Below are positions 1 through 56,595 of a stretch of DNA of 56,595 nucleotides, piece by piece. The DNA is taken from NCBI GenBank assembly GCA_947573405.1, contig CANPFW010000003.1, positions 1 through 56,595 of the forward strand, written 5' to 3'. The number at the start of each line of letters is the position of its first letter. Positions within the stretch are counted from its first letter, which is position 1. Position numbers and translations under genes: made by a program. Source of the stretch: an uncultured Clostridia bacterium (GTDB lineage Bacteria; Bacillota; Clostridia; Oscillospirales; CAG-272). The notes beneath the pieces were generated by a model, which was given only the letters and a program-made list of their open reading frames with translations, searched no databases and was not told where the DNA came from.

Positions 1-33
1 GGCTGTCATGCTTTTAGCATGACTGGGGGATTG
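1..33. repeat. Partial unit (F orientation) of the window-wide palindromic intergenic repeat family; cut by the window edge on the left and by the AT-rich island on the right
   Basis: ggctgtcatgcttttagcatgactgggggattg is near-identical to 21319-21350 and closely related to 17559-17591. Confidence 0.8.
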
Positions 34-381
34 GAAAGTTTATATAGATAAAAGTTCCAGAAAGACTGAGACTATTTTTATTTCAAATAAAAATGCCAGT
101 AAATCCGCATGGTTTTTTACTCTTTATAATAAATCAAATTTTTATGAGCGATTGTGCTGTTAAAAGCCAACTAATGGCTATTTAAAGAATAATTTTTTAT
201 TGTATACTTATATTAAGGATTATAACACCAGAGAAAAGGATAATAAGACAATAACAGATTTACCAAATTATTATATCTGTGTGTGACCTGTTTTACAAAG
301 ATTTAAGTAAATATAAATTAAATAATGGCTTATTAGAATTTACTTGAATAAGTATAATAGTAAAATTTATTTGGAGTGCGA

Positions 382-1698
382 ATGGAAATACTTGAAATTG
401 TACCATTGCTTCCTTTGCAAAAAACAATGTTATATAAAATATTGTCTAATCCAAGTATTCCTGTATTTGGTGAGCAGTGGAGATATAAAGTAACCGGAAG
501 GATAGATGTTTCCTTGATAGAAAAAGCATGGCAGAAAACAATAAATAGTTATGATATTCTGCATGGCGTTTTTCAATGGGAACATAGAAAATCCCCTGTT
601 TTTCTGATCCTGAAAAGCGCCGTAAACAGATGTCAGATATATCATCTGGAGAATTTCAAAGAAGCTGATAAGACAAAGCAAGCCGATAGGATCGCATGGA
701 AGGAATACCACAATCCGGTCAATCTAAATGAATTACCTATAAGAATGACCATTACACTATTATCTGAAAATTGTTGTGAATGGATAATTACTTCTAACCA
801 TATTTTATTTGATGGTTGGAGTAATTCAATAATTATGAATAATTTCATTCATAATTATTTCACCCTATGCGATAATCGAAAAATACAGACACAAAGTAAA
901 GGGCAGGCGTATTCTGATTATGTTCGTTATGTCTATCAGGAACAGAATAATTCGCAGCATATAAATTATTGGAAAAATTATATAAACGGGTATATTTTCT
1001 CACAACCATATACTCGAAAACGAAAAAACGGGAATCGCATAGAGCAATTTCCATTAACGGAAAGTCAAATCCAAATGATTCAAAGATTTTGCCGGTTAAA
1101 TGGTTTTACATTATCTGTTGTCCTTTATACCATATGGGCATCCCTTCTATACATAGAAAATCCCCGAAAAACGATCATTATCGGCGCAACTGTATCCGGT
1201 CGCAACTTATTGCCATGTTCATATGACGATGTAGTGGGGTTGTTGGCAAAAACATTGCCTATGCAAATTAGTTTTGATAATAACTCAAGTATTGTAGATA
1301 TTATGACTGGAATTCGAACAGATTTAATAGATATAGAAGAACATATGCACGTAACCCCTGAAATTTGGCTTGATATACTTCCCAATATCCAAGAATGTTT
1401 TTCTGAAGGCTTAACGATCCAGAACTATCCGGTACAGGCATATAACAATAAAGGCGAAATTGATTTTCAGATAGAGTTTTACCAATCTAACTATTATACA
1501 GATATGGATTTTTCAATTTCAATAAAAACATTTATACAGCCCAATTCACTGGAGATTAACTACTCCGCCGACCGTTATTCATCAAAAATGGTACATCACC
1601 GGATAAATCTATATTTACATATTCTTCAAAGTCTTATACAACTTACACAATCGGAAATTAAAAATACGTGTATTATAAGCTGGCTAAAAAATTTATAA
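382..1698 (+). CDS. Free-standing NRPS condensation (C) domain protein
   Basis: Condensation core motifs are readable: LPLQKTMLY (C1), YDILHGVF (C2), SNHILFDGWS (C3 HHxxxDG with first His replaced by Asn), YSDYVRY (C4), VGLLAKTLP (C5). GGAG at 373-376 lies 5 nt before ATG 382; the ORF track starts at GTG 376. Confidence 0.8.
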   Translation: MEILEIVPLLPLQKTMLYKILSNPSIPVFGEQWRYKVTGRIDVSLIEKAWQKTINSYDILHGVFQWEHRKSPVFLILKSAVNRCQIYHLENFKEADKTKQADRIAWKEYHNPVNLNELPIRMTITLLSENCCEWIITSNHILFDGWSNSIIMNNFIHNYFTLCDNRKIQTQSKGQAYSDYVRYVYQEQNNSQHINYWKNYINGYIFSQPYTRKRKNGNRIEQFPLTESQIQMIQRFCRLNGFTLSVVLYTIWASLLYIENPRKTIIIGATVSGRNLLPCSYDDVVGLLAKTLPMQISFDNNSSIVDIMTGIRTDLIDIEEHMHVTPEIWLDILPNIQECFSEGLTIQNYPVQAYNNKGEIDFQIEFYQSNYYTDMDFSISIKTFIQPNSLEINYSADRYSSKMVHHRINLYLHILQSLIQLTQSEIKNTCIISWLKNL

Positions 1699-1704
1699 TG
1701 AAAA

Positions 1705-2778
1705 GTGGTAATAATTATTATTAAGTTTAGTGTTCCTGCGGATTTTAAAGAGAATACCCTGAAAAAGCTGAAATATATAAACAGCTTATCTGAAAACAAA
1801 AAAATTGTAGAAGTGTATGGTCAAATAACGACAGGTAACATACTGGCATCAGGAAGAAATCCTCAGGTTTTGCCGCAAGTTGATTTGAATGAATTAAAAG
1901 CATACATAAAACAATGTGATAAATACGGTTTTGAATTTAACTATACATTGAATGCATCCTGTATGGGGAATAAAGAATTTTCAGCAGATATGCGCCAATT
2001 TATCCTCACGCTGGATAGGATAGGGGTTTCATCTTATACGCTCTCTATACCATATTTATTTGATTTAGTAGCTGAAGTCTTGTCAGAAAATAAAATAAAA
2101 GCTTCTGCAATCTGTGAAATCAACAGTGTGATGAAAGCGAAGCATTACAAAGAATTGCCGATAACCCGTATTGTAGTCGATCCCGATATTACCAGACGTT
2201 TTGATATTTTACGGGGAATCTGTAATGAATTTGGAGAAAATGTTGAAATTATAGTCAACAATGCCTGTATACAAAATTGCCCATATAAGATGTTTCATTA
2301 CAACCATGAGGCTCATGGGGGATTAGAGCATTCAAATGAAATAAATAACCAGTATTATTATCATAAATGTTCGTTACAGAAAGCACAAACAGATTATAAT
2401 TTTATAAAAATAAACTGGATACGACCAGAAGATTTACATTACTATGTTGAAACCGGCATAACACGTTTCAAAATCCATGGAAGAAACTATATAAATTCCG
2501 ACAATCTTTTGAAGGTAACCGAAGCTTATTTTTCTGAAAAATTTGATGGAAATCTTATGGACTTGCTAACGCTCTTTCAGCCATATAATGCTTTTCAGCC
2601 ATATATTGACAATAAAAAGCTGGATGGATTTATTAAACGATTTTATGACTACCCACATGCTTGTAATGAAATATGCGAGGCTTGCGGACATTGTTTATCT
2701 TACGCAAAAAAAAGTATGGACATGGAAGCCGTACATACTGTTAATGATTATGCAAAACAGTTATATAAAAAAATTTAG
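1705..2778 (+). CDS. Divergent U32-family (PrtC/UbiU/UbiV/RlhA-like) putative Fe-S protein, paralog 1
   Basis: The overall U32 TIM-barrel pattern is present: FSVPADF, IVEVYGQ..SGR, DLNELKAYI, GFEFNYTLNAS, IIVNNACIQNC. Conserved Cys are shared with the next ORF, including C-terminal CNEICEACGHC. Confidence 0.55.
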   Translation: MVIIIIKFSVPADFKENTLKKLKYINSLSENKKIVEVYGQITTGNILASGRNPQVLPQVDLNELKAYIKQCDKYGFEFNYTLNASCMGNKEFSADMRQFILTLDRIGVSSYTLSIPYLFDLVAEVLSENKIKASAICEINSVMKAKHYKELPITRIVVDPDITRRFDILRGICNEFGENVEIIVNNACIQNCPYKMFHYNHEAHGGLEHSNEINNQYYYHKCSLQKAQTDYNFIKINWIRPEDLHYYVETGITRFKIHGRNYINSDNLLKVTEAYFSEKFDGNLMDLLTLFQPYNAFQPYIDNKKLDGFIKRFYDYPHACNEICEACGHCLSYAKKSMDMEAVHTVNDYAKQLYKKI

Positions 2779-2811
2779 CCTGTTGGCTTTATAAATATAA
2801 GGAAAAGCATT

Positions 2812-3927
2812 ATGAATTATTATAGTATTCCTTCGGATTTTAAAGTTGAAAGTGTAGAACGATATATTAAATTAAATCAACGCTGTGAGGATAAAATTAC
2901 AGAAGTATACGGTCAGCTTAACAGTACGGAAAATATATTTGGTTCTGGTAGAACGTCAAATCAATTGCCTGAAGTTACATATAATGAGCTTAAGAATTAT
3001 ATTTCTTTGTTATCGCGCAATGGCTTCAGCTTTAATTATACTTTCAATGCATCATGTTTATCAAATATGGAATTTACAAAAGATGGACAACAGAAAATTA
3101 TTACATTTCTCAATAGATTGATAGATGCAGGAGTGAATTCTGTAACAGTATGTATGCCGTCTCTTATAGAACTGATTCATGAATTGAATTTACCGATACG
3201 GATAAAAAGTTCTACAGTATGCGGTGTTACCAATGGTGAAAAAGCCCGGGCATATCGTTCTTTAGGCGTTAGTCGCTTAGTAGCGGATGAAAGTATCAAC
3301 CGGGATTTTACCGCTTTACGACAAATGGTACAGGTTTTTCCCGATGATCTTGAATTAATCGTTAATGTAATATGCGATAAAAACTGTATTTATCGACCCT
3401 TCCACCATAATCAGATGTCTCATGATTGTAAATATCTCGAAAAATCTACAAGCTATTATTCACATAGATGCAGTATGCACAGAGCGCAAACGCCAGAAAA
3501 TATACTTAAAATGAATTTTATTAGACCAGAAGATATTATACATTATGAAAATATTGGCATTCATCATTATAAAGTTCAGGGAAGACAAGCAGCAGAAAAT
3601 GGAGATATTTTAAGAACCGTTGAGGCATATATGATGAAAAGCTATGAGGGAGATCTCCTTGAACTGTTGGACTGCTTTTTGCCAACCAATTCATTTCGTG
3701 TGGAAATAGACAACAAAAGGTTGGATGGATTTCTATTACCTTTTTTACAGGATAATTTTTGTCAAAGAGATTGTAAGAATTGCAATTATTGTCTTTCGTT
3801 TTTTAAAAAATTTTTGCCTTATGATGAAATAGATCATATCAATCAGATTGCAAATGAATTTTATAAAGGTACTGATGAATTTAGCAGAGATATCATGGAA
3901 TGGAGTAATAAAATAAATGGAAAATGA
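2812..3927 (+). CDS. Divergent U32-family putative Fe-S protein, paralog 2
   Basis: Colinear with 1705-2778: YSIPSDF, ITEVYGQ..SGR, TYNELKNYI, GFSFNYTFNAS, LIVNVICDKNC, HRCS, C-terminal CQRDCKNCNYC. Confidence 0.55.
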   Translation: MNYYSIPSDFKVESVERYIKLNQRCEDKITEVYGQLNSTENIFGSGRTSNQLPEVTYNELKNYISLLSRNGFSFNYTFNASCLSNMEFTKDGQQKIITFLNRLIDAGVNSVTVCMPSLIELIHELNLPIRIKSSTVCGVTNGEKARAYRSLGVSRLVADESINRDFTALRQMVQVFPDDLELIVNVICDKNCIYRPFHHNQMSHDCKYLEKSTSYYSHRCSMHRAQTPENILKMNFIRPEDIIHYENIGIHHYKVQGRQAAENGDILRTVEAYMMKSYEGDLLELLDCFLPTNSFRVEIDNKRLDGFLLPFLQDNFCQRDCKNCNYCLSFFKKFLPYDEIDHINQIANEFYKGTDEFSRDIMEWSNKINGK

Positions 3928-6900
3928 TAGAGTACATACAGTGGGGGATATTATAGATACAAAATTACCAAAATGGACGATACAAGAACGAATGAAAGAA
4001 ATGGCAAAAATTCAAAAGGATAAACCAGCCATTATAACTTTTCTCAATCAAGAAACAGATACACAGATTAATCAACCGGCCGATTCAGATATTCAATGGA
4101 TTTGCTTTGTGGCGGATAGGTTTACTGTTGTACGCCGTTTAGAGCGTCAGTTTATGCTCTTATCACGAGAAAATGTTCGGGTTATCTTGGATCAGACAGC
4201 ATATGAGATTTATTCGCTTTTTAATGGGAACTTATCTGTATCGGAAATATATAGGCAATACGTTATTGGCGGGAAAGGCACATGGTCGTGTGAAACAGTC
4301 GATGTAGAATCGTCTGTATCAATAGAAAAGAATATAAATTGTCATATGGAATTTTCTGGTCTGAATGGTCTCGTAAACTTCGCGCTGTTTCTGCGGCAAC
4401 ATGGTTTCTTAGTTGTTCATAAAGTAAAAGTTACTGCAGACTACCCAAAATACGAATTTTCTGAATACGACATTACAGAATCGAAAGTCGAAACGGATCT
4501 GAGCCAAATCGAACCTTGTAAAGTTTTGTTATTAGGGGATAAGCCCGGAATGGCCACTGTGGGCATTTTATATTTAGCTTCATATCTGGTTCAAAATGGA
4601 ATTTCGGCCAAATGCCTGCTTATTAACAAAGAATATAGTTTTCAAAAGTTTCTGGACAACCTATTATTGATACTGAATAATATGCGACCATCATATGTAG
4701 CTATTAGCATGAAATGGTTTCCTCATATTGAGCGGGTGTATGAAATTTCAAGATTCGTAAAACAGTATCAAAAAGATATTCATATCATAGTGGGCGGGGA
4801 CACAGCATCTCATTATGCAAGGGAAGTAATTCAGGAACCGACAATAGATTACGTGATATGTGGTGATGGGGAAGACGCTTTGCTGCAAATATGTAAAGGG
4901 ATTGTGCCTGCACCAAATACTTACTATAAGAAAAATGGCGATGTACATACGCCTGATTCATACATTACAAACAGTGAAAAAAATGTATACTCTCTTTTAC
5001 CACCTGAAAAAATCATGATAGATCCCAAAATGCTTATGTATATTACGTTATATTTACCAACGTCTAAAGGGTGCATGCATGATTGTCTTCAATGTGGAGG
5101 AACTATGCATATTCAAAGGAAAAGTATGCACAGAAATCCTGGCTTATTTACACGACCAGCTCATATTGTAAGGCAGGATATTATTCAAACACAAAATCAT
5201 GTTGCATCTTATATGTTCAGCATTTGTGATACGGTTAGAGAGGATTTTTCTTACTTCGCGCTTATGTGGAAAGATTTAAATCTTTCAAATCATGTTTGCG
5301 CTCTGTTTAGTACATCAATAATCGATGAAAAAATTATTGATCTTGCCGCAAAGACTTTTTGTTATGTGCGTCTGGGTATCGACATGTGCAGTTTATCGGA
5401 GCGGCATAGAGAAAAAATTAACAATCATACAAACGGAAAAGAACAAATTAGCGATACAATGCTCTACAGTTTTTTAGATATATGTGAGCGGTATGATAAT
5501 TGTGAAGTTGATATTTATACGATAGCCGGTATGCCATTTTTTGAGGAGAGTGATATACAAGCTGAGAATGAGACAATAGATAAGCTGTTAAAGTACAGGT
5601 GTTTTAGAGGGATAGAGTGGGGACGTCTCCACGCTCAGCCAGGAGCCAAGTTGCTTGCAGGCGCTGAGCAGTATGGATTGAAGGCCGATGCTTGTGATTA
5701 TACGTCATTTCACCAATACAGCAGACTGAATCAGGCAAACAGTGACATCTATCCTGCAATGCCGTATTATCATTATCCCTATATTTCCTATGTAGATAGC
5801 GAGAAAAGCCGGCATGTTTATGGTCATTATTTTGAAATGAGTGAGAAATGTCGAAAGAACGCCCGAACTGTAAATCAAACAATCACAAAAGAAATCAGTT
5901 ATTATGATTTATATGCCCTTTCTTGTCAGATGGCAAAGGCACTGTTACACGCAGGGTTACAGTCACAGCAAAATGTAATTTTATATTTTAACGACCGTTT
6001 ATATTTATCAGTTGCTATATTATCTGTTATTCTGGCAGGAGGGTGCTATATCCCATTGGATCCAATGTTTCATGAAAATCTAATTGAGCATTTAGCTTCT
6101 GAAGATACTGTTTTTAAATTATTTACCGATGCTTCCATCTCATGCAATAAGCGGTTGGATTTTTGTGATTTGTTGCACAATAGCCATTCTGAAATGGTGT
6201 TGCCTGAAGGAAATGCCAGATTATTGCTCTATCGTATCTATTCCTCCGGTTCGACGGATACCCCAAAATGCATTGCAATACGGCAGGAGAGTGTTACGAA
6301 TTATACCAACTGGAGAATAGTTAATTATAATATTAGTGACCATGATGTGGTGCTGCAAATGCTGTCTGAAGCATTTGACGGCTTCGGATCTAATTTTTAT
6401 ACGACTTTGATGGCAGGCGGTTGCCTGGTTATGCCGACACCCAAGCAAAATCGAGATATCTCATTTATTAAGACGATTTGTAAGAAATATCAAATAACAC
6501 ATACCAGTTTGCTCCCATTTCAACTGGAAATGATAGTTCAGAATGATGTTGACGTCCTGAAGTCTTTTAAATCGGTAGTTGTGGCGGGAGAGACCTGTCA
6601 CGGAGATCTGCTTAAAAACATAAATCATTTTTATCCTGCATTAATTGTGATCAACGAATATGGTCCGACGGAATGTAGCATTGCAGTTACCGCGAATATC
6701 GGCTTGAATGAAGATTCCATATATAATATTGGTCGTCCGATTTCAAATGTAGAGGTGTCGCTTGTAAATGCGCAGGGACTTCCGGCATCAAATGGAGAAG
6801 CTGGTGAAATATGGATTACTGGATGCTGCTTGTTATCTGGCTATGGCTTTTCGGACAATACGGACTCTTCAGATATACCCAAGGTTTTCAAAACGAATGA

Positions 6901-6982
6901 CACAGCTCGCTATGACATCATTACAAAAGAACATATTATGTGCATATATTTGTTGAAAACACTTAGCTATCAAGCGTATTAG
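3917..6982 (+). CDS. Fusion protein: PqqD-like N-terminal segment + cobalamin-binding domain + radical SAM core + adenylation domain lacking its C-terminal subdomain
   Basis: PqqD-like segment at aa ~60-125 (ENVRVILDQTAYEIYSLFNGNLSVSEIYRQY). B12-binding-like segment at aa ~200-330 (KVLLLGDKPG...IIVGGDTAS...ICGDGEDAL). CxxxCxxC = CMHDCLQC at nt 5072-5095. Adenylation motifs: YSSGSTDTPK (A3), FDGFG (A4), NEYGPTE (A5), GEIWITGCCLLSGY (A6), FKTNDTARY (A7). No A8-A10 motifs before the stop. Overlaps the upstream gene by 11 nt. Confidence 0.7.
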   Translation: MENDRVHTVGDIIDTKLPKWTIQERMKEMAKIQKDKPAIITFLNQETDTQINQPADSDIQWICFVADRFTVVRRLERQFMLLSRENVRVILDQTAYEIYSLFNGNLSVSEIYRQYVIGGKGTWSCETVDVESSVSIEKNINCHMEFSGLNGLVNFALFLRQHGFLVVHKVKVTADYPKYEFSEYDITESKVETDLSQIEPCKVLLLGDKPGMATVGILYLASYLVQNGISAKCLLINKEYSFQKFLDNLLLILNNMRPSYVAISMKWFPHIERVYEISRFVKQYQKDIHIIVGGDTASHYAREVIQEPTIDYVICGDGEDALLQICKGIVPAPNTYYKKNGDVHTPDSYITNSEKNVYSLLPPEKIMIDPKMLMYITLYLPTSKGCMHDCLQCGGTMHIQRKSMHRNPGLFTRPAHIVRQDIIQTQNHVASYMFSICDTVREDFSYFALMWKDLNLSNHVCALFSTSIIDEKIIDLAAKTFCYVRLGIDMCSLSERHREKINNHTNGKEQISDTMLYSFLDICERYDNCEVDIYTIAGMPFFEESDIQAENETIDKLLKYRCFRGIEWGRLHAQPGAKLLAGAEQYGLKADACDYTSFHQYSRLNQANSDIYPAMPYYHYPYISYVDSEKSRHVYGHYFEMSEKCRKNARTVNQTITKEISYYDLYALSCQMAKALLHAGLQSQQNVILYFNDRLYLSVAILSVILAGGCYIPLDPMFHENLIEHLASEDTVFKLFTDASISCNKRLDFCDLLHNSHSEMVLPEGNARLLLYRIYSSGSTDTPKCIAIRQESVTNYTNWRIVNYNISDHDVVLQMLSEAFDGFGSNFYTTLMAGGCLVMPTPKQNRDISFIKTICKKYQITHTSLLPFQLEMIVQNDVDVLKSFKSVVVAGETCHGDLLKNINHFYPALIVINEYGPTECSIAVTANIGLNEDSIYNIGRPISNVEVSLVNAQGLPASNGEAGEIWITGCCLLSGYGFSDNTDSSDIPKVFKTNDTARYDIITKEHIMCIYLLKTLSYQAY

Positions 6983-6996
6983 AACTAAAAGAATTT

Positions 6997-8166
6997 TTAT
7001 TGTTCTAACTTATATTCATTTTTCAACAGATCTATATATAATGGAATATCATCAATTTTCGGATTTTCAAAATGGAAGCAATAGAAAGAGCAACTTCTGT
7101 ATTTTTCTCCATTGTGTGACCAGATTACTGTATGAGGGCATTGACCAGTTTGTTTTTTATATCTGTCAAAGACATCACAATCTTGACATTTCTTATTTTT
7201 CATATATTCAATAATTTGCGGTGGGAACTTATCAAATCTATCTTCACGCCCTTTAATTTTCAGAAAAAGGTTTAATACTAAGTAAGTTTTCATATCCTTC
7301 AGAATAATATTTCTATATTCAGGAACTGTATAATAACTGAGTTCTTCTTTCCATAAGTCATCTTCATATCGTATTTCTGCAAGTGCCTTTTTTTCTAAAT
7401 AATAATTACCTTTACGCTCACCTTTATATTCAACATTCGGAAATTTTTGCATATATTCATAAAAAGCTAAATAAAATTTTTTTGCTTCTTTATCCCAAGT
7501 ATAAATTTTATCGTTGACCCATACTATTTCCGGAAGTTGTGAAAGATCAACTAAATATTTATAATCCAGTGTATAGAAATTAAGCTTGAATTGATCTATA
7601 TTTTTAATAAATTTTTGCTGGTCCTCATTGATTTCCTTACAGCTGCAATATGTTTTCAGTGTGTTTATTAGTTTAGGATTTGATGGGAAAGAAACCTCTA
7701 ATAGACTCTCTTTTATTTTATTGTTATTATAGCCACTTATGGTAAAGCCAAACTCTATAAGTTTGTTGATTATCAAATAATAACGGGTTATTGCTTGTTT
7801 TTTGATCTGAGCGATGAACGACTGCCCGTCCGATATTAATGTATTGTTTTGTACTTTGCCTGAATCAAAAAGTGCATACAGAACGTCCAACAATCTATGT
7901 AGAGAGTTTCTCGATTCTCTGAGAGGCCCCCTCACGCATAAATGTATTGCATGGTTGTTTTGCTCATGAACATCTATCAATAGCAGCCCATAGTCTTCCG
8001 GATGTTCAGCCATATCGCAGTATATTTTTTTTATTAATTCGATTAAATCTCTAAAATCGTCAATAAAACTTTTGTCAAGACCTTTTTTTAGAGGCAATTC
8101 GTCAGGTAAAGGAAGAATTGAATTTACATATTCCAGCGCTTGATATTGTACATGATACTTGTACAT
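6997..8166 (-). CDS. Hypothetical protein with Cys-rich C-terminus, opposite strand to the cluster
   Basis: 389-aa intact ORF. AAGGAG lies 7 nt upstream of ATG 8166. C-terminal KCQDCDV...CPH...CSFYC. No family recognised. Confidence 0.5.
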   Translation of the reverse strand: MYKYHVQYQALEYVNSILPLPDELPLKKGLDKSFIDDFRDLIELIKKIYCDMAEHPEDYGLLLIDVHEQNNHAIHLCVRGPLRESRNSLHRLLDVLYALFDSGKVQNNTLISDGQSFIAQIKKQAITRYYLIINKLIEFGFTISGYNNNKIKESLLEVSFPSNPKLINTLKTYCSCKEINEDQQKFIKNIDQFKLNFYTLDYKYLVDLSQLPEIVWVNDKIYTWDKEAKKFYLAFYEYMQKFPNVEYKGERKGNYYLEKKALAEIRYEDDLWKEELSYYTVPEYRNIILKDMKTYLVLNLFLKIKGREDRFDKFPPQIIEYMKNKKCQDCDVFDRYKKQTGQCPHTVIWSHNGEKYRSCSFYCFHFENPKIDDIPLYIDLLKNEYKLEQ

Positions 8167-8407
8167 TTCTGTACTCCTTTCAATATTTTAGTTTACCATT
8201 ATTATAACAAGTTATTGTGCAAAATGCAATATAAATTTTAAAATACACAAAAAATAATGTACAACTTGCCGGCTATAATTCATATGAAATATTATGAACG
8301 GTAATTGCTTATCAATCCCCAAAATTATATGATTAGATATGACATAGATAGCAAACTTTTTTAATGACCGTATTATTGAAAAGCTTACTTAATCAGGAGA
8401 TTAAATT

Positions 8408-10069
8408 ATGGATAGAGATATAGCGATTATTGGTATATCGATATTGTTTCCCAAAGCAGAAACATTGGATACTTTATGGAGCGGATTTTATTCAAGAAAT
8501 TCCACAAAGCCGAAAATATTATACGGAAAAATATTGGCACTATGCTTTTCCGAATCGACCATATAATATACCACAGGTTGCATATATTGATGAAATAGAT
8601 CAATTTGATTATTCATATTTTAGATTATCAAAGCATGACGCTGATTATACGGATCCAGCTCATCGTCTGTTTTTACAAACTGCGGTCCGCTGTCTGGAAG
8701 ATGCCGGATATTTTAGCGAAAATATCAAAGGATCTGATACCGGAGTGTTTGTAGGGTACGGGGGAGATTTTGATTACACCCAGATGGTAGCCATGAAAGA
8801 TTGTGCTAATATGAAAACGCATTCCGTTGGATTGCTAGCATCCTTTATTACTTCTCGATTATCTTATTTGTATGATTTAAAGGGCCCTGCGATGGTAGTT
8901 GACACATCGTGTTCATCTTCTTTGGTCGCGTTACATTCTGCGTGTAACAGCATAAGAGCGGGAGAATGTACTATGGCTATAGTTGGTGGAGCACACCTGT
9001 ATACGGTACCAGTGTTAAGAGGTGGGCTTGGAGTACAATCTTCTGACTGCCGAACACGATCCTTTGATGATAGTGCAGATGGTACAGGTTCGGGAGAAGG
9101 CGTGTGTGCCATATTAATAAAAAAAGCAAGGGAAGCATATAAAGACGGGGATCATATTTACGCTGTTATCAAAGGGAGCGCTGTTGTTAGTGATGGAAAT
9201 GCGGCCGGAATCGCCAGCCCAAACCTTATGGCGCAAAAGCTGACAATTCAAAAGGCTTGGGAAGATGCGAATATTGATCCTTGTACAATTTCGTATGTTG
9301 AGGCTCATGGCACGGGGACACGTATTGGCGACCCCATTGAGTTAAAAGCATTGTCTGAAGCCTTTTCAGATTACAGCAGTAATAGGGGCTTTTGTGCTGT
9401 TAGTTCAATAAAATCCAACATGGGTCACTTAGGATATTGTGCAGGCCTGGCAGGTTTAGTAAAAGCTGTTCTTCAATTAAAGCATCAGACTATTGTTTCT
9501 ACTGCTCATTTTCATAAGTTGAACAAGAATATAACTTTGGATAAAAGTGCGATATATATCAGCAAGGAAAATAAACTCACAGACAAGTTTAATTCCCTCA
9601 AATTACGATATTATTTGTGCAAATTATGTTGCGGGAGAGAATTATGATTGGAAGAAATTATACCCTGATAAAGTTAATCGGGTTTCATTACCCGGGACAA
9701 CACTACAAACGACAAAGTGCTGGTTATCATTCTCTGATCAATTAACCGAGACGAATGATACAACAGGAACTGATAACTGTCCTTTTCAATTTTTTCAATC
9801 GCTTGTACAAGACAAATGTCAAGATCCAATATTAATAGATCATTTAATTCTTTTGTGGATATTTAGAAATCAGATTGGTAATCAGGAGCTTCAGTCCGGT
9901 GATAATTTGTATGATATGGGTGCCGATTCTATCACGGCACTTCAAATACTGCGATATATTAACCAAATTTATAATTTTAACGCCGGATGAATTTTTGCTT
10001 TACCAATCAGTTGATGAAGTAGCGACTCTCATATATAAGTATAGAAAAGAAACGTTTGTGGAGAAATAG
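8408..10069 (+). pseudogene. Type I PKS-like ketosynthase plus carrier protein, disrupted by at least three frame changes and an apparent internal deletion
   Basis: ATG 8408 with AGGAG RBS gives MDRDIAIIGISILFPKAETLDTLW, then the frame shifts into ORF 8430-9647. That ORF has VDTSCSSSL active-site Cys, EAHGTGT and KSNMGHL. ORF 9547-9990 has ANYVAGENYDWKKLY and carrier motif GADSITALQ. ORF 9875-10069 has the carrier C-terminus LTPDEFLLYQSVDEVATLI. Confidence 0.7.
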
Positions 10070-10074
10070 CGGCT

Positions 10075-11038
10075 ATGAATGATATAATTCATTTAAATGA
10101 TTTCTATTATATTCCTTCATTTAATGAATTAAGTTGTGAAGAAATTATAGAAACATGCTGTTGTGATAATGAACTTATTAATAGCAATGGGGAACATTAT
10201 TTTAAGCCATACAGTAAAGATTATAAAATACTGTATTGTGTTTTTCCTTTCTATATTGAAGATACTTGTAGAAAATTTATCTCAATTCTTTCATTGCGGA
10301 GTAGAAGTTCAGGAGAGCTTATCTCATGCTGAAATTAAGAGATTATTGACTGATAAAATTCCTATATTATTCATTATGGATCCTCGTGTAGTGCCTTATA
10401 ATACACGTAATTTGAATCCCACAGGTCAGCAGGAAATACACAGTGCGGTTCTTTATGGTTTTAACGATCTGACAGCCTGCTATATGGTTGCAGATTCTGC
10501 AATTGCAGATGATACGGGATTTATACACTGTGATAAAGTTACTATTGATCAGGCATTTTTACGTAACCATACAAAAGGTTTTCTTTATTGTATATAGACA
10601 GTGTGCCGATTCATCAACCCAACATGCGGCTTGTAGTTTATGAGACAATCTATGAATTTCTTCATCCACAAAAAAGTCCCGCTTTTTGTGAAGGGGTGGA
10701 TGCCATTAACTATATGATTGCGTTACTTAAGGCAAATAAGTTCAATTTTGTGGAGCTACAGTTTTTGATCCAAGCGTATTTTATGCCATTTTTTCTATTA
10801 CATAGATGAGTGTTTTAAGTTTTTTAAAAATGTGTCGGAAAATAGGTCCAAGATAAAACTGGAAAAAAACAAATGGGACATTTTTTACTATAAGCATCTA
10901 CTTAGATATTCTCACAATAGCAATTACAAGATAATGGTCGAAAATTTTCAGAAGTTATTTATATTTTTTGTTACGATGCTTGATGAATTTCTTTATGATT
11001 GGAAACAACAAATTTCAAAGGAGAATAATTATGAATAA
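10075..11038 (+). pseudogene. One gene shattered into four frame-shifted ORFs (possibly BtrH-like/papain-fold acyltransferase; family call weak)
   Basis: ORFs 10075-10332, 10163-10597, 10588-10809 and 10832-11038 abut in alternating frames. The HSAVLYGFND...VADSA pattern resembles Cys/His papain-like folds. Confidence 0.35.
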
Positions 11039-11180
11039 TCTCGATATGCAAAGCCAACTTATTAATATATACAAAAAATTTAATAAAAGCGATAAGGTTA
11101 CGGAATTAACGCTCTCTACCCAATTAAGTTATTTGGATATAAATTCAATTTGGTCTTGTAGACAAAATTACGTTTCTTGA
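11031..11180 (+). pseudogene. Short ORF with strong RBS, possibly the N-terminal stub of a small carrier protein
   Basis: AAGGAG lies 7 nt upstream of ATG 11031. MNNLDMQSQLINIYKKF...LSYLDINSI then runs into unrelated sequence. The junction with the glycosyltransferase remnant is at ~11140-11150. Confidence 0.25.
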
Positions 11181-11184
11181 TCAT

Positions 11185-11526
11185 GTGCCTCAAAAGGATC
11201 TTTTTCAGGTTTATGAAAAAGCAAAAGTTATGGCCTTTCCTTCAATAAGTCATGAAACGTTCGGCATGAGTGGTGCGGAAGCCGTAGCAGCAGGAATTCC
11301 TGTGGTAGCTTTTCAAATCGATGGAATAGGTGAATGGCTTCAGGATGGCATTAATGGTCGTATAGTTAAACAGGGTGATATCGGCGCCTATGCTGCTGCT
11401 TTGAATGAGATACTGACAGATGATAACATTTATAACTCTTATCATGAAAACGCAATGAAATGGCGTGCGGATCTGGATTATCCTGGGCAGGTATCCTCGC
11501 TATGCAATATGTATCTAACATTATAA
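11185..11526 (+). pseudogene. C-terminal third of a GT1/GT4-type glycosyltransferase (N-terminal ~250 aa missing)
   Basis: VPQKDLFQVYEKAKVMAFPSISHETFGMSGAEAVAAGIPVV contains the EX7E motif. The same frame reads GLVDKITFLDH upstream to a TAA at 11140-11142. There is no room for the N-terminal Rossmann domain. Confidence 0.65.
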
Positions 11527-11533
11527 AAGCTTT

Positions 11534-12316
11534 ATGAAAAATAATTATTTTAATATGCAGCAGCCGAAGTATAAGATATCCATACCAGGTTCGAGGATCA
11601 TGGTGATTGCTCCGCATCCTGATGATGAGGTTATTGGTTGCGGCGGGACTATTTTAAAGGGATTGAATCAACAGGTATTTGACATTGTTTATATTACAAA
11701 TGGTGAAAAAGGCTTTGTTTCAGAACATGCTGGAACTGCAGAAATCAGAATACAAGAAGCTGTAAATAATTGGAATTCTTATAATAACATTCACTTGCAT
11801 TTTATAGGTTTAAAAGATTCTGACATTATCTGTGATCTGGATTCTATTAGAAAAATAGGTGAAGTTATTCTGACAAATCAGCCGGATTGTATTTTGCTGC
11901 CAGATGTAACAGATCATAATATTGACCATCTTGCTTGTAATTTACTTATACACGAGGCATTGCTGCTCTTTTCATACACACATATATTAATTTGGGGATA
12001 TGAAGTTTGGTCAGCAATTAATCCGGATATTGTAGTTAATATTACAGAGTATTACCAGGGAAAATGTCAAATGATTCATAATTATATATCACAGTTTCAA
12101 CAGTTTGACTATGAAACCCTTTTTACACTCAATAATAAACGTACGGCTATTTATGGAGTTTTATTCGCAGATAATACACATAATGTGCATCGAGTCGAAC
12201 AGAAACAACGCATGAAAAAGAATCTGCCCTTTACCAGAGAGTGGCTTTATGCAGAAGGGTTTCGCAGATATACATTTTCAGAGCATGCTAAAGAATTGTC
12301 CGATAAATTGAAATGA
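11534..12316 (+). CDS. PIG-L/LmbE family deacetylase
   Basis: VIAPHPDDEVIGCGGT and HNIDH motifs; 260 aa, intact. Confidence 0.8.
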   Translation: MKNNYFNMQQPKYKISIPGSRIMVIAPHPDDEVIGCGGTILKGLNQQVFDIVYITNGEKGFVSEHAGTAEIRIQEAVNNWNSYNNIHLHFIGLKDSDIICDLDSIRKIGEVILTNQPDCILLPDVTDHNIDHLACNLLIHEALLLFSYTHILIWGYEVWSAINPDIVVNITEYYQGKCQMIHNYISQFQQFDYETLFTLNNKRTAIYGVLFADNTHNVHRVEQKQRMKKNLPFTREWLYAEGFRRYTFSEHAKELSDKLK

Positions 12317-12334
12317 TTATAGGGGAGGATTCAA

Positions 12335-13162
12335 ATGCGACAGTATAGAGATATAACAATATTAGGGAGATGCAACCTATCTTGTCAATATTGTGATCAT
12401 CCTGATTTCAGTGTGTGTGAAAATCAAGTGATCCAATCCTTGGACGTTATAATGAAACGTTTTGAACGAGACAAAATGTGTTTTCGTATTGAGTCTAGGG
12501 GGGAGATAACCTTATACCCTCATATCATTAATCATATTAAGAATTATGCTGATAAAGGATATCGACTGGAATTGCTTAGCAATGGTCTGCTGATTGACGA
12601 TGTCCTGAATGATTATAAAAAAATAGGTTGTGTTATATCTTTGGATGGTCATACAACTAAGATGAATGAGATGCGGGGTTTGTCACAGTCTCAGGTGAAT
12701 CGGATTTTAAATAACATTTTTAAATATGATGCAGATATTCAGATGGTTTATTTGAATCAAAGTGCAGAAGAAATTAATGCTTTTATCCGATTCCTTCAGG
12801 ACAATCACTTTAAAGGACTGTTGCACATATTTCCGTGTTCATTAAAAAACAAAAATATGTCAAAGTGCTTGTCTTACGATGATTTAATCCACACTGAATT
12901 TATTCCGCCTAAAGAATATTTTGAACGCTGGAAATACATATACGAAAATAATTCACGAAATTTTATTTGTGATTTTTATAAAAATGGATATATATATTAT
13001 ATATTTAACCGTAATATAAAAATGGCAAAGTGTGATGGAAACGCATCGATTTGGAGAATATTGCACCCACTTGGTAATGAGCGGAATGTTTCCATTGACT
13101 GTCTGAATTGCATTAATAATAATGAATTTAATAATCAAAGAAAATTTGTTGCATTAAATTAA
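12335..13162 (+). CDS. Small radical SAM enzyme with C-terminal Cys cluster (BtrN/twitch-like size)
   Basis: GRCNLSCQYCDH (CxxxCxxC), RGEITLYP (GGE-like SAM motif), C-terminal CDGN...CLNC; 275 aa. Confidence 0.75.
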   Translation: MRQYRDITILGRCNLSCQYCDHPDFSVCENQVIQSLDVIMKRFERDKMCFRIESRGEITLYPHIINHIKNYADKGYRLELLSNGLLIDDVLNDYKKIGCVISLDGHTTKMNEMRGLSQSQVNRILNNIFKYDADIQMVYLNQSAEEINAFIRFLQDNHFKGLLHIFPCSLKNKNMSKCLSYDDLIHTEFIPPKEYFERWKYIYENNSRNFICDFYKNGYIYYIFNRNIKMAKCDGNASIWRILHPLGNERNVSIDCLNCINNNEFNNQRKFVALN

Positions 13163-13174
13163 TGGGTATATGAA

Positions 13175-14521
13175 TTGCTGATTTTATTATATGATAAAGT
13201 TGAGGTGATGAATCCACTGAGCCGATTTATAAATGATTTGATGCAGGATATCTGGAAAAATGAATCCGTCAGGTTCAAAAAGTTATATGAATATTATATG
13301 AACATGCCTGAAAAACAAATAACTGCATTGTTAGAAAGTAATAAAGCGCTGGTATATGAAAACGATGGAAATAATATGACTAGCTTAATTACTTGTGGTT
13401 GTCAGCATTTTTATTCCAATTTTTCAATTGCCGGATGCAGCATGTGTAACTTACACCGTAAATCTGTTGAAACAGCTGCTGCTTTAACCGCGTTGCGTGA
13501 TAGAAATCGCTGTAAATATTCAGAAATGGTTTGCAAAAGCTTTACAAATGCACGAGGAGTTGTTCAGTCACGAACTATACACGAATATTTATTTAGCTAC
13601 GATTTTTTAAATCCAATGGAAATCCCTGATGAATGCTTGGAAATGCTGTTATCTGGAGAGGGGGGAGTTTTCAGCAGGAAGCCATGGATTTATGAGTTTG
13701 AGACAACGGCACGTAGCATTAGCAAGGTAAGGTTGAAATTACTCAAGCGTTATGTGGGAAATAGAGATATTATTATACGTATTGGAGTTGAATGTGCGGA
13801 TGAATTTATTCGAAATGAATGGCTGAACAAAAATTTATTTAATCAGCAAATAATAGATGCAATTTCTTTATGTCATGAAGAAGGAATCAAGATAACAGGC
13901 AATATTTTACTGGGTATTCCAGGGTTTACAGAAGAACTCAGTATAAATCAGTTTATTGATACGGTTCATTGGCTTTTTAGCTGCAACATGGATTATATAT
14001 CCTGTTCCTTACTTAGCCGGACAGAGAAGTCTTTCCAGGGATTTCTTCATAGTTCCCTAAAAAATAATGATGTATTGCAAAAATATGGTTTAGCTTATAT
14101 GGAACATACCGGACTGCCATGGTTATTTTCCTTAGTTCGAGCTATCCACCAATTATATAATAGTGAACCGGAAACGCTAAAAAAAATATTTTTCGGGCAA
14201 TTTATTGACAGCTATATTGAACAATCCCATAGCCCTGCTTTCAATCAAACGAGAGAATGTTCTTGCGTAAAAGAATTTAATCAAATTTTGACATTAGGTA
14301 AATTGCCAGACGATTGGAGAAACATACACTTTTTTGCTGATTATAAGGCAGATCCTTGTTATCCTTATTATATGAATTTGTGTGAGCGGCAAAATCAAAT
14401 ATCTAATGTTATGGATAATATGAGGATTTTATCAAAAGAAGTCATTGATAAAAAATGGGGTGAAGGAGACCGGCGATTATATGATTTTAATATGAATTTA
14501 AAGAATCATTATTTTGAATGA
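13175..14521 (+). CDS. Radical SAM superfamily protein with non-canonical cluster motif (Elp3/TIGR01210-01212-like)
   Basis: CGCQHFYSNFSIAGCSMCNL (C-x11-C-x2-C) and IRIGVECADEFIRNEWLNKN...ITGNILLGIPGFTEE, typical of the rSAM barrel. The start is uncertain (TTG 13175 or ATG 13208). Confidence 0.5.
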   Translation: MLILLYDKVEVMNPLSRFINDLMQDIWKNESVRFKKLYEYYMNMPEKQITALLESNKALVYENDGNNMTSLITCGCQHFYSNFSIAGCSMCNLHRKSVETAAALTALRDRNRCKYSEMVCKSFTNARGVVQSRTIHEYLFSYDFLNPMEIPDECLEMLLSGEGGVFSRKPWIYEFETTARSISKVRLKLLKRYVGNRDIIIRIGVECADEFIRNEWLNKNLFNQQIIDAISLCHEEGIKITGNILLGIPGFTEELSINQFIDTVHWLFSCNMDYISCSLLSRTEKSFQGFLHSSLKNNDVLQKYGLAYMEHTGLPWLFSLVRAIHQLYNSEPETLKKIFFGQFIDSYIEQSHSPAFNQTRECSCVKEFNQILTLGKLPDDWRNIHFFADYKADPCYPYYMNLCERQNQISNVMDNMRILSKEVIDKKWGEGDRRLYDFNMNLKNHYFE

Positions 14522-14531
14522 GGAATATAAA

Positions 14532-15143
14532 ATGTGTTTTGACGATATTACCAATTTATTTAACGTAAAGAAATATACATATGAATTAACATTATCGGAA
14601 AATAATATACCCGAAGTATGCAGAAAGCAACTCCTTATGCCTATGCATGATCTTAATGGAACGCAATATTAATTTTATATAAATTTGGAAAATCATTACG
14701 TTACGCTTTGGAGTGTTGATACTAAAAAGTTTGTTAATTTTTCATGTTCATACTTAAAGCAATATGAAATGAAGAAACAACTTATGTATGGTAGAATCAA
14801 TATTCACAATCTGATAAAAAATAATAACAAGATATATGCTTTACCGGACTTTGCAAATTTTATTTGGTGTTTTGACTTATTTAATGATGGTTTCACAGTC
14901 GCTTGTGAAAGCTTCGATCATATCTATGGATTATCCAATACTATTTATAACGATGCTATTTACTATTCAGCATCTCGCCATAATGATCAAGTGATTAAAA
15001 ATCCTAATAGAGAAATAATCAGGAACCAGATTGCCTGCTTACATTTTCTCTTTCAGGGGATGCATCCAAAATTGCAGTTTTTGTTCTTCGTCTTTTTGGG
15101 CATAGAAATCGCTTGTCTGAAAAATGGCGTGGTGAATGATTAA
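14532..15143 (+). pseudogene. Hypothetical ORF interrupted by an in-frame TAA (14670-14672); alternatively a 46-codon ORF plus a separate 152-aa ORF
   Basis: GAGGA lies 7 nt upstream of ATG 14532. The 46 codons (MCFDDITNLF...NGTQY) are in the same frame as ORF 14685-15143, which only has a TTG start. Confidence 0.35.
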
Positions 15144-15353
15144 TGCATTAAAAATCTAGTGGATTCCGGTTTGACAATGGCTTTTGTAATCCCGAATTGC
15201 AGAAAAAGGCACTTGCCGTATCCTTTTTGAAATCAGGAAAAACAATTTGATATTAGCAAACACGTTAGCAGGTCAGAAAAGTAAAAGGAAATGAGGTAAA
15301 AATAGGATGAAACAAAACAAGCCGAATCCACAGCATGGTAACGGCTTGTTTGC

Positions 15354-15387
15354 AAAAAAAATCACGCAGTTTTAAAAACTGCGTGAT
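15354..15387 (-). terminator. Rho-independent terminator of tRNA-Arg (followed by a second hairpin at 15313-15352)
   Basis: Minus strand: stem atcacgcag/ctgcgtgat then a run of 7-8 U, 11 nt after the tRNA CCA end. Confidence 0.6.
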
Positions 15388-15398
15388 TTCAATGAATT

Positions 15399-15474
15399 TG
15401 GCGCGCCCTAGAGGATTTGAACCTCTGACCTACCGGTTCGTAGCCGGGCACTCTATCCGCTGAGCTAAGGGCGC
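15399..15474 (-). tRNA. tRNA-Arg (anticodon ACG), CCA encoded
   Basis: The reverse complement folds as a cloverleaf. Acceptor GCGCCCT/AGGGCGC, D arm GCTC-AGCGGATA-GAGT, anticodon loop CTACGAA, T arm AGAGG-TTCAAAT-CCTCT, discriminator G, CCA. Confidence 0.9.
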
Positions 15475-15504
15475 ATATTTTCGACCTCACCTGTTGACTA
15501 ATAT

Positions 15505-15533
15505 ATGATAGCACATTTATATGCGGTTGTCAA
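15505..15533 (-). promoter_or_regulatory. Sigma-70-type promoter for tRNA-Arg
   Basis: Minus strand: TTGACA, 17 nt spacer, TATCAT, about 30 nt upstream of the tRNA 5' end. Confidence 0.55.
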
Positions 15534-15590
15534 GAATCTTTGCATGAAAAAATTTTTTTAGGAAATTTCACAAAAAAATCTGCTTGGGGG

Positions 15591-15619
15591 TGGAAAAAAG
15601 GCAGTCAATGTGATATAAT
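15591..15619 (+). promoter_or_regulatory. Candidate extended -10 promoter for 15714 gene
   Basis: TGaTATAAT at 15611-15619, with a weak -35 tggaaa 17 nt upstream. Confidence 0.4.
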
Positions 15620-15713
15620 CTTAAAATTAGAAGGATGTTCCAGTTGAATCACTGCGTTTGGAACACTCCCTTTGGTCATGTTACTTGACACAAAAAGAAA
15701 GGCGGACAAATAA

Positions 15714-17372
15714 ATGGGCAAAGGAAAGCAAAGAGACGGATCCGGAGATATTTTGGCAACCGGTTCCCACACCGGCTACGGCAAAAAGAAAGAAGGAAAG
15801 GCAAAAAAGGTCATATCCATTATTGCCTTCGTTTTAGCAGCAGTCATTGTACTTGGCGTCGTTTCTGCATATGGCATCTACAGCAGCGGTATTATTCAGA
15901 GAAACACCCTTGCTGCTGAGAGTGAGCATTATCAGGTTACATCAGCAATGATGACCTATTTCTTCAATTCTACCTACCAAACTTATATAAACGGAGGGGC
16001 ATCCTCTTATTTACAGTATATGGGGCTGGATACCTCCAAGCCGCTTAGTGAACAGAAGTATTCTGAAGATCAGACATGGTATGATCAGATCATGCTGGCA
16101 GCAAAACAGCAGGTGCAGGAAACCCTTGTACTGGCTGAAGGTGCGTATGCGCTTGGATTGAAGCTTGGCGACGAGGAAAAGGCTGAAATCAAAGAACTTT
16201 TGAACAACTTTGACGAGTATGCTGAAAGATATAATGTTACAACAAAGTATTATATCAGCAACGTGTACGGCGCAAGTGTAACCATAAAGGATGTTGAAAA
16301 ATGTCTGGAACTTTCCTATATGGCAGAGCTGTATCACGATCATCTCATAGCGCAGTATGAGTATGACGAGGCAGACTGGAACACGTATTTTAATGAGAAT
16401 AATGATACCTTCCTGAAGGTTGATTATCTCTCATATACTTTCGAACCGCTTGAAGAAGAGGATTCTGCAGCAGATGATACCACAACGGCAGATGATACTA
16501 CAGCGGCTGATGAGGGCGACACCACAGCGGCAGATGAAAAAACGGATGCTGAAAAATTGGCTGTGTTGGAAGGCTATGCCAACGAATTGGCAGCATGCAA
16601 AGATGCAGATGCGTTTTATGATTATGTAAGATCCTACCTCACTGATGTTGTGTATGCCGGCAAGGACGAGGAAACACTGAAAGCAGAATCTGTGGATATT
16701 GACAGCTTGGTAGAGAAGTGTCTGGCAGAAGGCAAAACCAAGTCCGGCGACTCCGACTTTACCAAGTGGGCATACGATGCACAACGTTCTCCTTATGAGA
16801 CATTTACAGATCTTCACGAGCATGGAGATCACAGCGATTATACAGTATATATGATTCTTCCGGCAAAAGAAGAATCTGATCTGGATTTTGCCTGCATGTA
16901 CAGAGATACCTATGTGATGAAAAATTATCGCTATATTCCTGTGAAGCTAAGCGAATCTGATAATGATCAGGGAACAGCACATGCCATGGCGGAAAAGATC
17001 CTTGAGGAATACAAAGAAAAGGGTACGGAAGAGGCGTTTGCCGAACTGGCTTCAGGGGATAAGTACGGCGATGGCAGATATGAGGGCGGTCTGATTGAAA
17101 ATGCAGATTATAATGCGCTTTCGGAAACTGTTGATACGTGGGTATTTGATTCCGCACGTCAGGCTGGCGATACAGAGACGATCTTTGTGGAAGATGACGG
17201 ATATTATATTCTTTATTTCGTTGGAGACGCGAAGATAAAGTGGCAGTATTCTGCGGATAATGCGCTGAAAAATGAGCAGTACAGCAAGGATTACAGTGAA
17301 TTTGCTGAAAATACAAAGGTGACCTTTAAAACAAAAGGAATCTCCCTTGTACAGGAAATCAAACATGGATAA
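15714..17372 (+). CDS. Membrane-anchored PrsA/SurA-like protein with degenerate parvulin-type PPIase-like C-terminus and acidic repeat
   Basis: N-terminal TM segment VISIIAFVLAAVIVLGVVSAYGI. SAMMTYFFNSTY block shared with 17809-19224. C-terminal GGLIEN...WVFDSARQAGDTETIFVEDDGYYILYF. ADDTT(T/A) repeats at ~16450-16540. Confidence 0.45.
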   Translation: MGKGKQRDGSGDILATGSHTGYGKKKEGKAKKVISIIAFVLAAVIVLGVVSAYGIYSSGIIQRNTLAAESEHYQVTSAMMTYFFNSTYQTYINGGASSYLQYMGLDTSKPLSEQKYSEDQTWYDQIMLAAKQQVQETLVLAEGAYALGLKLGDEEKAEIKELLNNFDEYAERYNVTTKYYISNVYGASVTIKDVEKCLELSYMAELYHDHLIAQYEYDEADWNTYFNENNDTFLKVDYLSYTFEPLEEEDSAADDTTTADDTTAADEGDTTAADEKTDAEKLAVLEGYANELAACKDADAFYDYVRSYLTDVVYAGKDEETLKAESVDIDSLVEKCLAEGKTKSGDSDFTKWAYDAQRSPYETFTDLHEHGDHSDYTVYMILPAKEESDLDFACMYRDTYVMKNYRYIPVKLSESDNDQGTAHAMAEKILEEYKEKGTEEAFAELASGDKYGDGRYEGGLIENADYNALSETVDTWVFDSARQAGDTETIFVEDDGYYILYFVGDAKIKWQYSADNALKNEQYSKDYSEFAENTKVTFKTKGISLVQEIKHG

Positions 17373-17394
17373 GGCAAAGTATTAACAATGTGAA

Positions 17395-17428
17395 GGGAAT
17401 CAGGCGTTTGCCTGATTCCCTTGTCTTT
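17395..17428 (+). terminator. Rho-independent terminator
   Basis: gggaatcaggc-gttt-gcctgattccc followed by ttgtcttt. Confidence 0.7.
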
Positions 17429-17436
17429 ATATGACT

Positions 17437-17756
17437 GTGTGTGAGAATGATTGCGTTGCTTCATAGGGAAATCTCACAAAGTACAAACAAAGATAAGGTC
17501 CCCAGCAAAGGGAGCTGTCGCGAAGTGCAAATGAAAAAGGCCCCCCTTGTGCAAAGGGGGCAGTCATGCCTTTGGCATGACTGGGGGATTGTTCAGTAAA
17601 GCTGTCAATTTGCAGCTTGTTCAAAATGACAGTAAGACAATCCCTCCGACTCGCTTACAGCGAGCCACCTCCCCTTGCACAGGGGAGGCTTAAAAAGTGT
17701 GGGTGCGGCTACACCGTGCCACTTCCCTATGGAGCCGCGCAGTAACTTCTCACATG
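17437..17756. repeat. Composite nested-palindrome copy of the intergenic repeat family
   Basis: Outer arms 17441-17470 and 17723-17753 are inverted copies (ttccctatgRagc...ctcac). The F unit is 17539-17591, the R unit 17638-17692, and the central loop 17592-17637. Confidence 0.8.
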
Positions 17757-17808
17757 AATGGCTAATAACTCGTATCACTCTCTAAGGTAAAAACCTTTTG
17801 AAAGGAAA

Positions 17809-19224
17809 ATGTATATGAATAAATTTTGCAGAAGAATAGCAATATGCCTTACAGCAGTGCTGGTTTTGCCGCTGCTGGCGGGATGTTCCGCACAAAAATC
17901 TAATAACGCCGATGACCCCTCCGAGTTCAATAGCAAAGTTGTGGTAACAACAGAACATTTCTCTGTTTCCCACTCTATGATGGAGTACTTTTTTAATTCT
18001 TACTACCGGAATTTTGCAAATGACTATGCTGCAAGGCTGAGTCAGATGAATCTGGATACAGGCAAGTCTTTAAAAAATCAAAAATATTCAGATGAGTACA
18101 GTTGGTTTGATTATTTGCTTGCCCAGACCTTGCGTCAGGTACAGCAACTACTGTATTTAAACGAGGCTGCGTTGGAATCTGATTTGGAACTTTCGGAAGA
18201 TGACAGGCAAAAAATAGATGACACGCTGGCGCGCTATGATGCAACTGCATCTGAAAACGAAACGTCTACTGCGTATTATCTGAAAAACCTGTTCGGAGAT
18301 TCTGTTAATGAGACAACCGTTCGAAAGTGTCTCGAACTGCAAATGCTGGCTGCCGGATATAATGCAAAGCTGGAAGAGGAGCAATCCTTCACGGATGCGC
18401 AGATGCAAACGTATTTTGAAGAAAACAGTAAAGAATATACCATGATCGGACTGATTCGTGCTGTGGTTCCAAGTGAAGATGTCCAGTCTTTTGCAGATGC
18501 GGAAAATGAACACGCATTTGTTCGCTTGCTGGAAAATTTGTGGCTGGAGCAGGAACCGGATCTTGCAGAGGAAGAACTTGCAGAAAAGTTGGAAGATGCT
18601 TATGTACGCCGTGCCGGATTTGTGGAGAAGGCAGAATTTTCACAGTGGGCGTTTGATTCTGCTCGCAAGCCGTATGAAACTTATATAGCGGGAGACAAGA
18701 CGGAGAATGACGAAACAACAGTATATATGCTTCTTCCGGCGGCGGATGATTCTATCGGTCAGGTAGTATATCGCGACAGTACGCCGCTGAAAAATTTGAA
18801 GTATATTCTATTTCAGCCGGAGAAAAATGAAACAGCAGAAGCTTGTGCACAGCGGACGCAAGAAAAATTTGACAAATGGCAAAAAGAGGGCAGGTTGAAT
18901 TCTGAGGCAGCGTTCGATGCACTTGTGCAGGAGTATGACGGCGATACGTCGCTTGCATTGGAGAGGGGACAGTTGATCGGCAAATTGGAAGAATGGATCT
19001 TTGACGTATCCCGAAAAGAAGGAGATACTTCAATGATAACCGCAGATGAGGGAACATACGTTCTGTATATGCTTTCGGACGGAGAACCCCAGTGGAAATC
19101 CCACGTGCGGGAGGATATGCTGCAGGAGGCGTTGGATGCAGCGCTGGAAAAGCTGGCGGAGCAGTATGACGCAAGATACAGCGAAAGCGCGCTGTATGAT
19201 ATTTCGCAGATATATATCAAATAA
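17809..19224 (+). CDS. Lipoprotein paralog of 15714-17372 (PrsA/SurA-like, parvulin-like C-terminus)
   Basis: Lipobox LLAGC. HSMMEYFFNSYY and WIFDVSRKEGDTSMITADEGTYVLYM are colinear with the upstream paralog. Confidence 0.45.
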   Translation: MYMNKFCRRIAICLTAVLVLPLLAGCSAQKSNNADDPSEFNSKVVVTTEHFSVSHSMMEYFFNSYYRNFANDYAARLSQMNLDTGKSLKNQKYSDEYSWFDYLLAQTLRQVQQLLYLNEAALESDLELSEDDRQKIDDTLARYDATASENETSTAYYLKNLFGDSVNETTVRKCLELQMLAAGYNAKLEEEQSFTDAQMQTYFEENSKEYTMIGLIRAVVPSEDVQSFADAENEHAFVRLLENLWLEQEPDLAEEELAEKLEDAYVRRAGFVEKAEFSQWAFDSARKPYETYIAGDKTENDETTVYMLLPAADDSIGQVVYRDSTPLKNLKYILFQPEKNETAEACAQRTQEKFDKWQKEGRLNSEAAFDALVQEYDGDTSLALERGQLIGKLEEWIFDVSRKEGDTSMITADEGTYVLYMLSDGEPQWKSHVREDMLQEALDAALEKLAEQYDARYSESALYDISQIYIK

Positions 19225-19250
19225 AATGTAATATTTTTGACGGAAAGGTA

Positions 19251-19279
19251 TTGCAAACCGCGCGGCGGCAATATATAAT
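19251..19279 (+). promoter_or_regulatory. Sigma-70-type promoter
   Basis: TTGCAA, 17 nt spacer, TATAAT. Confidence 0.5.
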
Positions 19280-19323
19280 AGTTTGACTTGGTGATTTAGA
19301 AAAATGAAGAAAGGCATGAACAT

Positions 19324-21108
19324 ATGAAAATCATACCCACACCTGCGAGTATTGTTGAAAAGAATGCCAAACTGGCATTGTCCGCTATTGCAGATCTGCG
19401 GATTGCAGATGGCAGCGACAGAAGAATTGTAAAAATTGCAACCACATTGAAACGTGAAATCGAGGAGCTTACCGGCACATCTATTCGGTTGCTTACCAGC
19501 AGCTGCGGCTGCACTGATGGCTGTATTTCCATTTCTCACGGCGATGCCGGAGAAGGATATACGCTGTCTGTATTGGAAAATGGAATTGAAATAAAAGGAC
19601 AGGGCGCACAGGGCGCATATTATGGTGTACAGACTCTGCGTCAGATTATCCATGAATATGGTGACACCATTCCTTGCTGTACCATTGAAGATGCGCCGGA
19701 TTTCAAAGAACGCGGCTTGTATCATGATGTAACCCGCGGACGTGTGCCTACACTGAAGCAGCTTTGCCATATTACAGATATGCTGGCATATTATAAAATC
19801 AATCATTTGCAGCTGTATATTGAGGATGCATATGAATTTGTAGAGTACGATGGCGTAATGTCTGCAAAGGATGTGCTGACTGCTGAGGAAATCATTACAT
19901 TGGATGATTACTGCTACGAAAACTTTATCGAACTGGTTCCGTCCATTGCAACATTCGGACATTTGTATAATTTGCTTCAGAGCGAAAAATACCGCCACCT
20001 GTGCGAACTTGCAGATTATACTCCTTCCCAGGTGTACTGGCTTGAAAAAATGGCGCATCATACCATTGATGTTTCCAATCCGGAAAGCATCGAGCTGATT
20101 AAAAGCCTGATCGATCAGTTTATTCCTTTGTGCCGTTCCAATCGGTTCAATATCTGCTGCGATGAAACCTTTGACCTGTGCCGCGGTCGCAATGCAGGTA
20201 AGGATGCAGGAGAAGAATATTTTAAATTCCTGTCGAAAATTATCGCCCATGTAAAATCCCGTGGCAAGACAGTTATGATGTGGGGAGATATTGCGCTGGT
20301 ACAGCCGGATAAACTCAGCGAAATTCCTTCCGATACGATTATGCTCAACTGGACATACGAGAAGGATCCGGATGAAAATAAGGTGAAGGCTTTTGCCGAG
20401 GCGAATCTTAAGCAGATCGTTTGCCCCGGTACCTCCAGCTGGAACCGTTTTGTAGAAGAACTGGACCGTTCTGAAGGCAATATCACAAAGCTGGTGGAAT
20501 ACGGTGCAAAGTACGGTGCATTGGGCGTGCTGAACACCAACTGGGGTGATTTCGGCAATATCTGCTCCTTCAACTGTTCCCTTTACGGCGTTGTAATCGG
20601 TGCGGAAAAGGGTTGGAATGCCGATGGAAAGTTGACTCCCGCATTTGAGCAAGCAGCAAGTTCTTTGCTGTACGATTCAGATGACGTCAACATGATAGAT
20701 GTTGTCCGTACTATGGGCAGATGTGAGCGCACCTGTGACTGGATGGAGTTCATGTACTGGTTCAGTGCAAATACGATAGAGGGCAGAACGACAGAACTGC
20801 GTTTGGATGTGGAAAAGGCGATTGAAAATATCAAAACGCTGGACGGTGTGATGGATACCATTCGTTCCGTATCGGAAACCGATGAACGTTTTGTGGATCT
20901 GCTGCTTGCGTGCCGTGCAATTCAGTTGATGAACCAGGTTTGTCTGCGGATCAATAAAGTAGAAGGATATCTGGATGGTGAAAAGATTCTTGCCGGATTT
21001 GAACAGTGGCTCGAAGGATATCGCGCAGCATGGCTGCGGGATAATAAAGACTCCCAGCTGGAATTGATTGCGGATTTTGTTCGGGAAATTTCCTGCATGA
21101 ATGTGTAA
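19324..21108 (+). CDS. Glycoside hydrolase family 20-like (beta-N-acetylhexosaminidase-type)
   Basis: GYTLSV...GAYYGVQTLRQI, IEDAPDFKERGLYHDVTRGRVP, YKINHLQLYIED, and NICCDETF (D-E pair) follow the GH20 layout. Confidence 0.65.
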   Translation: MKIIPTPASIVEKNAKLALSAIADLRIADGSDRRIVKIATTLKREIEELTGTSIRLLTSSCGCTDGCISISHGDAGEGYTLSVLENGIEIKGQGAQGAYYGVQTLRQIIHEYGDTIPCCTIEDAPDFKERGLYHDVTRGRVPTLKQLCHITDMLAYYKINHLQLYIEDAYEFVEYDGVMSAKDVLTAEEIITLDDYCYENFIELVPSIATFGHLYNLLQSEKYRHLCELADYTPSQVYWLEKMAHHTIDVSNPESIELIKSLIDQFIPLCRSNRFNICCDETFDLCRGRNAGKDAGEEYFKFLSKIIAHVKSRGKTVMMWGDIALVQPDKLSEIPSDTIMLNWTYEKDPDENKVKAFAEANLKQIVCPGTSSWNRFVEELDRSEGNITKLVEYGAKYGALGVLNTNWGDFGNICSFNCSLYGVVIGAEKGWNADGKLTPAFEQAASSLLYDSDDVNMIDVVRTMGRCERTCDWMEFMYWFSANTIEGRTTELRLDVEKAIENIKTLDGVMDTIRSVSETDERFVDLLLACRAIQLMNQVCLRINKVEGYLDGEKILAGFEQWLEGYRAAWLRDNKDSQLELIADFVREISCMNV

Positions 21109-21121
21109 TTTTTAATAATAG

Positions 21122-21150
21122 AAAAGGCAGGCTGAAAGCCTGCCTTTTTG
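21122..21150 (+). terminator. Rho-independent terminator
   Basis: ggcaggc-tgaaa-gcctgcc followed by ttttt. Confidence 0.75.
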
Positions 21151-21212
21151 CTTTGAATTTAATAAATTATATAAAAGACTCTACCTGAAAAGATCGGTTA
21201 TTCTCCACACCT

Positions 21213-21440
21213 GAAGGCTCCCTTTGCGTAAAGAAATTTACACCGCTAATCCTTTCGAAGGCTCCCTTTGCTGGGGGGGAGCCTTAAGTTTTAGATAGAG
21301 GACCCCTTGTGCAAAGGGGGCTGTCATGCTTTTGCATGACTGGGGGATTGTATTATTGTCATTTTAGTAGTCGTTAAATCGGCGGTATTACGTAAACAAT
21401 CCTTCCGTTGTAACCGTTACGCTTGACCATGTTACTTCCT
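21213..21440. repeat. Cluster of repeat-family units, one intact F unit plus partial and degenerate units
   Basis: ggctccctttgc half-units at 21213-21233 and 21257-21288. F unit 21299-21350. Degenerate R unit caatccttccg... at 21397-21440. Confidence 0.7.
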
Positions 21441-21624
21441 TTTTGATAAAGATCCTTTTTATACGTGTGCGGTAATACCTTTTTTGCCGGAAAGTTCCCT
21501 TTCGCCCATGCCGAAATAAAATGGCAGGATTCACCAAAGTATATTTGTCCGGCGCAGGCATTTGCTGGGGATAATCTGCATAAAATAAATAGGAGTATTA
21601 TTATACCTGCCGGAGGTAGAAAAC

Positions 21625-22017
21625 ATGAGGATTGAAGCGAAACAATGCACAGAAGCAGGCGCGATGATACGATATCCTGCTTTTCTTATAGAAGAAACAG
21701 ACAAGACCTGCAAGCGGGATCGTGCGGATGCCGAGCGGATGACTGCATTTTATGAATATATGAAGGATTGTGTTCTGGAGTATTGTCACTCAGATGCCTT
21801 CCCCACAGGGGGAAAATACTATGCGGACTATAATGTGCATGAAACGCCGGATGGCTTTGATGTAGAAATATTTTTGCGTCTGCGCCTGCGCGGACGTTCT
21901 ATTGGGAATGCCAGATTGGAACACAAATGGAAAAGCGGGGTGCTGGATTTGGAGAAAAATCCGTGCCCTAAAATACGGAAGCGGAAGAAGCCTGCCACGC
22001 CGGTTCATACAAAGTAG
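21625..22017 (+). CDS. Hypothetical protein
   Basis: 130-aa ORF with GGAGG RBS; no family recognised. Confidence 0.4.
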   Translation: MRIEAKQCTEAGAMIRYPAFLIEETDKTCKRDRADAERMTAFYEYMKDCVLEYCHSDAFPTGGKYYADYNVHETPDGFDVEIFLRLRLRGRSIGNARLEHKWKSGVLDLEKNPCPKIRKRKKPATPVHTK

Positions 22018-22063
22018 TTATGCAGGACGTATGTGAGTTTGCTGTGAGAAATTATTGAATTTG

Positions 22064-22092
22064 TTGCATTTTGCTAAAAGTTATGGCATAAT
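22064..22092 (+). promoter_or_regulatory. Sigma-70-type promoter of the V-ATPase operon
   Basis: TTGCAT, 17 nt spacer, TGgCATAAT (extended -10). Confidence 0.5.
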
Positions 22093-22134
22093 ATCCATAA
22101 ATACAAAGAAAATATTGGTAAAGGGTGAAGCTCT

Positions 22135-22445
22135 GTGGCAAATGAAACAATAGAGAAAATCAGAGATGCTGAAGCGCAGGCGCTGGAAATTACTGCACAA
22201 GCCGGGCGCCAGGCGGCACAGTCTGTTGCTGCTGCCAGAGCAGCGGCGTCCGAAAAAATGGAAGCGGCGCAATTGCAGGCACGCCAAATTGCCGCCGCCG
22301 CACAAGATGCACACAAAAAGCAGTCTGATGCATGTATAGACGCGGGGTGCAGAGATGCGCGGGTGCAGGCAAAGAAAATGGTTGCGGCCGCAGAAGATAA
22401 TATGAAAACTGCGGTCAATGAAATTATTCGGGAGATTTTTGAAAA

Positions 22446-22455
<10 letters not shown>
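22135..22455 (+). CDS. V/A-type ATPase small peripheral-stalk subunit (G/H-like; position of E. hirae NtpF)
   Basis: 106-aa Ala/Gln/Glu-rich predicted coiled coil. First gene of a conserved x-I-K-E-C-F-A-B-D gene order. GTG start. Confidence 0.5.
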
Positions 22456-24949
<2,494 letters not shown>

Positions 24950-25015
24950 GGCGTTTAGCAACAAAAATGCTTTTGTACCGATCGGTGCAAATGTTGGGAA
25001 AGGCATAATTTTAAA

Positions 25016-25696
25016 ATGCAGAATTTAGATAAGATTTTAGATAAAATTCTTACCGATGCCCGGGAAGAAGCGGAAAAGGTTCTGGACGCGGCGCGGCAGG
25101 AATGTGAGACCATTGAAAAAGAATCCGACGCCCGTGTGCAGTCTGTGATTGAAGCTGCCGAGGCGAGGGCTGCCCGTGAAGAAACAGCAGCAGCACAGCG
25201 TGCCAATTCTACTGCTGATATGAAAAAACGGGAAATTTTACTTGCCGCAAAGGTAGGTATGCTTTCCAAAGCTTTTTCAGAGGCGGAAAATTACTTATAT
25301 GATCTGTCCCAGGAAGATTACTGTGTGTTTTTAGCACATCTTTTGGCAGATGCCGCTGTGGAGCGGCTGCAGACCGTGCAGCATTTGCAGGAATTGTACG
25401 GTGAAGAGGAAGCCTGCGACGGAGAATTTTTGCTGGAACTCAGCGAAAAAGACCGTGAATTGGGATCGCTTGTGATCAAAGCGGCGAAAACCTTTATGAA
25501 GCGGGGTTCTGCAGAATATGGGAAAACAAATTTTACACTTGCAGAAGAAAGTGCGCCTATCCGTGGCGGATTGATTCTGCGTTATGGGGACATTGCGTCC
25601 AATTGCTCTGTGGAAGCAGTTATAAACGGACTGCGAGAGCAAATGGAGGCAAGGATTGCGAATATTTTGTTCCCGCCGGAATCGGTTGGCGAATGA
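25016..25696 (+). CDS. ntpE: V-type ATPase subunit E
   Basis: 226 aa with a charged N-terminal helix (ILTDAREEAEKVLDAARQE) and C-terminal GGLILRYGDI; operon position. Confidence 0.7.
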   Translation: MQNLDKILDKILTDAREEAEKVLDAARQECETIEKESDARVQSVIEAAEARAAREETAAAQRANSTADMKKREILLAAKVGMLSKAFSEAENYLYDLSQEDYCVFLAHLLADAAVERLQTVQHLQELYGEEEACDGEFLLELSEKDRELGSLVIKAAKTFMKRGSAEYGKTNFTLAEESAPIRGGLILRYGDIASNCSVEAVINGLREQMEARIANILFPPESVGE

Positions 25697-25734
25697 GCGG
25701 CTTATAAAAGCACCAAAGAAAGGAATGTACAGCT

Positions 25735-26727
25735 ATGATCCCTGAGAATGAATATCTGTTTTCCTCCTCCTTTCTGCGGGCGGGCGAAGGAATAGGATCT
25801 GCTTCCAGCCGCACAATGCGTATGTTGGAGGCGTCTTCTGCCGAGCAGTTGTATCAGACTGCTGCAGAAGTGTTTCGGATTCCGATGCCGTCAGATGGAA
25901 AAACAGTTTTTGACGCGGCGTTCAGTGATGCGGTAGAAAAAGTGCGCAGCGCTGTTCCAGACGCGTCTGTGTATGATCCGCTATTGTATAAATACGACTG
26001 CACGAATATAAAATTGGCAATCAAATGTGCCGTTCAGGATATTCGTGCTTTTCAGGATTTTTACACTTGCGGTACGGTATCTGCTGCGCAGATGGAGGAA
26101 AATCTGCAAAAGGATACCGCCCACGGACTTCCTCCTGCCATGGCGGAAGCAGCGCAGATAGCGCGGCAGGAATATGCCAAGACGGGAGAAGCGCGCTGTA
26201 TAGATTTATTGCTGGATCGGGCATGCTTTGTGGATATGTCTGCTGCGGCAAATGCAGAAAATGTGCCGCTGATTCAGAAAATCGTATGTATGCGGGCAGA
26301 TTTTGCAAATGTTCTTGCGTGCATGAGGATTCGCTCCGGCGGTGTTGCCGCTGATGCGGCGCGTACTCTTATGAATCGCGCTTTTGTTCCCGGAGGACAG
26401 GTCGAGCTTTCTGTATTTGTAAATGATGAATCCGGATGTGCGGATATCGGGCAGATCAGCGGGTGCCTGGGCGATTGTTATGTGCGTGACGCTGTGCGGC
26501 ATGCTGTCGCTGCGGCGGATATCGGCAGAGCTCAAAAAATATTTGATGAAGCGGTGCTTGCAGCGTGTCAGCCTTATCGGTTTAAGCCGTTTGGTCCGGA
26601 GATTGCTGTGCGGTATCTGTTAATCCGTGAAGCGGAAATAACAAATGGAAGAATCATCGCTTCCCGCTTCAGTGCAGGCACAGATGCTGATACAATCAGA
26701 GAAAGGCTGCGTGAAGTGGATGTATAA
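25735..26727 (+). CDS. ntpC: V-type ATPase subunit C
   Basis: 330 aa between E and F; YDCTNIKLAIK and IAVRYLLIREAEITN patterns. Confidence 0.65.
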   Translation: MIPENEYLFSSSFLRAGEGIGSASSRTMRMLEASSAEQLYQTAAEVFRIPMPSDGKTVFDAAFSDAVEKVRSAVPDASVYDPLLYKYDCTNIKLAIKCAVQDIRAFQDFYTCGTVSAAQMEENLQKDTAHGLPPAMAEAAQIARQEYAKTGEARCIDLLLDRACFVDMSAAANAENVPLIQKIVCMRADFANVLACMRIRSGGVAADAARTLMNRAFVPGGQVELSVFVNDESGCADIGQISGCLGDCYVRDAVRHAVAAADIGRAQKIFDEAVLAACQPYRFKPFGPEIAVRYLLIREAEITNGRIIASRFSAGTDADTIRERLREVDV

Positions 26728-27031
26728 AATCGGAGTTGTAGGACCAAGAAATCAGGTATTGTCTTTTATGGCGGCAGGGTTTACGGTTTATGATGCATCG
26801 GATGCCCGCGAAGCCTTGGCGGCGCTGAAAAAAGGGAAAAGTGACGATTGCGCAATTCTTTATATAACGGCTGCCCTTGCGGGGGAAATAGAGGAAGAAA
26901 TTTCACGCATGTCCGGCAGTGCGCTTCCAGCTATTGTCACGCTGCCGGATTTGGACAGCGGCTACGGTACGGCACAGCTGAAACGTGCGGTAGAGCGCGC
27001 AGTAGGCGCGGATATTATATTTAAAGATTAG
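26720..27031 (+). CDS. V-type ATPase subunit F (position of E. hirae NtpG)
   Basis: MYKIGVVGPRNQVLSFMAAGF...; ATG 26720 overlaps the stop of subunit C. The ORF track start 26645 lies inside the upstream gene. Confidence 0.7.
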   Translation: MYKIGVVGPRNQVLSFMAAGFTVYDASDAREALAALKKGKSDDCAILYITAALAGEIEEEISRMSGSALPAIVTLPDLDSGYGTAQLKRAVERAVGADIIFKD

Positions 27032-27094
27032 GAACTGCGCATGTGCAAACGAATTTTGACACATGCAGAAATAGACGTGAGTGCATAGAAAGGC

Positions 27095-28885
27095 ATGGTC
27101 GCAGGTATGACAGAAGGGAAAATTGTAAAAATTTCAGGTCCTCTTGTGATTGCAGAGGGAATGCGGGAAGCTAATATGTTTGATGTGGTTCATGTTGGCG
27201 AGCATCAGCTGATTGGCGAAATCATTGAAATGCATGGGGACAGAGCTTCTATTCAGGTATATGAAGAAACAGCGGGTCTTGGTAGAGGGGAACGGGTTGT
27301 GTCTACCGGCGCGCCTTTGTCCGTTGAGCTTGGACCGGGAATTGTTACCAATATTTATGACGGAATCCAGCGTCCTTTGGAAAAGATGTGTGAGCAGTAT
27401 GGCTCCAATATCACCCGCGGCGTATATGTGCCTTCATTGGATCGGGAGAAAAAATGGAAATTCCATGCTTCGGTGAAAGCAGGCACACAGGTAGCTGAGG
27501 GGGACATCCTCGGGTATGTGGATGAAACAGAGGTGATCCGCCATAAAATTATGGTGCCGGTTGGCGTTCGTGGAACGGTGCGGGAACTTTTCTCCGGAGA
27601 ATATACTGTAACGGATCAGATCGGCGTATTGGATACGGAAAAGGGTGAACACATCCTTACGCTTATGCAGAAATGGCCTGTGCGCCGTGCCCGCCCGTAT
27701 CAGGAAAAACTGCCGCCCAGAGAACCCATGGTGACAGGTCAGCGAATCATTGACACATTGTTTCCTATCGCAAAAGGCGGAACCGCATGTGTTCCGGGAC
27801 CTTTCGGAAGCGGGAAAACGGTGGTGCAGCATCAGCTCGCCAAATGGAGTAATGTGGATCTGGTAGTATATATCGGATGTGGTGAGCGCGGCAACGAAAT
27901 GACAGACGTGCTTGGCGAATTTCCGGAAATTATCGACCCAAGAAGTGGCGAATCCCTTATGAAGCGGACGGTTCTCATCGCGAACACCTCCGATATGCCG
28001 GTGGCGGCGCGAGAGGCATCTATTTACACAGGCATCACCATTGCAGAATACTACCGGGATATGGGCTATTCTGTAGCAGTTATTGCGGATTCCACTTCCC
28101 GTTGGGCGGAAGCGCTTCGCGAAATGTCCGGACGGTTGGAGGAAATGCCCGGTGATGAAGGATATCCTGCATATCTTACATCCCGTCTTGCACAGTTCTA
28201 TGAACGGGCAGGAGATGTAGTCTGCACCGGAAGCGACGGACGCAGAGGTTCTTTGTCTGCAATCGGTGCTGTATCGCCTCAAGGCGGGGATATATCCGAA
28301 CCGGTTTCTCAGGCAACGCTGCGTATTGTAAAGGTTTTCTGGGGTTTGGACGCAAGTCTTGCATATCGCCGCCATTTCCCGGCAATTAACTGGCTCAATT
28401 CCTATTCCCTATATAAAGACCGTTTGGAAAGTTGGTTTTCAGAAAACATTCATCATAACTGGACGGAGCAGGCGGGAGAAATTGCCCGACTTTTGCAGGC
28501 AGAAGCAGAATTGGATGAGATTGTAAAGCTGGTCGGCATGGATGCTTTGTCCCCGGCAGACCGGCTTACATTGGAGACGGCGCAAAGCATCCGCGAGGAT
28601 TATTTGCAGCAGAACGCCTTCTCCGAAACGGACGCGTATACACCTATGCAGCAGCAGTATGCGCTGGCGTCTTTGATACTGTATTTTAAAGAAAAAGCCG
28701 CCTCGGCAATCGAACGCGGTGCGGATATACAAAAAATTTCCGAATTGCCTGTGCGGGAACGGATCGGGCGTGCCAAAGCGGCTGCATCGGATCAGTATGA
28801 GCAGCAGTATGCACAGATCCGATTGGAGATCGAACGTCAGATAGATGCACTTGTACAAAGTGCGGAAGGGGGCGACGAAGAATGA
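27095..28885 (+). CDS. ntpA: V-type ATPase catalytic subunit A
   Basis: Walker [35 protein letters not shown]. The start may instead be ATG 27107. Confidence 0.95.
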
Positions 28886-30270
28886 TTCGCGAATATAAAA
28901 CCATTGAAGAAGTTGCCGGCCCGCTGATGCTGGTGAAAAAAGTAGATGGCGTAAAATATGATGAGTTAGGTGAGATCGAACTGCCCGGCGGCGAGGTGCG
29001 CCGCTGCAGAGTTCTGGAAATAGACGGCTCCAATGTTTTGGTGCAGCTTTTTGAAAATGCCGCAGGCATTAACCTTGCAAATTCCAAAGTCCGGTTTTCC
29101 GGACATGGTGTGCAGCTCCCTGTTTCCCGGGATATGTTGGGGCGGGTGTTTTCCGGTATGGGCGAGCCGATTGACGGCGGCCCCAAAATTCTGCCCGAAG
29201 CAACGCCGGATGTAAACGGTTCCCCAATCAATCCGGCTGCAAGACGATATCCATCGGAATTTATTCAGACGGGAATTTCTACAATTGACGGATTGAATAC
29301 GTTGGTGCGCGGGCAGAAACTGCCGATTTTTTCCGGCTCCGGACTGCCCCACGCCAATCTGGCGGCGCAGATTGCCCGTCAGGCGAAAGTGCGCACCGGC
29401 GGCGTCACAGATGATACCAAATTTGCGGTGGTTTTTGCAGCGGTAGGTATTACATTTGAAGAAGCGGACTTCTTTATTTCCGACTTTAAGAAGACAGGCG
29501 CGTTGGATCGTACCGTTATGTTTATGAACCTTGCGTCTGACCCTGCAATTGAGCGGATTACTGCCCCCCGTATGGCGCTGACCGCAGCGGAATATCTTGC
29601 ATATACCTGCGATATGCATGTTCTGGTTATCATCACTGACATAACAAACTACGCAGAAGCGCTGCGTGAAGTTTCTGCAGCCCGTAAGGAAGTGCCGGGA
29701 CGGCGCGGATATCCCGGATATTTGTATACAGACCTTGCTACAATGTATGAGCGGGCGGGACGGAAAATGGGCAGTGAAGGCTCCATAACCATGATCCCTA
29801 TTTTGACTATGCCTGAGGATGACAAAACCCATCCGATTCCCGACCTTACCGGATATATTACAGAAGGACAGATTATTTTGTCCAGAGATATATACCGGAA
29901 GGGATATTTGCCGCCGGTGGATGTGCTTCCGTCACTGTCCCGTTTGAAGGATAAGGGTATCGGGCAGGGAAAGACCCGTGAAGATCATGCAGATACTATG
30001 AACCAGTTGTTTTTCAGTTATGCACGGGGTAAGGATGCGAAAGAACTGATGGTAGTGTTGGGCGAAGCAGCGCTGACGCCGATAGAACGCCTGTATGCAA
30101 AATTCTCCGATGCGTTTGAGGAGCAGTATATCAATCAGGGCTTTTACGAAAACCGTACCATTGAGGAAACACTGGATTTGGGTTGGTCGCTGCTGCGCAT
30201 TTTGCCAAGGAGTGAAATGAAGCGGATCAAACCTCAGCTTTTGGATAAATACTGGCCGGTAGAGGAATAA
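28882..30270 (+). CDS. ntpB: V-type ATPase subunit B
   Basis: [62 protein letters not shown] overlap with ntpA. Confidence 0.95.
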
Positions 30271-30288
30271 ACGGCAGCAGAAAGGCAG

Positions 30289-30978
30289 ATGCAAACTATG
30301 GCGGAGATCAAAGTCAATCCCACCAGAATGGAGCTGAAGAAGCTGAAGGGCAGACTTGCCACGGCACGCCGCGGGCACAAGCTTCTGAAAGATAAGCGGG
30401 ATGAACTGATGCGGCAGTTTCTGGATGTGGTGCGGGAAGCGAAGACACTGCGGGAAGAACTGTGTGTGCAGCTTGGCAGTGTGTATACCAGCTTTGAATC
30501 TGCAGCGGCGCTGATGGATCCCCGGATGATGACGGAAGCACTGATGCTGCCGGGTGTGCAGGGCGAACTGACGGTGGGTCAGAAAAACATAATGAGCGTG
30601 AACGTACCCGTGTTTCAGTATGAGGCTGCGCGTGCTTCCAATACTGGCGGGGCGGGCTATGGCTATGCATTCACATCAGGAGAATTGGACGGAGCAGTGG
30701 AGCAGATTTGTGCTGCGTCTGCACAATTGGTACGCTTGGCACAGCTTGAAAAAACGGCAACACTACTGTGTGATGAAATTGAAAAAACGCGCCGCAGAGT
30801 GAACGCGTTGGAGTATATCATGATTCCCCAATATGAAGCGGGTGTTAAAACGATTTCCATGAAGCTGGACGAGAACGAAAGAGGCGCTCAGACCAGACTG
30901 ATGAAGGTGAAGGATATGATGATCCGTGCCCAGCTTGCGCAAAAGCGTGTGGTCAGAGATGAAGACGAGGAAGAGTAA
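30289..30978 (+). CDS. ntpD: V-type ATPase subunit D
   Basis: VNPTRMELKKLKGRLATARRGHKLLKDKRDEL. An alternative start is ATG 30298. Confidence 0.9.
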   Translation: MQTMAEIKVNPTRMELKKLKGRLATARRGHKLLKDKRDELMRQFLDVVREAKTLREELCVQLGSVYTSFESAAALMDPRMMTEALMLPGVQGELTVGQKNIMSVNVPVFQYEAARASNTGGAGYGYAFTSGELDGAVEQICAASAQLVRLAQLEKTATLLCDEIEKTRRRVNALEYIMIPQYEAGVKTISMKLDENERGAQTRLMKVKDMMIRAQLAQKRVVRDEDEEE

Positions 30979-31000
30979 CCGATAATTGCGGTTTTTTACA

Positions 31001-31086
31001 GCAAGCCTCCCTTTACACAAGGGAGGCTTGCGTGAATTTGGAGTGCTGTACTGCGTCCTCTCTCTTTGTTGGGGGAGGCTTTTTTG
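31001..31086. repeat. Repeat-family palindrome unit(s) acting as a bidirectional terminator between convergent genes
   Basis: gcaagcctccctt-tacac-aagggaggcttgc (13-bp stem) at 31001-31031. Second unit cctctctctttgttgggggaggc followed by ttttttt. Confidence 0.7.
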
Positions 31087-31099
31087 TATCACATCTTTC

Positions 31100-31702
31100 T
31101 CAGCCATGCGCCAGCGGATTGTGCATATGCTCCGGCTGCAGCAGCTTTCGCCGTTCTTCCCAGTCAGGAAGAAATTGTTCGATTACGTCATAAAACCGTT
31201 TGGAGTGATTGGGTTCTACTAAATGTGCAAGCTCATGTACCACTACGTAATCAATAGCTGTATCCGGATATAAAAGCAGATATAGGGAATAGCAAATATT
31301 GCCCTTGATACTGCAGGAGCCAAGACGCTTTTTGGCACTGGTAATGGTGACTTTTTCATAAGTCAGTCCCATTATTGCAGCAAAATATGCTGTTTTTCTG
31401 GTAAGACGTACCTTTGCAAGTTGGCGAAGCTGTTCCATTTGCTCTTTATCTAAACGGTCATACCAAACCTGCCGATTCTGTGCCTTTTTTAAGCCTTTTT
31501 CAATCCAGCTTGTGTGTTCTTGCAGTACGGCTTCGATTTCTGCCAGCGGTGTGCGCTGGGGTGCGCGTACAATGATTTCCCCTGTGTCGCTGATCCGGAT
31601 GCCAATGGATTTGCGTTTTGCGCGGATCAGTGAATATTGGATATTTCCCAGCTCATACTCTGTATGGCTTTTTTCTTTTATGAAGGTTTCTGTCTGTTTC
31701 AT
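31100..31702 (-). CDS. YgjP-like (DUF45) zinc metallopeptidase-fold protein
   Basis: HELAHLVEPNHSKRF (HExxH). GGAG RBS before ATG 31702; the ORF track extends to 31771. Confidence 0.75.
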   Translation of the reverse strand: MKQTETFIKEKSHTEYELGNIQYSLIRAKRKSIGIRISDTGEIIVRAPQRTPLAEIEAVLQEHTSWIEKGLKKAQNRQVWYDRLDKEQMEQLRQLAKVRLTRKTAYFAAIMGLTYEKVTITSAKKRLGSCSIKGNICYSLYLLLYPDTAIDYVVVHELAHLVEPNHSKRFYDVIEQFLPDWEERRKLLQPEHMHNPLAHG

Positions 31703-31842
31703 TGTATGATCTCCGTTCACTTCCATACTTTGTTCGTATCTCTTTGCCGGACTACCCTTATAATAGCACACTTTATAATCATATACAACAGAATGAATTT
31801 ATTTAGCATGTATAACACAGTAAATTTAAGGGGCAGGGGTCA

Positions 31843-31871
31843 TTGACTTATAAAATGGGAATGATTATAAT
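31843..31871 (+). promoter_or_regulatory. Sigma-70-type promoter of the ABC exporter pair
   Basis: TTGACT, 17 nt spacer, TATAAT. Confidence 0.5.
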
Positions 31872-31904
31872 AAAAGGGAATTTGCATATATAACAGGGCG
31901 GATT

Positions 31905-33632
31905 ATGAAGAAACTACTGAAATACTTAAAAGGATATGAAAAAGAAACGGTGCTTGGCCCGCTTTTCAAGCTGGTGGAAGCTGTGTTTGAACTGGCGGTG
32001 CCCATTGTGGTTGCAGGGATTATTGACGGCGGAATCCGTCAGGGAGACTGGAACGCAGTGCTCCTGCGCTGTCTTTTGCTGGTTGGACTGGCTGTGGCAG
32101 GACTTATTTTTTCTGTAACAGCTCAGTATTTTTCTGCTGTGGCGGCTGTCGGCTTTGCGACGAAACTGCGTCATGCACTTTTTGCGCGGGTACAGCAGTT
32201 TTCCTATTCACAATTGGATACCCTGGGAACCTCTGCGTTGATCACCCGGATGACCAGCGATATCAATACAGTGCAGAACGGGGTCAATATGATGCTGCGC
32301 CTATTTTTGCGTTCCCCGTTTATTGTGTTTGGCGCGGCTGTTATGGCGTTTGTTGTGGATCCCCATTCAGCCGTGACGTTTGTTATTGTGATACCGGCAT
32401 TGTCAATCGTTGTGTTTGCTATTATTCTTGTAAGTATACCCTTGTATGATAAAGTGCAGCGCAGATTGGAAGGCGTGCTTGGTGCAACAAGAGAAAATCT
32501 CAGCGGCGCCCGGGTCATCCGCGCTTTTTGTGCAGAAGATCGGGAAGAAAAGGCTTTTGTTGAAAAGAACAAAGCGCTTTTGTTTATGCAGAAAGCAGTT
32601 GGCAAAATTTCTGCCTTGATGAATCCTCTGACCTATGTGGTTATCAATTTGGGAATTATTGCCCTTCTTTGGGTCGGCGCAGGGCAGGTCGATGCGGGTA
32701 TCATTACTACCGGTGCGGTGATTGCATTGTATAACTATATGTCCCAGATTCTTGTGGAGCTTGTGAAAATGGCAAACATGATTGTGATGATCACCAAGTC
32801 TTTCGCAAGCGCTGCGCGAATAGAAGAAACCCTTGCAGTGGAACCGGAAGCCCCGGCAGGCTCTGGCGAAATTTGCGCCGCATTGGGTAAACCCGGGGTA
32901 TGTTTCACGAATGTATCTCTCCGCTATGCAGGTGCGGGCGAGGACAGTCTTGCGGACATTTCCTTTACTGCACAGGATGGAGAAATGATTGGCGTGATCG
33001 GCGGAACAGGCAGCGGAAAAACAAGCCTTATGAACCTGATTCCCGGCTTTTATCTGCCCCGGGAAGGGCAGGTGCTGGTGGATGGTATAGGCACGGATCA
33101 ATGGGATCCGGCGCAGCTGCGCCAACGTATTGGTGTTGTGCCTCAAAAAGCAGTTTTGTTTTCCGGTACTATTCGGGATAATATGCTGTGGGGAAATCCC
33201 AATGCGGATGATGCAGCAATATGGAAAGCTTTAGAAACTGCGCAGGCTGCTCAGGTAGTGCGGGATAAAGGCGGTTTGGATGCTGTCGTGGAGCAGGGAG
33301 GACGCAATTTCTCCGGCGGGCAGCGGCAGCGGCTGACAATTGCCCGTGCGCTGGTGCGCGCTCCACGGATTCTGATTCTGGATGATAGTGCTTCTGCATT
33401 GGATCATGCTACGGAAGCGGCGCTGCGGGGTGCAATCCGCACACTGTCGCCAAAGCCGCTTGTGTTTGTGGTTTCCCAGCGTGCATCTTCCGTGATGCAT
33501 GCAGATCAGATTCTCGTTTTAGAGGATGGCTCCATTGCAGGAAAAGGAACCCATCAGGAACTGCTTGCGGGCTGCCAGATTTATCGGGAAATTTATCAGT
33601 CCCAGTTTGGAAGCGGGGAGGTGACGGCATGA
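31905..33632 (+). CDS. ABC exporter, fused permease/ATPase subunit with degenerate catalytic site
   Basis: Six-TM N-terminal half. Walker A GGTGSGKTS, signature FSGGQRQR. Walker B ILILDDSASALD has Asp in place of the catalytic Glu. Confidence 0.9.
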   Translation: MKKLLKYLKGYEKETVLGPLFKLVEAVFELAVPIVVAGIIDGGIRQGDWNAVLLRCLLLVGLAVAGLIFSVTAQYFSAVAAVGFATKLRHALFARVQQFSYSQLDTLGTSALITRMTSDINTVQNGVNMMLRLFLRSPFIVFGAAVMAFVVDPHSAVTFVIVIPALSIVVFAIILVSIPLYDKVQRRLEGVLGATRENLSGARVIRAFCAEDREEKAFVEKNKALLFMQKAVGKISALMNPLTYVVINLGIIALLWVGAGQVDAGIITTGAVIALYNYMSQILVELVKMANMIVMITKSFASAARIEETLAVEPEAPAGSGEICAALGKPGVCFTNVSLRYAGAGEDSLADISFTAQDGEMIGVIGGTGSGKTSLMNLIPGFYLPREGQVLVDGIGTDQWDPAQLRQRIGVVPQKAVLFSGTIRDNMLWGNPNADDAAIWKALETAQAAQVVRDKGGLDAVVEQGGRNFSGGQRQRLTIARALVRAPRILILDDSASALDHATEAALRGAIRTLSPKPLVFVVSQRASSVMHADQILVLEDGSIAGKGTHQELLAGCQIYREIYQSQFGSGEVTA

Positions 33633-35345
33633 AACCCACAAAGAATAATGGAACGCTTTCCCGGGTGATTCAATATATTGGCAACTATAAATGGTTGTTT
33701 CTATGTACGATTCTTCTTGCCGCAGTTAGTGTGGCGCTGACGTTGTATTTGCCTGTGTTGTTCGGGGACGCAATTGACGCTGTTGCAGGTGCCGGCGCAG
33801 TAGATTTTGACGCTTTGTTTTCTATCCTGCTTTATGCAGGCGGTATTGTGGCAGTTACTGCATTGGTGCAGTGGCTGATGAATATTGTAAACAACCGGAT
33901 TACCTACAGTGTAGCTCAGGATATCCGCAATTCGGCGATTGCGAAAATACAAAGGCTTCCTTTTTCCTATTTGGACGCGCATCCGGAGGGAGATACGGTG
34001 AGCCGTGTAATCACCGATGTGGATCAGTTCTGCGACGGTTTGCTTATGGGATTCACCCAGCTATTTACAGGGGTGATTACTATTCTGGGAACAGTTTGCT
34101 TTATGATCAGTATTCACTGGCAGGTAGCGGCCGCTGTGATTTTACTCACACCTCTGTCCCTGTTTGTCGCACGATTTATTGCTACAAGAACCTACAGCAT
34201 GTTCCGGATCCAGTCAGAGGTGCGCGGGGAACAGACGGGATTTGTGGGCGAGATGATCGAGCATCAGAAAATCGTGAAAGCATATAACCGGGAAGGGGAA
34301 AACCAAAAGCGCTTTGACGAAATCAATGGGCAGCTGCAGGTGTGTTCTGTCCGGGCACTGTTTTTCTCTGCCTTGGTGAATCCTACAACCAGATTGATCA
34401 GCAATATTGTGTATGCTGTGGTGGTTTTTCTGGGTGCGTTATCCGCGATTTCCGGTGGAATGAGCATTGGTGCGCTGTCGTGCCTGCTTTCCTATGCTGT
34501 GCAGTATGCAAAACCCTTTAACGAAATTTCCGGTGTGGTCACGGAACTGCAGAACGCCCTTGCCTGTGCAGCCGGAGGAAGCACAGGCTTGCCTTTCAGA
34601 CGTTCACGGGGACGTAGCGCTGGAGCATGTGGATTTTTCTTATGATAAAAACAAAACGCTGATTGAGGATTTCAATTTGCAGGTGTCCGCCGGGCAGAGA
34701 ATCGCAATCGTAGGTCCTACCGGATGCGGAAAAACAACACTGATCAATTTGCTCATGCGCTTCTATGATACGGACGCGGGGCGTATATGCGTGGATGGAA
34801 CGGATATCCGGCAGATCCGGCGGCACAGCCTGCGGGAAAATTACGGTATGGTGCTGCAGGATACGTGGCTTTGCAGCGGCACTGTGCGGGAAAATATTGC
34901 ATTTGGTCGTCCGGACGCAGATGATGCGGATATTGTTGCCGCTGCAAAGGCGAGCCACGCGCACAGCTTTATCAAGCGTTTGCCACAGGGGTATGACACG
35001 GTAATCGGAGAGGGCAGCAGTCTGTCCCAGGGACAGCGGCAGCTGCTGTGTATTTCCCGCATTATGCTAAGTCTGCCCCCAATGCTGATTCTGGATGAAG
35101 CGACTAGCTCTATTGATACCCGTACAGAAATGAAAATTCAGGATGCATTTGCGAAAATGATGCAGGGGCGTACCTCCTTTATTGTAGCGCACCGGCTTTC
35201 GACCATTCGGGATGCGGATGTAATTTTGGTTATGCGGGACGGCAAAATCATCGAACAGGGCACCCATGAGGCGCTTCTCGAAAAGAGAGGATTCTATCAT
35301 CATTTGTACAACAGTCAATTTTCTCGCGGAGTCGGCGCATATTGA
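33629..35345 (+). pseudogene. ABC exporter partner subunit (consensus ATPase site), reading frame broken near 34566-34575
   Basis: ORF 33629-34645 gives the TMD up to KPFNEISGVVTELQNALACA. ORF 34467-35345 gives the NBD in another frame: PEEAQACLSDVHGDVALEHVDFSY, GPTGCGKTT, LSQGQRQL, LILDEATSSID. The usual short linker between these blocks is missing. Confidence 0.6.
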
Positions 35346-35400
35346 TCCTTCCTTTGACGCAAGATAAAGGAAAAGCGTTTGTCTTGTGTGGGGGATATGC

Positions 35401-35799
35401 ATGGTAATCATTGATTTTGTTGCGGCAGTATTGCTCGGTGCACTGTCCGGCATGGGGATCGGCGGAGGCGGACTGCTGGTGATTTACCTAACGCTCATTC
35501 GGAGTGTGGATCAAATCAGCGCTCAGGGACTCAACTTGTTTTTCTTTATTTTTGCTTCTGCTGCCGCATTGTTTGTTCATATGACAAAACGGAAGATCCC
35601 GTTGGGAATTCTTATATACTGCTCCGCTTTTGGCATGGCAGCGGCATATTTCGGCGCGGCCGCCGCCAACGCAGTCAATCCAGTTCTTGTGCGCAAATTG
35701 TTCGGCGGTATGCTTGTTGTTGCCGGCGGTATTGCGCTGGTACGGAACCTTGCGGCGGGGAAAAAAGCAAAACTGGATGAAAACGGAAAAAAATTCTAA
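35401..35799 (+). CDS. Half-size TauE/SafE (TSUP) family membrane protein
   Basis: LGALSGMGIGGGGLLVIYL and GGMLVVAGGIAL; about 4 TM in 132 aa. Confidence 0.5.
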   Translation: MVIIDFVAAVLLGALSGMGIGGGGLLVIYLTLIRSVDQISAQGLNLFFFIFASAAALFVHMTKRKIPLGILIYCSAFGMAAAYFGAAAANAVNPVLVRKLFGGMLVVAGGIALVRNLAAGKKAKLDENGKKF

Positions 35800-35805
35800 A
35801 ATAAC

Positions 35806-35834
35806 TTTACAAAGCATGGAAAATGTGGTATACT
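35806..35834 (+). promoter_or_regulatory. Sigma-70-type promoter of rpsO, followed by a ~105-nt leader
   Basis: TTTACA, 17 nt spacer, TGgTATACT. Confidence 0.5.
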
Positions 35835-35946
35835 GCATTTTAGCAATGTCGGTTTCCCGGACAGCGGATGCACATCCTTAGAGAGGATCTTTCACCTGCC
35901 GCCGCCTGAGGAATGCGACTGCAAATATTATATGAGGTGAAGAAAA

Positions 35947-36213
35947 ATGATCACTAAAGAAGAAAAGAACAAAATTATCGAAGAGTACAAGATGCATGAG
36001 GGCGACACCGGATCCCCTGAAGTGCAGATTGCAATTCTGACCCACAGAATCAAAACCCTTACCGAGCATTTGAAGGTAAACAAGAAGGATTTCCACTCTC
36101 GCAGAGGTATGCTGAAGATGGTTGGTCATCGCCGCAACCTGTTGGGATATTTGCAAAAGAAAGATATCAACCGCTACCGTGCGATTGTTGAAAAGCTCGG
36201 TCTGAGAAAGTAA
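35947..36213 (+). CDS. rpsO: 30S ribosomal protein S15
   Basis: [45 protein letters not shown]; 88 aa. Confidence 0.97.
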
Positions 36214-36247
36214 GATTTCAGACTGCGGCTTTCGGTATGATGTGTCC

Positions 36248-36325
36248 AGGCTGCGGCGGGTTGCCGCAGCCTTCACAAAAGCCCCGCAGATGCAAAGCAT
36301 TTGTGGGGCATATTACAATTTTTAT
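36248..36325 (+). promoter_or_regulatory. rpsO terminator / pnp leader hairpins
   Basis: aggctgcggc-gggtt-gccgcagcct (10 bp) and gccccgca...tgtggggc followed by a U-rich tract. Confidence 0.4.
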
Positions 36326-36438
36326 AGTGTTTCTTCGATCGGATTAGCAGTTAAATATGCGCCGCGTTTCCGCGACCTGTATTTAAGTGCTAAACCCTCC
36401 GGAGAAGCAAGTGTAAAGAAAAGCATGGAGGATAAAAT

Positions 36439-38544
36439 ATGTTTGAGAAGTACAAAACGTTTGAATTTGAACTGGCCGGCAGACCGCTTGTAGTAGAAAC
36501 CGGCAAAGTGGCAGGACTTGCAAACGGCTCCTGCATCGTTCGTTACGGCGAAACTGCAGTGCTTGCATGTGCAACTGCGTCTGCGCGTCCCCGGGAGGGA
36601 ATTGATTTCCTGCCCCTGTCTGTTGACTTTGAAGAAAGAATGTATTCCGTGGGTAAAATCCCCGGCGGATTTTTGAAGCGGGAAGGCAGACCCGGTGAAA
36701 AAGCAATTCTTACCTCCCGTGTGATTGACCGTTCTATCCGTCCCCTGTTTCCGAAGGATTTGCGCAATGATGTAAACGTGAACCTTACCGTTCTTGCTGT
36801 AGACCACGATGCTGCGCCGGAAATTGCCGCTATGATCGGCGCGTCCATTGCCCTTTCTATTTCCGATATTCCTTGGAACGGTCCGATCGGTGCAGTGTTT
36901 GTAGGTATGACGCCCGATGGCAAGCTGATGATCAATCCGACCCAGAAGCAAAACGAAACCAGCATTCTGGATCTGACCGTGTCTGCATCTCAGGAAAAAG
37001 TTGTTATGATTGAGGCAGGCGCAAAGGAAGTATCCGATGACGATATGTTCAATGCGATTATGCTGGGTCATGCGGTAATCAAGCAGCTGCTTGTATTTAT
37101 TCGCAACATTGTTTCCGAAGTTGGCAAGGAGAAATTCTCCTATCCGTCCGGCGAGCTGGATCACGATATGTTTGACGAAATCTTCGCTTATGTGGAAGAG
37201 GACGTAATGCAGGCGCTGGATACAGATGATAAAAACGTTCGCGATGAGCGTATGGAACCTGTGCAGGATAAAATCATGGAAGCATTTCTGGAAAAATATC
37301 CGGATCTGCCGGTGATCTATCCGGAACTGATTTATAAAATCCAGAAAAAGATTGTCCGTCGCTGGCTGCTGGTAGATAAAAAGCGTGTGGACGGCAGACG
37401 TATGGATGAAATCCGTCCTTTGAATGCAGAGGTAGGGTTATTCAAGCGGGTGCACGGCTCCGGTCTGTTCACAAGAGGACAGACCCAGGTTATGACCATT
37501 GCCACCCTTGGACCCATCAGCGATGCGCAGGTGCTGGACGGCATTTGGTCGGAGGATTCCAAGCGGTATATGCATCACTACAACTTCCCGGGTTATTCCG
37601 TGGGAGAAGCGAAGTCCTCCAGAAGCCCCGGACGTCGGGAAATCGGTCACGGTGCATTGGCAGAGCGTTCTCTGGTGCCGGTGCTTCCTTCCGTTGAAGA
37701 ATTCCCCTATGCGATCCGTCTGGTTTCTGAGGTTGTGTCTTCCAACGGCTCTACTTCCCAGGGATCTGTATGCGGTTCCACACTGGCACTTATGGATGCC
37801 GGCGTACCGATTACTGCACCGGTTGCAGGTATTTCCTGCGGTTTGATTACAGCAGAAGACAGCGATGACTTTATGACCATGATTGATATTCAGGGTCTGG
37901 AAGACTTCTACGGCGATATGGACTTTAAGGTTGCCGGTACGCACAAGGGTATCACTTCTATTCAGATGGATATTAAGGTAGATGGTTTGACACCTGAAAT
38001 CATTCGGGAAGCTTTTGAAGTTACCCATAAGGGACGCGATTATATTATTGATGAAATTCTTTTGAAGGCGATTCCTGAACCCAGAAAGCAGGTTTCTGAG
38101 TTTGCACCGAAGATGCTTTCTATGAAGATTTCTGTAGATAAGATCCGTGAAGTAATCGGAACCGGCGGCAAGGTAATTCAGAAGATCGTAGCGGATACAG
38201 GCGCAAAGATCGACATTGAGGACGATGGCAGCATCTTTATTTCTGCTATTGATCAGTCCAGCATTGACGCTGCGAAAAAGACCATTGACGGTATTGTGTT
38301 TGAGCCGGAAGCAGGTGCGATTTACGAGGGTGTTGTTACAAGAATTATTCCGATCGGTGCATTCGTAGAATTTGCACCTGGAAAAGAGGGACTTGTACAC
38401 ATCTCCAAGCTTGATAACAAGCGCACAGAGAAAGTGGAAGACGTCTGTAATGTAGGCGATACAATGCGTGTTAAATTCCTTGGTGTGGATGAACGGGGCA
38501 GACTGAATCTGTCCAGAAAAGACGCGCTTGATACAGAAGAATAA
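36439..38544 (+). CDS. pnp: Polynucleotide phosphorylase
   Basis: Two RNase PH-like halves, a KH domain (IREVIGTGGKVIQKI) and an S1 domain (GAIYEGVVTRIIPIGAFVEF); 701 aa. Confidence 0.97.
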   Translation: MFEKYKTFEFELAGRPLVVETGKVAGLANGSCIVRYGETAVLACATASARPREGIDFLPLSVDFEERMYSVGKIPGGFLKREGRPGEKAILTSRVIDRSIRPLFPKDLRNDVNVNLTVLAVDHDAAPEIAAMIGASIALSISDIPWNGPIGAVFVGMTPDGKLMINPTQKQNETSILDLTVSASQEKVVMIEAGAKEVSDDDMFNAIMLGHAVIKQLLVFIRNIVSEVGKEKFSYPSGELDHDMFDEIFAYVEEDVMQALDTDDKNVRDERMEPVQDKIMEAFLEKYPDLPVIYPELIYKIQKKIVRRWLLVDKKRVDGRRMDEIRPLNAEVGLFKRVHGSGLFTRGQTQVMTIATLGPISDAQVLDGIWSEDSKRYMHHYNFPGYSVGEAKSSRSPGRREIGHGALAERSLVPVLPSVEEFPYAIRLVSEVVSSNGSTSQGSVCGSTLALMDAGVPITAPVAGISCGLITAEDSDDFMTMIDIQGLEDFYGDMDFKVAGTHKGITSIQMDIKVDGLTPEIIREAFEVTHKGRDYIIDEILLKAIPEPRKQVSEFAPKMLSMKISVDKIREVIGTGGKVIQKIVADTGAKIDIEDDGSIFISAIDQSSIDAAKKTIDGIVFEPEAGAIYEGVVTRIIPIGAFVEFAPGKEGLVHISKLDNKRTEKVEDVCNVGDTMRVKFLGVDERGRLNLSRKDALDTEE

Positions 38545-38556
38545 ACCATTAAACCA

Positions 38557-38585
38557 GTGTCCCTCTGCCTAAAGCAGAGGGACAC
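38557..38585 (+). terminator. Hairpin after pnp (no clear U tract)
   Basis: gtgtccctctgc-ctaaa-gcagagggacac. Confidence 0.35.
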
Positions 38586-38610
38586 AGTGATTATAGGGCA
38601 GGTATAGAGG

Positions 38611-39762
38611 ATGAATAATCAAGGAAATAACTGGAATGATAACCGAAGCGGGGGCGGCTTTTATCCGGAGCAGGAAATCAAACGAACCTACACGCCGGAG
38701 GAAGCGGGGCACGAACGGCAGAGAAAGCCGGTGAGTCGGTTCCGGCACAGACGGCACAGACCTCCCAATCCCGGTGTTGTACTGATTTTGCTTGTTTTTG
38801 CGGTTGTTTTCGGCGTTTGCATATATATGCTTGCCAGCGGGCGCAGCCGCCCAGTGTCGGAAGAGGATTTTCTCCAGTCTGCGGTGAGCACAAATGACAG
38901 TGAAGCATCTCCAATCGGCGGGAACAACAGGGAACAAACACTGACGCTGACGGAGGATCAGGTGCATACAGGGGATCTGATATTGGTAAATTATGCGTAT
39001 CCATATACATTTCCGGCAGATGCAGAAGCAGAAATTACGTCTGTTTCTACATTTAAAAACGATAAATACTATGTCCGGGATAATACCTCCAAGCTGCGCA
39101 GAAGCACCATCGAAAAATTCAATATTCTGACGGATGCATATTATGCTGCTACAGGGTTTTCCGGCATGCAGGTGAACAGCGGATACCGCAGCTATCAGGA
39201 ACAGGTGGATTTGTATGCCAGCTATGTTTCTACAAACGGTGAGGAGTATGCCAAAGCATATGTTGCAAATCCCGGATACAGCGAACATCATACTGGTCTT
39301 GCAATGGATTTGAATGTGTATGTCAAAGGCGAAGGCATATACTATGTGGAAAGCTATGATAAATGTGCATGGTATCGGGAGAATTGCGAGGACTATGGAT
39401 TTATTCTCCGATATCCATCGGAAAAAGTGTATATTACCGGCATAAACTATGAATCCTGGCATTACCGATATGTAGGCACGCCACATTCTCTGATTATGGA
39501 GGAACGGGATCTTTGTTTGGAAGAGTATATTGACTTCTTGAAATCTTATACTTGTGATGGAACGCGCCTTCTCTATAATACGGAAACAGGTACTTCTGCT
39601 CCGTTGGATGTAGGCGAATCCTATGAAAAAGGAATCCTGATTTATTATGTGCAGGCGCAGCCGGGTGAAACCAAATGCACAGTTCCTGCCGACTGTACGT
39701 ATACGGTTTCCGGAAACAATGTAGATGGCTTTATCATAACTGCGGAGAAAAAGGCGTCTTAA
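38611..39762 (+). CDS. VanY/M15B-type D-alanyl-D-alanine carboxypeptidase, membrane anchored
   Basis: TM segment VVLILLVFAVVFGVCIYML; SGYRSYQEQ, SEHHTGLAMDL, ESWHYRYVG. Confidence 0.8.
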   Translation: MNNQGNNWNDNRSGGGFYPEQEIKRTYTPEEAGHERQRKPVSRFRHRRHRPPNPGVVLILLVFAVVFGVCIYMLASGRSRPVSEEDFLQSAVSTNDSEASPIGGNNREQTLTLTEDQVHTGDLILVNYAYPYTFPADAEAEITSVSTFKNDKYYVRDNTSKLRRSTIEKFNILTDAYYAATGFSGMQVNSGYRSYQEQVDLYASYVSTNGEEYAKAYVANPGYSEHHTGLAMDLNVYVKGEGIYYVESYDKCAWYRENCEDYGFILRYPSEKVYITGINYESWHYRYVGTPHSLIMEERDLCLEEYIDFLKSYTCDGTRLLYNTETGTSAPLDVGESYEKGILIYYVQAQPGETKCTVPADCTYTVSGNNVDGFIITAEKKAS

Positions 39763-39900
39763 GTTGTTCATTTGCCTGATTTTCCGGTTGTTTTCAAGTA
39801 TTTTTCCTGTTGCCTTCAAAAAACCATCACATTTGGGAAATATAATATCAGCATCAAGAAAAATACAGATGGTATTTGCCGGAAAGGTATGGTAATAAAG

Positions 39901-41451
39901 ATGGATGAATACAACAATAATAACATGAATCCTATGTCAGATCCCCAGCCGGATTCTGCACATTCTGATCCTTTGCATCAGAACGAAGGCGGGGAAAATC
40001 GCCCGCCGGAAAGTGTGCGTTCGGAGCCTTCCGCTTGGAATCATTGGCCAAACCCGGATCCAAAGCCAATGCAGAATGTGCAAAGTGAGGGAGCGCGGAA
40101 CTCCAATATAGCAGACAGCGATCCTGCACGCCATCCGGAATATACCCGGTATACGTCGCTGAACGGTTTACAGGACCAGAATAATGGCACGTTTAATCCG
40201 GCGTTTATACAGAAAAGCGAGTCCGGAGAATATCGGTATCACCCGCCGTATGCGGCACCGGAATTGGGCGGAAACGATTCGAAACGCAGAAAAGAGAAGC
40301 AGCGAAAAAAGAAATCCGGCGGCGGTATTGCTTTAATTGTAGCGGCAGGTCTGTTGCTTTCCTTTGGAACCGGACTTGGCGGCGCATATTTTGGAATTTC
40401 CCTTGCCGAAGGAGCGGGCAGTTCCGGAAACGACCCGCTGGTGATTCATAAAACTGCAGTTATAGCTGATGCCGACGGGAATGAGATCAAAGGCGCGCTG
40501 ACCCAGGATCAGGTATACGATATTGTACAAAACAGCGTGGTGGAAATTACAACGGATTTTCTCACATCTTATGGGAACTTTCAGTATGTAAACAGCGGGG
40601 CAGGCAGCGGTGTGATTATCAGTGAGGATGGATACATTGTAACCAACAATCATGTCATTACGTCTGATAATAAAGTTGCGGATACTGTTAAAGTGCGGCT
40701 GACAAACGGCACGGAATATGAAGCAAAGGTGATCGGCAGAGACGAGGATTCCGATGTGGCGCTTTTGAAAATTGAAGCGGAGGATCTGACCTATGCAGTT
40801 TTTGGAGATAGTGAAATGCTGAAGGTCGGCGAACAGGTAATGGCTGTGGGAAATCCTCTGGGACAGCTTGGCGGAACAGCAACCAGCGGTATCGTATCTG
40901 CTACGGACAGAGAAATCACCGTGGATAATACGGTGATGACGCTGATTCAAATTGATGCGGCAATCAATCCCGGCAACTCCGGCGGCGGGCTGTTCAACAT
41001 GAAAGGCGAGCTTGTTGGGATTGTCAATGCAAAATCCACCGGTACGGAGATTGAAGGACTGGGATTTGCTATTCCGATCAATGATGCATCTCATGTAATC
41101 GAGGAATTGAAAACCAACGGCTATGTAACAGGAAAGAGCTTTGTCGGTGTCAGCCTGTTTGACGCAACAGATTCCTATACGGCATATCGTTACTTCCGTT
41201 CGCAGGCTACCGGCGTATATGTAATGAAGGTTGTGGAGGGATACAACGATGCTGTTTTGCAAGTCGGTGACCGTGTGATTGCTGTAGACGGATCGGAAAT
41301 TACTTCTGCAAGTGATGTGGAGGACATTATAACGGAGCACGAAGTTGGCGATGTGCTTACCTTCACCATTTACCGCGGCGGTCAGATGATGGAGGTGCAG
41401 GTCACCTGCTACGAATATACCCCTGACACAGACGTCACATTTACAAGGTAA
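39901..41451 (+). CDS. HtrA/DegP-type trypsin-like serine protease with PDZ domain
   Basis: Catalytic triad contexts TNNHV, DVALLK, GNSGGGLFN. TM anchor IALIVAAGLLLSF. C-terminal PDZ-like region. The ORF track starts at TTG 39772; a TATAAT at 39841 favours ATG 39901. Confidence 0.8.
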   Translation: MDEYNNNNMNPMSDPQPDSAHSDPLHQNEGGENRPPESVRSEPSAWNHWPNPDPKPMQNVQSEGARNSNIADSDPARHPEYTRYTSLNGLQDQNNGTFNPAFIQKSESGEYRYHPPYAAPELGGNDSKRRKEKQRKKKSGGGIALIVAAGLLLSFGTGLGGAYFGISLAEGAGSSGNDPLVIHKTAVIADADGNEIKGALTQDQVYDIVQNSVVEITTDFLTSYGNFQYVNSGAGSGVIISEDGYIVTNNHVITSDNKVADTVKVRLTNGTEYEAKVIGRDEDSDVALLKIEAEDLTYAVFGDSEMLKVGEQVMAVGNPLGQLGGTATSGIVSATDREITVDNTVMTLIQIDAAINPGNSGGGLFNMKGELVGIVNAKSTGTEIEGLGFAIPINDASHVIEELKTNGYVTGKSFVGVSLFDATDSYTAYRYFRSQATGVYVMKVVEGYNDAVLQVGDRVIAVDGSEITSASDVEDIITEHEVGDVLTFTIYRGGQMMEVQVTCYEYTPDTDVTFTR

Positions 41452-41481
41452 GCGCTTTGCAGCAAAATCAGAGAACACCTG

Positions 41482-41531
41482 AAAAAAGCGCCGGCTGTAT
41501 TTGCGTGTATACAAATACAGCCGGGCTTTTT
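41482..41531 (+). terminator. Rho-independent (bidirectional) terminator
   Basis: gccggctgtatttg-loop-caaatacagccgggc, flanked by an A run and ttttt. Confidence 0.7.
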
Positions 41532-41570
41532 ATATGCGGAACCACCCGTTTTATGAAATAAGGAGGACTC

Positions 41571-42188
41571 ATGAAAACAGTATCTTCGCAAAAAAGCGGA
41601 TGGCTGAAATGTATTGGCGTTACGTTCTTATATTTTGTATTGATGCTCGGCGATCTTATCAGTACGTATATAGGAACACCGGATTTGTCAGAGGAATCAA
41701 ATTTTCTTGTTGCCCTGTTCGGACAAGGCTGGACGGAAATGGTCATAGGGAATTTTCTTGTTTCCATAATTATTTTTCTTTTGGCGTATTACACCTTTGT
41801 ACGCTATAAATCCCCCGTGATTCAGTGCGGCGGACTAAGGGAATATGTTTCCGTTATCAAATCCTCCAAGAATAAGAAGCTTTCCATAGCGCTGGCAGGA
41901 TATATATCAGTAATAGCGGGAATAGCGTTCAAAGTACTTGCAGTTGGAAGCAATTTGATTTCCCATTATATACCGGAGTTTTATCCGTGCCTGTTTTGCC
42001 TTTTAAAAGTGGCCCATACCTATTGCAATGCAATACATTTTCATACAAGCAGAGGCGTACTTCATATTCCCGTTGTTGGGCTCGGCATAATATTTATTAT
42101 AATTGCCATGACATATCATTATTGGTTTTTCAGGGAATATAAACGTAACAAGAAGGCATTAAACCGTTTGGAAAATGCGTCTGTATAA
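41571..42188 (+). CDS. Hypothetical multi-pass membrane protein
   Basis: AAGGAGG RBS; 205 aa with about 5 hydrophobic segments. Confidence 0.5.
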   Translation: MKTVSSQKSGWLKCIGVTFLYFVLMLGDLISTYIGTPDLSEESNFLVALFGQGWTEMVIGNFLVSIIIFLLAYYTFVRYKSPVIQCGGLREYVSVIKSSKNKKLSIALAGYISVIAGIAFKVLAVGSNLISHYIPEFYPCLFCLLKVAHTYCNAIHFHTSRGVLHIPVVGLGIIFIIIAMTYHYWFFREYKRNKKALNRLENASV

Positions 42189-42218
42189 ATAAGGCTGCAC
42201 TGCGGAAAAGATTTCCTA

Positions 42219-42247
42219 TTGACATTAGGAAAATTTGGTGTTATACT
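42219..42247 (+). promoter_or_regulatory. Sigma-70-type promoter of the T-box leader
   Basis: TTGACA, 17 nt spacer, TGtTATACT. Confidence 0.6.
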
Positions 42248-42253
42248 AAACTA

Positions 42254-42527
42254 TAAGCATAATCAAAGGCTATGAAGAGACGAGTAACCGGAGTTTGCAG
42301 GTATAGAGAACCGCGGATGGTGGAAACGCGGTGCGAATGCTGCGGTGAAGAACAGCTTGGAGCCTCCGTCTGAAAGCAGCAATGCAAGTAGGCGCGGACG
42401 TGGGCGGCACGTTACAGCCGCAGGATATACACGTATCTTTAAGGCGGATTTTCGGATCTATTTGGGTGGTACCGCGGAGGAATGCAGTCCTTCGTCCCTG
42501 TTTTGCAGGGGCGAAGGACTTTTTTGT
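42254..42527 (+). promoter_or_regulatory. T-box riboswitch leader (specifier loop contains GAAC)
   Basis: GA/K-turn AUGA...GA, AGUA S-turn, AGAGA box at 42305-42309, distal GGUGGAAAC. Specifier loop GAAGAACAG at 42346-42354. T-box sequence uuuGGGUGGUACCGCGg at 42461-42477. Terminator agtccttcgtccct/aggggcgaaggact plus tttttt at 42485-42527. Confidence 0.85.
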
Positions 42528-42560
42528 GCTTTACAAACTCCCTAGTAGGACAAACTAAAA

Positions 42561-42857
42561 GCTCACAGGGGAGCCTTAGAGTGTGGGTTAGACTCCTGTC
42601 AGTAAAAGGAACTGTTGTAAAGCGTGATGAGGCTCCCTTGTGCAAAGGGAGCTGCCTCCGCACAGCGGAGACTGAGGGATTGCAATGCTATCGTTTTGAA
42701 TAATCTGCAAATCGGCAAGTAATATACAAACAATCCCTCCGACTCACCTGCGGTGAGCCACCTCCCTTTGCACAAGGGAGGCTTAAAATGGGCGGGTGTT
42801 CCCCCGTCACGGCAACGCCGTGCTACTTCCCTTTACTGGGGTGAGGTTTTAATCTGG
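42561..42857. repeat. Composite nested-palindrome repeat copy lying between the T-box terminator and the aspS start codon
   Basis: F unit 42631-42682, central loop 42683-42730, R unit 42731-42785, plus related outer arms. Confidence 0.8.
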
Positions 42858-42936
42858 TCATTGGCTTCCCCAGTAAGGCTGACGGAGAAATCGTCTTACC
42901 AAATTTGTATTAACGTCATAGAAAGGCATAATCATA

Positions 42937-45024
42937 ATGATGAAAAGAACAATGTATTGCGGTCTGATACGGGAAGCCCAGATGGGAACCCGTCAGACAT
43001 GCTGCGGATGGGTGCAGACCAAACGGGACATGGGCGGCGTTGTCTTTGTAGATCTCAAGGACAGAGAAGGAATTTTGCAGGTTGTTTTTGATGCATCGGC
43101 TTTGGATGCAGATGCATTTAAAACGGCGGATGGACTGCGCAGTCAGTCTGTCATTGCAGTGTCCGGCGTGATCAGAAGGCGCAGCGAGGATACCTATAAC
43201 CCCCGCTTGGCAACAGGAACGGTTGAATTATATGCTGATTCATTGGAGCTGCTTTCTCAGGCAGAGCAGCTTCCGTTTTCCATGGATGAAAATATCAGCG
43301 TGCGGGAAGATTTGCGCCTCCGGTACCGGTATTTGGATTTACGCAGCCATACGATGCTGGAAAATCTGCGTGCACGGCATTTGGTACAGAAAGCAAGTCA
43401 GGATTATCTGGACAGTGAAGGCTTTATCTGCGTGGAAACACCTATGCTGTGTAAATCCACTCCGGAAGGTGCCCGGGATTATCTGGTGCCCAGCCGGGTG
43501 CATCAGGGATCCTTCTATGCATTGCCTCAGTCCCCTCAGATTTATAAACAGCTCCTTATGGTAGGCGGCATAGATAAATATTATCAGGTGGCACGCTGCT
43601 TCCGGGATGAGGATTTGCGTGCAGACCGGCAGCCGGAATTTACCCAGGTGGATATGGAAATGTCCTTTGTGGATCAGGAGGATATCCTCGTTCATCTTGA
43701 AAAAATGTTTAAGCATATTTTTAAAACCTATACCGGGCAGGAGATTACAGAGGCCTTCCCGCGCCTGACATGGCATGAAGCGATGGATCGCTATGGCAGC
43801 GACAAACCGGATCTGCGGTTTGATCTTCCGATTGTAGACGTAACTGACCTTGCCGCATCCTGCTCCTTCAGCGTATTCCGTTCCGTTTGTGACAGGGGCG
43901 GTGTAGTCCGAGCAATAAACGCAAAAGGCTGTGCAAACTTTACAAGAACCCAGATTGAAACGCTGACGGATAATGCGCTTTCCTACGGTGCGAAGGGAAT
44001 GGCATGGATTGCCATTCGTCCGGATGGAGAAATTTATTCGATCCTTACGAAATATTTTACCGAGGATGAAATGCGCGCGCTGCTGGACCGTATGGAAGCG
44101 GTGCCTGGAGATTTTGTGCTTTTCTCTGCGGACACCCTTGCTACTGTGCGCCGCACTCTTGGTAATCTGCGTTTGGACGTGGCGGAAATTTTGGGGCTGC
44201 GTGATAAAGAAAAATTCTCCTTCTTGTTTGTTACAGATTTCCCCCAGTTTGAATATTCCGAAGAGGAAAAACGGTACGTTTCCACCCACCATCCCTTTAC
44301 CATGCCTTATCCGGAAGATATTCAGTATCTTTTCAGTGATCCTGCAAAAGTGCGTGCGCAGGCATATGATGTGGTGCTCAACGGAATCGAACTGGGAAGC
44401 GGTTCTATCCGTATTCACCGGCAGGATATTCAGGAAAAAATGTTTGAAGCCCTTGGATTCGATAAGGAACAGATTGACAAGCGGTTTGGTTTTATGGTCA
44501 ATGCATTTCGCTACGGAACACCTCCCCACGGCGGATTTGCATTCGGGCTTGACCGTCTGGTTATGCTGCTGCTTGGCGCAGATTCCCTGCGGGATGTAAT
44601 TGCATTCCCGAAAATTAAGGACGCATCCTGTCCTATGACAGACGCGCCGACTCCTGTAGATCCGGAGCAGCTTTCCGTTTTGGGATTGGATAAGCTTTGG
44701 GAGAGGGAAGAAAGTGCAGCTTCTGAACAGAAGAAAAAAACGCCGCAAATTGATGTCCCCGCAGTGGCAGGACTTGCCCGCCTTGCTTTTACCGGCGATG
44801 AAATGCAGGGACTGCAGGCAGATATGAAAAATATTATCGCATTTGCAAATCAGCTTTCCGATGCTGACACTGCCGGCACAGCGGCGGCGGAGCATATTGT
44901 TCCTATGGAAAATGTATTTCGGCCGGATGCAGTAGACCATCCCTTTGACAGAGATGAATTACTGGCTGCTGCAAAAACCAAGGATGACGGATATATTACC
45001 GTACCCCGTGTTGTGGAGGGATAA
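42937..45024 (+). CDS. aspS: Aspartyl-tRNA synthetase fused in frame to a GatC-like C-terminal domain
   Basis: AspRS N-terminus MKRTMYCGLIRE...GWVQTKRDMGGVVFVDLKDREG. Class II motifs FRDEDLRADRQPEFTQVD and GGFAFGLDRLVM. The AspRS body ends ~aa 585, followed by a linker and 91 aa matching GatC. Confidence 0.9.
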   Translation: MMKRTMYCGLIREAQMGTRQTCCGWVQTKRDMGGVVFVDLKDREGILQVVFDASALDADAFKTADGLRSQSVIAVSGVIRRRSEDTYNPRLATGTVELYADSLELLSQAEQLPFSMDENISVREDLRLRYRYLDLRSHTMLENLRARHLVQKASQDYLDSEGFICVETPMLCKSTPEGARDYLVPSRVHQGSFYALPQSPQIYKQLLMVGGIDKYYQVARCFRDEDLRADRQPEFTQVDMEMSFVDQEDILVHLEKMFKHIFKTYTGQEITEAFPRLTWHEAMDRYGSDKPDLRFDLPIVDVTDLAASCSFSVFRSVCDRGGVVRAINAKGCANFTRTQIETLTDNALSYGAKGMAWIAIRPDGEIYSILTKYFTEDEMRALLDRMEAVPGDFVLFSADTLATVRRTLGNLRLDVAEILGLRDKEKFSFLFVTDFPQFEYSEEEKRYVSTHHPFTMPYPEDIQYLFSDPAKVRAQAYDVVLNGIELGSGSIRIHRQDIQEKMFEALGFDKEQIDKRFGFMVNAFRYGTPPHGGFAFGLDRLVMLLLGADSLRDVIAFPKIKDASCPMTDAPTPVDPEQLSVLGLDKLWEREESAASEQKKKTPQIDVPAVAGLARLAFTGDEMQGLQADMKNIIAFANQLSDADTAGTAAAEHIVPMENVFRPDAVDHPFDRDELLAAAKTKDDGYITVPRVVEG
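44749..45021 (+). other. gatC: GatC-like domain inside the aspS reading frame
   Basis: IDVPAVAGLARLAFTGDEMQGLQADMKNIIAFANQLSDADT...ENVFRPDAV...DDGYITVPRVVEG parallels canonical GatC (VAHLARLAITEEE...ISFAEELNEV..T...NVMREDE...DGYIRVP). There is no stop or Met between the AspRS and GatC parts. Confidence 0.8.
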
Positions 45025-45158
45025 GTCTGAAAGGTGAAAAAGTACAAAGTCGGGAGTCTGCTTCTTTCAGACCCGATTTGCAGCTTGCGGTCGTTGTATG
45101 ACCGCATTTCACCAGCGGTGAAACCGCCGCAAATCCAAAGAAAGGTGCAATCATAAAA

Positions 45159-46601
45159 ATGAACGAACTTATAAATAGAAGTGTGTATGACCATGCACAG
45201 TCTCTGCGTAATAAAGAATATTCGGCAATGGAACTGACTCAGGCATATATTGACGCTATCGCACAGCGGGAAGCGGAGATTCATGCGTATATTTCTACGG
45301 ATGCAGAAAATGCTTTGAAACAGGCGGTAGAGGCAGACAAGCGGATTGGTGCTGGAGAGGGAACTGCCCTTACCGGGATTCCTGCCGGAATTAAGGATAA
45401 TATGTGTACAAAAGGAATCCGTACCACCTGTGCATCGAAAATGCTGGCAGATTATGTACCACCCTACGACGCCCACGTGATCGAGCGTTTGCAGGACGAG
45501 GGATATGTGCTTCTTGGTAAGCTGAATATGGACGAGTTTGCTATGGGCTCCACCACAGAAAATTCTGCTATGGGGGTTACAAAAAACCCCTGTGATACAA
45601 CACGTGTTCCCGGCGGCTCCTCCGGCGGTTCTGCCGCCGCTGTCGCTGCATGTGAAGCTGCGTATACCCTTGGAAGCGATACCGGCGGTTCTATTCGGCA
45701 GCCTGCTGCGTTTTGCGGCGTAGTTGGAATGAAACCTACTTACGGACGGGTTTCCCGATACGGCTTAGTTGCCTTTGCATCTTCGCTGGATCAGATTGGT
45801 CCCCTCACCCGGGATGTGCGGGATAATGCGTTGGTGCTTTCGGCGATTGCCGGACATGACAAGCGGGACGCTACATCTGTGGAAATCGGCGTTGACGATT
45901 ATCTTGCTGGTTTGCAGTCCGGTGTGGCAGGTATGCGGATCGGTTTGCCGGAGGAATTCTTCGGCGATGGAATCGCCCCGGATGTAAAAGAAGCAGTGCT
46001 TGCAGCGGCAGACACGCTGGCAGCTATGGGCGCAGAACTGGTGCAGGTGAAAATGCCCTCGCTGGATCATGCTTTGTCCGCATATTATGTAATATCCTCC
46101 GCTGAAGCCTCATCCAACCTTGCCCGATTTGACGGCGTGCGTTACGGATATCGTGCGGCAGATTTTGCTGATATGGATGAATTGTATCAGAAAAGCCGCA
46201 GCGAGGGATTTGGTTCCGAGGTGAAACGGCGGATCATGCTGGGCACCTTTGCACTGTCTTCCGGTTATTATGACGCGTATTATAAAAAAGCGCTGCAGGT
46301 ACGCAGTTTGGTGCGTGCGGATTTTGATGCGGCATTTGAAAAATGCGACTGTATTTTATCACCTGTAGCGCCTACCGTTGCCTATAAAATCGGGGAAAAA
46401 ACAAGCGATCCCCTGGAAATGTATCTGGGAGATGCATACAGCGTGCCGGTGAATATTGCAGGTGTTCCTGCACTGTCGCTGCCCTGCGGTACGGGAGAAG
46501 GCGGTATGCCGGTAGGTATGCAGCTGATCGGACCGGCATTCTCCGAGGCAATGCTGTACCGTGTCGGGTATGCTTTTGAAAACAGAGGACGGGGGGAATA
46601 A
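45159..46601 (+). CDS. gatA: Asp/Glu-tRNA amidotransferase subunit A
   Basis: Amidase signature GGSSGGSAAAVA..GSDTGGSIRQPA. Confidence 0.95.
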   Translation: MNELINRSVYDHAQSLRNKEYSAMELTQAYIDAIAQREAEIHAYISTDAENALKQAVEADKRIGAGEGTALTGIPAGIKDNMCTKGIRTTCASKMLADYVPPYDAHVIERLQDEGYVLLGKLNMDEFAMGSTTENSAMGVTKNPCDTTRVPGGSSGGSAAAVAACEAAYTLGSDTGGSIRQPAAFCGVVGMKPTYGRVSRYGLVAFASSLDQIGPLTRDVRDNALVLSAIAGHDKRDATSVEIGVDDYLAGLQSGVAGMRIGLPEEFFGDGIAPDVKEAVLAAADTLAAMGAELVQVKMPSLDHALSAYYVISSAEASSNLARFDGVRYGYRAADFADMDELYQKSRSEGFGSEVKRRIMLGTFALSSGYYDAYYKKALQVRSLVRADFDAAFEKCDCILSPVAPTVAYKIGEKTSDPLEMYLGDAYSVPVNIAGVPALSLPCGTGEGGMPVGMQLIGPAFSEAMLYRVGYAFENRGRGE

Positions 46602-46604
46602 ACC

Positions 46605-48035
46605 ATGCAGATGATAAAAGATTATGAAATGGTGATTGGGTTGGAAGTTCATGTGGAGCTGAAAACGGAAACAAAGATTTTCTGCTCCTGTCCAACAACC
46701 TTTGGCGCGGCTCCCAACACGCAAACCTGTCCGGTTTGTCTGGGATTGCCGGGAACTCTGCCGGTGCTGAACGGCAAGGTAGTAGATTATGCGGTAAAGG
46801 CAGGGCTTGCTACCAATTGTACCATAGCCCGTTACTCCAAGCAGGATCGGAAAAATTATTTTTATCCCGATCTGCCTAAAGCATACCAGATTTCTCAATA
46901 TGATCTCCCTTTGTGTGAGCATGGTTGGCTGGATATTGAAACGGCAGAAGGGGCAAAACGTATTGGTATTACGCGCATCCACATTGAGGAGGATGCCGGA
47001 AAGCTGGTGCATGACGATGAAAAGGGAACAATGATTGACTGCAATCGCTGCGGTGTGCCATTGATTGAGATTGTCAGCGAGCCGGATATTCGCAGTGCCG
47101 AGGAAGCAAAGGCATATCTGCAAAAGCTGCGGGCAATTATTTTGTATACCGGTGTATCCGACTGTAAGATGAATGAAGGCTCTCTGCGGTGTGATGTGAA
47201 TTTGTCTGTACGCAAAAAAGGCACAGAAGCATTCGGAACCCGTACAGAAATGAAGAACTTGAACTCCTTCCAGTTTATTGTGAAGGCGATCGAATACGAA
47301 TATAAACGGCAGGTTGAGGCAATTGAAGCAGGGGAAAAGATTATTCAGGAGACCCGCCGCTTTGACGCAAATTCCGGAAAAACTTATTCCATGCGTACCA
47401 AGGAAAATGCAAACGACTACCGGTATTTTCCGGATCCGGACTTGCCGCCTATCAAGCTGACGGATGAAAAAATTGCAGCATTGCAGGCACAGATTCCACG
47501 TCTGCCGGATGCGCGTAAAAAAGAATATATGGAAAAGTACGGTTTGTCCGCCTATGATGGGGAAGTGCTTACCACGGATATGGCGCTGGCTGATTATTTT
47601 GAACAGGCTGCAGCAGAAACAAAGTATCCGAAACTGGTGGCAAACATGCTGCTTTCTGAAGTGATGCGTCTTGCAGACGGGGAGGACAGTATTTGTAAAA
47701 TTCTTCCGAATCGTATGGCTGCATTGGCGTCCTTATCCGGAGACGGTGTGATCAACTCTGCCACAGTGAAGAAGCTGATTAAGGAACTATGGGAAGCGGA
47801 TTTTGATGTGGAAGAGAAGGTTGTCCGTGAGGGGCTGGCACAGGTGAGCGATGAAGCGGTCATTTTGAAATGGGTGCAGGAAGCAATCCAGCAGAATCCC
47901 AAATCTGTGGCAGACTACAAAAAAGGTAAGAAGGCTGCCGCAAAAGCAATTGTCGGTAAGGTTATGGCGGTATCCGGCGGCAAAGCAAATCCTACGGTTG
48001 TCGACCGATTGGTGGAAGCACAGTTGAATCAGTAA
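46605..48035 (+). CDS. gatB: Asp/Glu-tRNA amidotransferase subunit B
   Basis: YEMVIGLEVHVELKT, CPVCLGLPGTLPVLN, YRYFPDPDLPP. Confidence 0.95.
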   Translation: MQMIKDYEMVIGLEVHVELKTETKIFCSCPTTFGAAPNTQTCPVCLGLPGTLPVLNGKVVDYAVKAGLATNCTIARYSKQDRKNYFYPDLPKAYQISQYDLPLCEHGWLDIETAEGAKRIGITRIHIEEDAGKLVHDDEKGTMIDCNRCGVPLIEIVSEPDIRSAEEAKAYLQKLRAIILYTGVSDCKMNEGSLRCDVNLSVRKKGTEAFGTRTEMKNLNSFQFIVKAIEYEYKRQVEAIEAGEKIIQETRRFDANSGKTYSMRTKENANDYRYFPDPDLPPIKLTDEKIAALQAQIPRLPDARKKEYMEKYGLSAYDGEVLTTDMALADYFEQAAAETKYPKLVANMLLSEVMRLADGEDSICKILPNRMAALASLSGDGVINSATVKKLIKELWEADFDVEEKVVREGLAQVSDEAVILKWVQEAIQQNPKSVADYKKGKKAAAKAIVGKVMAVSGGKANPTVVDRLVEAQLNQ

Positions 48036-48079
48036 AATAATTACTGCCGGCAAGGAAATTGGCATGACAGAATAATAAA

Positions 48080-48375
48080 AGGCCCCAGGGTTCGTGAAAC
48101 GAATCCTGGGCCTCCCGCGTAGAGCAAACATAATAAAGGCTCCCCCCAGCAAAGGGAGCTCCCGCGTAAGCGGGTGAGGGATTGTAATGCTGTCATTTTG
48201 CAGAAAGAATAAATCGGGCAGTGATATAGACAATCCCTCCGTCTCGCCTTCGGCGAGCCACCTCCCCTTGCACAGGGGAGGCTTACGTTTTTTGGGGGGG
48301 CAAACAATCCCGCAGTCTCCGCACAGCGGAGACTGTTCCCTATGGAACTGCGCAGCAGGTCCTCACATGGGAGCC
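48080..48375. repeat. Composite repeat-family copy
   Basis: F unit 48138-48184 (cccccagcaaaggg variant), loop 48185-48230, R unit 48231-48285. Extra units include gtctccgc-acag-gcggagac at 48315-48334 and ttccctatggaac...ctcacatg. Confidence 0.8.
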
Positions 48376-48376
48376 T

Positions 48377-48407
48377 AAAAACCATCTGCCAAGCAGGTGG
48401 TTTTTTT
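48377..48407. terminator. Bidirectional rho-independent terminator between gatB and the convergent kinase gene
   Basis: accatctgc-caa-gcaggtggt, flanked by aaaa and ttttttt. Confidence 0.7.
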
Positions 48408-49851
48408 ACAGAATTTTTTGTACAAGCTCCCGATAGCGTGCGCCTTTTTCCCGGTAGAAGTCAAACATATGTGGATCCGACAAGGGCAGCGGGTTGCTTT
48501 TTACCATTGCGCTGCGGCAGGCGGAAAAATTGTCAAATACGCCAAGCCCTACAAATGCAATCATTGCAGCGCCCAGACAGCAGGTTTCCGGTTCTGCGGG
48601 GCGATAAATCTTGCAGCCGGTGGCATATCCAACGATTTCACTCCACAGGTCGCTGCGGGCCGCACCGCCGGTCATCATCAGCTTGCCGATGCGTATTCCC
48701 TGGGTGGCGAACTGCTCCAGAACAATAGATGCTTCAAAAGCAACGCCTTCCATGAGTGCGCGGGCGATATGATAGCGGTCATGCCCTGCATCCAATCCGA
48801 ACATAGCCCCCCGAAGTCCCGGCTGATTGTGGGGAAATCCTGCGCCCAGCACATAGGGAAGAACAAACAGATCTTTTGCGCTTTCTGCGCGCACGGCAGC
48901 TTCCTGATCCATGGTTTTAAAGTCTGCGCCTACAAGATCTTTGTACCAGTTCAGCGCACTTCCAGCACTGACCAGAGAAGCCATGGCGCCATATTTGCCT
49001 TTTACGGGATGAATACCCGGGCAAATGTGATTGTCTGTATATAGCAGACGATCTGTTACTCCTAGCACTACCCAGGTTGTGCCGGTAGCAAGAAGCATGT
49101 CTCCTGCATCCACAGCACCGGATCCGATAGACGCGCAATATTGGTCATGTGCTCCGTTGAATACGGCAACCTCCGGATCCAATCCAAGGGCGGCGGCAGC
49201 GTCCGGCGTGAGTGTTCCCACCAGGGCACCAACCGGCAAAATATCCGGCAGACGGTTCTTGGATATGCCTATCAGATTTAAAATCTGTTCGTCCCATGTG
49301 CCGGTTTCCATATTGTATAGCTGGCGGATTGCGGCATTTGTCGGGTCGATTACATTCTTTCCGGTCAGTTTCAGGTTGATATATTCCAGTGTGGAAATAA
49401 AGGTATCCGCACGGGTGAATGTGTCCGGATCATTTTTTTGCAGCCACAGGATTTTTGCAGCGTCTAGTGAAGGATTGGGAAGCCAGCCGCATTTGCGGTA
49501 TACCCCTTCTGTACCGATTGTATTTGTGAGCGCCTCCGCTTCTGCGGCGGAGCGGGTATCCATCCAGGTGATGACTTCGGAAATGGGATTGCCGGCTTTG
49601 TCCGCGGCAAGCATGCTGGCGCCTTGGGTGGATATGCCGATTGCCCGCACTTCCTTCGGGTTTACCGCTTGCAGTGCAGTGCAGATGGCATATTGCGCTG
49701 CATCCCACCAGTCTGCGGCGTTTTGTGTAACTCTGCCGTTCTGGCTTTTCAGGGGATATTCCCGGTAGCCTCTGGACAGAACCGTGCCGTGTTCATCTGT
49801 TATGATTGCTTTGGTTCCTGTAGTGCCTACGTCAAGGCCGATTACAAGCAT
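48406..49851 (-). CDS. FGGY-family carbohydrate kinase (xylulokinase-like)
   Basis: MLVIGLDVGTTGTKA N-terminus and GGAARSDLWSEI C-terminal motif. The ORF track starts at TTG 49872. Confidence 0.8.
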   Translation of the reverse strand: MLVIGLDVGTTGTKAIITDEHGTVLSRGYREYPLKSQNGRVTQNAADWWDAAQYAICTALQAVNPKEVRAIGISTQGASMLAADKAGNPISEVITWMDTRSAAEAEALTNTIGTEGVYRKCGWLPNPSLDAAKILWLQKNDPDTFTRADTFISTLEYINLKLTGKNVIDPTNAAIRQLYNMETGTWDEQILNLIGISKNRLPDILPVGALVGTLTPDAAAALGLDPEVAVFNGAHDQYCASIGSGAVDAGDMLLATGTTWVVLGVTDRLLYTDNHICPGIHPVKGKYGAMASLVSAGSALNWYKDLVGADFKTMDQEAAVRAESAKDLFVLPYVLGAGFPHNQPGLRGAMFGLDAGHDRYHIARALMEGVAFEASIVLEQFATQGIRIGKLMMTGGAARSDLWSEIVGYATGCKIYRPAEPETCCLGAAMIAFVGLGVFDNFSACRSAMVKSNPLPLSDPHMFDFYREKGARYRELVQKIL

Positions 49852-49893
49852 AGTATGTTTATACCTTTCCAAGCGATATGTATTCGGATATAA

Positions 49894-49931
49894 ACGGGGC
49901 GTGAAAAAAGATTCGGCTTTTCACGCCCCGT
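49894..49931 (-). terminator. Hairpin downstream of the aminotransferase gene
   Basis: 14-bp stem acggggcgtgaaaa/ttttcacgccccgt, followed on the minus strand by ttatat. Confidence 0.5.
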
Positions 49932-49944
49932 CTCGCTTAATATT

Positions 49945-51483
49945 TTATTTTGAGAGAAGTGCGTCTATGGTATTTACAATATAATCCATAGTAGCTTCGC
50001 TTGCAATAATCGGCGGTTTCATGAGCATTGCCGGCAGGCAATTTGCCTTATAGATTTGAGCGGAAGCGTCAATACAAGCTGTTTTCATCTGATCGGCAAA
50101 TGCAGCAGCGCCATCGACAGTATGGAAGTGGAGGGCAACGAGATGTGCATCTCCTTCTACATCCAGTATAATGTCGCTGTGTTTTTCCATAACGGCGCGC
50201 AGCCCTTCTTCAAAGTGTTTGCCGATGCGCTCAATTTCATCTCCATTTGCCTGCATAAAGGTCATGGTGATGAGATAAGCAAGGGAAGCCAGTTCTTCCT
50301 GTCCGTTTGTTACCAGTGCGCCGAACTGATTCAAGGTATCCATGGGCGCAGTGGTAAGGATTTTGGATGCGGGATATTCGCCGCCGGGGAAGCCTTTGCC
50401 CACGATGGAGAAATCGGGCTGCAGACCGTACAGACGGAACAGGAATGCGCCCTTGTACCACATGCAGGACTGAATTTCATCGCACATGGTAGGGGTATCG
50501 TATTCCCGGCAGAGTGCATATGCTCCCTGAAGAAATTCTTTGGTAAGGCGGATTCCGCCATAGTTCATGAGAATGATTTCATGAGCAAATCCAGCAGTTT
50601 TATATTTTCCGGTATTGTATTGCTTGATTTTTGCCTCGAAGTCAGCGAGATCATTGATGGTTACAGGAACAATCTTGTAAAGATCGCCCTGATCTGCTGT
50701 TTTCCGGTATTCGGGCCACAGACCGCGCATGGTTTGGGCAAGTATGGAGGTACCATGATAGTTTCCTTCAACACCACCGTTTTTGTCGCCGATAATGAAA
50801 AATACAGGAACCTTTCCGGCATATTTAGGCTGGGCAAAGGTATTGTCCAGCTTGTAGAACCGTGCCAGCATCATTTTGAAACCGGCTTCACAGGCAATGG
50901 AACCGGTTTCCAAATTGATAACCCGATTCAGAACGTGTTCGTCTTTGGAAGCAAGCACCTGCTGTGTAGCGGCTTCATCGTCCCATGCAATTCCGTTTGC
51001 CATCTGTACAATGCGCTTTTCCATTAACCGGGTGATGTATCCGCGGGTGTTGTTATGTGTGGCGTTGAGAATCCCGATTTTACGTGCATTGTCAATCAGT
51101 TTATATCCGTCAAAACGATGTCCCAGAGGGGCGTGATAGTGCTCGCTTTTTCCCAGCAGGTACAGTTTGCCGTCTTCACCGACCCGGTAGTTGCAGAATC
51201 CGGTTACGGGAGACATTTTTGTGTTGGTAGCCTTCATAAAGGAATTTGTGCCGGCGCCGGGTTCGTTGCTGTCATATGCAGGCATAATCTGTGTGCCGAC
51301 CTTTGCAAGCATTTCATCATTGCGAATCTGCTTTGCTTGGGGATAAAAGTCAATTTTTTCATCGGCAACTGCCATCGTGTCGTCATAGGACATAATGCCG
51401 AGGGCTTCATTTGCCCGGGCAACGGCGGTTGTGTAGTCCTTTCCGAGAATATCGGAAAGAGAAAGATTGGGTGATTGGAACAT
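49945..51483 (-). CDS. Class III aminotransferase-fold PLP enzyme with N-terminal extension
   Basis: NLETGSIACEAGFKMMLARF, NYHGTS, CDEIQSCMW, and DFSIVGKGFPGG (Lys in VGKG) follow the class III pattern. GGAGG RBS. Confidence 0.6.
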   Translation of the reverse strand: MFQSPNLSLSDILGKDYTTAVARANEALGIMSYDDTMAVADEKIDFYPQAKQIRNDEMLAKVGTQIMPAYDSNEPGAGTNSFMKATNTKMSPVTGFCNYRVGEDGKLYLLGKSEHYHAPLGHRFDGYKLIDNARKIGILNATHNNTRGYITRLMEKRIVQMANGIAWDDEAATQQVLASKDEHVLNRVINLETGSIACEAGFKMMLARFYKLDNTFAQPKYAGKVPVFFIIGDKNGGVEGNYHGTSILAQTMRGLWPEYRKTADQGDLYKIVPVTINDLADFEAKIKQYNTGKYKTAGFAHEIILMNYGGIRLTKEFLQGAYALCREYDTPTMCDEIQSCMWYKGAFLFRLYGLQPDFSIVGKGFPGGEYPASKILTTAPMDTLNQFGALVTNGQEELASLAYLITMTFMQANGDEIERIGKHFEEGLRAVMEKHSDIILDVEGDAHLVALHFHTVDGAAAFADQMKTACIDASAQIYKANCLPAMLMKPPIIASEATMDYIVNTIDALLSK

Positions 51484-51514
51484 AATATATACCTCCTAGG
51501 GTGTTATAGATTGT

Positions 51515-52576
51515 TTATTCGTCTATGGAAATCTGATCCGGCGATGCGCCGGCAGGCTGATAGGGGATGCCTAAATGCTCATATGCCAGTTTGGTGACGC
51601 AGCGTCCCCGGGGTGTTCTGGATATAAAGCCGATCTGCATGAGGTAGGGTTCGTATACGTCTTCAATTGTAATTGCTTCTTCGCCAATGGTTGCAGCAAG
51701 GGTTTCCAGTCCTACCGGACCGCCATTGTAAAAATGGATAATGGTTTCCATCATTCTGCGGTCGGTGTTGTCCAGTCCCAACTCGTCAATTTCCAGCATG
51801 CGCAGCGCGGCTGACGCACTTTCCAGGGTGATGCATCCGTCTCCTTTTACTTGGGCATAATCGCGTACCCGCTTCAGCAGCCGGTTCGCGATACGCGGTG
51901 TTCCTCTGGAACGGGAGGCGATTTCCAGCGCACCGTCCTCGGTGATGGGAATATCCAGAATGCCGGCACTGCGTGTTACAATTTGTGCAAGCTCGTTTGG
52001 CGTGTACAATTCCAGCCTAAGCAGAACGCCGAACCGATCCCGCAGGGGGGTGGTAAGCTGTCCTGCCCGGGTGGTTGCGCCGATCAGGGTGAATTTTTGC
52101 AGAGGCAGGCGGATGCTTCTTGCGGCAGGACCTTTTCCAATGATAATATCCAGTGCAAAGTCCTCCATGGCAGGGTAGAGGATTTCCTCTACATTCCGAT
52201 TCAAACGGTGGATTTCGTCAATGAACAGCACATCGCCCTGCCCGAGATTGGTAAGCAGTGCGGCGAGATCTCCCTGTTTTTCAATAGCGGGTCCGCTGGT
52301 GACACGGAAGTTCACACCCAGTTCCGATGCAATGATGGCAGAAAGAGTGGTTTTACCCAGTCCCGGCGGCCCGTACAGCAAAACATGATCCAGTGTGTCC
52401 CCCCGCAGTTTTACTGCGTCAATATAGATTTTTAAAATTTCCTTCGCTTTTTCCTGTCCGATATATTCGTCCAGTGTGCGGGGGCGCAGACTGAATTCCG
52501 TCTCGGAATCTTCCGCTGTGTATGCGGTTTCCAGAATCCGGTCTTCAAAGTTCATTTCATTTTCGTAATCGTTCAT
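51515..52576 (-). CDS. ruvB: Holliday junction helicase RuvB
   Basis: [42 protein letters not shown]. Confidence 0.97.
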
Positions 52577-52586
52577 ATGCGCCTCG

Positions 52587-53204
52587 TCACTTCATCAGCT
52601 TTGCTAATGCTTTGCGGATGATTTCTTCTGTATCTGATGCGGGATCCTGTCCCTGCAGTGCTGCTGTGATTTCACTTCGGGAATATCCCAGCACAAGCAG
52701 CGCATCACGAGCATCGGACAGATGACCGCCGGAGGCGGCAGCAGGCGCTGCGCCTGCTGTTTCCGGTATATCTGCAAATAGTTTTTTTGCAAACTTATCT
52801 TTCAATTCCAACACGATGCGCGCGGCGGTTTTGCCGCCTACTCCCTGCGCCCGGGATAATGCCTTTGCATCTTCAGCTTGAATTGCCGTTGACAGTGCAG
52901 CGGGGGTCATGATGGAAAGAATTGCTACGGCTGCTTTGGGACCGACACCGGAAACGCCGATCAGCATACGGAAGGTGTCCAGTTCTTCTGTAGTATAAAA
53001 TCCGTACAGCTCCCCTGCATCCTCCCGTACAGCCATGTAGGTGTACAGGCGTACTTTTTCCTTTGCGGATGCAGCAGGATTGTTCAACTTTGTCAGCGTA
53101 TTGCCGGTGATGGCAACCTTATAGCCCACACCGCAGCAGTCGATCACAGCGGTCATAGACAGTGCGTCTAAAATAATCAGTTCGCCGGTCAGGCAATGGA
53201 TCAT
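52587..53204 (-). CDS. ruvA: Holliday junction DNA-binding protein RuvA
   Basis: MIHCLTGEL...[29 protein letters not shown]. Confidence 0.95.
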
Positions 53205-56131
53205 GGCTGTTCCTCCTCTGTCTTATCTGCTTCAGGCGGTTCCGTGTTATCCGGCTGTGCCGGCGGCAGTTCATCCAATTCCATGGAAATCTGACTGAAC
53301 GCTTCTGTCCGGGGCGCTTCTGCTTGGATTTCCTCCGCGTTCAAATCACAGGGGACATATACGGGGCATCCTTCTGCCAGGCGATGCTTTCTATACTGCA
53401 CGCTGATGAACCATGCAGCGGCAAAAGCGCAGAGCCCTACGGCAGAACCAATCAATCCAATCGTAAGGCAGGAAGGCCAGTATCGCAGTTCCAATGTGTA
53501 TTCTCCCGGTTCCAGATAAAATCCGATCAGCCCGTCCAGTACCTTTGCAGGTTGAATTTTTTCCCCGTTGGCATAGATGTTCCAGCCCTCATCATAGGGA
53601 ATGGATGTGAACACAAGGGGCTTATCTTCCGTCACAGTAATGGTGCCGGTGAAAGCGTCTTCACGATATTTTGTAATATTGTACTGATTTTCTGCGAGCA
53701 AGGGCATAACTGATTGGAACGTATCCGTGTTCAGATAATAGAAGTAATCCGCATCCTTCTTAATATAAAGTTCGTCATCTGTGAGCGTCAGGGATACGGT
53801 TACCTTGTCTCCCGGGTTGTAGGAACCGATTTTTATAATACGGAAGGTCTCGTTTCCAAAGAAAGTGCCTTTTTTTACATCGTTTACATAGAGATCTGCT
53901 TCCCTTGCATATTTACTGGGGAAATAGCAATACAGGGGATCTGATGAAGTAATATTCAAGGTGAAGGTAACGGTTCCCTCGCCGGTTTTACCGTTTTTGC
54001 TGTATTTGGTATGCCCGGAAACGGAAGAAGTGGAGAGGGCAGGAGAGGTTTCTTCTGTGAACCGCTGGGCAGTAAACATATCTGCCGTCTGATCATCGCC
54101 CAGCATATTGTTTACAATAGCATTCAGCCGTTCAAATGGAGAAACAAAGCTTTCGTCATTGATATGCAGCGTTTCCAACTCTTTGCTTACACCAAAGGCA
54201 AGGGACAGGGCGTAGGGATTTTCATATGCGGTAAGATCGCTTTCGCCGGTTTTTTCATTCTTTGTAGAATATACTGCGTTATAAAAATCCGGCACGGACG
54301 TATCATCCGTTTCTGCAATGAGATATTTTATGCCCAGAAGGGAATCTACAACAGGCGTTGAACCCAGATATTTGCTCCAGTGTGATTTGGAGGAAAGTCC
54401 CAGATTATTCAGCAGCTTAATGGTTTCCTGATTCAAAGTGGAGGTGGAATTGGACAGTCCGTACATATGCAGCGCATATGGATCGTTGGTCTTTCTGTGG
54501 AGCGTTTTCTCCATCCGATAGAAGCTGTCGTCTCTTTTCTGAATTTCTTCTGTCACGGGCAAAAGCCGGTCAATAAAGGAGCGGTAAGAGGTTCTGCTGG
54601 AATAAACCACATCGCTGTCCAGGTCAATCAGATTGGCGATGCCGGCACCGAACATTTCAACACCGACAAGAATTGCCAATACCAGAGCAGCCGTACTGCG
54701 CAGGTATGCCTTCGGATGGGTGGAAGCCCGGAGCACCAGCAGGTATGCGCCGATGATGAGAAGGGAAAGCCAAATGGTTGCCAGATCATTGATGTGCTCA
54801 TAATCAAATTTTTGCAGGACAATCAAAATCAGCGCCAGCACGCCGCACACGGCGATCACCTTGCGGTATCCGATTTCCCGGATCCGTTCAAAGGCTTTAT
54901 AGGCGAGAAGCACCATGATAAAGCACAGCATGAAGCTGTAACGGTAGTTCAGCCAGTTGGGACGCTGCATACCGTGCCAGAACAAATCCAGCGTGGTTAT
55001 ATTGAAGCTGATGAGGAAAAATGCGATCAGCAAACCGGACGCAATTTTTTCCCGGGTTTTGATATGCGGTGCAAGAAAGTACAGGGGGAGCAGAATTAAA
55101 GTGAGCGTTCCGCAATACAGAAAGGGGAGTCCTTCGGGGCGGACAGTGTCATAAGAACCAATGAATAGTTTGGATACCAGATCCATCCAGTCAAATTTCT
55201 GATCCGGGGTAAAATTGGGGTTGGAAAATTCCGTTTTACCGAACCCAAGAGAATAATACGTGCAAAGGAGAAGGGCGGCGCAGATTGCCGCGGCAATTAC
55301 AGAATACAGCGCGAACCGACCGGCGCTTTTTGCAAAGTGGAAACGCCGTTCTAGAGGATTGCGCTCCTTCGGATCCCGGGAGAAATATGCATACAGAAAA
55401 TATGCGGCGGAGAAAATGCACATCATATATCCGATATAGAAGTTGCTGAAAATTGCCATTGTAAGGCTGATTACATACAGCTTGAATTTGCCGTATTTAA
55501 TCAGATTTTCGATGCCCAGCATAACCAGCGGAAGCAGGATCAGATTGTCGATCCACATGGTGTTGTGTTGCATCACTACTGCATACGCGCACAGGGCATA
55601 CATGCAGGAAAACATTATGGTAGCTGTTTTGCTTCTTTTGCGCGTAGCTTCAATATATATACCGAAAGTAAGTCCGCAGCTGCCCACTTTCAGCAGAAAC
55701 ATAAGCAGCAGGGCTTCGGTGATCATGGATTTCGGGAACAACGTAACAATAAAGGAAAAGGGGCTGGCAAGGTAGTAAGCAAAAATTCCGAAAAATTCGC
55801 CGCCCAGCGCTCGGCTGAAGGAATAAATCGGACTGCTTTTTCCGGTTAGAATGTCCCGCAGTCCTTCAAAGAAATATACATACTGACCGTTCAGATCTAG
55901 CACCAGAACGGATTCTTCTCCAAAAGGGAAGGTTTGCAGGCAAATATAAATCAGCCACATAATCAATGCGGGAATCAGGAAGCACAGTCCAAGATAGCGC
56001 CGCTCTCCAAAGGCGGATTTCCAGAAGGCGCGGCGACCTGTCTGGGGTGCCAGCAGCACCGGCAGCTTATCTGCTGATTTTGGATTTTCAGGGATTATAG
56101 TATTATTTGGTACATTGTTCATTTTCATCAT
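53201..56131 (-). CDS. YfhO-family polytopic membrane glycosyltransferase-like protein
   Basis: 976 aa. N-terminal FPFGEESVLVLDLNGQYVYFFEGLRDIL, many TM segments, a large extracytoplasmic C-terminal part and an acidic tail. ATGA overlaps at both ends. Confidence 0.8.
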   Translation of the reverse strand: MMKMNNVPNNTIIPENPKSADKLPVLLAPQTGRRAFWKSAFGERRYLGLCFLIPALIMWLIYICLQTFPFGEESVLVLDLNGQYVYFFEGLRDILTGKSSPIYSFSRALGGEFFGIFAYYLASPFSFIVTLFPKSMITEALLLMFLLKVGSCGLTFGIYIEATRKRSKTATIMFSCMYALCAYAVVMQHNTMWIDNLILLPLVMLGIENLIKYGKFKLYVISLTMAIFSNFYIGYMMCIFSAAYFLYAYFSRDPKERNPLERRFHFAKSAGRFALYSVIAAAICAALLLCTYYSLGFGKTEFSNPNFTPDQKFDWMDLVSKLFIGSYDTVRPEGLPFLYCGTLTLILLPLYFLAPHIKTREKIASGLLIAFFLISFNITTLDLFWHGMQRPNWLNYRYSFMLCFIMVLLAYKAFERIREIGYRKVIAVCGVLALILIVLQKFDYEHINDLATIWLSLLIIGAYLLVLRASTHPKAYLRSTAALVLAILVGVEMFGAGIANLIDLDSDVVYSSRTSYRSFIDRLLPVTEEIQKRDDSFYRMEKTLHRKTNDPYALHMYGLSNSTSTLNQETIKLLNNLGLSSKSHWSKYLGSTPVVDSLLGIKYLIAETDDTSVPDFYNAVYSTKNEKTGESDLTAYENPYALSLAFGVSKELETLHINDESFVSPFERLNAIVNNMLGDDQTADMFTAQRFTEETSPALSTSSVSGHTKYSKNGKTGEGTVTFTLNITSSDPLYCYFPSKYAREADLYVNDVKKGTFFGNETFRIIKIGSYNPGDKVTVSLTLTDDELYIKKDADYFYYLNTDTFQSVMPLLAENQYNITKYREDAFTGTITVTEDKPLVFTSIPYDEGWNIYANGEKIQPAKVLDGLIGFYLEPGEYTLELRYWPSCLTIGLIGSAVGLCAFAAAWFISVQYRKHRLAEGCPVYVPCDLNAEEIQAEAPRTEAFSQISMELDELPPAQPDNTEPPEADKTEEEQP

Positions 56132-56343
56132 CCTTTCGCGGAAGATTCGGTAGATGCGGGGTGGATTTTTTTGACTGCTTTTTCCAGCTTAACTCTGGGT
56201 AGGGTTAGGTCTCTTCCGCATCCTTTGCATATAATGCGCACATCGCTGCCCAGACGCACAACGGTAAACAGTTTTTCTCCGCAGGGATGGGGCTTTTTCA
56301 ATTCCAGCACGTCTCCGGTGCAAATTTTTAGAATTTGTGGCAT
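56128..56343 (-). CDS. DUF951-family small protein
   Basis: MPQILKICTGDVLELKKPHPCGEKLFTVVRLGSDVRIICKGCGRDLTL. The ORF track extension to 56595 runs through a promoter and a repeat. Confidence 0.7.
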   Translation of the reverse strand: MPQILKICTGDVLELKKPHPCGEKLFTVVRLGSDVRIICKGCGRDLTLPRVKLEKAVKKIHPASTESSAKG

Positions 56344-56403
56344 ACTGTGCAGCCTGTCCTTTTTATATAATAATGTGTTTTTGTAAAAAAACAATACATA
56401 TTT

Positions 56404-56432
56404 AGTATAGCATACCGTAGATTCAATGTAAA
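56404..56432 (-). promoter_or_regulatory. Sigma-70-type promoter of the DUF951-yfhO-ruvAB transcription unit
   Basis: Minus strand: TTTACA, 17 nt spacer, TGcTATACT. Confidence 0.5.
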
Positions 56433-56453
56433 GAAGAAAAAGGAATTTTTGCC

Positions 56454-56595
56454 TGACTGCTATCGTTTTGCCGGATCTGCCAAATGGTAAGTGTGATACA
56501 ATCCCTCCGTCACACCTTACGGTGTGCCACCTCCCTTTGTACAAGGGAGGCTTAAAGAGGTGGGGATGGCTGCGCCGTGCCACCTCCCTTTGCAC
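56454..56595. repeat. Half copy of the repeat family (central loop plus R unit plus start of another unit), runs off the window
   Basis: The loop-like tgactgctatcgttttgcc... resembles 42683-42730. R unit 56499-56554 (caatccctccg-tcacacc-ttac-ggtgtg-ccacctccctttgtacaagggaggctta). gccgtgccacctccctttgcac lies at the window edge. Confidence 0.8.

What the first reader, a model, noticed from the sequence alone, without database searches (positions are those of the whole stretch)
376..6982. Intact, translationally coupled module: free C domain + two U32-like Fe-S paralogs + PqqD-like/B12/radical-SAM/adenylation fusion
Four co-directional genes are separated by gaps of 6 and 33 nt and an 11-nt overlap. 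Unlike most of the island, their frames are uninterrupted.

The module combines three kinds of biosynthetic logic:
- NRPS-type: a stand-alone condensation domain and an adenylation domain.
- RiPP-type: a PqqD-like recognition segment attached to a class-B (cobalamin) radical SAM enzyme.
- A pair of U32-family proteins, whose characterised relatives perform O2-independent hydroxylations.

I cannot place this gene set in any characterised pathway.

Caveats: no thiolation/carrier domain and no convincing precursor-peptide ORF lies next to it. The A domain lacks its C-terminal subdomain. The module may therefore be incomplete or non-functional in this strain.
Basis: partly seen in the sequence, partly recalled or inferred. 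Interest (0 to 1): 0.8.

Follow-up and report, generated by a model that had tools for sequence, protein, structure and literature searches.

The report
Decayed NRPS cassette with U32 enzymes
The four genes are real and belong to a widespread, uncharacterised peptide-synthetase cassette of anaerobic bacteria that pairs iron-sulfur 'U32' enzymes with one particular amino-acid-loading domain, but in this strain the fourth gene and most of the surrounding 21-kb gene cluster have been wrecked by deletions.

Summary
The ORFs, their spacing (6 nt, 33 nt, 11-nt overlap) and nearly all domain calls hold. The claim of an intact module does not.

**What is broken.** Strains of the same species, 99% identical, carry a 1189-aa version of gene 4 with the full adenylation domain and a carrier (T) domain, followed by a second B12-radical-SAM gene. 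In the window 2,403 bp are replaced by 23 bp at 6921-6943. Four more lesions destroy the downstream KS-T, orf800, carrier, acyl-AMP ligase, DUF362, BtrH-like and GT4 genes. The window therefore holds the remnant of a 17-gene, roughly 21-kb NRPS/PKS/amino-sugar cluster in an uncultured Clostridiales bacterium.

**What is conserved.** The cassette recurs across phyla and in cultured Anaerocolumna cellulosilytica and Enterocloster clostridioformis.
- The tightest link is between this divergent U32 subfamily and an adenylation domain with the conserved code DGSSVAEIAK. The subfamily has seven invariant cysteines and 724 representatives at E<=1e-30.
- The B12-radical-SAM domain and its N-terminal RRE-like domain are optional extras.

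**Best hypothesis (inferred).** The U32 proteins hydroxylate, without O2, a tyrosine-like residue loaded by that A domain, and the B12 enzyme C-methylates it.

No paper describing this was found. I rate it a new variant of known kinds, non-functional here.

The parts
376..1698 (+). Stand-alone NRPS condensation domain. The ORF starts at GTG 376; the probable start is ATG 382, behind a GGAG site. The active-site motif reads NHILFDG, so the second (catalytic) His is kept.
   Evidence: Pfam Condensation, E 6e-50. Sequence. 99.8% identical to L004. Homologous free C domains lie next to U32 genes in L008, L009, L086 and L087.
1705..2778 (+). U32a, a divergent U32-family Fe-S protein. It is a paralogue of U32b and is present in only some lineages.
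   Evidence: Pfam PF01136, 28.1 bits against a 22.4 cut-off. 40% identical to U32b. Shares the seven invariant Cys.
2812..3927 (+). U32b, the conserved U32-subfamily member. It has seven invariant Cys: C188-x3-C192-x27-C220 and C317-x3-C321-x2-C324-x2-C327.
   Evidence: Pfam, 40.9 bits. AlphaFold model pLDDT 92.6, with top PDB fold match the U32 protein Mk0906 (5d88): E 7e-10, TM-score 0.73 on the target. Alignments. 724 representatives at E<=1e-30.
3917..6982 (+). Truncated fusion gene (1021 aa here, 1189 aa when intact). Domains by residue: RRE-like about 60-170; B12-binding 213-323; radical-SAM core with C386/C390/C393, extending to about 640; A-domain core 655-1001. Twenty foreign residues follow, then a stop.
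6921..6943 (.). Deletion scar. A 23-bp filler replaces 2,403 bp of the intact cluster (L004 7091-9493). The lost stretch held A-domain motifs A8-A10, the T domain and a 538-aa B12-radical-SAM gene.
   Evidence: blastn and junction read-out. Gene content of L004.
6997..8166 (-). 389-aa Cys-rich orphan gene on the opposite strand. It is intact and found only in this species' version of the cluster.
8408..10066 (+). KS-T (RhiE/CurL-like PKS module) pseudogene. It has a 17-bp deletion near codon 20, a 369-bp deletion at 9575 between GAAAATAAA repeats, and a frameshift near 9977.
   Evidence: tblastn frames and blastn. The intact gene is 689 aa in L004 and L089.
10075..11146 (+). Remnants only: orf800 codons 1-68 (10075-10278), the BtrH/C39-like gene from about codon 67 (10252 to about 11038), and the first ~38 codons of a free carrier protein (about 11031-11146). 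A 5.6-kb deletion removed most of orf800, T82, the acyl-AMP ligase, the DUF362/ferredoxin gene and the first ~66 codons of the BtrH-like gene.
   Evidence: blastn against L089. Gene table of L089. tblastn. Pfam.
11147..11526 (+). C-terminal fragment of a GT4 glycosyltransferase (MshA/BshA-like). A 922-bp deletion removed its N-terminus.
11534..14521 (+). Intact tail of the cluster: PIG-L/BshB-like deacetylase (11534-12316), a radical-SAM enzyme (12335-13162) and a 448-aa radical-SAM-like protein (13175-14521).

Best explanation
The four genes are the 5' end of a horizontally acquired, low-GC gene cluster of about 21 kb and 17 genes in an uncultured Clostridiales bacterium. It is a hybrid NRPS/PKS/amino-sugar cluster, and in this strain it is decaying.

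**Shown**
- Gene 4 has lost its A-domain C-terminal subdomain and its carrier domain.
- Four genes are gone entirely: the second B12-radical-SAM, T82, the acyl-AMP ligase and the DUF362/ferredoxin gene. Five are reduced to fragments: KS-T, orf800, the BtrH-like gene, T84 and GT4. The assembly line cannot run here.
- In intact relatives the core is a conserved cassette: a free C domain, one or two U32-subfamily Fe-S proteins, and an A-T module whose A domain carries the specificity code DGSSVAEIAK.
- In about a third of the sampled cases that A-T module is fused behind a B12-radical-SAM domain. The closer relatives also have an RRE-like domain.

**Inferred mechanism**
1. The A domain loads a tyrosine-like phenolic amino acid onto its T domain.
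2. The U32 protein hydroxylates the aromatic ring without O2. It may act as a heterodimer where two paralogues exist. This would parallel UbiU/UbiV on phenolic ubiquinone precursors, probably with prephenate as the O donor.
3. The fused B12-radical-SAM domain C-methylates the tethered residue in cis.
4. The free C domain N-acylates it with a unit delivered on a free carrier protein.
5. KS-T extends the chain.
6. A BtrH-like transferase passes it to a glucosamine-derived acceptor made by the GT4, PIG-L and radical-SAM enzymes.
For: **Decay**
- A 99%-identical 1189-aa homologue carries AMP-binding_C and PP-binding.
- The five lesions were mapped against L004 and L089.
- The same chromosomal flank appears in sister strains.
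- GC content is 32-37% in the cluster and 44-52% in the core genome.

**Cassette conservation**
- A U32b-type gene lies just upstream of the fusion in 13 distinct loci from Firmicutes, Aminicenantes and Bacteroidetes.
- A. cellulosilytica has C-U32-fusion with the same 11-nt overlap.
- E. clostridioformis has T, C, U32, U32, then C-A-T without the radical-SAM domain. It also has an orf800 homologue.

**A-domain code**
- DGSSVAEIAK, or variants differing at one to three positions, is kept from 29% to 99% identity. It is also present in the E. clostridioformis C-A-T protein.
- In 77 metagenome loci seeded with U32 alone, 21 have an A-domain motif downstream on the same strand. In 18 of those 21 the first such A domain is of the E322 type. 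Other A domains in the same loci are mostly not.

**U32 assignment**
- Pfam above cut-off and fold match to 5d88.
- Seven invariant Cys.
- Characterised U32 proteins are 4Fe-4S, O2-independent hydroxylases of aromatic rings, and UbiU/UbiV form a heterodimer (PMC6747719, PMC10990095).

**Tyrosine-like substrate**
- From my own recollection, the Stachelhaus Tyr code is DGTITAEVAK. It shares 6 of 10 positions with this code, and 8 of 10 if T/S and V/I are counted as conservative, including E322, which contacts the phenol OH.
Against: - No biochemical or genetic data exist for any member.
- The substrate call rests on a hand-mapped code. It was aligned to a GrsA fragment I wrote from memory and compared with a Tyr code I recalled, which two literature string searches did not retrieve.
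- The Cys pattern differs from the canonical U32 CX6CX15CX3/4C, so the chemistry may differ.
- The profile is remote from mainstream U32: only 2,520 hits at E<=1e-3 among 1.84 billion representatives.
- B12-radical-SAM enzymes also catalyse reactions other than methylation. The best named match, TIGR04190, has no known function and scores far below its cut-off.
- The role of the RRE-like domain is unexplained.
- Some distant fusions (L014, L016) appear to lack E322.
- The locus census used exact DNA motifs because the scripting machine was lost, so the counts are approximate.
Confidence: 0.55

Rival explanations
1. The U32 proteins are not hydroxylases. They might be peptidases for prodrug or product maturation. 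Alternatively they might be Fe-S redox partners or some other kind of Fe-S enzyme (dehydratase, desaturase, electron donor) serving the radical-SAM enzymes or the assembly line.
For: The family was first named as collagenase-like peptidases. The Cys pattern here (CX3CX27C plus CX3CX2CX2C) is not the canonical U32 oxidase motif. The subfamily is remote from mainstream U32. No direct in-vitro hydroxylase activity has been shown even for UbiU/UbiV.
Against: Seven invariant Cys argue for metal clusters rather than a protease. The link is to one A-domain specificity rather than to radical-SAM genes, since the E. clostridioformis locus has no B12-radical-SAM. Every U32 member with an assigned function is tied to O2-independent hydroxylation.
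Confidence: 0.2
2. The A domain loads a non-aromatic amino acid, for example a basic or amide residue that pairs with E322. In that case the U32 and B12 enzymes perform aliphatic (beta-carbon) hydroxylation and methylation.
For: E322 also occurs, as I recall, in the Asn and His codes. The residues at 239 and 278 are small Ser, which gives a large pocket. Class B radical-SAM methylases usually act on sp3 carbons (established knowledge).
Against: Positions 235, 236, 301, 322, 331 and 517 match the recalled Tyr code. Known U32 substrates are all aromatic or heteroaromatic rings.
Confidence: 0.15
3. The module is a RiPP/NRPS hybrid. The RRE-like domain would bind a leader or scaffold peptide that the radical-SAM domain modifies, with A-T supplying an amino acid.
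For: The top fold matches are RRE domains. A 46-aa ORF at 14532-14672 is called in most sister-strain contigs. The relative L005 has a PqqD-like gene and several small ORFs upstream.
Against: No small ORF is conserved next to the cassette across relatives. Many relatives' fusions start at the B12 domain and lack the RRE. The fold-match E-values are weak (0.026) and Pfam finds no PqqD. The context is NRPS/PKS in nearly every long locus sampled.
Confidence: 0.07
4. The surviving genes still work in this strain as a reduced stand-alone unit. For example, the truncated RRE-B12-radical-SAM protein and the U32 pair might modify a free metabolite.
For: Genes 1-3 and the retained part of gene 4 have no frameshifts or internal stops and are at least 99% identical to the intact version. 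Three assemblies carry exactly this allele.
Against: The A domain lacks motifs A8-A10, including the catalytic Lys517, and it lacks the carrier domain. The partner genes are deleted or frameshifted. The module shows 17 amino-acid changes among at most about 30 nucleotide differences from L004. By my rough count this suggests relaxed constraint.
Confidence: 0.07

Closest known systems
UbiU/UbiV (also TrhP and RlhA): U32-family, O2-independent, prephenate-dependent hydroxylases
   Same: Pfam U32 domain and TIM-barrel fold. Conserved Cys suited to Fe-S clusters. In several lineages two adjacent paralogues, like the UbiU-UbiV heterodimer. Hosts are anaerobes. The proposed substrate is a phenol ring, as in ubiquinone precursors.
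   Different: A remote subfamily with weak Pfam scores and no NCBIfam hit. The Cys pattern is CX3CX27C plus a C-terminal CX3CX2CX2C, giving seven invariant Cys instead of CX6CX15CX3/4C. The genes sit inside NRPS/PKS clusters next to a C domain and an A-T module, not in quinone or RNA pathways. A single copy is the commoner state.
Class B (cobalamin-dependent) radical-SAM methyltransferases of natural-product pathways (PhpK, Fom3, GenK, ThnK/TokK, CysS, PoyC)
   Same: An N-terminal B12-binding domain followed by a radical-SAM core with CxxxCxxC. Weak profile matches to the PhpK and Ta0216 families. Sits in a biosynthetic cluster.
   Different: Here the enzyme is covalently fused upstream of an NRPS A-T di-domain, and in close relatives also behind an RRE-like domain. 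I found no described example of this architecture. There is no sequence match to any solved structure. The reaction is unknown.
RRE/PqqD-like domains fused to RiPP radical-SAM maturases (PqqD-PqqE, AlbA, SuiB, CteB; the lasso-peptide RRE protein TbiB1)
   Same: The predicted fold of residues about 60-170 matches RRE domains. Its position N-terminal to a radical-SAM enzyme is the RiPP-maturase layout.
   Different: No Pfam PqqD hit and extra inserted strands. No precursor peptide. The partner is an NRPS module. The domain is dispensable in distant relatives.
Tailoring of carrier-tethered or NRPS-destined tyrosine in aerobes (SfmD/SfmM2/SfmM3 for 3-hydroxy-5-methyl-O-methyltyrosine; P450 or di-iron beta-hydroxylases acting on T-bound residues)
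   Same: Proposed functional analogy: hydroxylation plus C-methylation of a tyrosine building block for an assembly line.
   Different: Entirely different enzyme families, and these use O2 or H2O2. The analogy is inference only.
Butirosin-type acyl transfer (BtrH/BtrI) and the MshA/MshB or BshA/BshB GlcNAc-transfer/deacetylation pairs
   Same: The intact cluster has a BtrH_N/C39-like protein after KS-T, free carrier proteins, an MshA/BshA-like GT4 and a BshB-like PIG-L deacetylase.
   Different: All scores are far below the equivalog cut-offs. These genes are combined here with NRPS/PKS and several radical-SAM enzymes. The product is unknown.

Membership tests
Peptidase U32 family (Pfam PF01136) | Profile match above the gathering score | tested here: met
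   28.1 and 40.9 bits against a 22.4 cut-off. All listed homologues carry PF01136.
Peptidase U32 family (Pfam PF01136) | TIM-barrel fold of the one solved member (5d88) | tested here: met
   The AlphaFold model (pLDDT 92.6) has 5d88 as its top hit: E 7e-10, TM-score 0.73 on the target.
U32 oxidases (UbiU/UbiV, TrhP, RlhA) | Four-Cys motif CX6CX15CX3/4C binding a 4Fe-4S cluster | tested here: not met
   The invariant Cys are C188-x3-C192-x27-C220 and C317-x3-C321-x2-C324-x2-C327. The canonical motif is taken from PMC6747719. The residues are Cys-rich and plausibly bind Fe-S, but in a different pattern.
U32 oxidases (UbiU/UbiV, TrhP, RlhA) | O2-independent, prephenate-dependent hydroxylation; heterodimer of two paralogues | not testable with these tools
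   Only paralogue adjacency could be seen. It occurs in the window, L006, L022, L086, L087 and about ten metagenome loci.
Class B (cobalamin) radical-SAM enzymes | N-terminal B12-binding domain | tested here: met
   PF02310, 44.8 bits against a 32.1 cut-off, residues 213-323.
Class B (cobalamin) radical-SAM enzymes | Radical-SAM core with CxxxCxxC | tested here: met
   C386, C390 and C393 are invariant in 21 homologues. Pfam Radical_SAM scores only 15.9 bits, below its cut-off. TIGR04190 matches at E 1e-25 over residues 212-560 but far below its equivalog cut-off.
NRPS adenylation-thiolation module | Complete A domain (motifs A1-A10, Lys517) followed by a PP-binding domain with its Ser | tested here: not met
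   The window protein ends just before motif A8 and has no AMP-binding_C or PP-binding. The 99%-identical P0001 and all full-length relatives meet this feature.
NRPS condensation domain | Pfam Condensation and the HHxxxDG active site | tested here: met
   E 6e-50. The motif reads NHILFDG, so the first His is replaced and the catalytic second His and the Asp are kept. The E. clostridioformis homologue has HHIIYDG.
PqqD / RiPP recognition element (RRE) | PqqD profile match | tested here: not met
   No Pfam family matched residues 1-200 even at E<=10.
PqqD / RiPP recognition element (RRE) | Winged-helix plus three-strand fold | tested here: inconclusive
   The top Foldseek hits are RRE domains (5v1v, 5lq4, 8t19, 4bs9, 4v1v) with probability 0.8-1.0. 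However, E is 0.03-0.2 and the TM-score on the query is only about 0.3.
RiPP biosynthetic cluster | Precursor-peptide gene next to the maturase | tested here: not met
   No conserved small ORF lies beside the cassette in the window or in L004, L006, L008, L086 or L087. The only candidate is a 46-aa ORF 7.5 kb downstream.

The most novel reading that the evidence does not exclude
This U32 subfamily is the anaerobes' tailoring hydroxylase for non-ribosomal peptide assembly lines. It would convert carrier-bound (or free) tyrosine into a catechol or hydroxy-tyrosine residue without O2, using an organic O donor such as prephenate. The RRE-B12-radical-SAM-A-T fusion would be a self-contained 'load and C-methylate' module. 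Together they would give an oxygen-free route to hydroxylated, methylated aromatic building blocks. The cassette occurs in hundreds of uncultured lineages and in gut Clostridia such as Enterocloster clostridioformis.
Probability: 0.3. Interest if true: 0.8.

Novelty: new variant of a known kind. Interest (0 to 1): 0.6.

Why it matters
How strict anaerobes introduce hydroxyl groups into secondary metabolites is largely an open question. U32 'oxidases' have so far been linked only to ubiquinone and RNA-base hydroxylation, and most U32 subfamilies have no known function.

This work shows a U32 subfamily that is tightly and positionally linked to one NRPS adenylation specificity. That offers a concrete, testable new role and a soluble protein-bound substrate, which could make the still-missing in-vitro assay for U32 chemistry easier to build.

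The B12-radical-SAM fused directly to an A-T module is an unreported architecture for on-line modification. Cultured carriers exist (Anaerocolumna cellulosilytica and Enterocloster clostridioformis), so experiments are feasible.

For this particular genome the practical message is the opposite. The cluster is a pseudogenised remnant and should not be counted as biosynthetic capacity.

Tried and rejected
- **E. coli genome collection.** Searched with the module and with a core segment. No match, so the host is not E. coli.
- **Rfam.** Searched the window and four related loci for a riboswitch or T-box that might name the amino acid. Only the tRNA-Arg gene was found.
- **Sequence search of solved structures.** The radical-SAM part gave nothing. 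U32a gave nothing meaningful. U32b gave only 5d88, at E 0.006.
- **NCBIfam.** No family matched either U32 protein or the 389-aa orphan.
- **Literature.** Searches for U32 combined with BGC, NRPS or PKS terms returned no relevant paper, only Amycolatopsis strain 'U32' noise. String searches for the Tyr and cassette specificity codes returned nothing.
- **Mobile island idea.** I considered an IS- or integrase-borne island. The genes between the cluster and the core (15714-21108) have no transposase or integrase domains and are present in the same order in strains with the intact cluster. I did not pursue it.
- **Pactamycin/mitomycin-type logic.** I considered GT plus PIG-L plus radical SAM acting on an ACP-bound arylamine. 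It could not be tested without reference sequences, so it remains an analogy only.
- **Per-locus domain census by script.** This failed when the scripting machine was lost. I replaced it with exact degenerate-DNA motif counts, which under-count variants.
- **RRE in the E. clostridioformis protein.** I compared the N-terminus of the C-A-T protein with the fusion to look for a hidden RRE. There was no similarity; it is the C-terminal lobe of a C domain.


Full report
**1. The observation**

The ORF listing returns exactly the four co-directional ORFs described: 376-1698, 1705-2778, 2812-3927 and 3917-6982. The gaps are 6 and 33 nt and the overlap is 11 nt. GGAG or AAGGAA-type ribosome-binding sites precede genes 1, 3 and 4. 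The ATG at 382, not the GTG at 376, is the likely start of gene 1.

Pfam supports the domain calls:
- Condensation, E 6e-50.
- Peptidase_U32 in both middle genes, 28.1 and 40.9 bits against a 22.4 cut-off.
- B12-binding, residues 213-323.
- AMP-binding, residues 655-976.

The radical-SAM CxxxCxxC lies at C386/C390/C393 and is invariant in 21 homologues. TIGR04190, a B12/radical-SAM family, matches residues 212-560 at E 1e-25.

The N-terminal 200 residues match no Pfam family. An alignment-based AlphaFold model (pLDDT 79.8) has RRE/PqqD-like domains as its best PDB matches: TbiB1, ThcOx, PbtF and TruD/LynD. Their probability is up to 1.0 but E is only 0.03-0.2. The 'PqqD-like' call is therefore plausible at fold level only.

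The two U32 proteins are 40% identical paralogues. The U32b model (pLDDT 92.6) has the only solved U32 protein, 5d88, as its top match at E 7e-10.

**2. The module is not intact**

The best database relative of gene 4 (P0001, 99% identical over residues 1-1001) is 1189 aa. It continues into AMP-binding_C and PP-binding. Its contig (L004) carries the same C, U32a and U32b genes upstream and a 538-aa B12-radical-SAM gene downstream.

The nucleotide alignment shows the break. Window 1-6920 equals L004 171-7090, and window 6943 onward equals L004 9494 onward. So 2,403 bp are replaced by a 23-bp filler. The break falls just before A-domain motif A8. The window protein therefore lacks the hinge, Lys517 and the carrier domain, and ends in 20 foreign residues.

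Contigs of sister strains with the same chromosomal flank (L089, L090) give the full gene order:
1. C
2. U32a
3. U32b
4. RRE-B12-radical-SAM-A-T fusion
5. B12-radical-SAM (538 aa)
6. 389-aa gene on the minus strand
7. KS-T
8. orf800
9. T82 carrier
10. Acyl-AMP ligase
11. DUF362/ferredoxin
12. BtrH/C39-like gene
13. T84 carrier
14. GT4
15. PIG-L
16. Radical-SAM enzyme
17. Radical-SAM-like protein

Against this order the window has four further lesions:
- A 17-bp deletion in KS-T.
- A 369-bp deletion in KS-T between GAAAATAAA repeats, plus a frameshift.
- A 5.6-kb deletion running from orf800 codon 65 into the BtrH-like gene.
- A 922-bp deletion removing most of T84 and the N-terminal two-thirds of GT4.

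One other strain (L092) shares only the 369-bp deletion, so the decay was stepwise. Three independent assemblies contain the truncated 1021-aa allele, which argues against an assembly artefact.

The host is an uncultured Clostridiales bacterium. The cluster is 32-37% GC against 44-52% in the core genome.

**3. What is conserved elsewhere**

*Seeding with the fusion protein.* This found relatives at 29-56% identity in Firmicutes, Aminicenantes, Bacteroidetes/Marinifilaceae, Chloroflexota and others. A U32b-type gene lies immediately upstream in 13 distinct loci. The U32a duplicate is present in only three of those lineages.

*Seeding with U32b.* At least 182 clusters at 90% identity were found, all with PF01136, including cultured species. 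A full HMM scan gave 724 representatives at E<=1e-30 and only 2,520 at E<=1e-3, so this is a compact subfamily far from mainstream U32.

*Two cultured carriers.*
- In Anaerocolumna cellulosilytica the order is U32, KS, C, U32, then the B12-radical-SAM-A-T fusion, with the same 11-nt overlap, inside an NRPS/PKS cluster.
- In Enterocloster clostridioformis the order is an orf800-like gene, T, C, U32, U32, then a protein made of a C-terminal C-domain lobe plus A-T with no B12-radical-SAM domain, followed by a trans-AT PKS.

*The A-domain code.* The ten-residue specificity code of the associated A domain is DGSSVAEIAK in the window allele (the tenth position, Lys517, is lost to the truncation and is read from the 99%-identical P0001), in A. 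cellulosilytica and in E. clostridioformis. It varies at only one to three positions down to 29% identity. The ruler for this mapping was a GrsA fragment I wrote from memory. It reproduced the known PheA code DAWTIAAICK, which supports the mapping.

*Metagenome loci seeded with U32 alone.*
- The U32 C-terminal CX3CX2CX2C pattern is almost universal.
- 21 loci have an A-domain YGPTE-type motif downstream on the same strand. In 18 of them the first one is preceded by Glu (E322), whereas the other A domains in the same loci mostly are not.
- The B12-radical-SAM marker KWFPH occurs in about ten of these loci.

The invariant association is therefore between the U32 subfamily and this A-domain specificity. 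The B12-radical-SAM and RRE-like domains are frequent add-ons.

**4. Mechanism**

*Shown.* The genes encode the following:
- A C domain with the catalytic His retained (NHILFDG).
- Two U32-fold proteins with seven invariant Cys: CX3CX27C and a C-terminal CX3CX2CX2C.
- A class-B-type radical-SAM domain fused to an NRPS A domain, with a T domain in intact alleles.

*From the literature.*
- UbiU and UbiV are U32 proteins that each bind a 4Fe-4S cluster, form a heterodimer and are required for O2-independent hydroxylation of phenolic ubiquinone precursors.
- Prephenate is the O donor.
- TrhP and RlhA hydroxylate pyrimidine C5.
- Most U32 subfamilies are uncharacterised.

(PMC6747719, PMC10990095, PMC11574389.)

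*Inferred.* The code resembles the Tyr code as I recall it, DGTITAEVAK. It is identical at positions 235, 236, 301, 322, 331 and 517 and conservative at 239 and 330. I therefore propose the following sequence:
1. A tyrosine-like residue is loaded on the T domain.
2. The U32 protein or proteins hydroxylate its ring.
3. The fused B12-radical-SAM domain C-methylates it in cis.
4. The free C domain N-acylates it.
5. KS-T extends the chain.
6. A BtrH-like enzyme transfers it to a glucosamine-derived acceptor made by the MshA/BshA-like GT4, the BshB-like PIG-L and two radical-SAM enzymes.

None of these steps has been tested. In this window none can occur, because the A domain is crippled and there is no carrier.

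**5. Rivals**
- The U32 proteins may have another Fe-S function or be peptidases. The non-canonical Cys pattern keeps this open.
- The substrate may be non-aromatic.
- A RiPP-like reading is unlikely. There is no conserved precursor gene, the RRE is dispensable in distant relatives, and the context is NRPS/PKS in nearly every long locus sampled.
- Residual function of the truncated module is unlikely. Genes 1-3 are still free of frameshifts, but there are 17 amino-acid changes among at most about 30 nucleotide differences from the intact allele. By a rough count this hints at relaxed constraint.

**6. Comparison and novelty**

Membership of Pfam U32, of B12-binding/radical-SAM enzymes and of the NRPS C and A families is met, with the A-T module incomplete in this strain. 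The canonical U32-oxidase Cys motif is not met. The PqqD profile is not met and the fold evidence is inconclusive. The RiPP criterion of a precursor peptide is not met.

I found no paper describing U32 genes in NRPS/PKS clusters or a B12-radical-SAM fused to A-T. The library lacks most subscription journals, so this is absence of evidence only.

I rate the cassette a new variant of known kinds: U32 oxidases and on-line NRPS tailoring. It is of real interest to specialists in anaerobic natural-product biosynthesis. The copy in this window is a decayed remnant.

Noticed in passing
window 21156-21513 (repeat 21278-21350) and window 1-33: A ~358-bp insertion relative to sister strain L089. It contains a 73-bp stretch that is 89% identical to the sequence straddling the window start, just upstream of the cluster. 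This looks like a small dispersed repeat bracketing the low-GC block.
   Followed up: no
window 15399-15474 (-): A tRNA-Arg(ACG) gene sits at the jump from the cluster's GC content (32-37%) to that of the core genome (44-52%). No integrase or transposase domain was found nearby.
   Followed up: partly
window 6997-8166 (-): An intact 389-aa orphan on the opposite strand with a Cys-rich C-terminus. It has no Pfam or NCBIfam family and was found only in this species' version of the cluster.
   Followed up: partly
window 14532-14672 (+): A 46-aa ORF directly after the two radical-SAM genes, called in most sister-strain contigs. It is a possible small peptide or a spurious call.
   Followed up: no
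L004 13033-15435; L087 4540-6837 (window keeps only codons 1-68 at 10075-10278): orf800, an 800-aa protein with no Pfam family and a GYSNG nucleophile-elbow-like motif. It has a homologue (29% identity, E 8e-32) next to a free carrier protein, C domain and U32 pair in Enterocloster clostridioformis, so it may belong to the conserved cassette.
   Followed up: partly
L011, L012, L016, L030, L031, L033 (U32 genes): Distant U32 homologues end in conserved acidic-aromatic tails (DFDF, DFDL, DFNF, DFKF). These may be docking peptides. The window proteins lack them.
   Followed up: no
L092 compared with window 9575: Another strain shares the 369-bp KS-T deletion but keeps the regions lost in the 5.6-kb and 922-bp deletions. 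The cluster is being lost stepwise in the natural population.
   Followed up: partly
window 42937-45024 (+): An aspartyl-tRNA synthetase with a C-terminal GatC domain (residues 606-694), lying upstream of gatA at 45159-46601.
   Followed up: no
window 14784-14986: A ~204-bp segment present here and in L090-L092 but absent from L089 and L093. This is an indel polymorphism just downstream of the cluster.
   Followed up: no

What the first reader, a model, noticed from the sequence alone, without database searches (positions are those of the whole stretch)
1705..3927. Tandem divergent U32-family paralogs with eight conserved cysteines (UbiU/UbiV-style pair inside a biosynthetic cluster)
The two ORFs are colinear over their whole length.

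Shared conserved cysteines:
- NASC(M/L).
- A C-x3-C (CIQNC / CDKNC).
- H(K/R)CS.
- A C-terminal C-x3-C-x2-C-x2-C (CNEICEACGHC / CQRDCKNCNYC).

That is enough for two Fe-S clusters per subunit.

Established knowledge: the U32 members UbiU and UbiV form a heterodimer. Each subunit binds a 4Fe-4S cluster, and the pair carries out O2-independent hydroxylation. RlhA and TrhP are related RNA hydroxylation factors.

Inference: a duplicated U32 pair embedded in a secondary-metabolite cluster of an anaerobe could be an anaerobic hydroxylase for a natural product.

The extra C-terminal Cys motif and the C-x3-C spacing differ from the classical U32 signature as I remember it. This may be a distinct subfamily, or the family call may be wrong.
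Basis: partly seen in the sequence, partly recalled or inferred. Interest (0 to 1): 0.7.

Follow-up and report, generated by a model that had tools for sequence, protein, structure and literature searches.

The report
NRPS-embedded iron-sulfur U32 enzyme pair
Two neighbouring genes on a mouse-gut Clostridiales contig belong to an apparently undescribed, cysteine-rich branch of the U32 "oxygen-free hydroxylase" family that sits inside non-ribosomal peptide assembly lines of anaerobes, where it most likely modifies (probably hydroxylates) a tyrosine-like building block without O2.

Summary
ORF-A (1705-2778) and ORF-B (2812-3927) are 40% identical paralogues. Both pass Pfam Peptidase_U32, and both fold (pLDDT about 94) into a TIM barrel whose best PDB match is the U32 structure 5D88.

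The family lacks the classical U32 signature and CX6CX15CX3/4C motif. It has E-x-I-x-N-x2-CX3C, a distal Cys, and an extra C-terminal CX3-5CX2-3CX2C.

In 50 of 58 non-redundant core loci the genes lie co-directionally inside NRPS/PKS genes. They often follow a stand-alone condensation domain and usually precede an A domain with the near-invariant code DG[SAT]S[VI]AE[IV]xK. From memory this is Tyr-like; the exceptions include Tyr and Phe codes.

Distant members are fused or adjacent to chorismate mutase, DAHP synthase, chorismatase or SCP2 domains.

Best reading: an O2-independent, probably prephenate-dependent Fe-S tailoring enzyme for an aromatic NRPS building block. The heterodimer, the Fe-S content and the chemistry remain untested, and paired genes are common but not obligatory. 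I found no paper describing this. The window's own cluster copy is partly deleted.

The parts
376..1698 (+). Stand-alone NRPS condensation (C) domain gene. It ends 6 nt before ORF-A. Its active-site motif NHILFDGWS keeps the catalytic His.
   Evidence: Pfam Condensation, E 6e-50. A stand-alone C gene lies directly upstream of a family U32 in 21 of 58 non-redundant core loci, always with [HN]HxxxDGWS intact.
1705..2778 (+). ORF-A, the clade-a U32 paralogue (357 aa). Conserved Cys: C86, C137, C188, C192, C222 and C320/C324/C327/C330.
   Evidence: Pfam PF01136, 28.1 bits. 450 homologues. Falls in clade a of the NJ tree. AF2 pLDDT 93.6, pTM 0.92. Foldseek top hit 5D88, E 3.5e-9. Cys conservation.
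2812..3927 (+). ORF-B, the clade-b U32 paralogue (371 aa). Conserved Cys: C82, C137, C188, C192, C220 and C317/C321/C324/C327. Its stop overlaps the start of the next gene by 11 nt.
   Evidence: Pfam PF01136, 40.9 bits. 182 homologues. AF2 pLDDT 93.9, pTM 0.92. Foldseek top hit 5D88, E 2.5e-9, target-normalised TM 0.74. hhalign against E. coli U32 proteins 97%. Gene overlap.
3917..6982 (+). NRPS module gene: unknown N-terminal region, B12-binding radical-SAM domain, then an adenylation domain with code DGSSVAEIA-. In this window it is truncated: the end of the A domain and the PCP are missing. Intact relatives are 1189 aa with a PCP.
   Evidence: Pfam B12-binding and AMP-binding; NCBIfam TIGR04190 and TIGR01733. 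Stachelhaus code. Relative L004 carries the 1189-aa version with PP-binding. Deletion mapped.
6997..8166 (-). Conserved 389-aa gene of unknown function inside the cluster, with a Cys-rich C-terminus.
   Evidence: No significant Pfam or NCBIfam hit. Present at the same place in L004-L006.
8430..9990 (+). Remnant of a KS-ACP polyketide module gene, split into two ORFs by deletions. Relatives carry an intact 689-aa gene.
   Evidence: Pfam ketoacyl-synt plus Ketoacyl-synt_C. Deletions of 17 bp, 368 bp and 5 bp relative to L004. Other mouse-gut runs carry the 17-bp and 5-bp stretches.
11185..14521 (+). Probable further tailoring genes in the low-GC island: a glycosyltransferase fragment, a PIG-L/LmbE-type deacetylase (11534-12316) and two radical-SAM genes (12335-13162, 13175-14521).
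   Evidence: Pfam PIG-L and Radical_SAM. PIG-L and GT genes recur in other family loci, for example between U32a and U32b in L017. GC is 32-36% up to about 15 kb and 44-51% beyond.

Best explanation
ORF-A and ORF-B are two paralogous members of a distinct branch of the U32 superfamily that is dedicated to NRPS assembly lines.

**Predicted architecture (inferred).** Each is a TIM-barrel protein predicted to carry two Fe-S sites.
- One site sits at the catalytic face of the barrel. Its ligands would be C188 and C192 (the shortened counterpart of the U32 CX6C), C220/C222 and probably C82/C86.
- The second site would be held by the extra C-terminal CX3CX2CX2C and would act as an electron relay.

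**Proposed role (inferred).** They act with the stand-alone C domain and with the module encoded immediately downstream, whose A domain has the near-invariant, Tyr-like code DG[SAT]S[VI]AE[IV]xK. The enzymes would modify the aromatic amino-acid building block without O2.

The most likely chemistry is ring hydroxylation, phenol to catechol (Tyr to a DOPA-type residue). That is the same chemistry UbiU/UbiV perform on prenylphenols, with prephenate as the hydroxyl donor and the clusters carrying away two electrons.

The two paralogues either form a UbiU/UbiV- or TrhP1/TrhP2-like heterodimer or catalyse two successive modifications.

**Shown:** homology, fold, Cys conservation, genomic association, and links to chorismate-pathway genes.
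**Inferred:** Fe-S content, substrate, hydroxylation, prephenate use, and the dimer.
For: **Family and fold**
- Pfam hits above the gathering cut-off.
- hhalign 97% against E. coli UbiU, UbiV, TrhP and RlhA. ORF-B E181 aligns to TrhP E162, and the Cys motif starts right after the aligned block.
- TrhP E162, C170 and C177 (RlhA E161, C169, C176) are essential in vivo (PMC6599085).
- Both AF2 models are confident, and 5D88 is the top PDB match for each.

**Cysteines**
- Seven Cys are invariant. The eighth is 100% Cys in clade a and Cys or His in clade b, a ligand-like substitution.

**Genomic context**
- 50 of 58 non-redundant core loci lie co-directionally inside NRPS/PKS genes.
- 21 of 58 follow a stand-alone C gene.
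- 30 of 58 have an A domain with the DG[SAT]..AE code, normally encoded by the next gene.
- The A domains next to the U32 genes that lack this code include Tyr (DASTIAAVCK) and Phe (DAWTIAAVCK, DGWTIAAICN) codes.

**Shikimate and prephenate links within the family**
- P0335 is a single polypeptide of chorismate-binding, chorismate mutase and U32 domains, with a GATase gene upstream.
- L072 has the same genes unfused.
- DAHP synthase occurs in 6 loci and lies directly upstream of U32a in L055 and L059.
- FkbO/Hyg5 chorismatase plus DAHP synthase lie beside the U32 gene in L065.
- L073 has three U32 genes, one fused to SCP2 domains, resembling UbiT.

**Published background**
- Prephenate is the O donor for UbiU/V and is required for TrhP and RlhA (PMC10990095; PMC6599085).

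**Habitat and expression**
- The host is a mouse-gut Clostridiales MAG, so the habitat is anoxic.
- The operon appears in RNA-labelled libraries.
Against: - No biochemical data exist for any member.
- The classical CX6CX15CX3/4C motif and PROSITE-type signature are absent in all 240 core members, so transfer of function from UbiU/V is across about 11-17% identity.
- Assigning the A-domain code to Tyr rests on my memory of the Bacillus Tyr code DGTITAEVAK. It could not be confirmed in the paper library.
- No chorismate mutase or prephenate gene is found in most NRPS loci. Cellular prephenate would have to serve.
- Even for UbiU/V, TrhP and RlhA, direct hydroxylase activity has not been reconstituted in vitro.
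- Many clusters hold only one copy, so a heterodimer is not general.
- In this window the downstream module lacks its PCP and the KS gene is broken, so this copy may be non-functional.
Confidence: 0.5

Rival explanations
1. The pair are Fe-S (possibly radical) enzymes of the NRPS pathway that catalyse something other than hydroxylation. Candidates include dehydrogenation or desaturation of the Tyr-like residue, aryl cross-linking, or SAM-dependent radical chemistry using the C-terminal CX3CX2C as a non-canonical radical-SAM site. ThiC, a TIM barrel with a C-terminal cluster motif, is the precedent I recall from memory.
For: - Both window ORFs carry an exact CX3CX2C within the C-terminal motif.
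- U32 proteins and radical-SAM enzymes share a barrel fold (review PMC11574389).
- The loci are rich in radical-SAM genes.
- The Cys architecture differs from that of the proven hydroxylation-linked U32 proteins.
Against: - Across the wider family the C-terminal spacing varies (CX3-5CX2-3CX2C, for example 38 representatives with CX4CX2CX2C). The radical-SAM spacing is therefore not the conserved feature.
- There is no Pfam Radical_SAM hit.
- No radical-SAM structure appears among the top 50 Foldseek hits shown.
- The chorismate-mutase fusion and the DAHP synthase and chorismatase neighbours point to prephenate-type chemistry.
Confidence: 0.22
2. The enzymes use a prephenate-type cyclohexadienyl acid as their substrate rather than as an O donor. 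They would convert it into the unusual aromatic or dihydro-aromatic amino-acid precursor that the DG[SAT]..AE-code A domain then loads, acting as an Fe-S analogue of prephenate dehydratase or dehydrogenase, or of PapC.
For: - P0335 and L072 couple GATase, a chorismate-binding enzyme and chorismate mutase to the U32 domain. From memory, this resembles the PapA/PapB steps that make 4-amino-4-deoxyprephenate.
- DAHP synthase and chorismatase are neighbours in other loci.
- The A-domain code is conserved but differs from standard Tyr codes.
- Class-III aminotransferases occur in 5 loci.
Against: - Most NRPS loci have no chorismate-pathway gene.
- When the neighbouring A domain lacks the DG[SAT]..AE code it often carries a plain Tyr or Phe code. 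That fits modification of a normal amino acid better than a de novo precursor.
- Known U32 biology uses prephenate as a co-substrate.
Confidence: 0.15
3. They are true U32 peptidases ('collagenase-like PrtC proteases', as some sources annotate them) that mature or activate the peptide product.
For: The family name and the JGI/NCBI annotations of homologues. Peptidases do occur in some NRPS clusters for prodrug activation (general knowledge).
Against: - Seven or eight invariant Cys in Fe-S-like arrays.
- Conservation of the Glu/Cys/Cys triad needed for hydroxylation-linked U32 function.
- Tight operon position between the C and A-PCP genes.
- Chorismate-pathway fusions.
- Peptidase activity is undocumented for most U32 members (PMC6747719; PMC11574389).
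Confidence: 0.03

Closest known systems
UbiU/UbiV (E. coli YhbU/YhbV), O2-independent ubiquinone hydroxylation
   Same: - U32 superfamily.
- Two adjacent paralogous genes.
- Conserved Cys after the barrel strand carrying the essential Glu.
- Aromatic (phenolic) substrate.
- Link to the shikimate/prephenate pathway. Some distant family members even have an SCP2 fusion resembling UbiT.
   Different: - Only 11-12% identity and no NCBIfam hit.
- CX3C instead of CX6C, a different third and fourth ligand spacing, and an extra C-terminal 4-Cys motif.
- NRPS context instead of ubi genes.
- The pair is not obligatory, whereas ubiU and ubiV co-occur in 99% of genomes (PMC6747719).
TrhP (YegQ), RlhA (YdcP) and the B. 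subtilis TrhP1/TrhP2 (YrrO/YrrN) RNA C5-hydroxylation factors
   Same: - U32 domain. hhalign aligns ORF-B 55-186 with TrhP 43-167.
- The essential Glu and first two Cys have invariant counterparts.
- TrhP1/TrhP2 is another tandem U32 pair in which both genes are needed.
   Different: - Their substrates are RNA.
- They carry a U32 C-terminal or DUF3656-type domain and the CX6CX15CX3C motif.
- None of 240 core members of the present family match that motif.
Mk0906 (PDB 5D88), U32 domain structure from Methanopyrus kandleri
   Same: Best structural match of both AF2 models (E 2.5e-9 and 3.5e-9; target-normalised TM 0.74 and 0.67). It is also the only significant PDB sequence hit.
   Different: It covers only about 250 residues of barrel at 13-14% identity, has no C-terminal Cys domain, and has no known function.
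O2-dependent NRPS building-block hydroxylases of aerobes (P450, non-haem Fe/2OG and di-iron enzymes, haem SfmD; from memory)
   Same: Proposed role: a trans-acting tailoring enzyme encoded next to the module that loads the modified amino acid. The stand-alone C domain may play a recruiting role, as 'interface' or X domains do (from memory).
   Different: Unrelated folds and cofactors, and all need O2 or H2O2. The U32 pair would be the anaerobic functional counterpart.

Membership tests
Peptidase_U32 superfamily (Pfam PF01136) | Profile match above Pfam's gathering score | tested here: met
   ORF-A scores 28.1 bits and ORF-B 40.9 bits against a cut-off of 22.4. All listed homologues carry PF01136. 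hhalign against E. coli U32 proteins gives 97%, E 1e-10.
Peptidase_U32 superfamily (Pfam PF01136) | (beta/alpha)8 barrel like the only solved U32 structure, 5D88 | tested here: met
   AF2 pLDDT 93.9 and 93.6, pTM 0.92 for both. Foldseek's top hit is 5D88 for both models, and the remaining hits are generic TIM barrels.
Fe-S 'U32 oxidases' (UbiU, UbiV, TrhP, RlhA type) | PROSITE-type signature E-x-F-x2-G-[SA]-[LIVM]-C-x4-G-x-C-x-[LIVM]-S (pattern recalled from memory) and the CX6CX15CX3/4C four-Cys motif | tested here: not met
   None of 240 core members, nor ORF-A or ORF-B, match. The positive controls UbiU, TrhP and RlhA match the signature. The family instead has E-x-[IVLF]-x-N-x2-C-x3-C in 238 of 240.
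Fe-S 'U32 oxidases' (UbiU, UbiV, TrhP, RlhA type) | Conserved Glu plus the first two Cys of the motif (essential in TrhP and RlhA) | tested here: met
   E181, C188 and C192 are invariant in 242 sequences. E181 aligns to TrhP E162. Essentiality is from PMC6599085.
Fe-S 'U32 oxidases' (UbiU, UbiV, TrhP, RlhA type) | Binds a [4Fe-4S] cluster through four Cys | not testable with these tools
   Eight conserved Cys are available. Model coordinates are not exposed, so Cys-Cys distances could not be measured. This needs anaerobic purification with UV-vis, EPR and Fe/S analysis.
Fe-S 'U32 oxidases' (UbiU, UbiV, TrhP, RlhA type) | Prephenate-dependent, O2-independent hydroxylation | not testable with these tools
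   Indirect evidence only: a chorismate-mutase fusion (P0335), and DAHP synthase and chorismatase neighbours.
UbiU/UbiV orthologues | Match to the UbiU/UbiV protein families, an obligate adjacent pair, a UbiT (SCP2) partner, and ubiquinone-producing hosts | tested here: not met
   - No NCBIfam hit at E <= 0.1.
- 11-12% identity.
- No SCP2 gene in the window or in the NRPS loci; only the distant L073 has one.
- Only 14 of 58 core loci have two copies within 10 kb.
- The hosts are Clostridia.
UbiU/UbiV-style heterodimer | Physical complex of the two paralogues | not testable with these tools
- In the linker-fusion alignment all homologues aligned to one half.
- Genomic evidence is mixed: two ancient clades that often sit adjacent, but singletons are frequent.
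Radical SAM superfamily | CX3CX2C cluster motif conserved across the family, plus a Radical_SAM profile match | tested here: not met
   - No PF04055 hit at E <= 0.1.
- CX3CX2C is present in the window ORFs, but the spacing varies across the family, CX3-5CX2-3CX2C.
- The motif is C-terminal, not after beta-strand 1.

The most novel reading that the evidence does not exclude
This U32 branch may be a general family of O2-independent 'group-transfer' enzymes. They would use cyclohexadienyl acids from the shikimate pathway to functionalise aromatic rings of soluble small molecules.
- With prephenate they would deliver OH to Tyr-like NRPS building blocks. That would be the first U32 oxidase in secondary metabolism and the first with a simple soluble substrate.
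- In the GATase, chorismate-binding, chorismate-mutase and U32 branch (P0335, L072) they might deliver an amino group from 4-amino-4-deoxyprephenate.

The extra C-terminal 4-Cys cluster would be the built-in electron outlet that the canonical U32 proteins lack.
Probability: 0.12. Interest if true: 0.9.

Novelty: new variant of a known kind. Interest (0 to 1): 0.68.

Why it matters
**An open question in anaerobe natural products.** Aerobes decorate NRPS building blocks with P450, Fe/2OG or di-iron oxygenases, all of which need O2. How strict anaerobes obtain hydroxylated residues is largely unknown. A U32 family dedicated to NRPS lines would be a direct candidate. It occurs in gut Clostridia, Paenibacillus, Bacteroidales, Aminicenantes, KSB1 and others.

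**A tractable assay for the U32 field.** The field still lacks any in vitro reconstitution. Both PMC10990095 and PMC6599085 say that direct hydroxylase activity has not been demonstrated. One reason is that the known substrates are membrane-bound prenylphenols or ribosomal and transfer RNA. A member acting on a free or PCP-bound amino acid would provide a soluble assay for the proposed prephenate-as-O-donor chemistry.

**Use in genome mining.** The motif set (E-x-I-x-N-x2-CX3C plus C-terminal CX3-5CX2-3CX2C) and the partner A-domain code give a handle for a class of anaerobe peptide products with modified aromatic residues. Close relatives of these proteins are currently annotated only as 'hypothetical protein' or 'collagenase-like protease'.

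Tried and rejected
1. **Heterodimer modelling.** A linker-fusion alignment was built (A4), but MAFFT placed all homologues on the ORF-B half, so it would have given a one-sided MSA. I did not submit it.

2. **Measuring Cys-Cys distances.** Model coordinates are not exposed to the Python sandbox. Only topology could be used. C82, C137, C188 and C192 all follow beta-strands, so they lie on the catalytic face of the barrel.

3. **Confirming the Tyr assignment of the A-domain code.** Full-text searches for DGTITAEVAK, DGTITAEV, DGSSVAE and similar strings returned nothing. The assignment stays a memory-based lead. Column calibration on EntF did reproduce DVWHFSLVDK.

4. **Literature on U32 proteins in NRPS clusters.** Five searches found only the UbiU/V, TrhP and RlhA papers and the Balskus-lab review. 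None describes this family. Subscription-only papers are not covered.

5. **NCBIfam.** No family matches either ORF.

6. **Radical-SAM reading of the C-terminal CX3CX2C.** Downgraded, because the spacing is not conserved family-wide and there is no rSAM profile or fold match.

7. **Protease reading.** Rejected as unlikely; see the rival explanations.

8. **A universal accessory gene (ferredoxin, chorismate mutase, SCP2) in the NRPS loci.** All-vs-all clustering of neighbours found none that is general. The most frequent partners are the C domain, B12-radical-SAM genes, KS, carrier proteins, trans-AT and ABC transporters.
Full report
**1. The observation**

The window carries two co-directional ORFs at exactly the stated coordinates: ORF-A at 1705-2778 (357 aa) and ORF-B at 2812-3927 (371 aa). 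They are colinear paralogues, with 40% identity over 355 residues and E 7e-91.

They sit in a tightly packed operon:
- A stand-alone condensation-domain gene ends 6 nt before ORF-A.
- ORF-B has its own AAGGA ribosome-binding site.
- ORF-B's stop overlaps the start of the next gene.

In an alignment of 242 family members with mean identity about 50%:
- C188, C192, C222/220 and the four C-terminal Cys are 100% conserved.
- The NASC Cys (C86/82) is 88% conserved.

By clade, C86 is invariant in clade a. In clade b the equivalent residue is Cys in 76% and His in 15% of sequences. Cys-to-His is the kind of substitution tolerated at a metal ligand.

**2. Family and fold**

Evidence for U32 membership:
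- Both ORFs pass the Pfam Peptidase_U32 gathering score (28.1 and 40.9 bits against 22.4).
- No NCBIfam model matches.
- The only PDB sequence relative is the Methanopyrus U32 domain 5D88.
- A profile of the family aligns to a profile of E. coli UbiU, UbiV, TrhP and RlhA with 97% probability (E 1e-10). The aligned block covers ORF-B residues 55-186 and ends at the strand 'ELIVNV', which corresponds to TrhP 'EIFVHG'.
- The Glu and the two following Cys of that motif are essential in TrhP and RlhA (PMC6599085). Their counterparts here, E181, C188 and C192, are invariant.
- AlphaFold2 models of both proteins are confident (pLDDT 93.9 and 93.6, pTM 0.92). For both, Foldseek ranks 5D88 first (E 2.5e-9 and 3.5e-9), ahead of generic TIM barrels.

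The family is nevertheless clearly divergent:
- None of 240 core members match the PROSITE-type U32 signature or the CX6CX12-16CX3-4C motif. Pelosi et al. found that motif in eight of ten U32 families (PMC6747719).
- 238 of 240 core members have E-x-[IVLF]-x-N-x2-C-x3-C.
- The C-terminal motif is CX3CX2CX2C in the core clade and CX3-5CX2-3CX2C in the wider family. It has no counterpart in the canonical proteins.

A profile search of 1.84 billion cluster representatives gave 778 hits at E < 1e-30 and 2935 at E < 1e-3. This is a sizeable branch, not an oddity.

**3. Two clades, often but not always paired**

A neighbour-joining tree of 242 sequences splits cleanly into clade a (with ORF-A) and clade b (with ORF-B). 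Each half was drawn from a separate top-120 hit list, so the even split is partly by construction.

Many contigs carry one member of each clade. The two clades share 59 columns that are at least 90% conserved and differ by only three fixed substitutions. Neither looks like a pseudo-enzyme.

After collapsing near-identical loci, only 14 of 58 core loci have two copies within 10 kb. In some other cases the partner lies 17-41 kb away on the same contig. Many clusters, including those of isolates, show a single copy within the 10-kb flanks examined, mostly clade b.

Tandem U32 pairs have precedents: UbiU/UbiV form a heterodimer, and TrhP1 and TrhP2 are both required. Here, however, a heterodimer is at most one option. 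I could not model it.

**4. Genomic context**

I scanned one genome per species and obtained 70 loci. The hosts include Clostridia, Paenibacillus, Pseudobacteroides, Ruminiclostridium, Alkaliphilus, Bacteroidales, Victivallales/Pontiella, Aminicenantes, KSB1, Armatimonadota and others. I mapped neighbouring genes with HMMs iterated from the window's own domains.

Among the 58 non-redundant core loci:

| Feature within 10 kb | Loci |
|---|---|
| NRPS/PKS domains, almost always co-directional | 50 of 58 |
| Stand-alone C gene directly upstream, with [HN]HxxxDGWS intact | 21 of 58 |
| A domain with the DG[SAT]..AE code | 30 of 58 |
| Two U32 copies | 14 of 58 |

The recurrent layouts are 'C | U32a | U32b | C-A-PCP...' and 'C | U32b | (rSAM-)A-PCP'. 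Four independent look-ups with precomputed Pfam annotation gave the same picture. B12-radical-SAM genes are the next most frequent neighbours, present in 39 loci.

**5. The partner adenylation domain**

I extracted Stachelhaus codes from an HMM alignment. The columns were calibrated on E. coli EntF, which reproduced the textbook Ser code DVWHFSLVDK.

The A domain nearest the U32 genes is normally encoded by the next gene. It carries a nearly invariant code, DG[SAT]S[VI]AE[IV]xK, for example DGSSVAEIAK in the window's relatives. This code recurs across phyla.

From memory, it is closest to the Bacillus-type Tyr code DGTITAEVAK. I could not verify this in the paper library. Where the neighbouring A domain lacks this code, it includes the standard Tyr (DASTIAAVCK) and Phe (DAWTIAAVCK, DGWTIAAICN) codes.

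This points to a phenolic or aromatic amino acid as the residue handled by the U32 plus C plus A-PCP cassette.

**6. Links to the shikimate pathway**

- One family member, P0335, is a single 924-aa polypeptide. It combines Anth_synt_I_N, Chorismate_bind, chorismate mutase (CM_2) and a U32 domain of this family (257 bits). A GATase gene lies upstream.
- L072 has the same genes unfused.
- DAHP synthase occurs in six loci and lies directly upstream of U32a in L055 and L059.
- In Lacrimispora amygdalina (L065), the U32 gene sits beside an FkbO/Hyg5-type chorismatase, DAHP synthase and a double GNAT.
- In an Aminicenantes locus (L073), three U32 paralogues occur together, one of them fused to two SCP2 domains. 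That domain type is found in UbiT.

Prephenate is the demonstrated O donor for UbiU/V-dependent hydroxylation and is required for TrhP and RlhA (PMC10990095; PMC6599085). These fusions therefore tie the new branch to the same co-substrate logic, or to aromatic substrates.

**7. Proposed mechanism (inference)**

The barrel would carry a [4Fe-4S] cluster on C188, C192, C220/222 and C82/86. These residues all lie just after beta-strands or in the following helix, on the catalytic face of the barrel. The C-terminal four Cys would bind a second cluster acting as an electron outlet.

Following the published proposal for UbiU/V, the steps would be:
- The phenol ring of Tyr, either free or carried on the PCP, is oxidised by two electrons.
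- Decarboxylation of prephenate delivers hydroxide to the oxidised ring.
- The products are a catechol (DOPA-type) residue and phenylpyruvate.

P0335 lacks the C82 and C137 equivalents but keeps the other seven Cys. An alternative arrangement is therefore three Cys plus an open Fe site. The rival explanations are listed in their own section.

**8. State of this particular copy**

The window is an entire 56,595-bp contig of a Clostridiales MAG. The locus is common in mouse-gut metagenomes.

Compared with a 99.6%-identical relative (L004), the window differs as follows:
- It lacks 2.4 kb, which removes the end of the A domain, the PCP and a 538-aa B12-rSAM gene.
- It has 17-bp, 368-bp and 5-bp deletions in the KS-ACP gene.

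The C, U32a and U32b genes are intact.

The deletion junction is present in a contig of one low-depth run. Three other runs carry the longer version. This is either a decaying strain variant or a low-coverage assembly artefact.

RNA-labelled mouse-gut libraries contain contigs across the C/U32a and U32a/U32b boundaries at low depth. This suggests transcription, but DNA carry-over cannot be excluded.

**9. Novelty**

Five full-text searches and targeted reading of four papers found no description of NRPS-associated U32 proteins, of this Cys architecture, or of the chorismate-mutase fusion. A 2024 review states that most U32 subfamilies are uncharacterised and that motifs separating oxidases from peptidases are needed. 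Subscription-only literature was not searchable.

I rate it a new variant of a known kind. The superfamily and its general chemistry are known. The cofactor architecture, the biological context (secondary metabolism) and the probable substrate class are new.

Noticed in passing
window 6920-6950, 8471-8477, 9575, 9982 (compared with L004 14110-16512 and 19162-19529): The window's cluster copy is damaged relative to a 99.6%-identical relative. A 2.4-kb deletion removes the end of the A domain, the PCP and a B12-rSAM gene, and the KS-ACP gene has 17-bp, 368-bp and 5-bp deletions. The junction is seen in one low-depth run (X1), while three other mouse-gut runs carry the intact version. This is a strain variant or an assembly artefact.
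   Followed up: partly
window about 15000-16000: Sharp GC shift, from 32-36% in the NRPS/PKS island to 44-51% in the rest of the contig. The rest is housekeeping: V-type ATPase operon, PNPase, HtrA-like protease, VanY and ABC transporters. This suggests a horizontally acquired island or a chimeric MAG contig.
   Followed up: partly
window 3917-6982; L014, L035, L040, L041, L069: B12-binding radical-SAM domains are built into NRPS modules. They occur as N-terminal-region, rSAM, A, PCP in place of a C domain; as C, N-terminal-region, rSAM, A, PCP; and as rSAM domains inserted inside A domains (A-rSAM-rSAM-A), in the way methyltransferase domains interrupt A domains. The 190-aa N-terminal region has no Pfam match.
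   Followed up: partly
P0335 / L081 3179-5953; L072 593-3861: A Rosetta-stone fusion: Anth_synt_I_N, Chorismate_bind, chorismate mutase (CM_2) and a U32 domain of this family in one 924-aa protein, with a GATase gene upstream. The same genes are unfused in L072. The arrangement resembles PapA/PapB, so 4-amino-4-deoxyprephenate is a possible ligand.
   Followed up: partly
L073 9920-17009 (Aminicenantes MAG): Three distant U32 paralogues lie in one locus among radical-SAM genes. The third (772 aa) is fused to two SCP2 domains, reminiscent of UbiT plus UbiU plus UbiV. It may be an anaerobic lipid or quinone modification system.
   Followed up: partly
L065 6083-15506 (Lacrimispora amygdalina); L063; L067: A non-NRPS context for clade-a-like members: U32 plus a double-GNAT acetyltransferase, next to an FkbO/Hyg5 chorismatase, DAHP synthase, DUF6070 and an agr-type quorum-sensing set (AgrB, histidine kinase, LytTR regulator). 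This may be a small chorismate-derived, quorum-regulated metabolite pathway.
   Followed up: partly
window 2706: Other strains (runs X28 and X30, and L005) lack one base here, just after the last conserved Cys of ORF-A. This gives a 362-aa variant with a different C-terminal tail, so the tail beyond the Cys motif seems dispensable.
   Followed up: partly
window 33629-35345: An ABC transporter appears split into two overlapping ORFs: ABC_membrane (338 aa) and ABC_tran (292 aa). This is a possible frameshift or pseudogene, consistent with some decay or sequence errors in this contig.
   Followed up: no
window 6997-8166 (- strand): A 389-aa gene conserved within the cluster (also in L004-L006), with no family match and a Cys-rich C-terminus (…CQDCDVF…CPH…CSFYC…). 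Function unknown.
   Followed up: no
L011/L012 7484-8581, L024, L030, L031: A DUF362 plus 2x[4Fe-4S] ferredoxin-domain gene recurs near the C/U32 genes in five loci. It is a candidate electron partner for the U32 or radical-SAM enzymes.
   Followed up: no
P0311, P0317, P0331, P0385; P0303, P0322: Wider-family members carry extra C-terminal domains. Proteins of 474-511 aa have DUF2621. Proteins of 686-735 aa have an unknown C-terminal half ending in a C-x2-C-x3-P-L-C-x-G-H motif.
   Followed up: no
window 1705-3927 (public annotation): Near-identical proteins in NCBI are annotated only as 'hypothetical protein [Clostridiales bacterium]'. More distant homologues are labelled 'collagenase-like PrtC family protease', 'protease' or 'U32 family peptidase'. 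These names are probably misleading.
   Followed up: yes

What the first reader, a model, noticed from the sequence alone, without database searches (positions are those of the whole stretch)
3917..6982. Single polypeptide joining RRE-like, B12-binding, radical SAM and adenylation domains; A domain ends right after core A7
Seen in the translation:
- PqqD-like stretch at aa ~60-125.
- B12-binding-type Rossmann stretch at aa ~200-330.
- CMHDCLQC at nt 5072-5095.
- From aa ~655, a clear adenylation domain (A3 YSSGSTDTPK, A4 FDGFG with the alpha-amino-binding Asp, A5 NEYGPTE, A6, A7 FKTNDTARY).

The frame then diverges (DIITKEHIMCIYLLKTLSYQAY) and stops at 6982. That is 15 nt before the stop of a convergent gene, so A8-A10, including the catalytic Lys, are absent.

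A covalent rSAM-adenylation fusion is unusual domain architecture. The truncation suggests the original gene continued, probably into a carrier domain, and was cut by a rearrangement.
Basis: partly seen in the sequence, partly recalled or inferred. Interest (0 to 1): 0.65.

Follow-up and report, generated by a model that had tools for sequence, protein, structure and literature searches.

The report
Deletion-truncated radical-SAM/adenylation NRPS gene
This gene is a broken copy, cut by a real 2.4-kb deletion, of a 1189-residue peptide-synthetase module in which a vitamin-B12-dependent radical SAM enzyme is built into the amino-acid-activating domain, a widespread module type for which I found no published description.

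Summary
ORF 3917-6982 (1021 aa) has a B12-binding domain, a CX3CX2C radical SAM core and an NRPS adenylation (A) core that stops two residues after motif A7. The N-terminal "PqqD-like" stretch gets no HMM support. Its confident AlphaFold model does match RiPP recognition elements best.

The truncation reading is also right. Contigs 99.6% identical encode a 1189-aa protein that continues through A8-A10 and a carrier domain. The window lacks 2381 nt there. That removes the A sub-domain, the carrier domain and a whole 538-aa B12 radical SAM gene. A 31-nt remnant is read out of frame.

Independently assembled contigs from 5 mouse-gut runs (3 studies) span the junction. Seven runs (7 studies) carry the intact form. 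Five further deletions (17, 386, 5, 5646 and 922 nt) wreck the rest of the low-GC biosynthetic island, so this copy is a pseudogene in a decaying cluster.

New here:
- The RRE-like + B12 + rSAM block (~610 aa) sits inside the A domain, before core A1.
- It occurs in 139 clusters (50% identity, E<=1e-30), mostly multi-module NRPSs from anaerobes.
- It goes with several pocket signatures.
- U32-like genes often sit beside it.

On-line C-methylation is the likeliest function, but this is inferred.

The parts
3917..6982 (+). Truncated ORF (1021 aa). It is a deletion allele of a 1189-aa [RRE-like + B12 + rSAM]-interrupted A-PCP NRPS module.
3962..4048 (+). Residues ~16-44 (LPKWTIQERMKEMAKIQKDKPAIITF): the start of the A domain (helix + first strand), separated from core A1 by the insert.
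   Evidence: Splice test: joining this stub to residue 654 onward extends the Pfam AMP-binding match to profile position 1-4 and adds 4.7-15.5 bits in three family members. Consensus TIxxLFExQVxxxPxxxA in 51 relatives.
4088..4450 (+). RRE-like (PqqD-fold) domain, residues 58-178.
   Evidence: AlphaFold pLDDT 91.4. Foldseek top hits are TbiB1, ThcOx, PbtF-RRE, LynD and TruD. No HMM support.
4553..4885 (+). Cobalamin (B12)-binding Rossmann domain, residues 213-323.
   Evidence: Pfam PF02310, E 1.4e-11.
5057..5869 (+). Radical SAM core and C-terminal helical region, residues 381-651. The CX3CX2C cluster motif is at nt 5072-5095.
5879..6919 (+). A-domain core, motifs A1-A7, residues 655-1001. By-eye 9-residue pocket signature DGSSVAEIA; the tenth residue (A10 Lys) is lost.
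6920..6950 (+). 31-nt piece retained from inside the deleted interval (= L001 7215-7245), read out of frame. 125 nt are missing on its left and 2256 nt on its right.
6920..6982 (+). Out-of-frame tail ITKEHIMCIYLLKTLSYQAY plus the TAG stop. From 6951 it runs through what was intergenic DNA downstream of the lost rSAM gene.
376..1698 (+). Free-standing condensation-domain gene, intact.
   Evidence: Pfam Condensation, 6.3e-50.
1705..3927 (+). Two tandem U32-like genes (357 and 371 aa), intact. This kind of gene accompanies the fusion in several phyla.
6997..8166 (-). Convergent 389-aa gene with no family hit. It is present at the same place in intact clusters.
8430..9990 (+). Remains of the 689-aa KS-ACP gene, with three deletions: 17 nt at 8471-8477, 386 nt at 9575/9576 and 5 nt at 9982.
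10270..10271 (.). Junction of a 5646-nt deletion. It removed most of the 800-aa gene, PCP-82, A-475, the DUF362/Fer4 gene and the start of the 329-aa gene.
11146..11147 (.). Junction of a 922-nt deletion. It removed most of PCP-84 and the N-terminal two thirds of the GT4 glycosyltransferase.

Best explanation
Shown:
- The ORF is a pseudogene allele of a 1189-aa single-module NRPS protein.
- In the intact protein the A domain starts at residue ~16. After its first helix and strand it is interrupted by a ~610-aa insert: an RRE-like winged-helix domain, a cobalamin-binding domain and a radical SAM core. It resumes at core A1 (residue ~660) and runs through A10 into a carrier domain (PCP).
- In this genome a complex deletion took 125 nt and 2256 nt and left a 31-nt remnant between them. 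It removed A8-A10 (with the catalytic Lys), the PCP and the entire next gene, a 538-aa B12 radical SAM enzyme. It shifted the frame, giving 20 junk residues and a stop.
- Five more deletions disable the KS-ACP gene and remove about 6.6 kb of further cluster genes.

Inferred:
- Without the A sub-domain and the carrier domain, the truncated product cannot load a carrier, so the pathway is dead in this strain.
- In intact strains the built-in class-B radical SAM enzyme most likely C-methylates the amino acid handled by its own module, at an unactivated carbon. It would do so while the substrate is held as a PCP thioester, or just before activation.
- The RRE-like domain would serve as a docking element.
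- The neighbouring U32-like pair would supply a further oxygen-independent modification.
For: Domains.

Full-length allele:
- P0002 is 1189 aa and 990/1001 identical up to the break, with AMP-binding_C and PP-binding after it.

Deletion map:
- Window 1-6920 = L001 171-7090 at 99.6%.
- Window 6920-6950 = L001 7215-7245.
- Window 6943 onward = L001 9494 onward.
- The missing DNA is nowhere else in the 2.05-Mb assembly.

Not an assembly artefact:
- Logan contigs of X1, X3, X4 (study P1), X2 (P2) and X5 (P3) cross the junction with 0 differences.
- X6, X7, X9, X13, X14, X15 and X18 (7 studies) hold the intact form.

Other deletions.

Insert lies inside the A domain:
- Splice test.
- Conserved stub in 51 relatives.
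- A1 always lies 91-101 residues after the rSAM signature WGRLHAQPG.

Fold of the insert:
- MgmA 2.4e-17, TsrM 2.4e-16, TokK 2.5e-13, CysS 4.3e-13, OxsB 7.8e-13. Four of these five are methylases. TokK and CysS were crystallised with pantetheine-linked substrates (entry titles).

Family size and architecture:
- 139 clusters at E<=1e-30, mostly 1100-5600-aa NRPS proteins.
- C-(rSAM)A-T modules confirmed by Pfam.
Against: - No biochemical data exist for any member, so methylation is inferred from fold neighbours only. OxsB, BchE-type and other cobalamin rSAM enzymes perform other chemistry.
- The rSAM part has no PDB sequence hit below E 0.1.
- The RRE assignment rests on marginal Foldseek E-values (0.02-0.4).
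- The truncated ORF keeps an intact rSAM block. Natural ~800-aa relatives (P0035, P0037, P0039) have only an A1-A2 remnant, so some residual stand-alone activity cannot be excluded.
- Junction support comes from assembled contigs (k = 31), not raw reads.
- One or two of the holder runs may be the sample the window was assembled from.
Confidence: 0.85

Rival explanations
1. The truncated protein is still functional. It would work as a stand-alone RRE-B12-rSAM enzyme carrying an inert A-core, kept by selection after the rest was lost.
For: - The first 1001 codons are open and 99% identical to the intact allele, with pN/pS about 0.27 (11 synonymous, 11 non-synonymous changes).
- The three upstream genes are intact.
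- Related ~650-aa stand-alone enzymes exist, as do ~800-aa forms with only an A1-A2 stub.
Against: - Overall divergence is only 0.4%, so openness says nothing about selection.
- The end of the ORF is out-of-frame junk.
- The partner rSAM gene, KS-ACP, both free PCPs, the second A enzyme and others are deleted or frameshifted in the same haplotype.
- The intact form was found in more runs and studies (7 runs in 7 studies, against 5 in 3).
Confidence: 0.08
2. The junction is an assembly or binning artefact, and the real genome carries the full-length gene.
For: - The window comes from a fragmented assembly (125 contigs, 82% complete).
- The retained piece is 31 nt, equal to a common k-mer size.
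Against: - The flanks share only 1 nt and 4-8 nt with the retained piece, so no k-mer graph could join them without reads that span the junction.
- Contigs assembled separately from five runs in three studies carry the identical junction with 0 mismatches. Three of them also carry deletion junctions 2 and 3, and X1 also carries junction 4.
- The missing 2.4 kb is absent from the whole assembly.
Confidence: 0.02
3. In the intact family the built-in cobalamin rSAM enzyme is not a methyltransferase. It would carry out another radical reaction on the tethered residue, such as rearrangement, cyclisation, C-C or C-heteroatom bond formation, or epimerisation.
For: - OxsB (ring contraction) and AprD4 (dehydratase) are also strong fold hits.
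- NCBIfam's best rSAM model is the uncharacterised TIGR04190, far below its cut-off.
- The insert accompanies several different pocket signatures, so the chemistry must suit varied side chains.
Against: - Four of the five best-matching enzymes are methylases (MgmA, TsrM, TokK, CysS).
- Every tailoring role I know of for cobalamin rSAM enzymes in NRPS pathways is C-methylation. DscE is from PMC12858407. Arg1 and CysS appeared in the papers listed, but the role I give them is my own knowledge.
Confidence: 0.3

Closest known systems
Interrupted adenylation domains of NRPSs, i.e. A domains with an embedded methyltransferase, ketoreductase or monooxygenase (for example in thiocoraline, kutzneride and pyochelin synthetases; own knowledge)
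   Same: A tailoring enzyme is inserted in the A-domain polypeptide, so that one module both activates and modifies its residue. The A core reads through the insert (splice test).
   Different: - The insert is a ~610-aa RRE-like + cobalamin + radical SAM unit, not a class-I SAM methyltransferase, KR or Ox domain.
- It sits before core A1, in the N-terminal hairpin. As far as I know, the known sites are between A2 and A3, between A4 and A5, or between A8 and A9.
CysS and TokK/ThnK: cobalamin-dependent radical SAM C-methylases acting on pantetheine- or carrier-linked substrates (PDB 9n1b-d, 7kdx, 7kdy)
   Same: Same fold class (Foldseek E 2.5e-13 to 4e-12). They were crystallised with pantetheine-linked substrates (entry titles), which is what an in-module enzyme would face.
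   Different: They are free-standing enzymes. Sequence identity is 14-15%. No PDB chain matches the rSAM part by sequence below E 0.1. They lack the RRE-like domain.
DscE (discodermin), and Arg1 (argyrin): stand-alone B12 rSAM C-methyltransferases in NRPS pathways
   Same: Cobalamin rSAM chemistry used to modify non-ribosomal peptide residues (DscE: PMC12858407; Arg1's role is my own knowledge).
   Different: They act in trans. DscE was assayed on the free peptide discodermin D. Here the enzyme is covalently part of the module.
RiPP maturases with an N-terminal RRE followed by a radical SAM domain (own knowledge for the RRE-rSAM arrangement), and the RRE domains matched here (TbiB1, LynD/TruD, PbtF)
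   Same: The domain order is an RRE-like winged helix followed by rSAM. The best fold matches of residues 58-178 are RREs.
   Different: No precursor peptide gene is evident. The unit is embedded in an NRPS. No PqqD HMM hit. An extra beta-hairpin lies between helices 2 and 3.
TIGR04190 (B12-binding/radical SAM family Ta0216)
   Same: Best NCBIfam radical SAM model for residues 212-560 (E 1.4e-25).
   Different: The score of 89.9 is far below the 500-bit cut-off, so the protein is not a member. That family is uncharacterised.

Membership tests
NRPS adenylation domain (ANL superfamily) | N-terminal core with motifs A1-A7 (Pfam AMP-binding) | tested here: met
   PF00501 E 1.7e-51, residues 655-976. 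With the N-terminal stub spliced on, the profile is covered from position 4.
NRPS adenylation domain (ANL superfamily) | C-terminal sub-domain with A8-A10 and the catalytic Lys | tested here: not met
   Absent from the window ORF: TIGR01733 is covered only to position 335 of 409 and there is no AMP-binding_C hit. Present in the intact allele P0002 (GRNERLVK.., NGKVDY).
NRPS module | Carrier (PCP) domain with the GGxS phosphopantetheine site after the A domain | tested here: not met
   Lost in the window. The intact allele has PF00550 and DIGGNSL.
Class B (cobalamin-dependent) radical SAM enzymes | N-terminal B12-binding Rossmann domain followed by a radical SAM core with CX3CX2C | tested here: met
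   PF02310 E 1.4e-11. C386/C390/C393 are invariant. Foldseek hits are MgmA, TsrM, TokK, CysS and OxsB at 1e-17 to 1e-12.
Class B (cobalamin-dependent) radical SAM enzymes | Cobalamin binding and methyl transfer (or other cobalamin-dependent chemistry) | not testable with these tools
   Needs reconstitution and an assay.
RRE / PqqD-like domain | Match to the PqqD sequence family | tested here: not met
   0 of 24 members hit PF05402 at E<=10. The profile search of PDB sequences found nothing relevant.
RRE / PqqD-like domain | Winged-helix fold (three-stranded sheet plus three helices) | tested here: inconclusive
   Model pLDDT 91.4. Six of the top ten PDB hits are RRE-bearing RiPP proteins (TMt 0.65-0.69 for the small RRE domains), but the best E is 0.02 and a beta-hairpin is inserted.
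RRE / PqqD-like domain | Binds a leader peptide | not testable with these tools
   No precursor gene was identified. The binding partner is unknown.
Interrupted A domains | A foreign catalytic domain lies between parts of one A domain that together form a complete A domain | tested here: met
   Removing the insert extends the AMP-binding match to profile position 1-4 and adds 4.7, 14.6 and 15.5 bits in P0002, P0033 and P0028. The stub is conserved in 51 relatives.
Interrupted A domains | Insertion at one of the described sites (A2-A3, A4-A5, A8-A9; own knowledge) and an insert of MT, KR or Ox type | tested here: not met
   The insert lies before A1 and is of B12-rSAM type.
Pseudogene / deletion allele | A near-identical intact allele exists, the break is a frameshifting deletion, and the junction is present in independent data | tested here: met

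The most novel reading that the evidence does not exclude
The intact relatives form an undescribed class of NRPS module, found mostly in uncultured organisms from anoxic habitats. A RiPP-style unit (RRE-like domain + cobalamin radical SAM enzyme) has been inserted into the N-terminal hairpin of the A domain. The module would then carry out radical C-H functionalisation, probably C-methylation, of its own residue on the assembly line. Nearby U32-like genes may add an oxygen-independent modification. The class spans several pocket signatures: DGSSVAEIAK-like, one identical to the GrsA Phe code, Tyr-like and Asp-like. That suggests a portable tailoring cassette.
Probability: 0.45. Interest if true: 0.75.

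Novelty: new variant of a known kind. Interest (0 to 1): 0.55.

Why it matters
For this genome, the finding means the island's NRPS-PKS pathway should not be counted as functional. It is a polymorphic, decaying cluster in a mouse-gut bacterium. Intact and deleted alleles both circulate, which gives a natural knockout pair for linking the cluster to a metabolite.

More broadly, the intact protein points to a sizeable module type for which I found no description: 139 clusters at 50% identity. In it, cobalamin radical SAM chemistry is hard-wired into an adenylation domain. If it methylates tethered residues, three things follow:
- It would explain how strict anaerobes could make C-methylated non-proteinogenic residues on NRPS lines.
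- It would add a new insertion site and a new insert type to the interrupted A domains.
- It would offer a portable cassette for engineering.

Tried and rejected
- Pfam scan of 24 N-terminal segments for PqqD: no hit.
- Profile search of that segment against PDB sequences: only noise.
- phmmer of the rSAM part against PDB sequences: nothing below E 0.1.
The intact form was instead inferred from split contig pieces laid on the window.
- L003-L006 were not available in the Python box. The right-hand deletions were mapped with the genome search and DNA alignment instead.
- pN/pS between the window and the intact allele: too few changes to be informative.
- Literature: four full-text searches for a radical SAM domain fused to, or inside, an A domain or NRPS found only stand-alone enzymes.
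- Two searches for the remembered Tyr specificity codes found nothing. The 'Tyr-like' reading of DGSSVAEIAK therefore remains a lead from memory, not a result.
- A regex-based extraction of pocket residues was too strict. It was replaced by alignment columns checked against distances from the rSAM signature.
- Rejected: the idea that the convergent 389-aa gene is an insertion that broke the A domain. It is in the same place in intact clusters.


Full report
**1. What is in the window**

ORF 3917..6982 (+) encodes 1021 residues.
- Pfam finds a B12-binding domain (residues 213-323, E 1.4e-11), a weak Radical_SAM match (381-511, E 0.13) and AMP-binding (655-976, E 1.7e-51, profile positions 17-383 of 384).
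- NCBIfam adds TIGR04190, a B12/radical SAM family, over residues 212-560 (1.4e-25).
- The amino-acid-adenylation model TIGR01733 is covered only to position 335 of 409, so the A8-A10 part is missing.
- The motif CMHDCLQC is C386/C390/C393 at nt 5072-5095. These three Cys are invariant in 48-51 relatives.

The gap to the convergent gene's stop codon is 14 nt rather than 15.

**2. The truncation is real and is a deletion**

The closest database protein, P0002, is 1189 aa. It is 990/1001 identical up to ..FKTNDTARYDI and then continues with A8, A10 (NGKVDY) and a PCP (DIGGNSL). Its contig L001 carries these genes in order:
- C domain
- U32
- U32
- the 1189-aa gene
- a 538-aa B12 radical SAM gene
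- the convergent 389-aa gene
- KS-ACP
- an 800-aa gene
- PCP
- A

The window maps onto L001 as follows:
- Window 1-6920 equals L001 171-7090 (99.6%).
- Window 6920-6950 equals L001 7215-7245.
- Window 6943 onward equals L001 9494 onward.

So 125 nt and 2256 nt are missing on either side of a 31-nt remnant. The remnant is now read in another frame, and the frame then runs into former intergenic DNA to a TAG. Lost are the A sub-domain, the PCP and the whole 538-aa gene, which NCBIfam places among BchE/PhpK/HpnJ-like B12 rSAM enzymes. The missing DNA is nowhere else in the 2.05-Mb, 125-contig assembly.

**3. It is not an assembly artefact**

| Form | Runs (study) | Evidence |
|---|---|---|
| Deleted | X1, X3, X4 (one study), X2 (second study), X5 (third study) | Separately assembled contigs cross 6920-6950 with no difference |
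| Intact | X6, X7, X9, X13, X14, X15, X18 (seven other studies) | Contigs align as three pieces separated by about 124 and 2250 nt |

- All runs whose label is shown uncoded are mouse gut or mouse metagenomes; most of the others carry coded organism labels.
- The flanks share only 1 nt and 4-8 nt with the remnant, so a k-mer graph could not create the join without reads that span it.
- Caveat: these are contigs, not raw reads, and one or two of the holder runs may be the window's own source.

**4. The whole cluster is eroding**

Compared with the intact alleles L001 and L003, the window also lacks the following:

| Loss | Position in window | What it damages |
|---|---|---|
| 17 nt | 8471-8477 | KS-ACP gene |
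| 386 nt | 9575/9576 | KS-ACP gene |
| 5 nt | 9982 | KS-ACP gene |
| 5646 nt | 10270/10271 | Most of the 800-aa gene, PCP-82, A-475, DUF362/Fer4, start of the 329-aa gene |
| 922 nt | 11146/11147 | PCP-84 and two thirds of the GT4 gene |

- Junctions 2 and 3 are seen in X1, X2 and X5. Junction 4 is seen in X1.
- Microhomology at the junctions is 0-4 nt exact.
- Together with the 2381-nt loss, about 9.4 kb is gone from an island of roughly 24-25 kb.
- The island is low in G+C (30-39% against 44-53% beyond it). It ends at tRNA-Arg(ACG) at 15399-15474.
- Divergence from the intact allele is only 0.4%, so the decay is recent. pN/pS is uninformative.

**5. Anatomy of the intact protein**

- *The insert lies inside the A domain.* Residues ~16-44 (LPKWTIQERMKEMAKIQKDKPAIITF) resemble the very start of an A domain. 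In relatives this stretch reads LFEEQARKTPDRVAL and similar. I joined this stub to the sequence from residue 654 on. The Pfam AMP-binding match then extends to profile position 1-4, and the score rises by 4.7, 14.6 and 15.5 bits in three members. The stub is conserved in 51 relatives. A1 always follows the rSAM signature WGRLHAQPG by 91-101 residues. The ~610-aa block is therefore an insert in the A domain, before core A1.
- *Residues 58-178.* The model is confident (pLDDT 91.4, pTM 0.85). Its best PDB matches are RiPP recognition elements: TbiB1 5v1v, ThcOx, PbtF, LynD and TruD, with best E 0.02. Sequence models do not see PqqD.
- *Residues 1-661.* The model has pLDDT 89.4. It matches cobalamin radical SAM enzymes: MgmA 2.4e-17, TsrM 2.4e-16, TokK 2.5e-13, CysS 4.3e-13 and OxsB 7.8e-13.
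- *The A-PCP part.* It is an ordinary NRPS A-T unit, matching LgrA at 1e-98 and GrsA 1amu at 1.9e-45.

**6. The family**

- An exhaustive search with the insert finds 139 clusters (50% identity) at E<=1e-30. Most are 1100-5600-aa NRPS proteins with the insert inside, and about 15 of the listed full-size hits are stand-alone.
- Pfam confirms C-(rSAM)A-T modules, alone or within two-module proteins.
- Genome hits come from Clostridia/Bacillota, Aminicenantes, Acidobacteriota, Chloroflexota, Bacteroidales and Deferrimicrobium metagenome-assembled genomes.
- U32-like genes lie next to the fusion in 7 of about 18 loci, across phyla.
- The ten pocket residues of the insert-bearing A domains fall into several classes:
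  - DG[STA]S[VI][AG]E[IV][ATV]K, about half of them, including this gene (DGSSVAEIAK)
  - DGTITAEV[AM]K
  - DASTVAAVCK
  - DAWT[IV]AA[IV]CK, the GrsA Phe signature
  - DIFHLGMTFK
  - DL[TS]K[VIA]GHIGK
  - others
- From memory, several of these are Tyr, Phe and Asp codes. I could not confirm this in the paper library.

**7. Mechanism (inferred)**

The nearest structures are mostly methylases. Two of them, CysS and TokK, were crystallised with pantetheine-linked substrates. Stand-alone B12 rSAM methylases already tailor NRPS products, for example DscE (PMC12858407). The most likely role is therefore radical C-methylation of the module's own residue, in cis. The RRE-like domain would act as a docking element. 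Other cobalamin-rSAM chemistry is not excluded. In the window's allele the product cannot load a carrier, and its partner genes are gone. It is best called a pseudogene.

**8. Literature and novelty**

Four full-text searches found no description of a radical SAM enzyme inside an A domain or NRPS module. Database names are generic. The window's copy itself is an ordinary deletion pseudogene. The architecture it reveals is a new variant of the interrupted A domain.

Noticed in passing
window 1705-3927: Two tandem, distant U32-family genes (Pfam E 1.5e-6 and 1.9e-10; no NCBIfam hit). U32-like genes sit beside the rSAM-A fusion in 7 of about 18 loci from different phyla, which suggests a functional partnership. 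From my own knowledge, U32 members UbiU/UbiV are O2-independent hydroxylases.
   Followed up: partly
window 8430-9990: The KS-ACP gene (689 aa when intact) carries three separate deletions: 17, 386 and 5 nt. The catalytic KS domains are still recognisable by Pfam.
   Followed up: yes
window 10270/10271 and 11146/11147: Two further deletion junctions (5646 nt and 922 nt) removed six genes in whole or in part. The ORF fragments at 10075-11180 are what remains of a 329-aa gene and a small carrier protein.
   Followed up: yes
window 6997-8166 (-): A 389-aa gene with a Cys-rich C-terminus and no Pfam or NCBIfam hit. It is the only minus-strand gene of the island and is conserved at the same position in intact clusters.
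   Followed up: partly
window 1-15474: The island has 30-39% G+C against 44-53% for the rest of the contig, and it ends at tRNA-Arg(ACG) at 15399-15474 (-). This fits horizontal acquisition at a tRNA gene.
   Followed up: partly
window 6540, 6629, 6767: The SNPs A>G, T>C and A>G travel with the intact allele in the runs where those positions were covered by the contigs laid (6767 in six runs, 6540 and 6629 in four). The deleted haplotype is therefore a distinct lineage rather than a recurrent event.
   Followed up: partly
P0035, P0037, P0039 (Clostridium sp. CF011, Ruminiclostridium papyrosolvens and one other): Relatives of about 800 aa consist of the A stub, the RRE-like domain, B12, rSAM and only the A1-A2 part of the A core. 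One is flagged LOW QUALITY by NCBI. They may be another decay route, or a step towards stand-alone enzymes.
   Followed up: no
L003 7373-9775 (lost from the window): An 800-aa protein of the intact cluster has no Pfam hit and only a marginal NCBIfam hit (a PHA-depolymerase-type motif, E 8.5e-5). It is conserved next to PCP and A genes in L007 and L009.
   Followed up: no
window residues 775-784 and 991-999 (nt 6239-6268, 6887-6913): In this sub-clade the A3 loop reads YSSGSTDTPK (Asp where Gly is usual) and A7 reads FKTNDTARY (TND instead of TGD). The intact allele's A8 also lacks the usual RG-R-IE residues. The A domain is atypical even when intact.
   Followed up: partly
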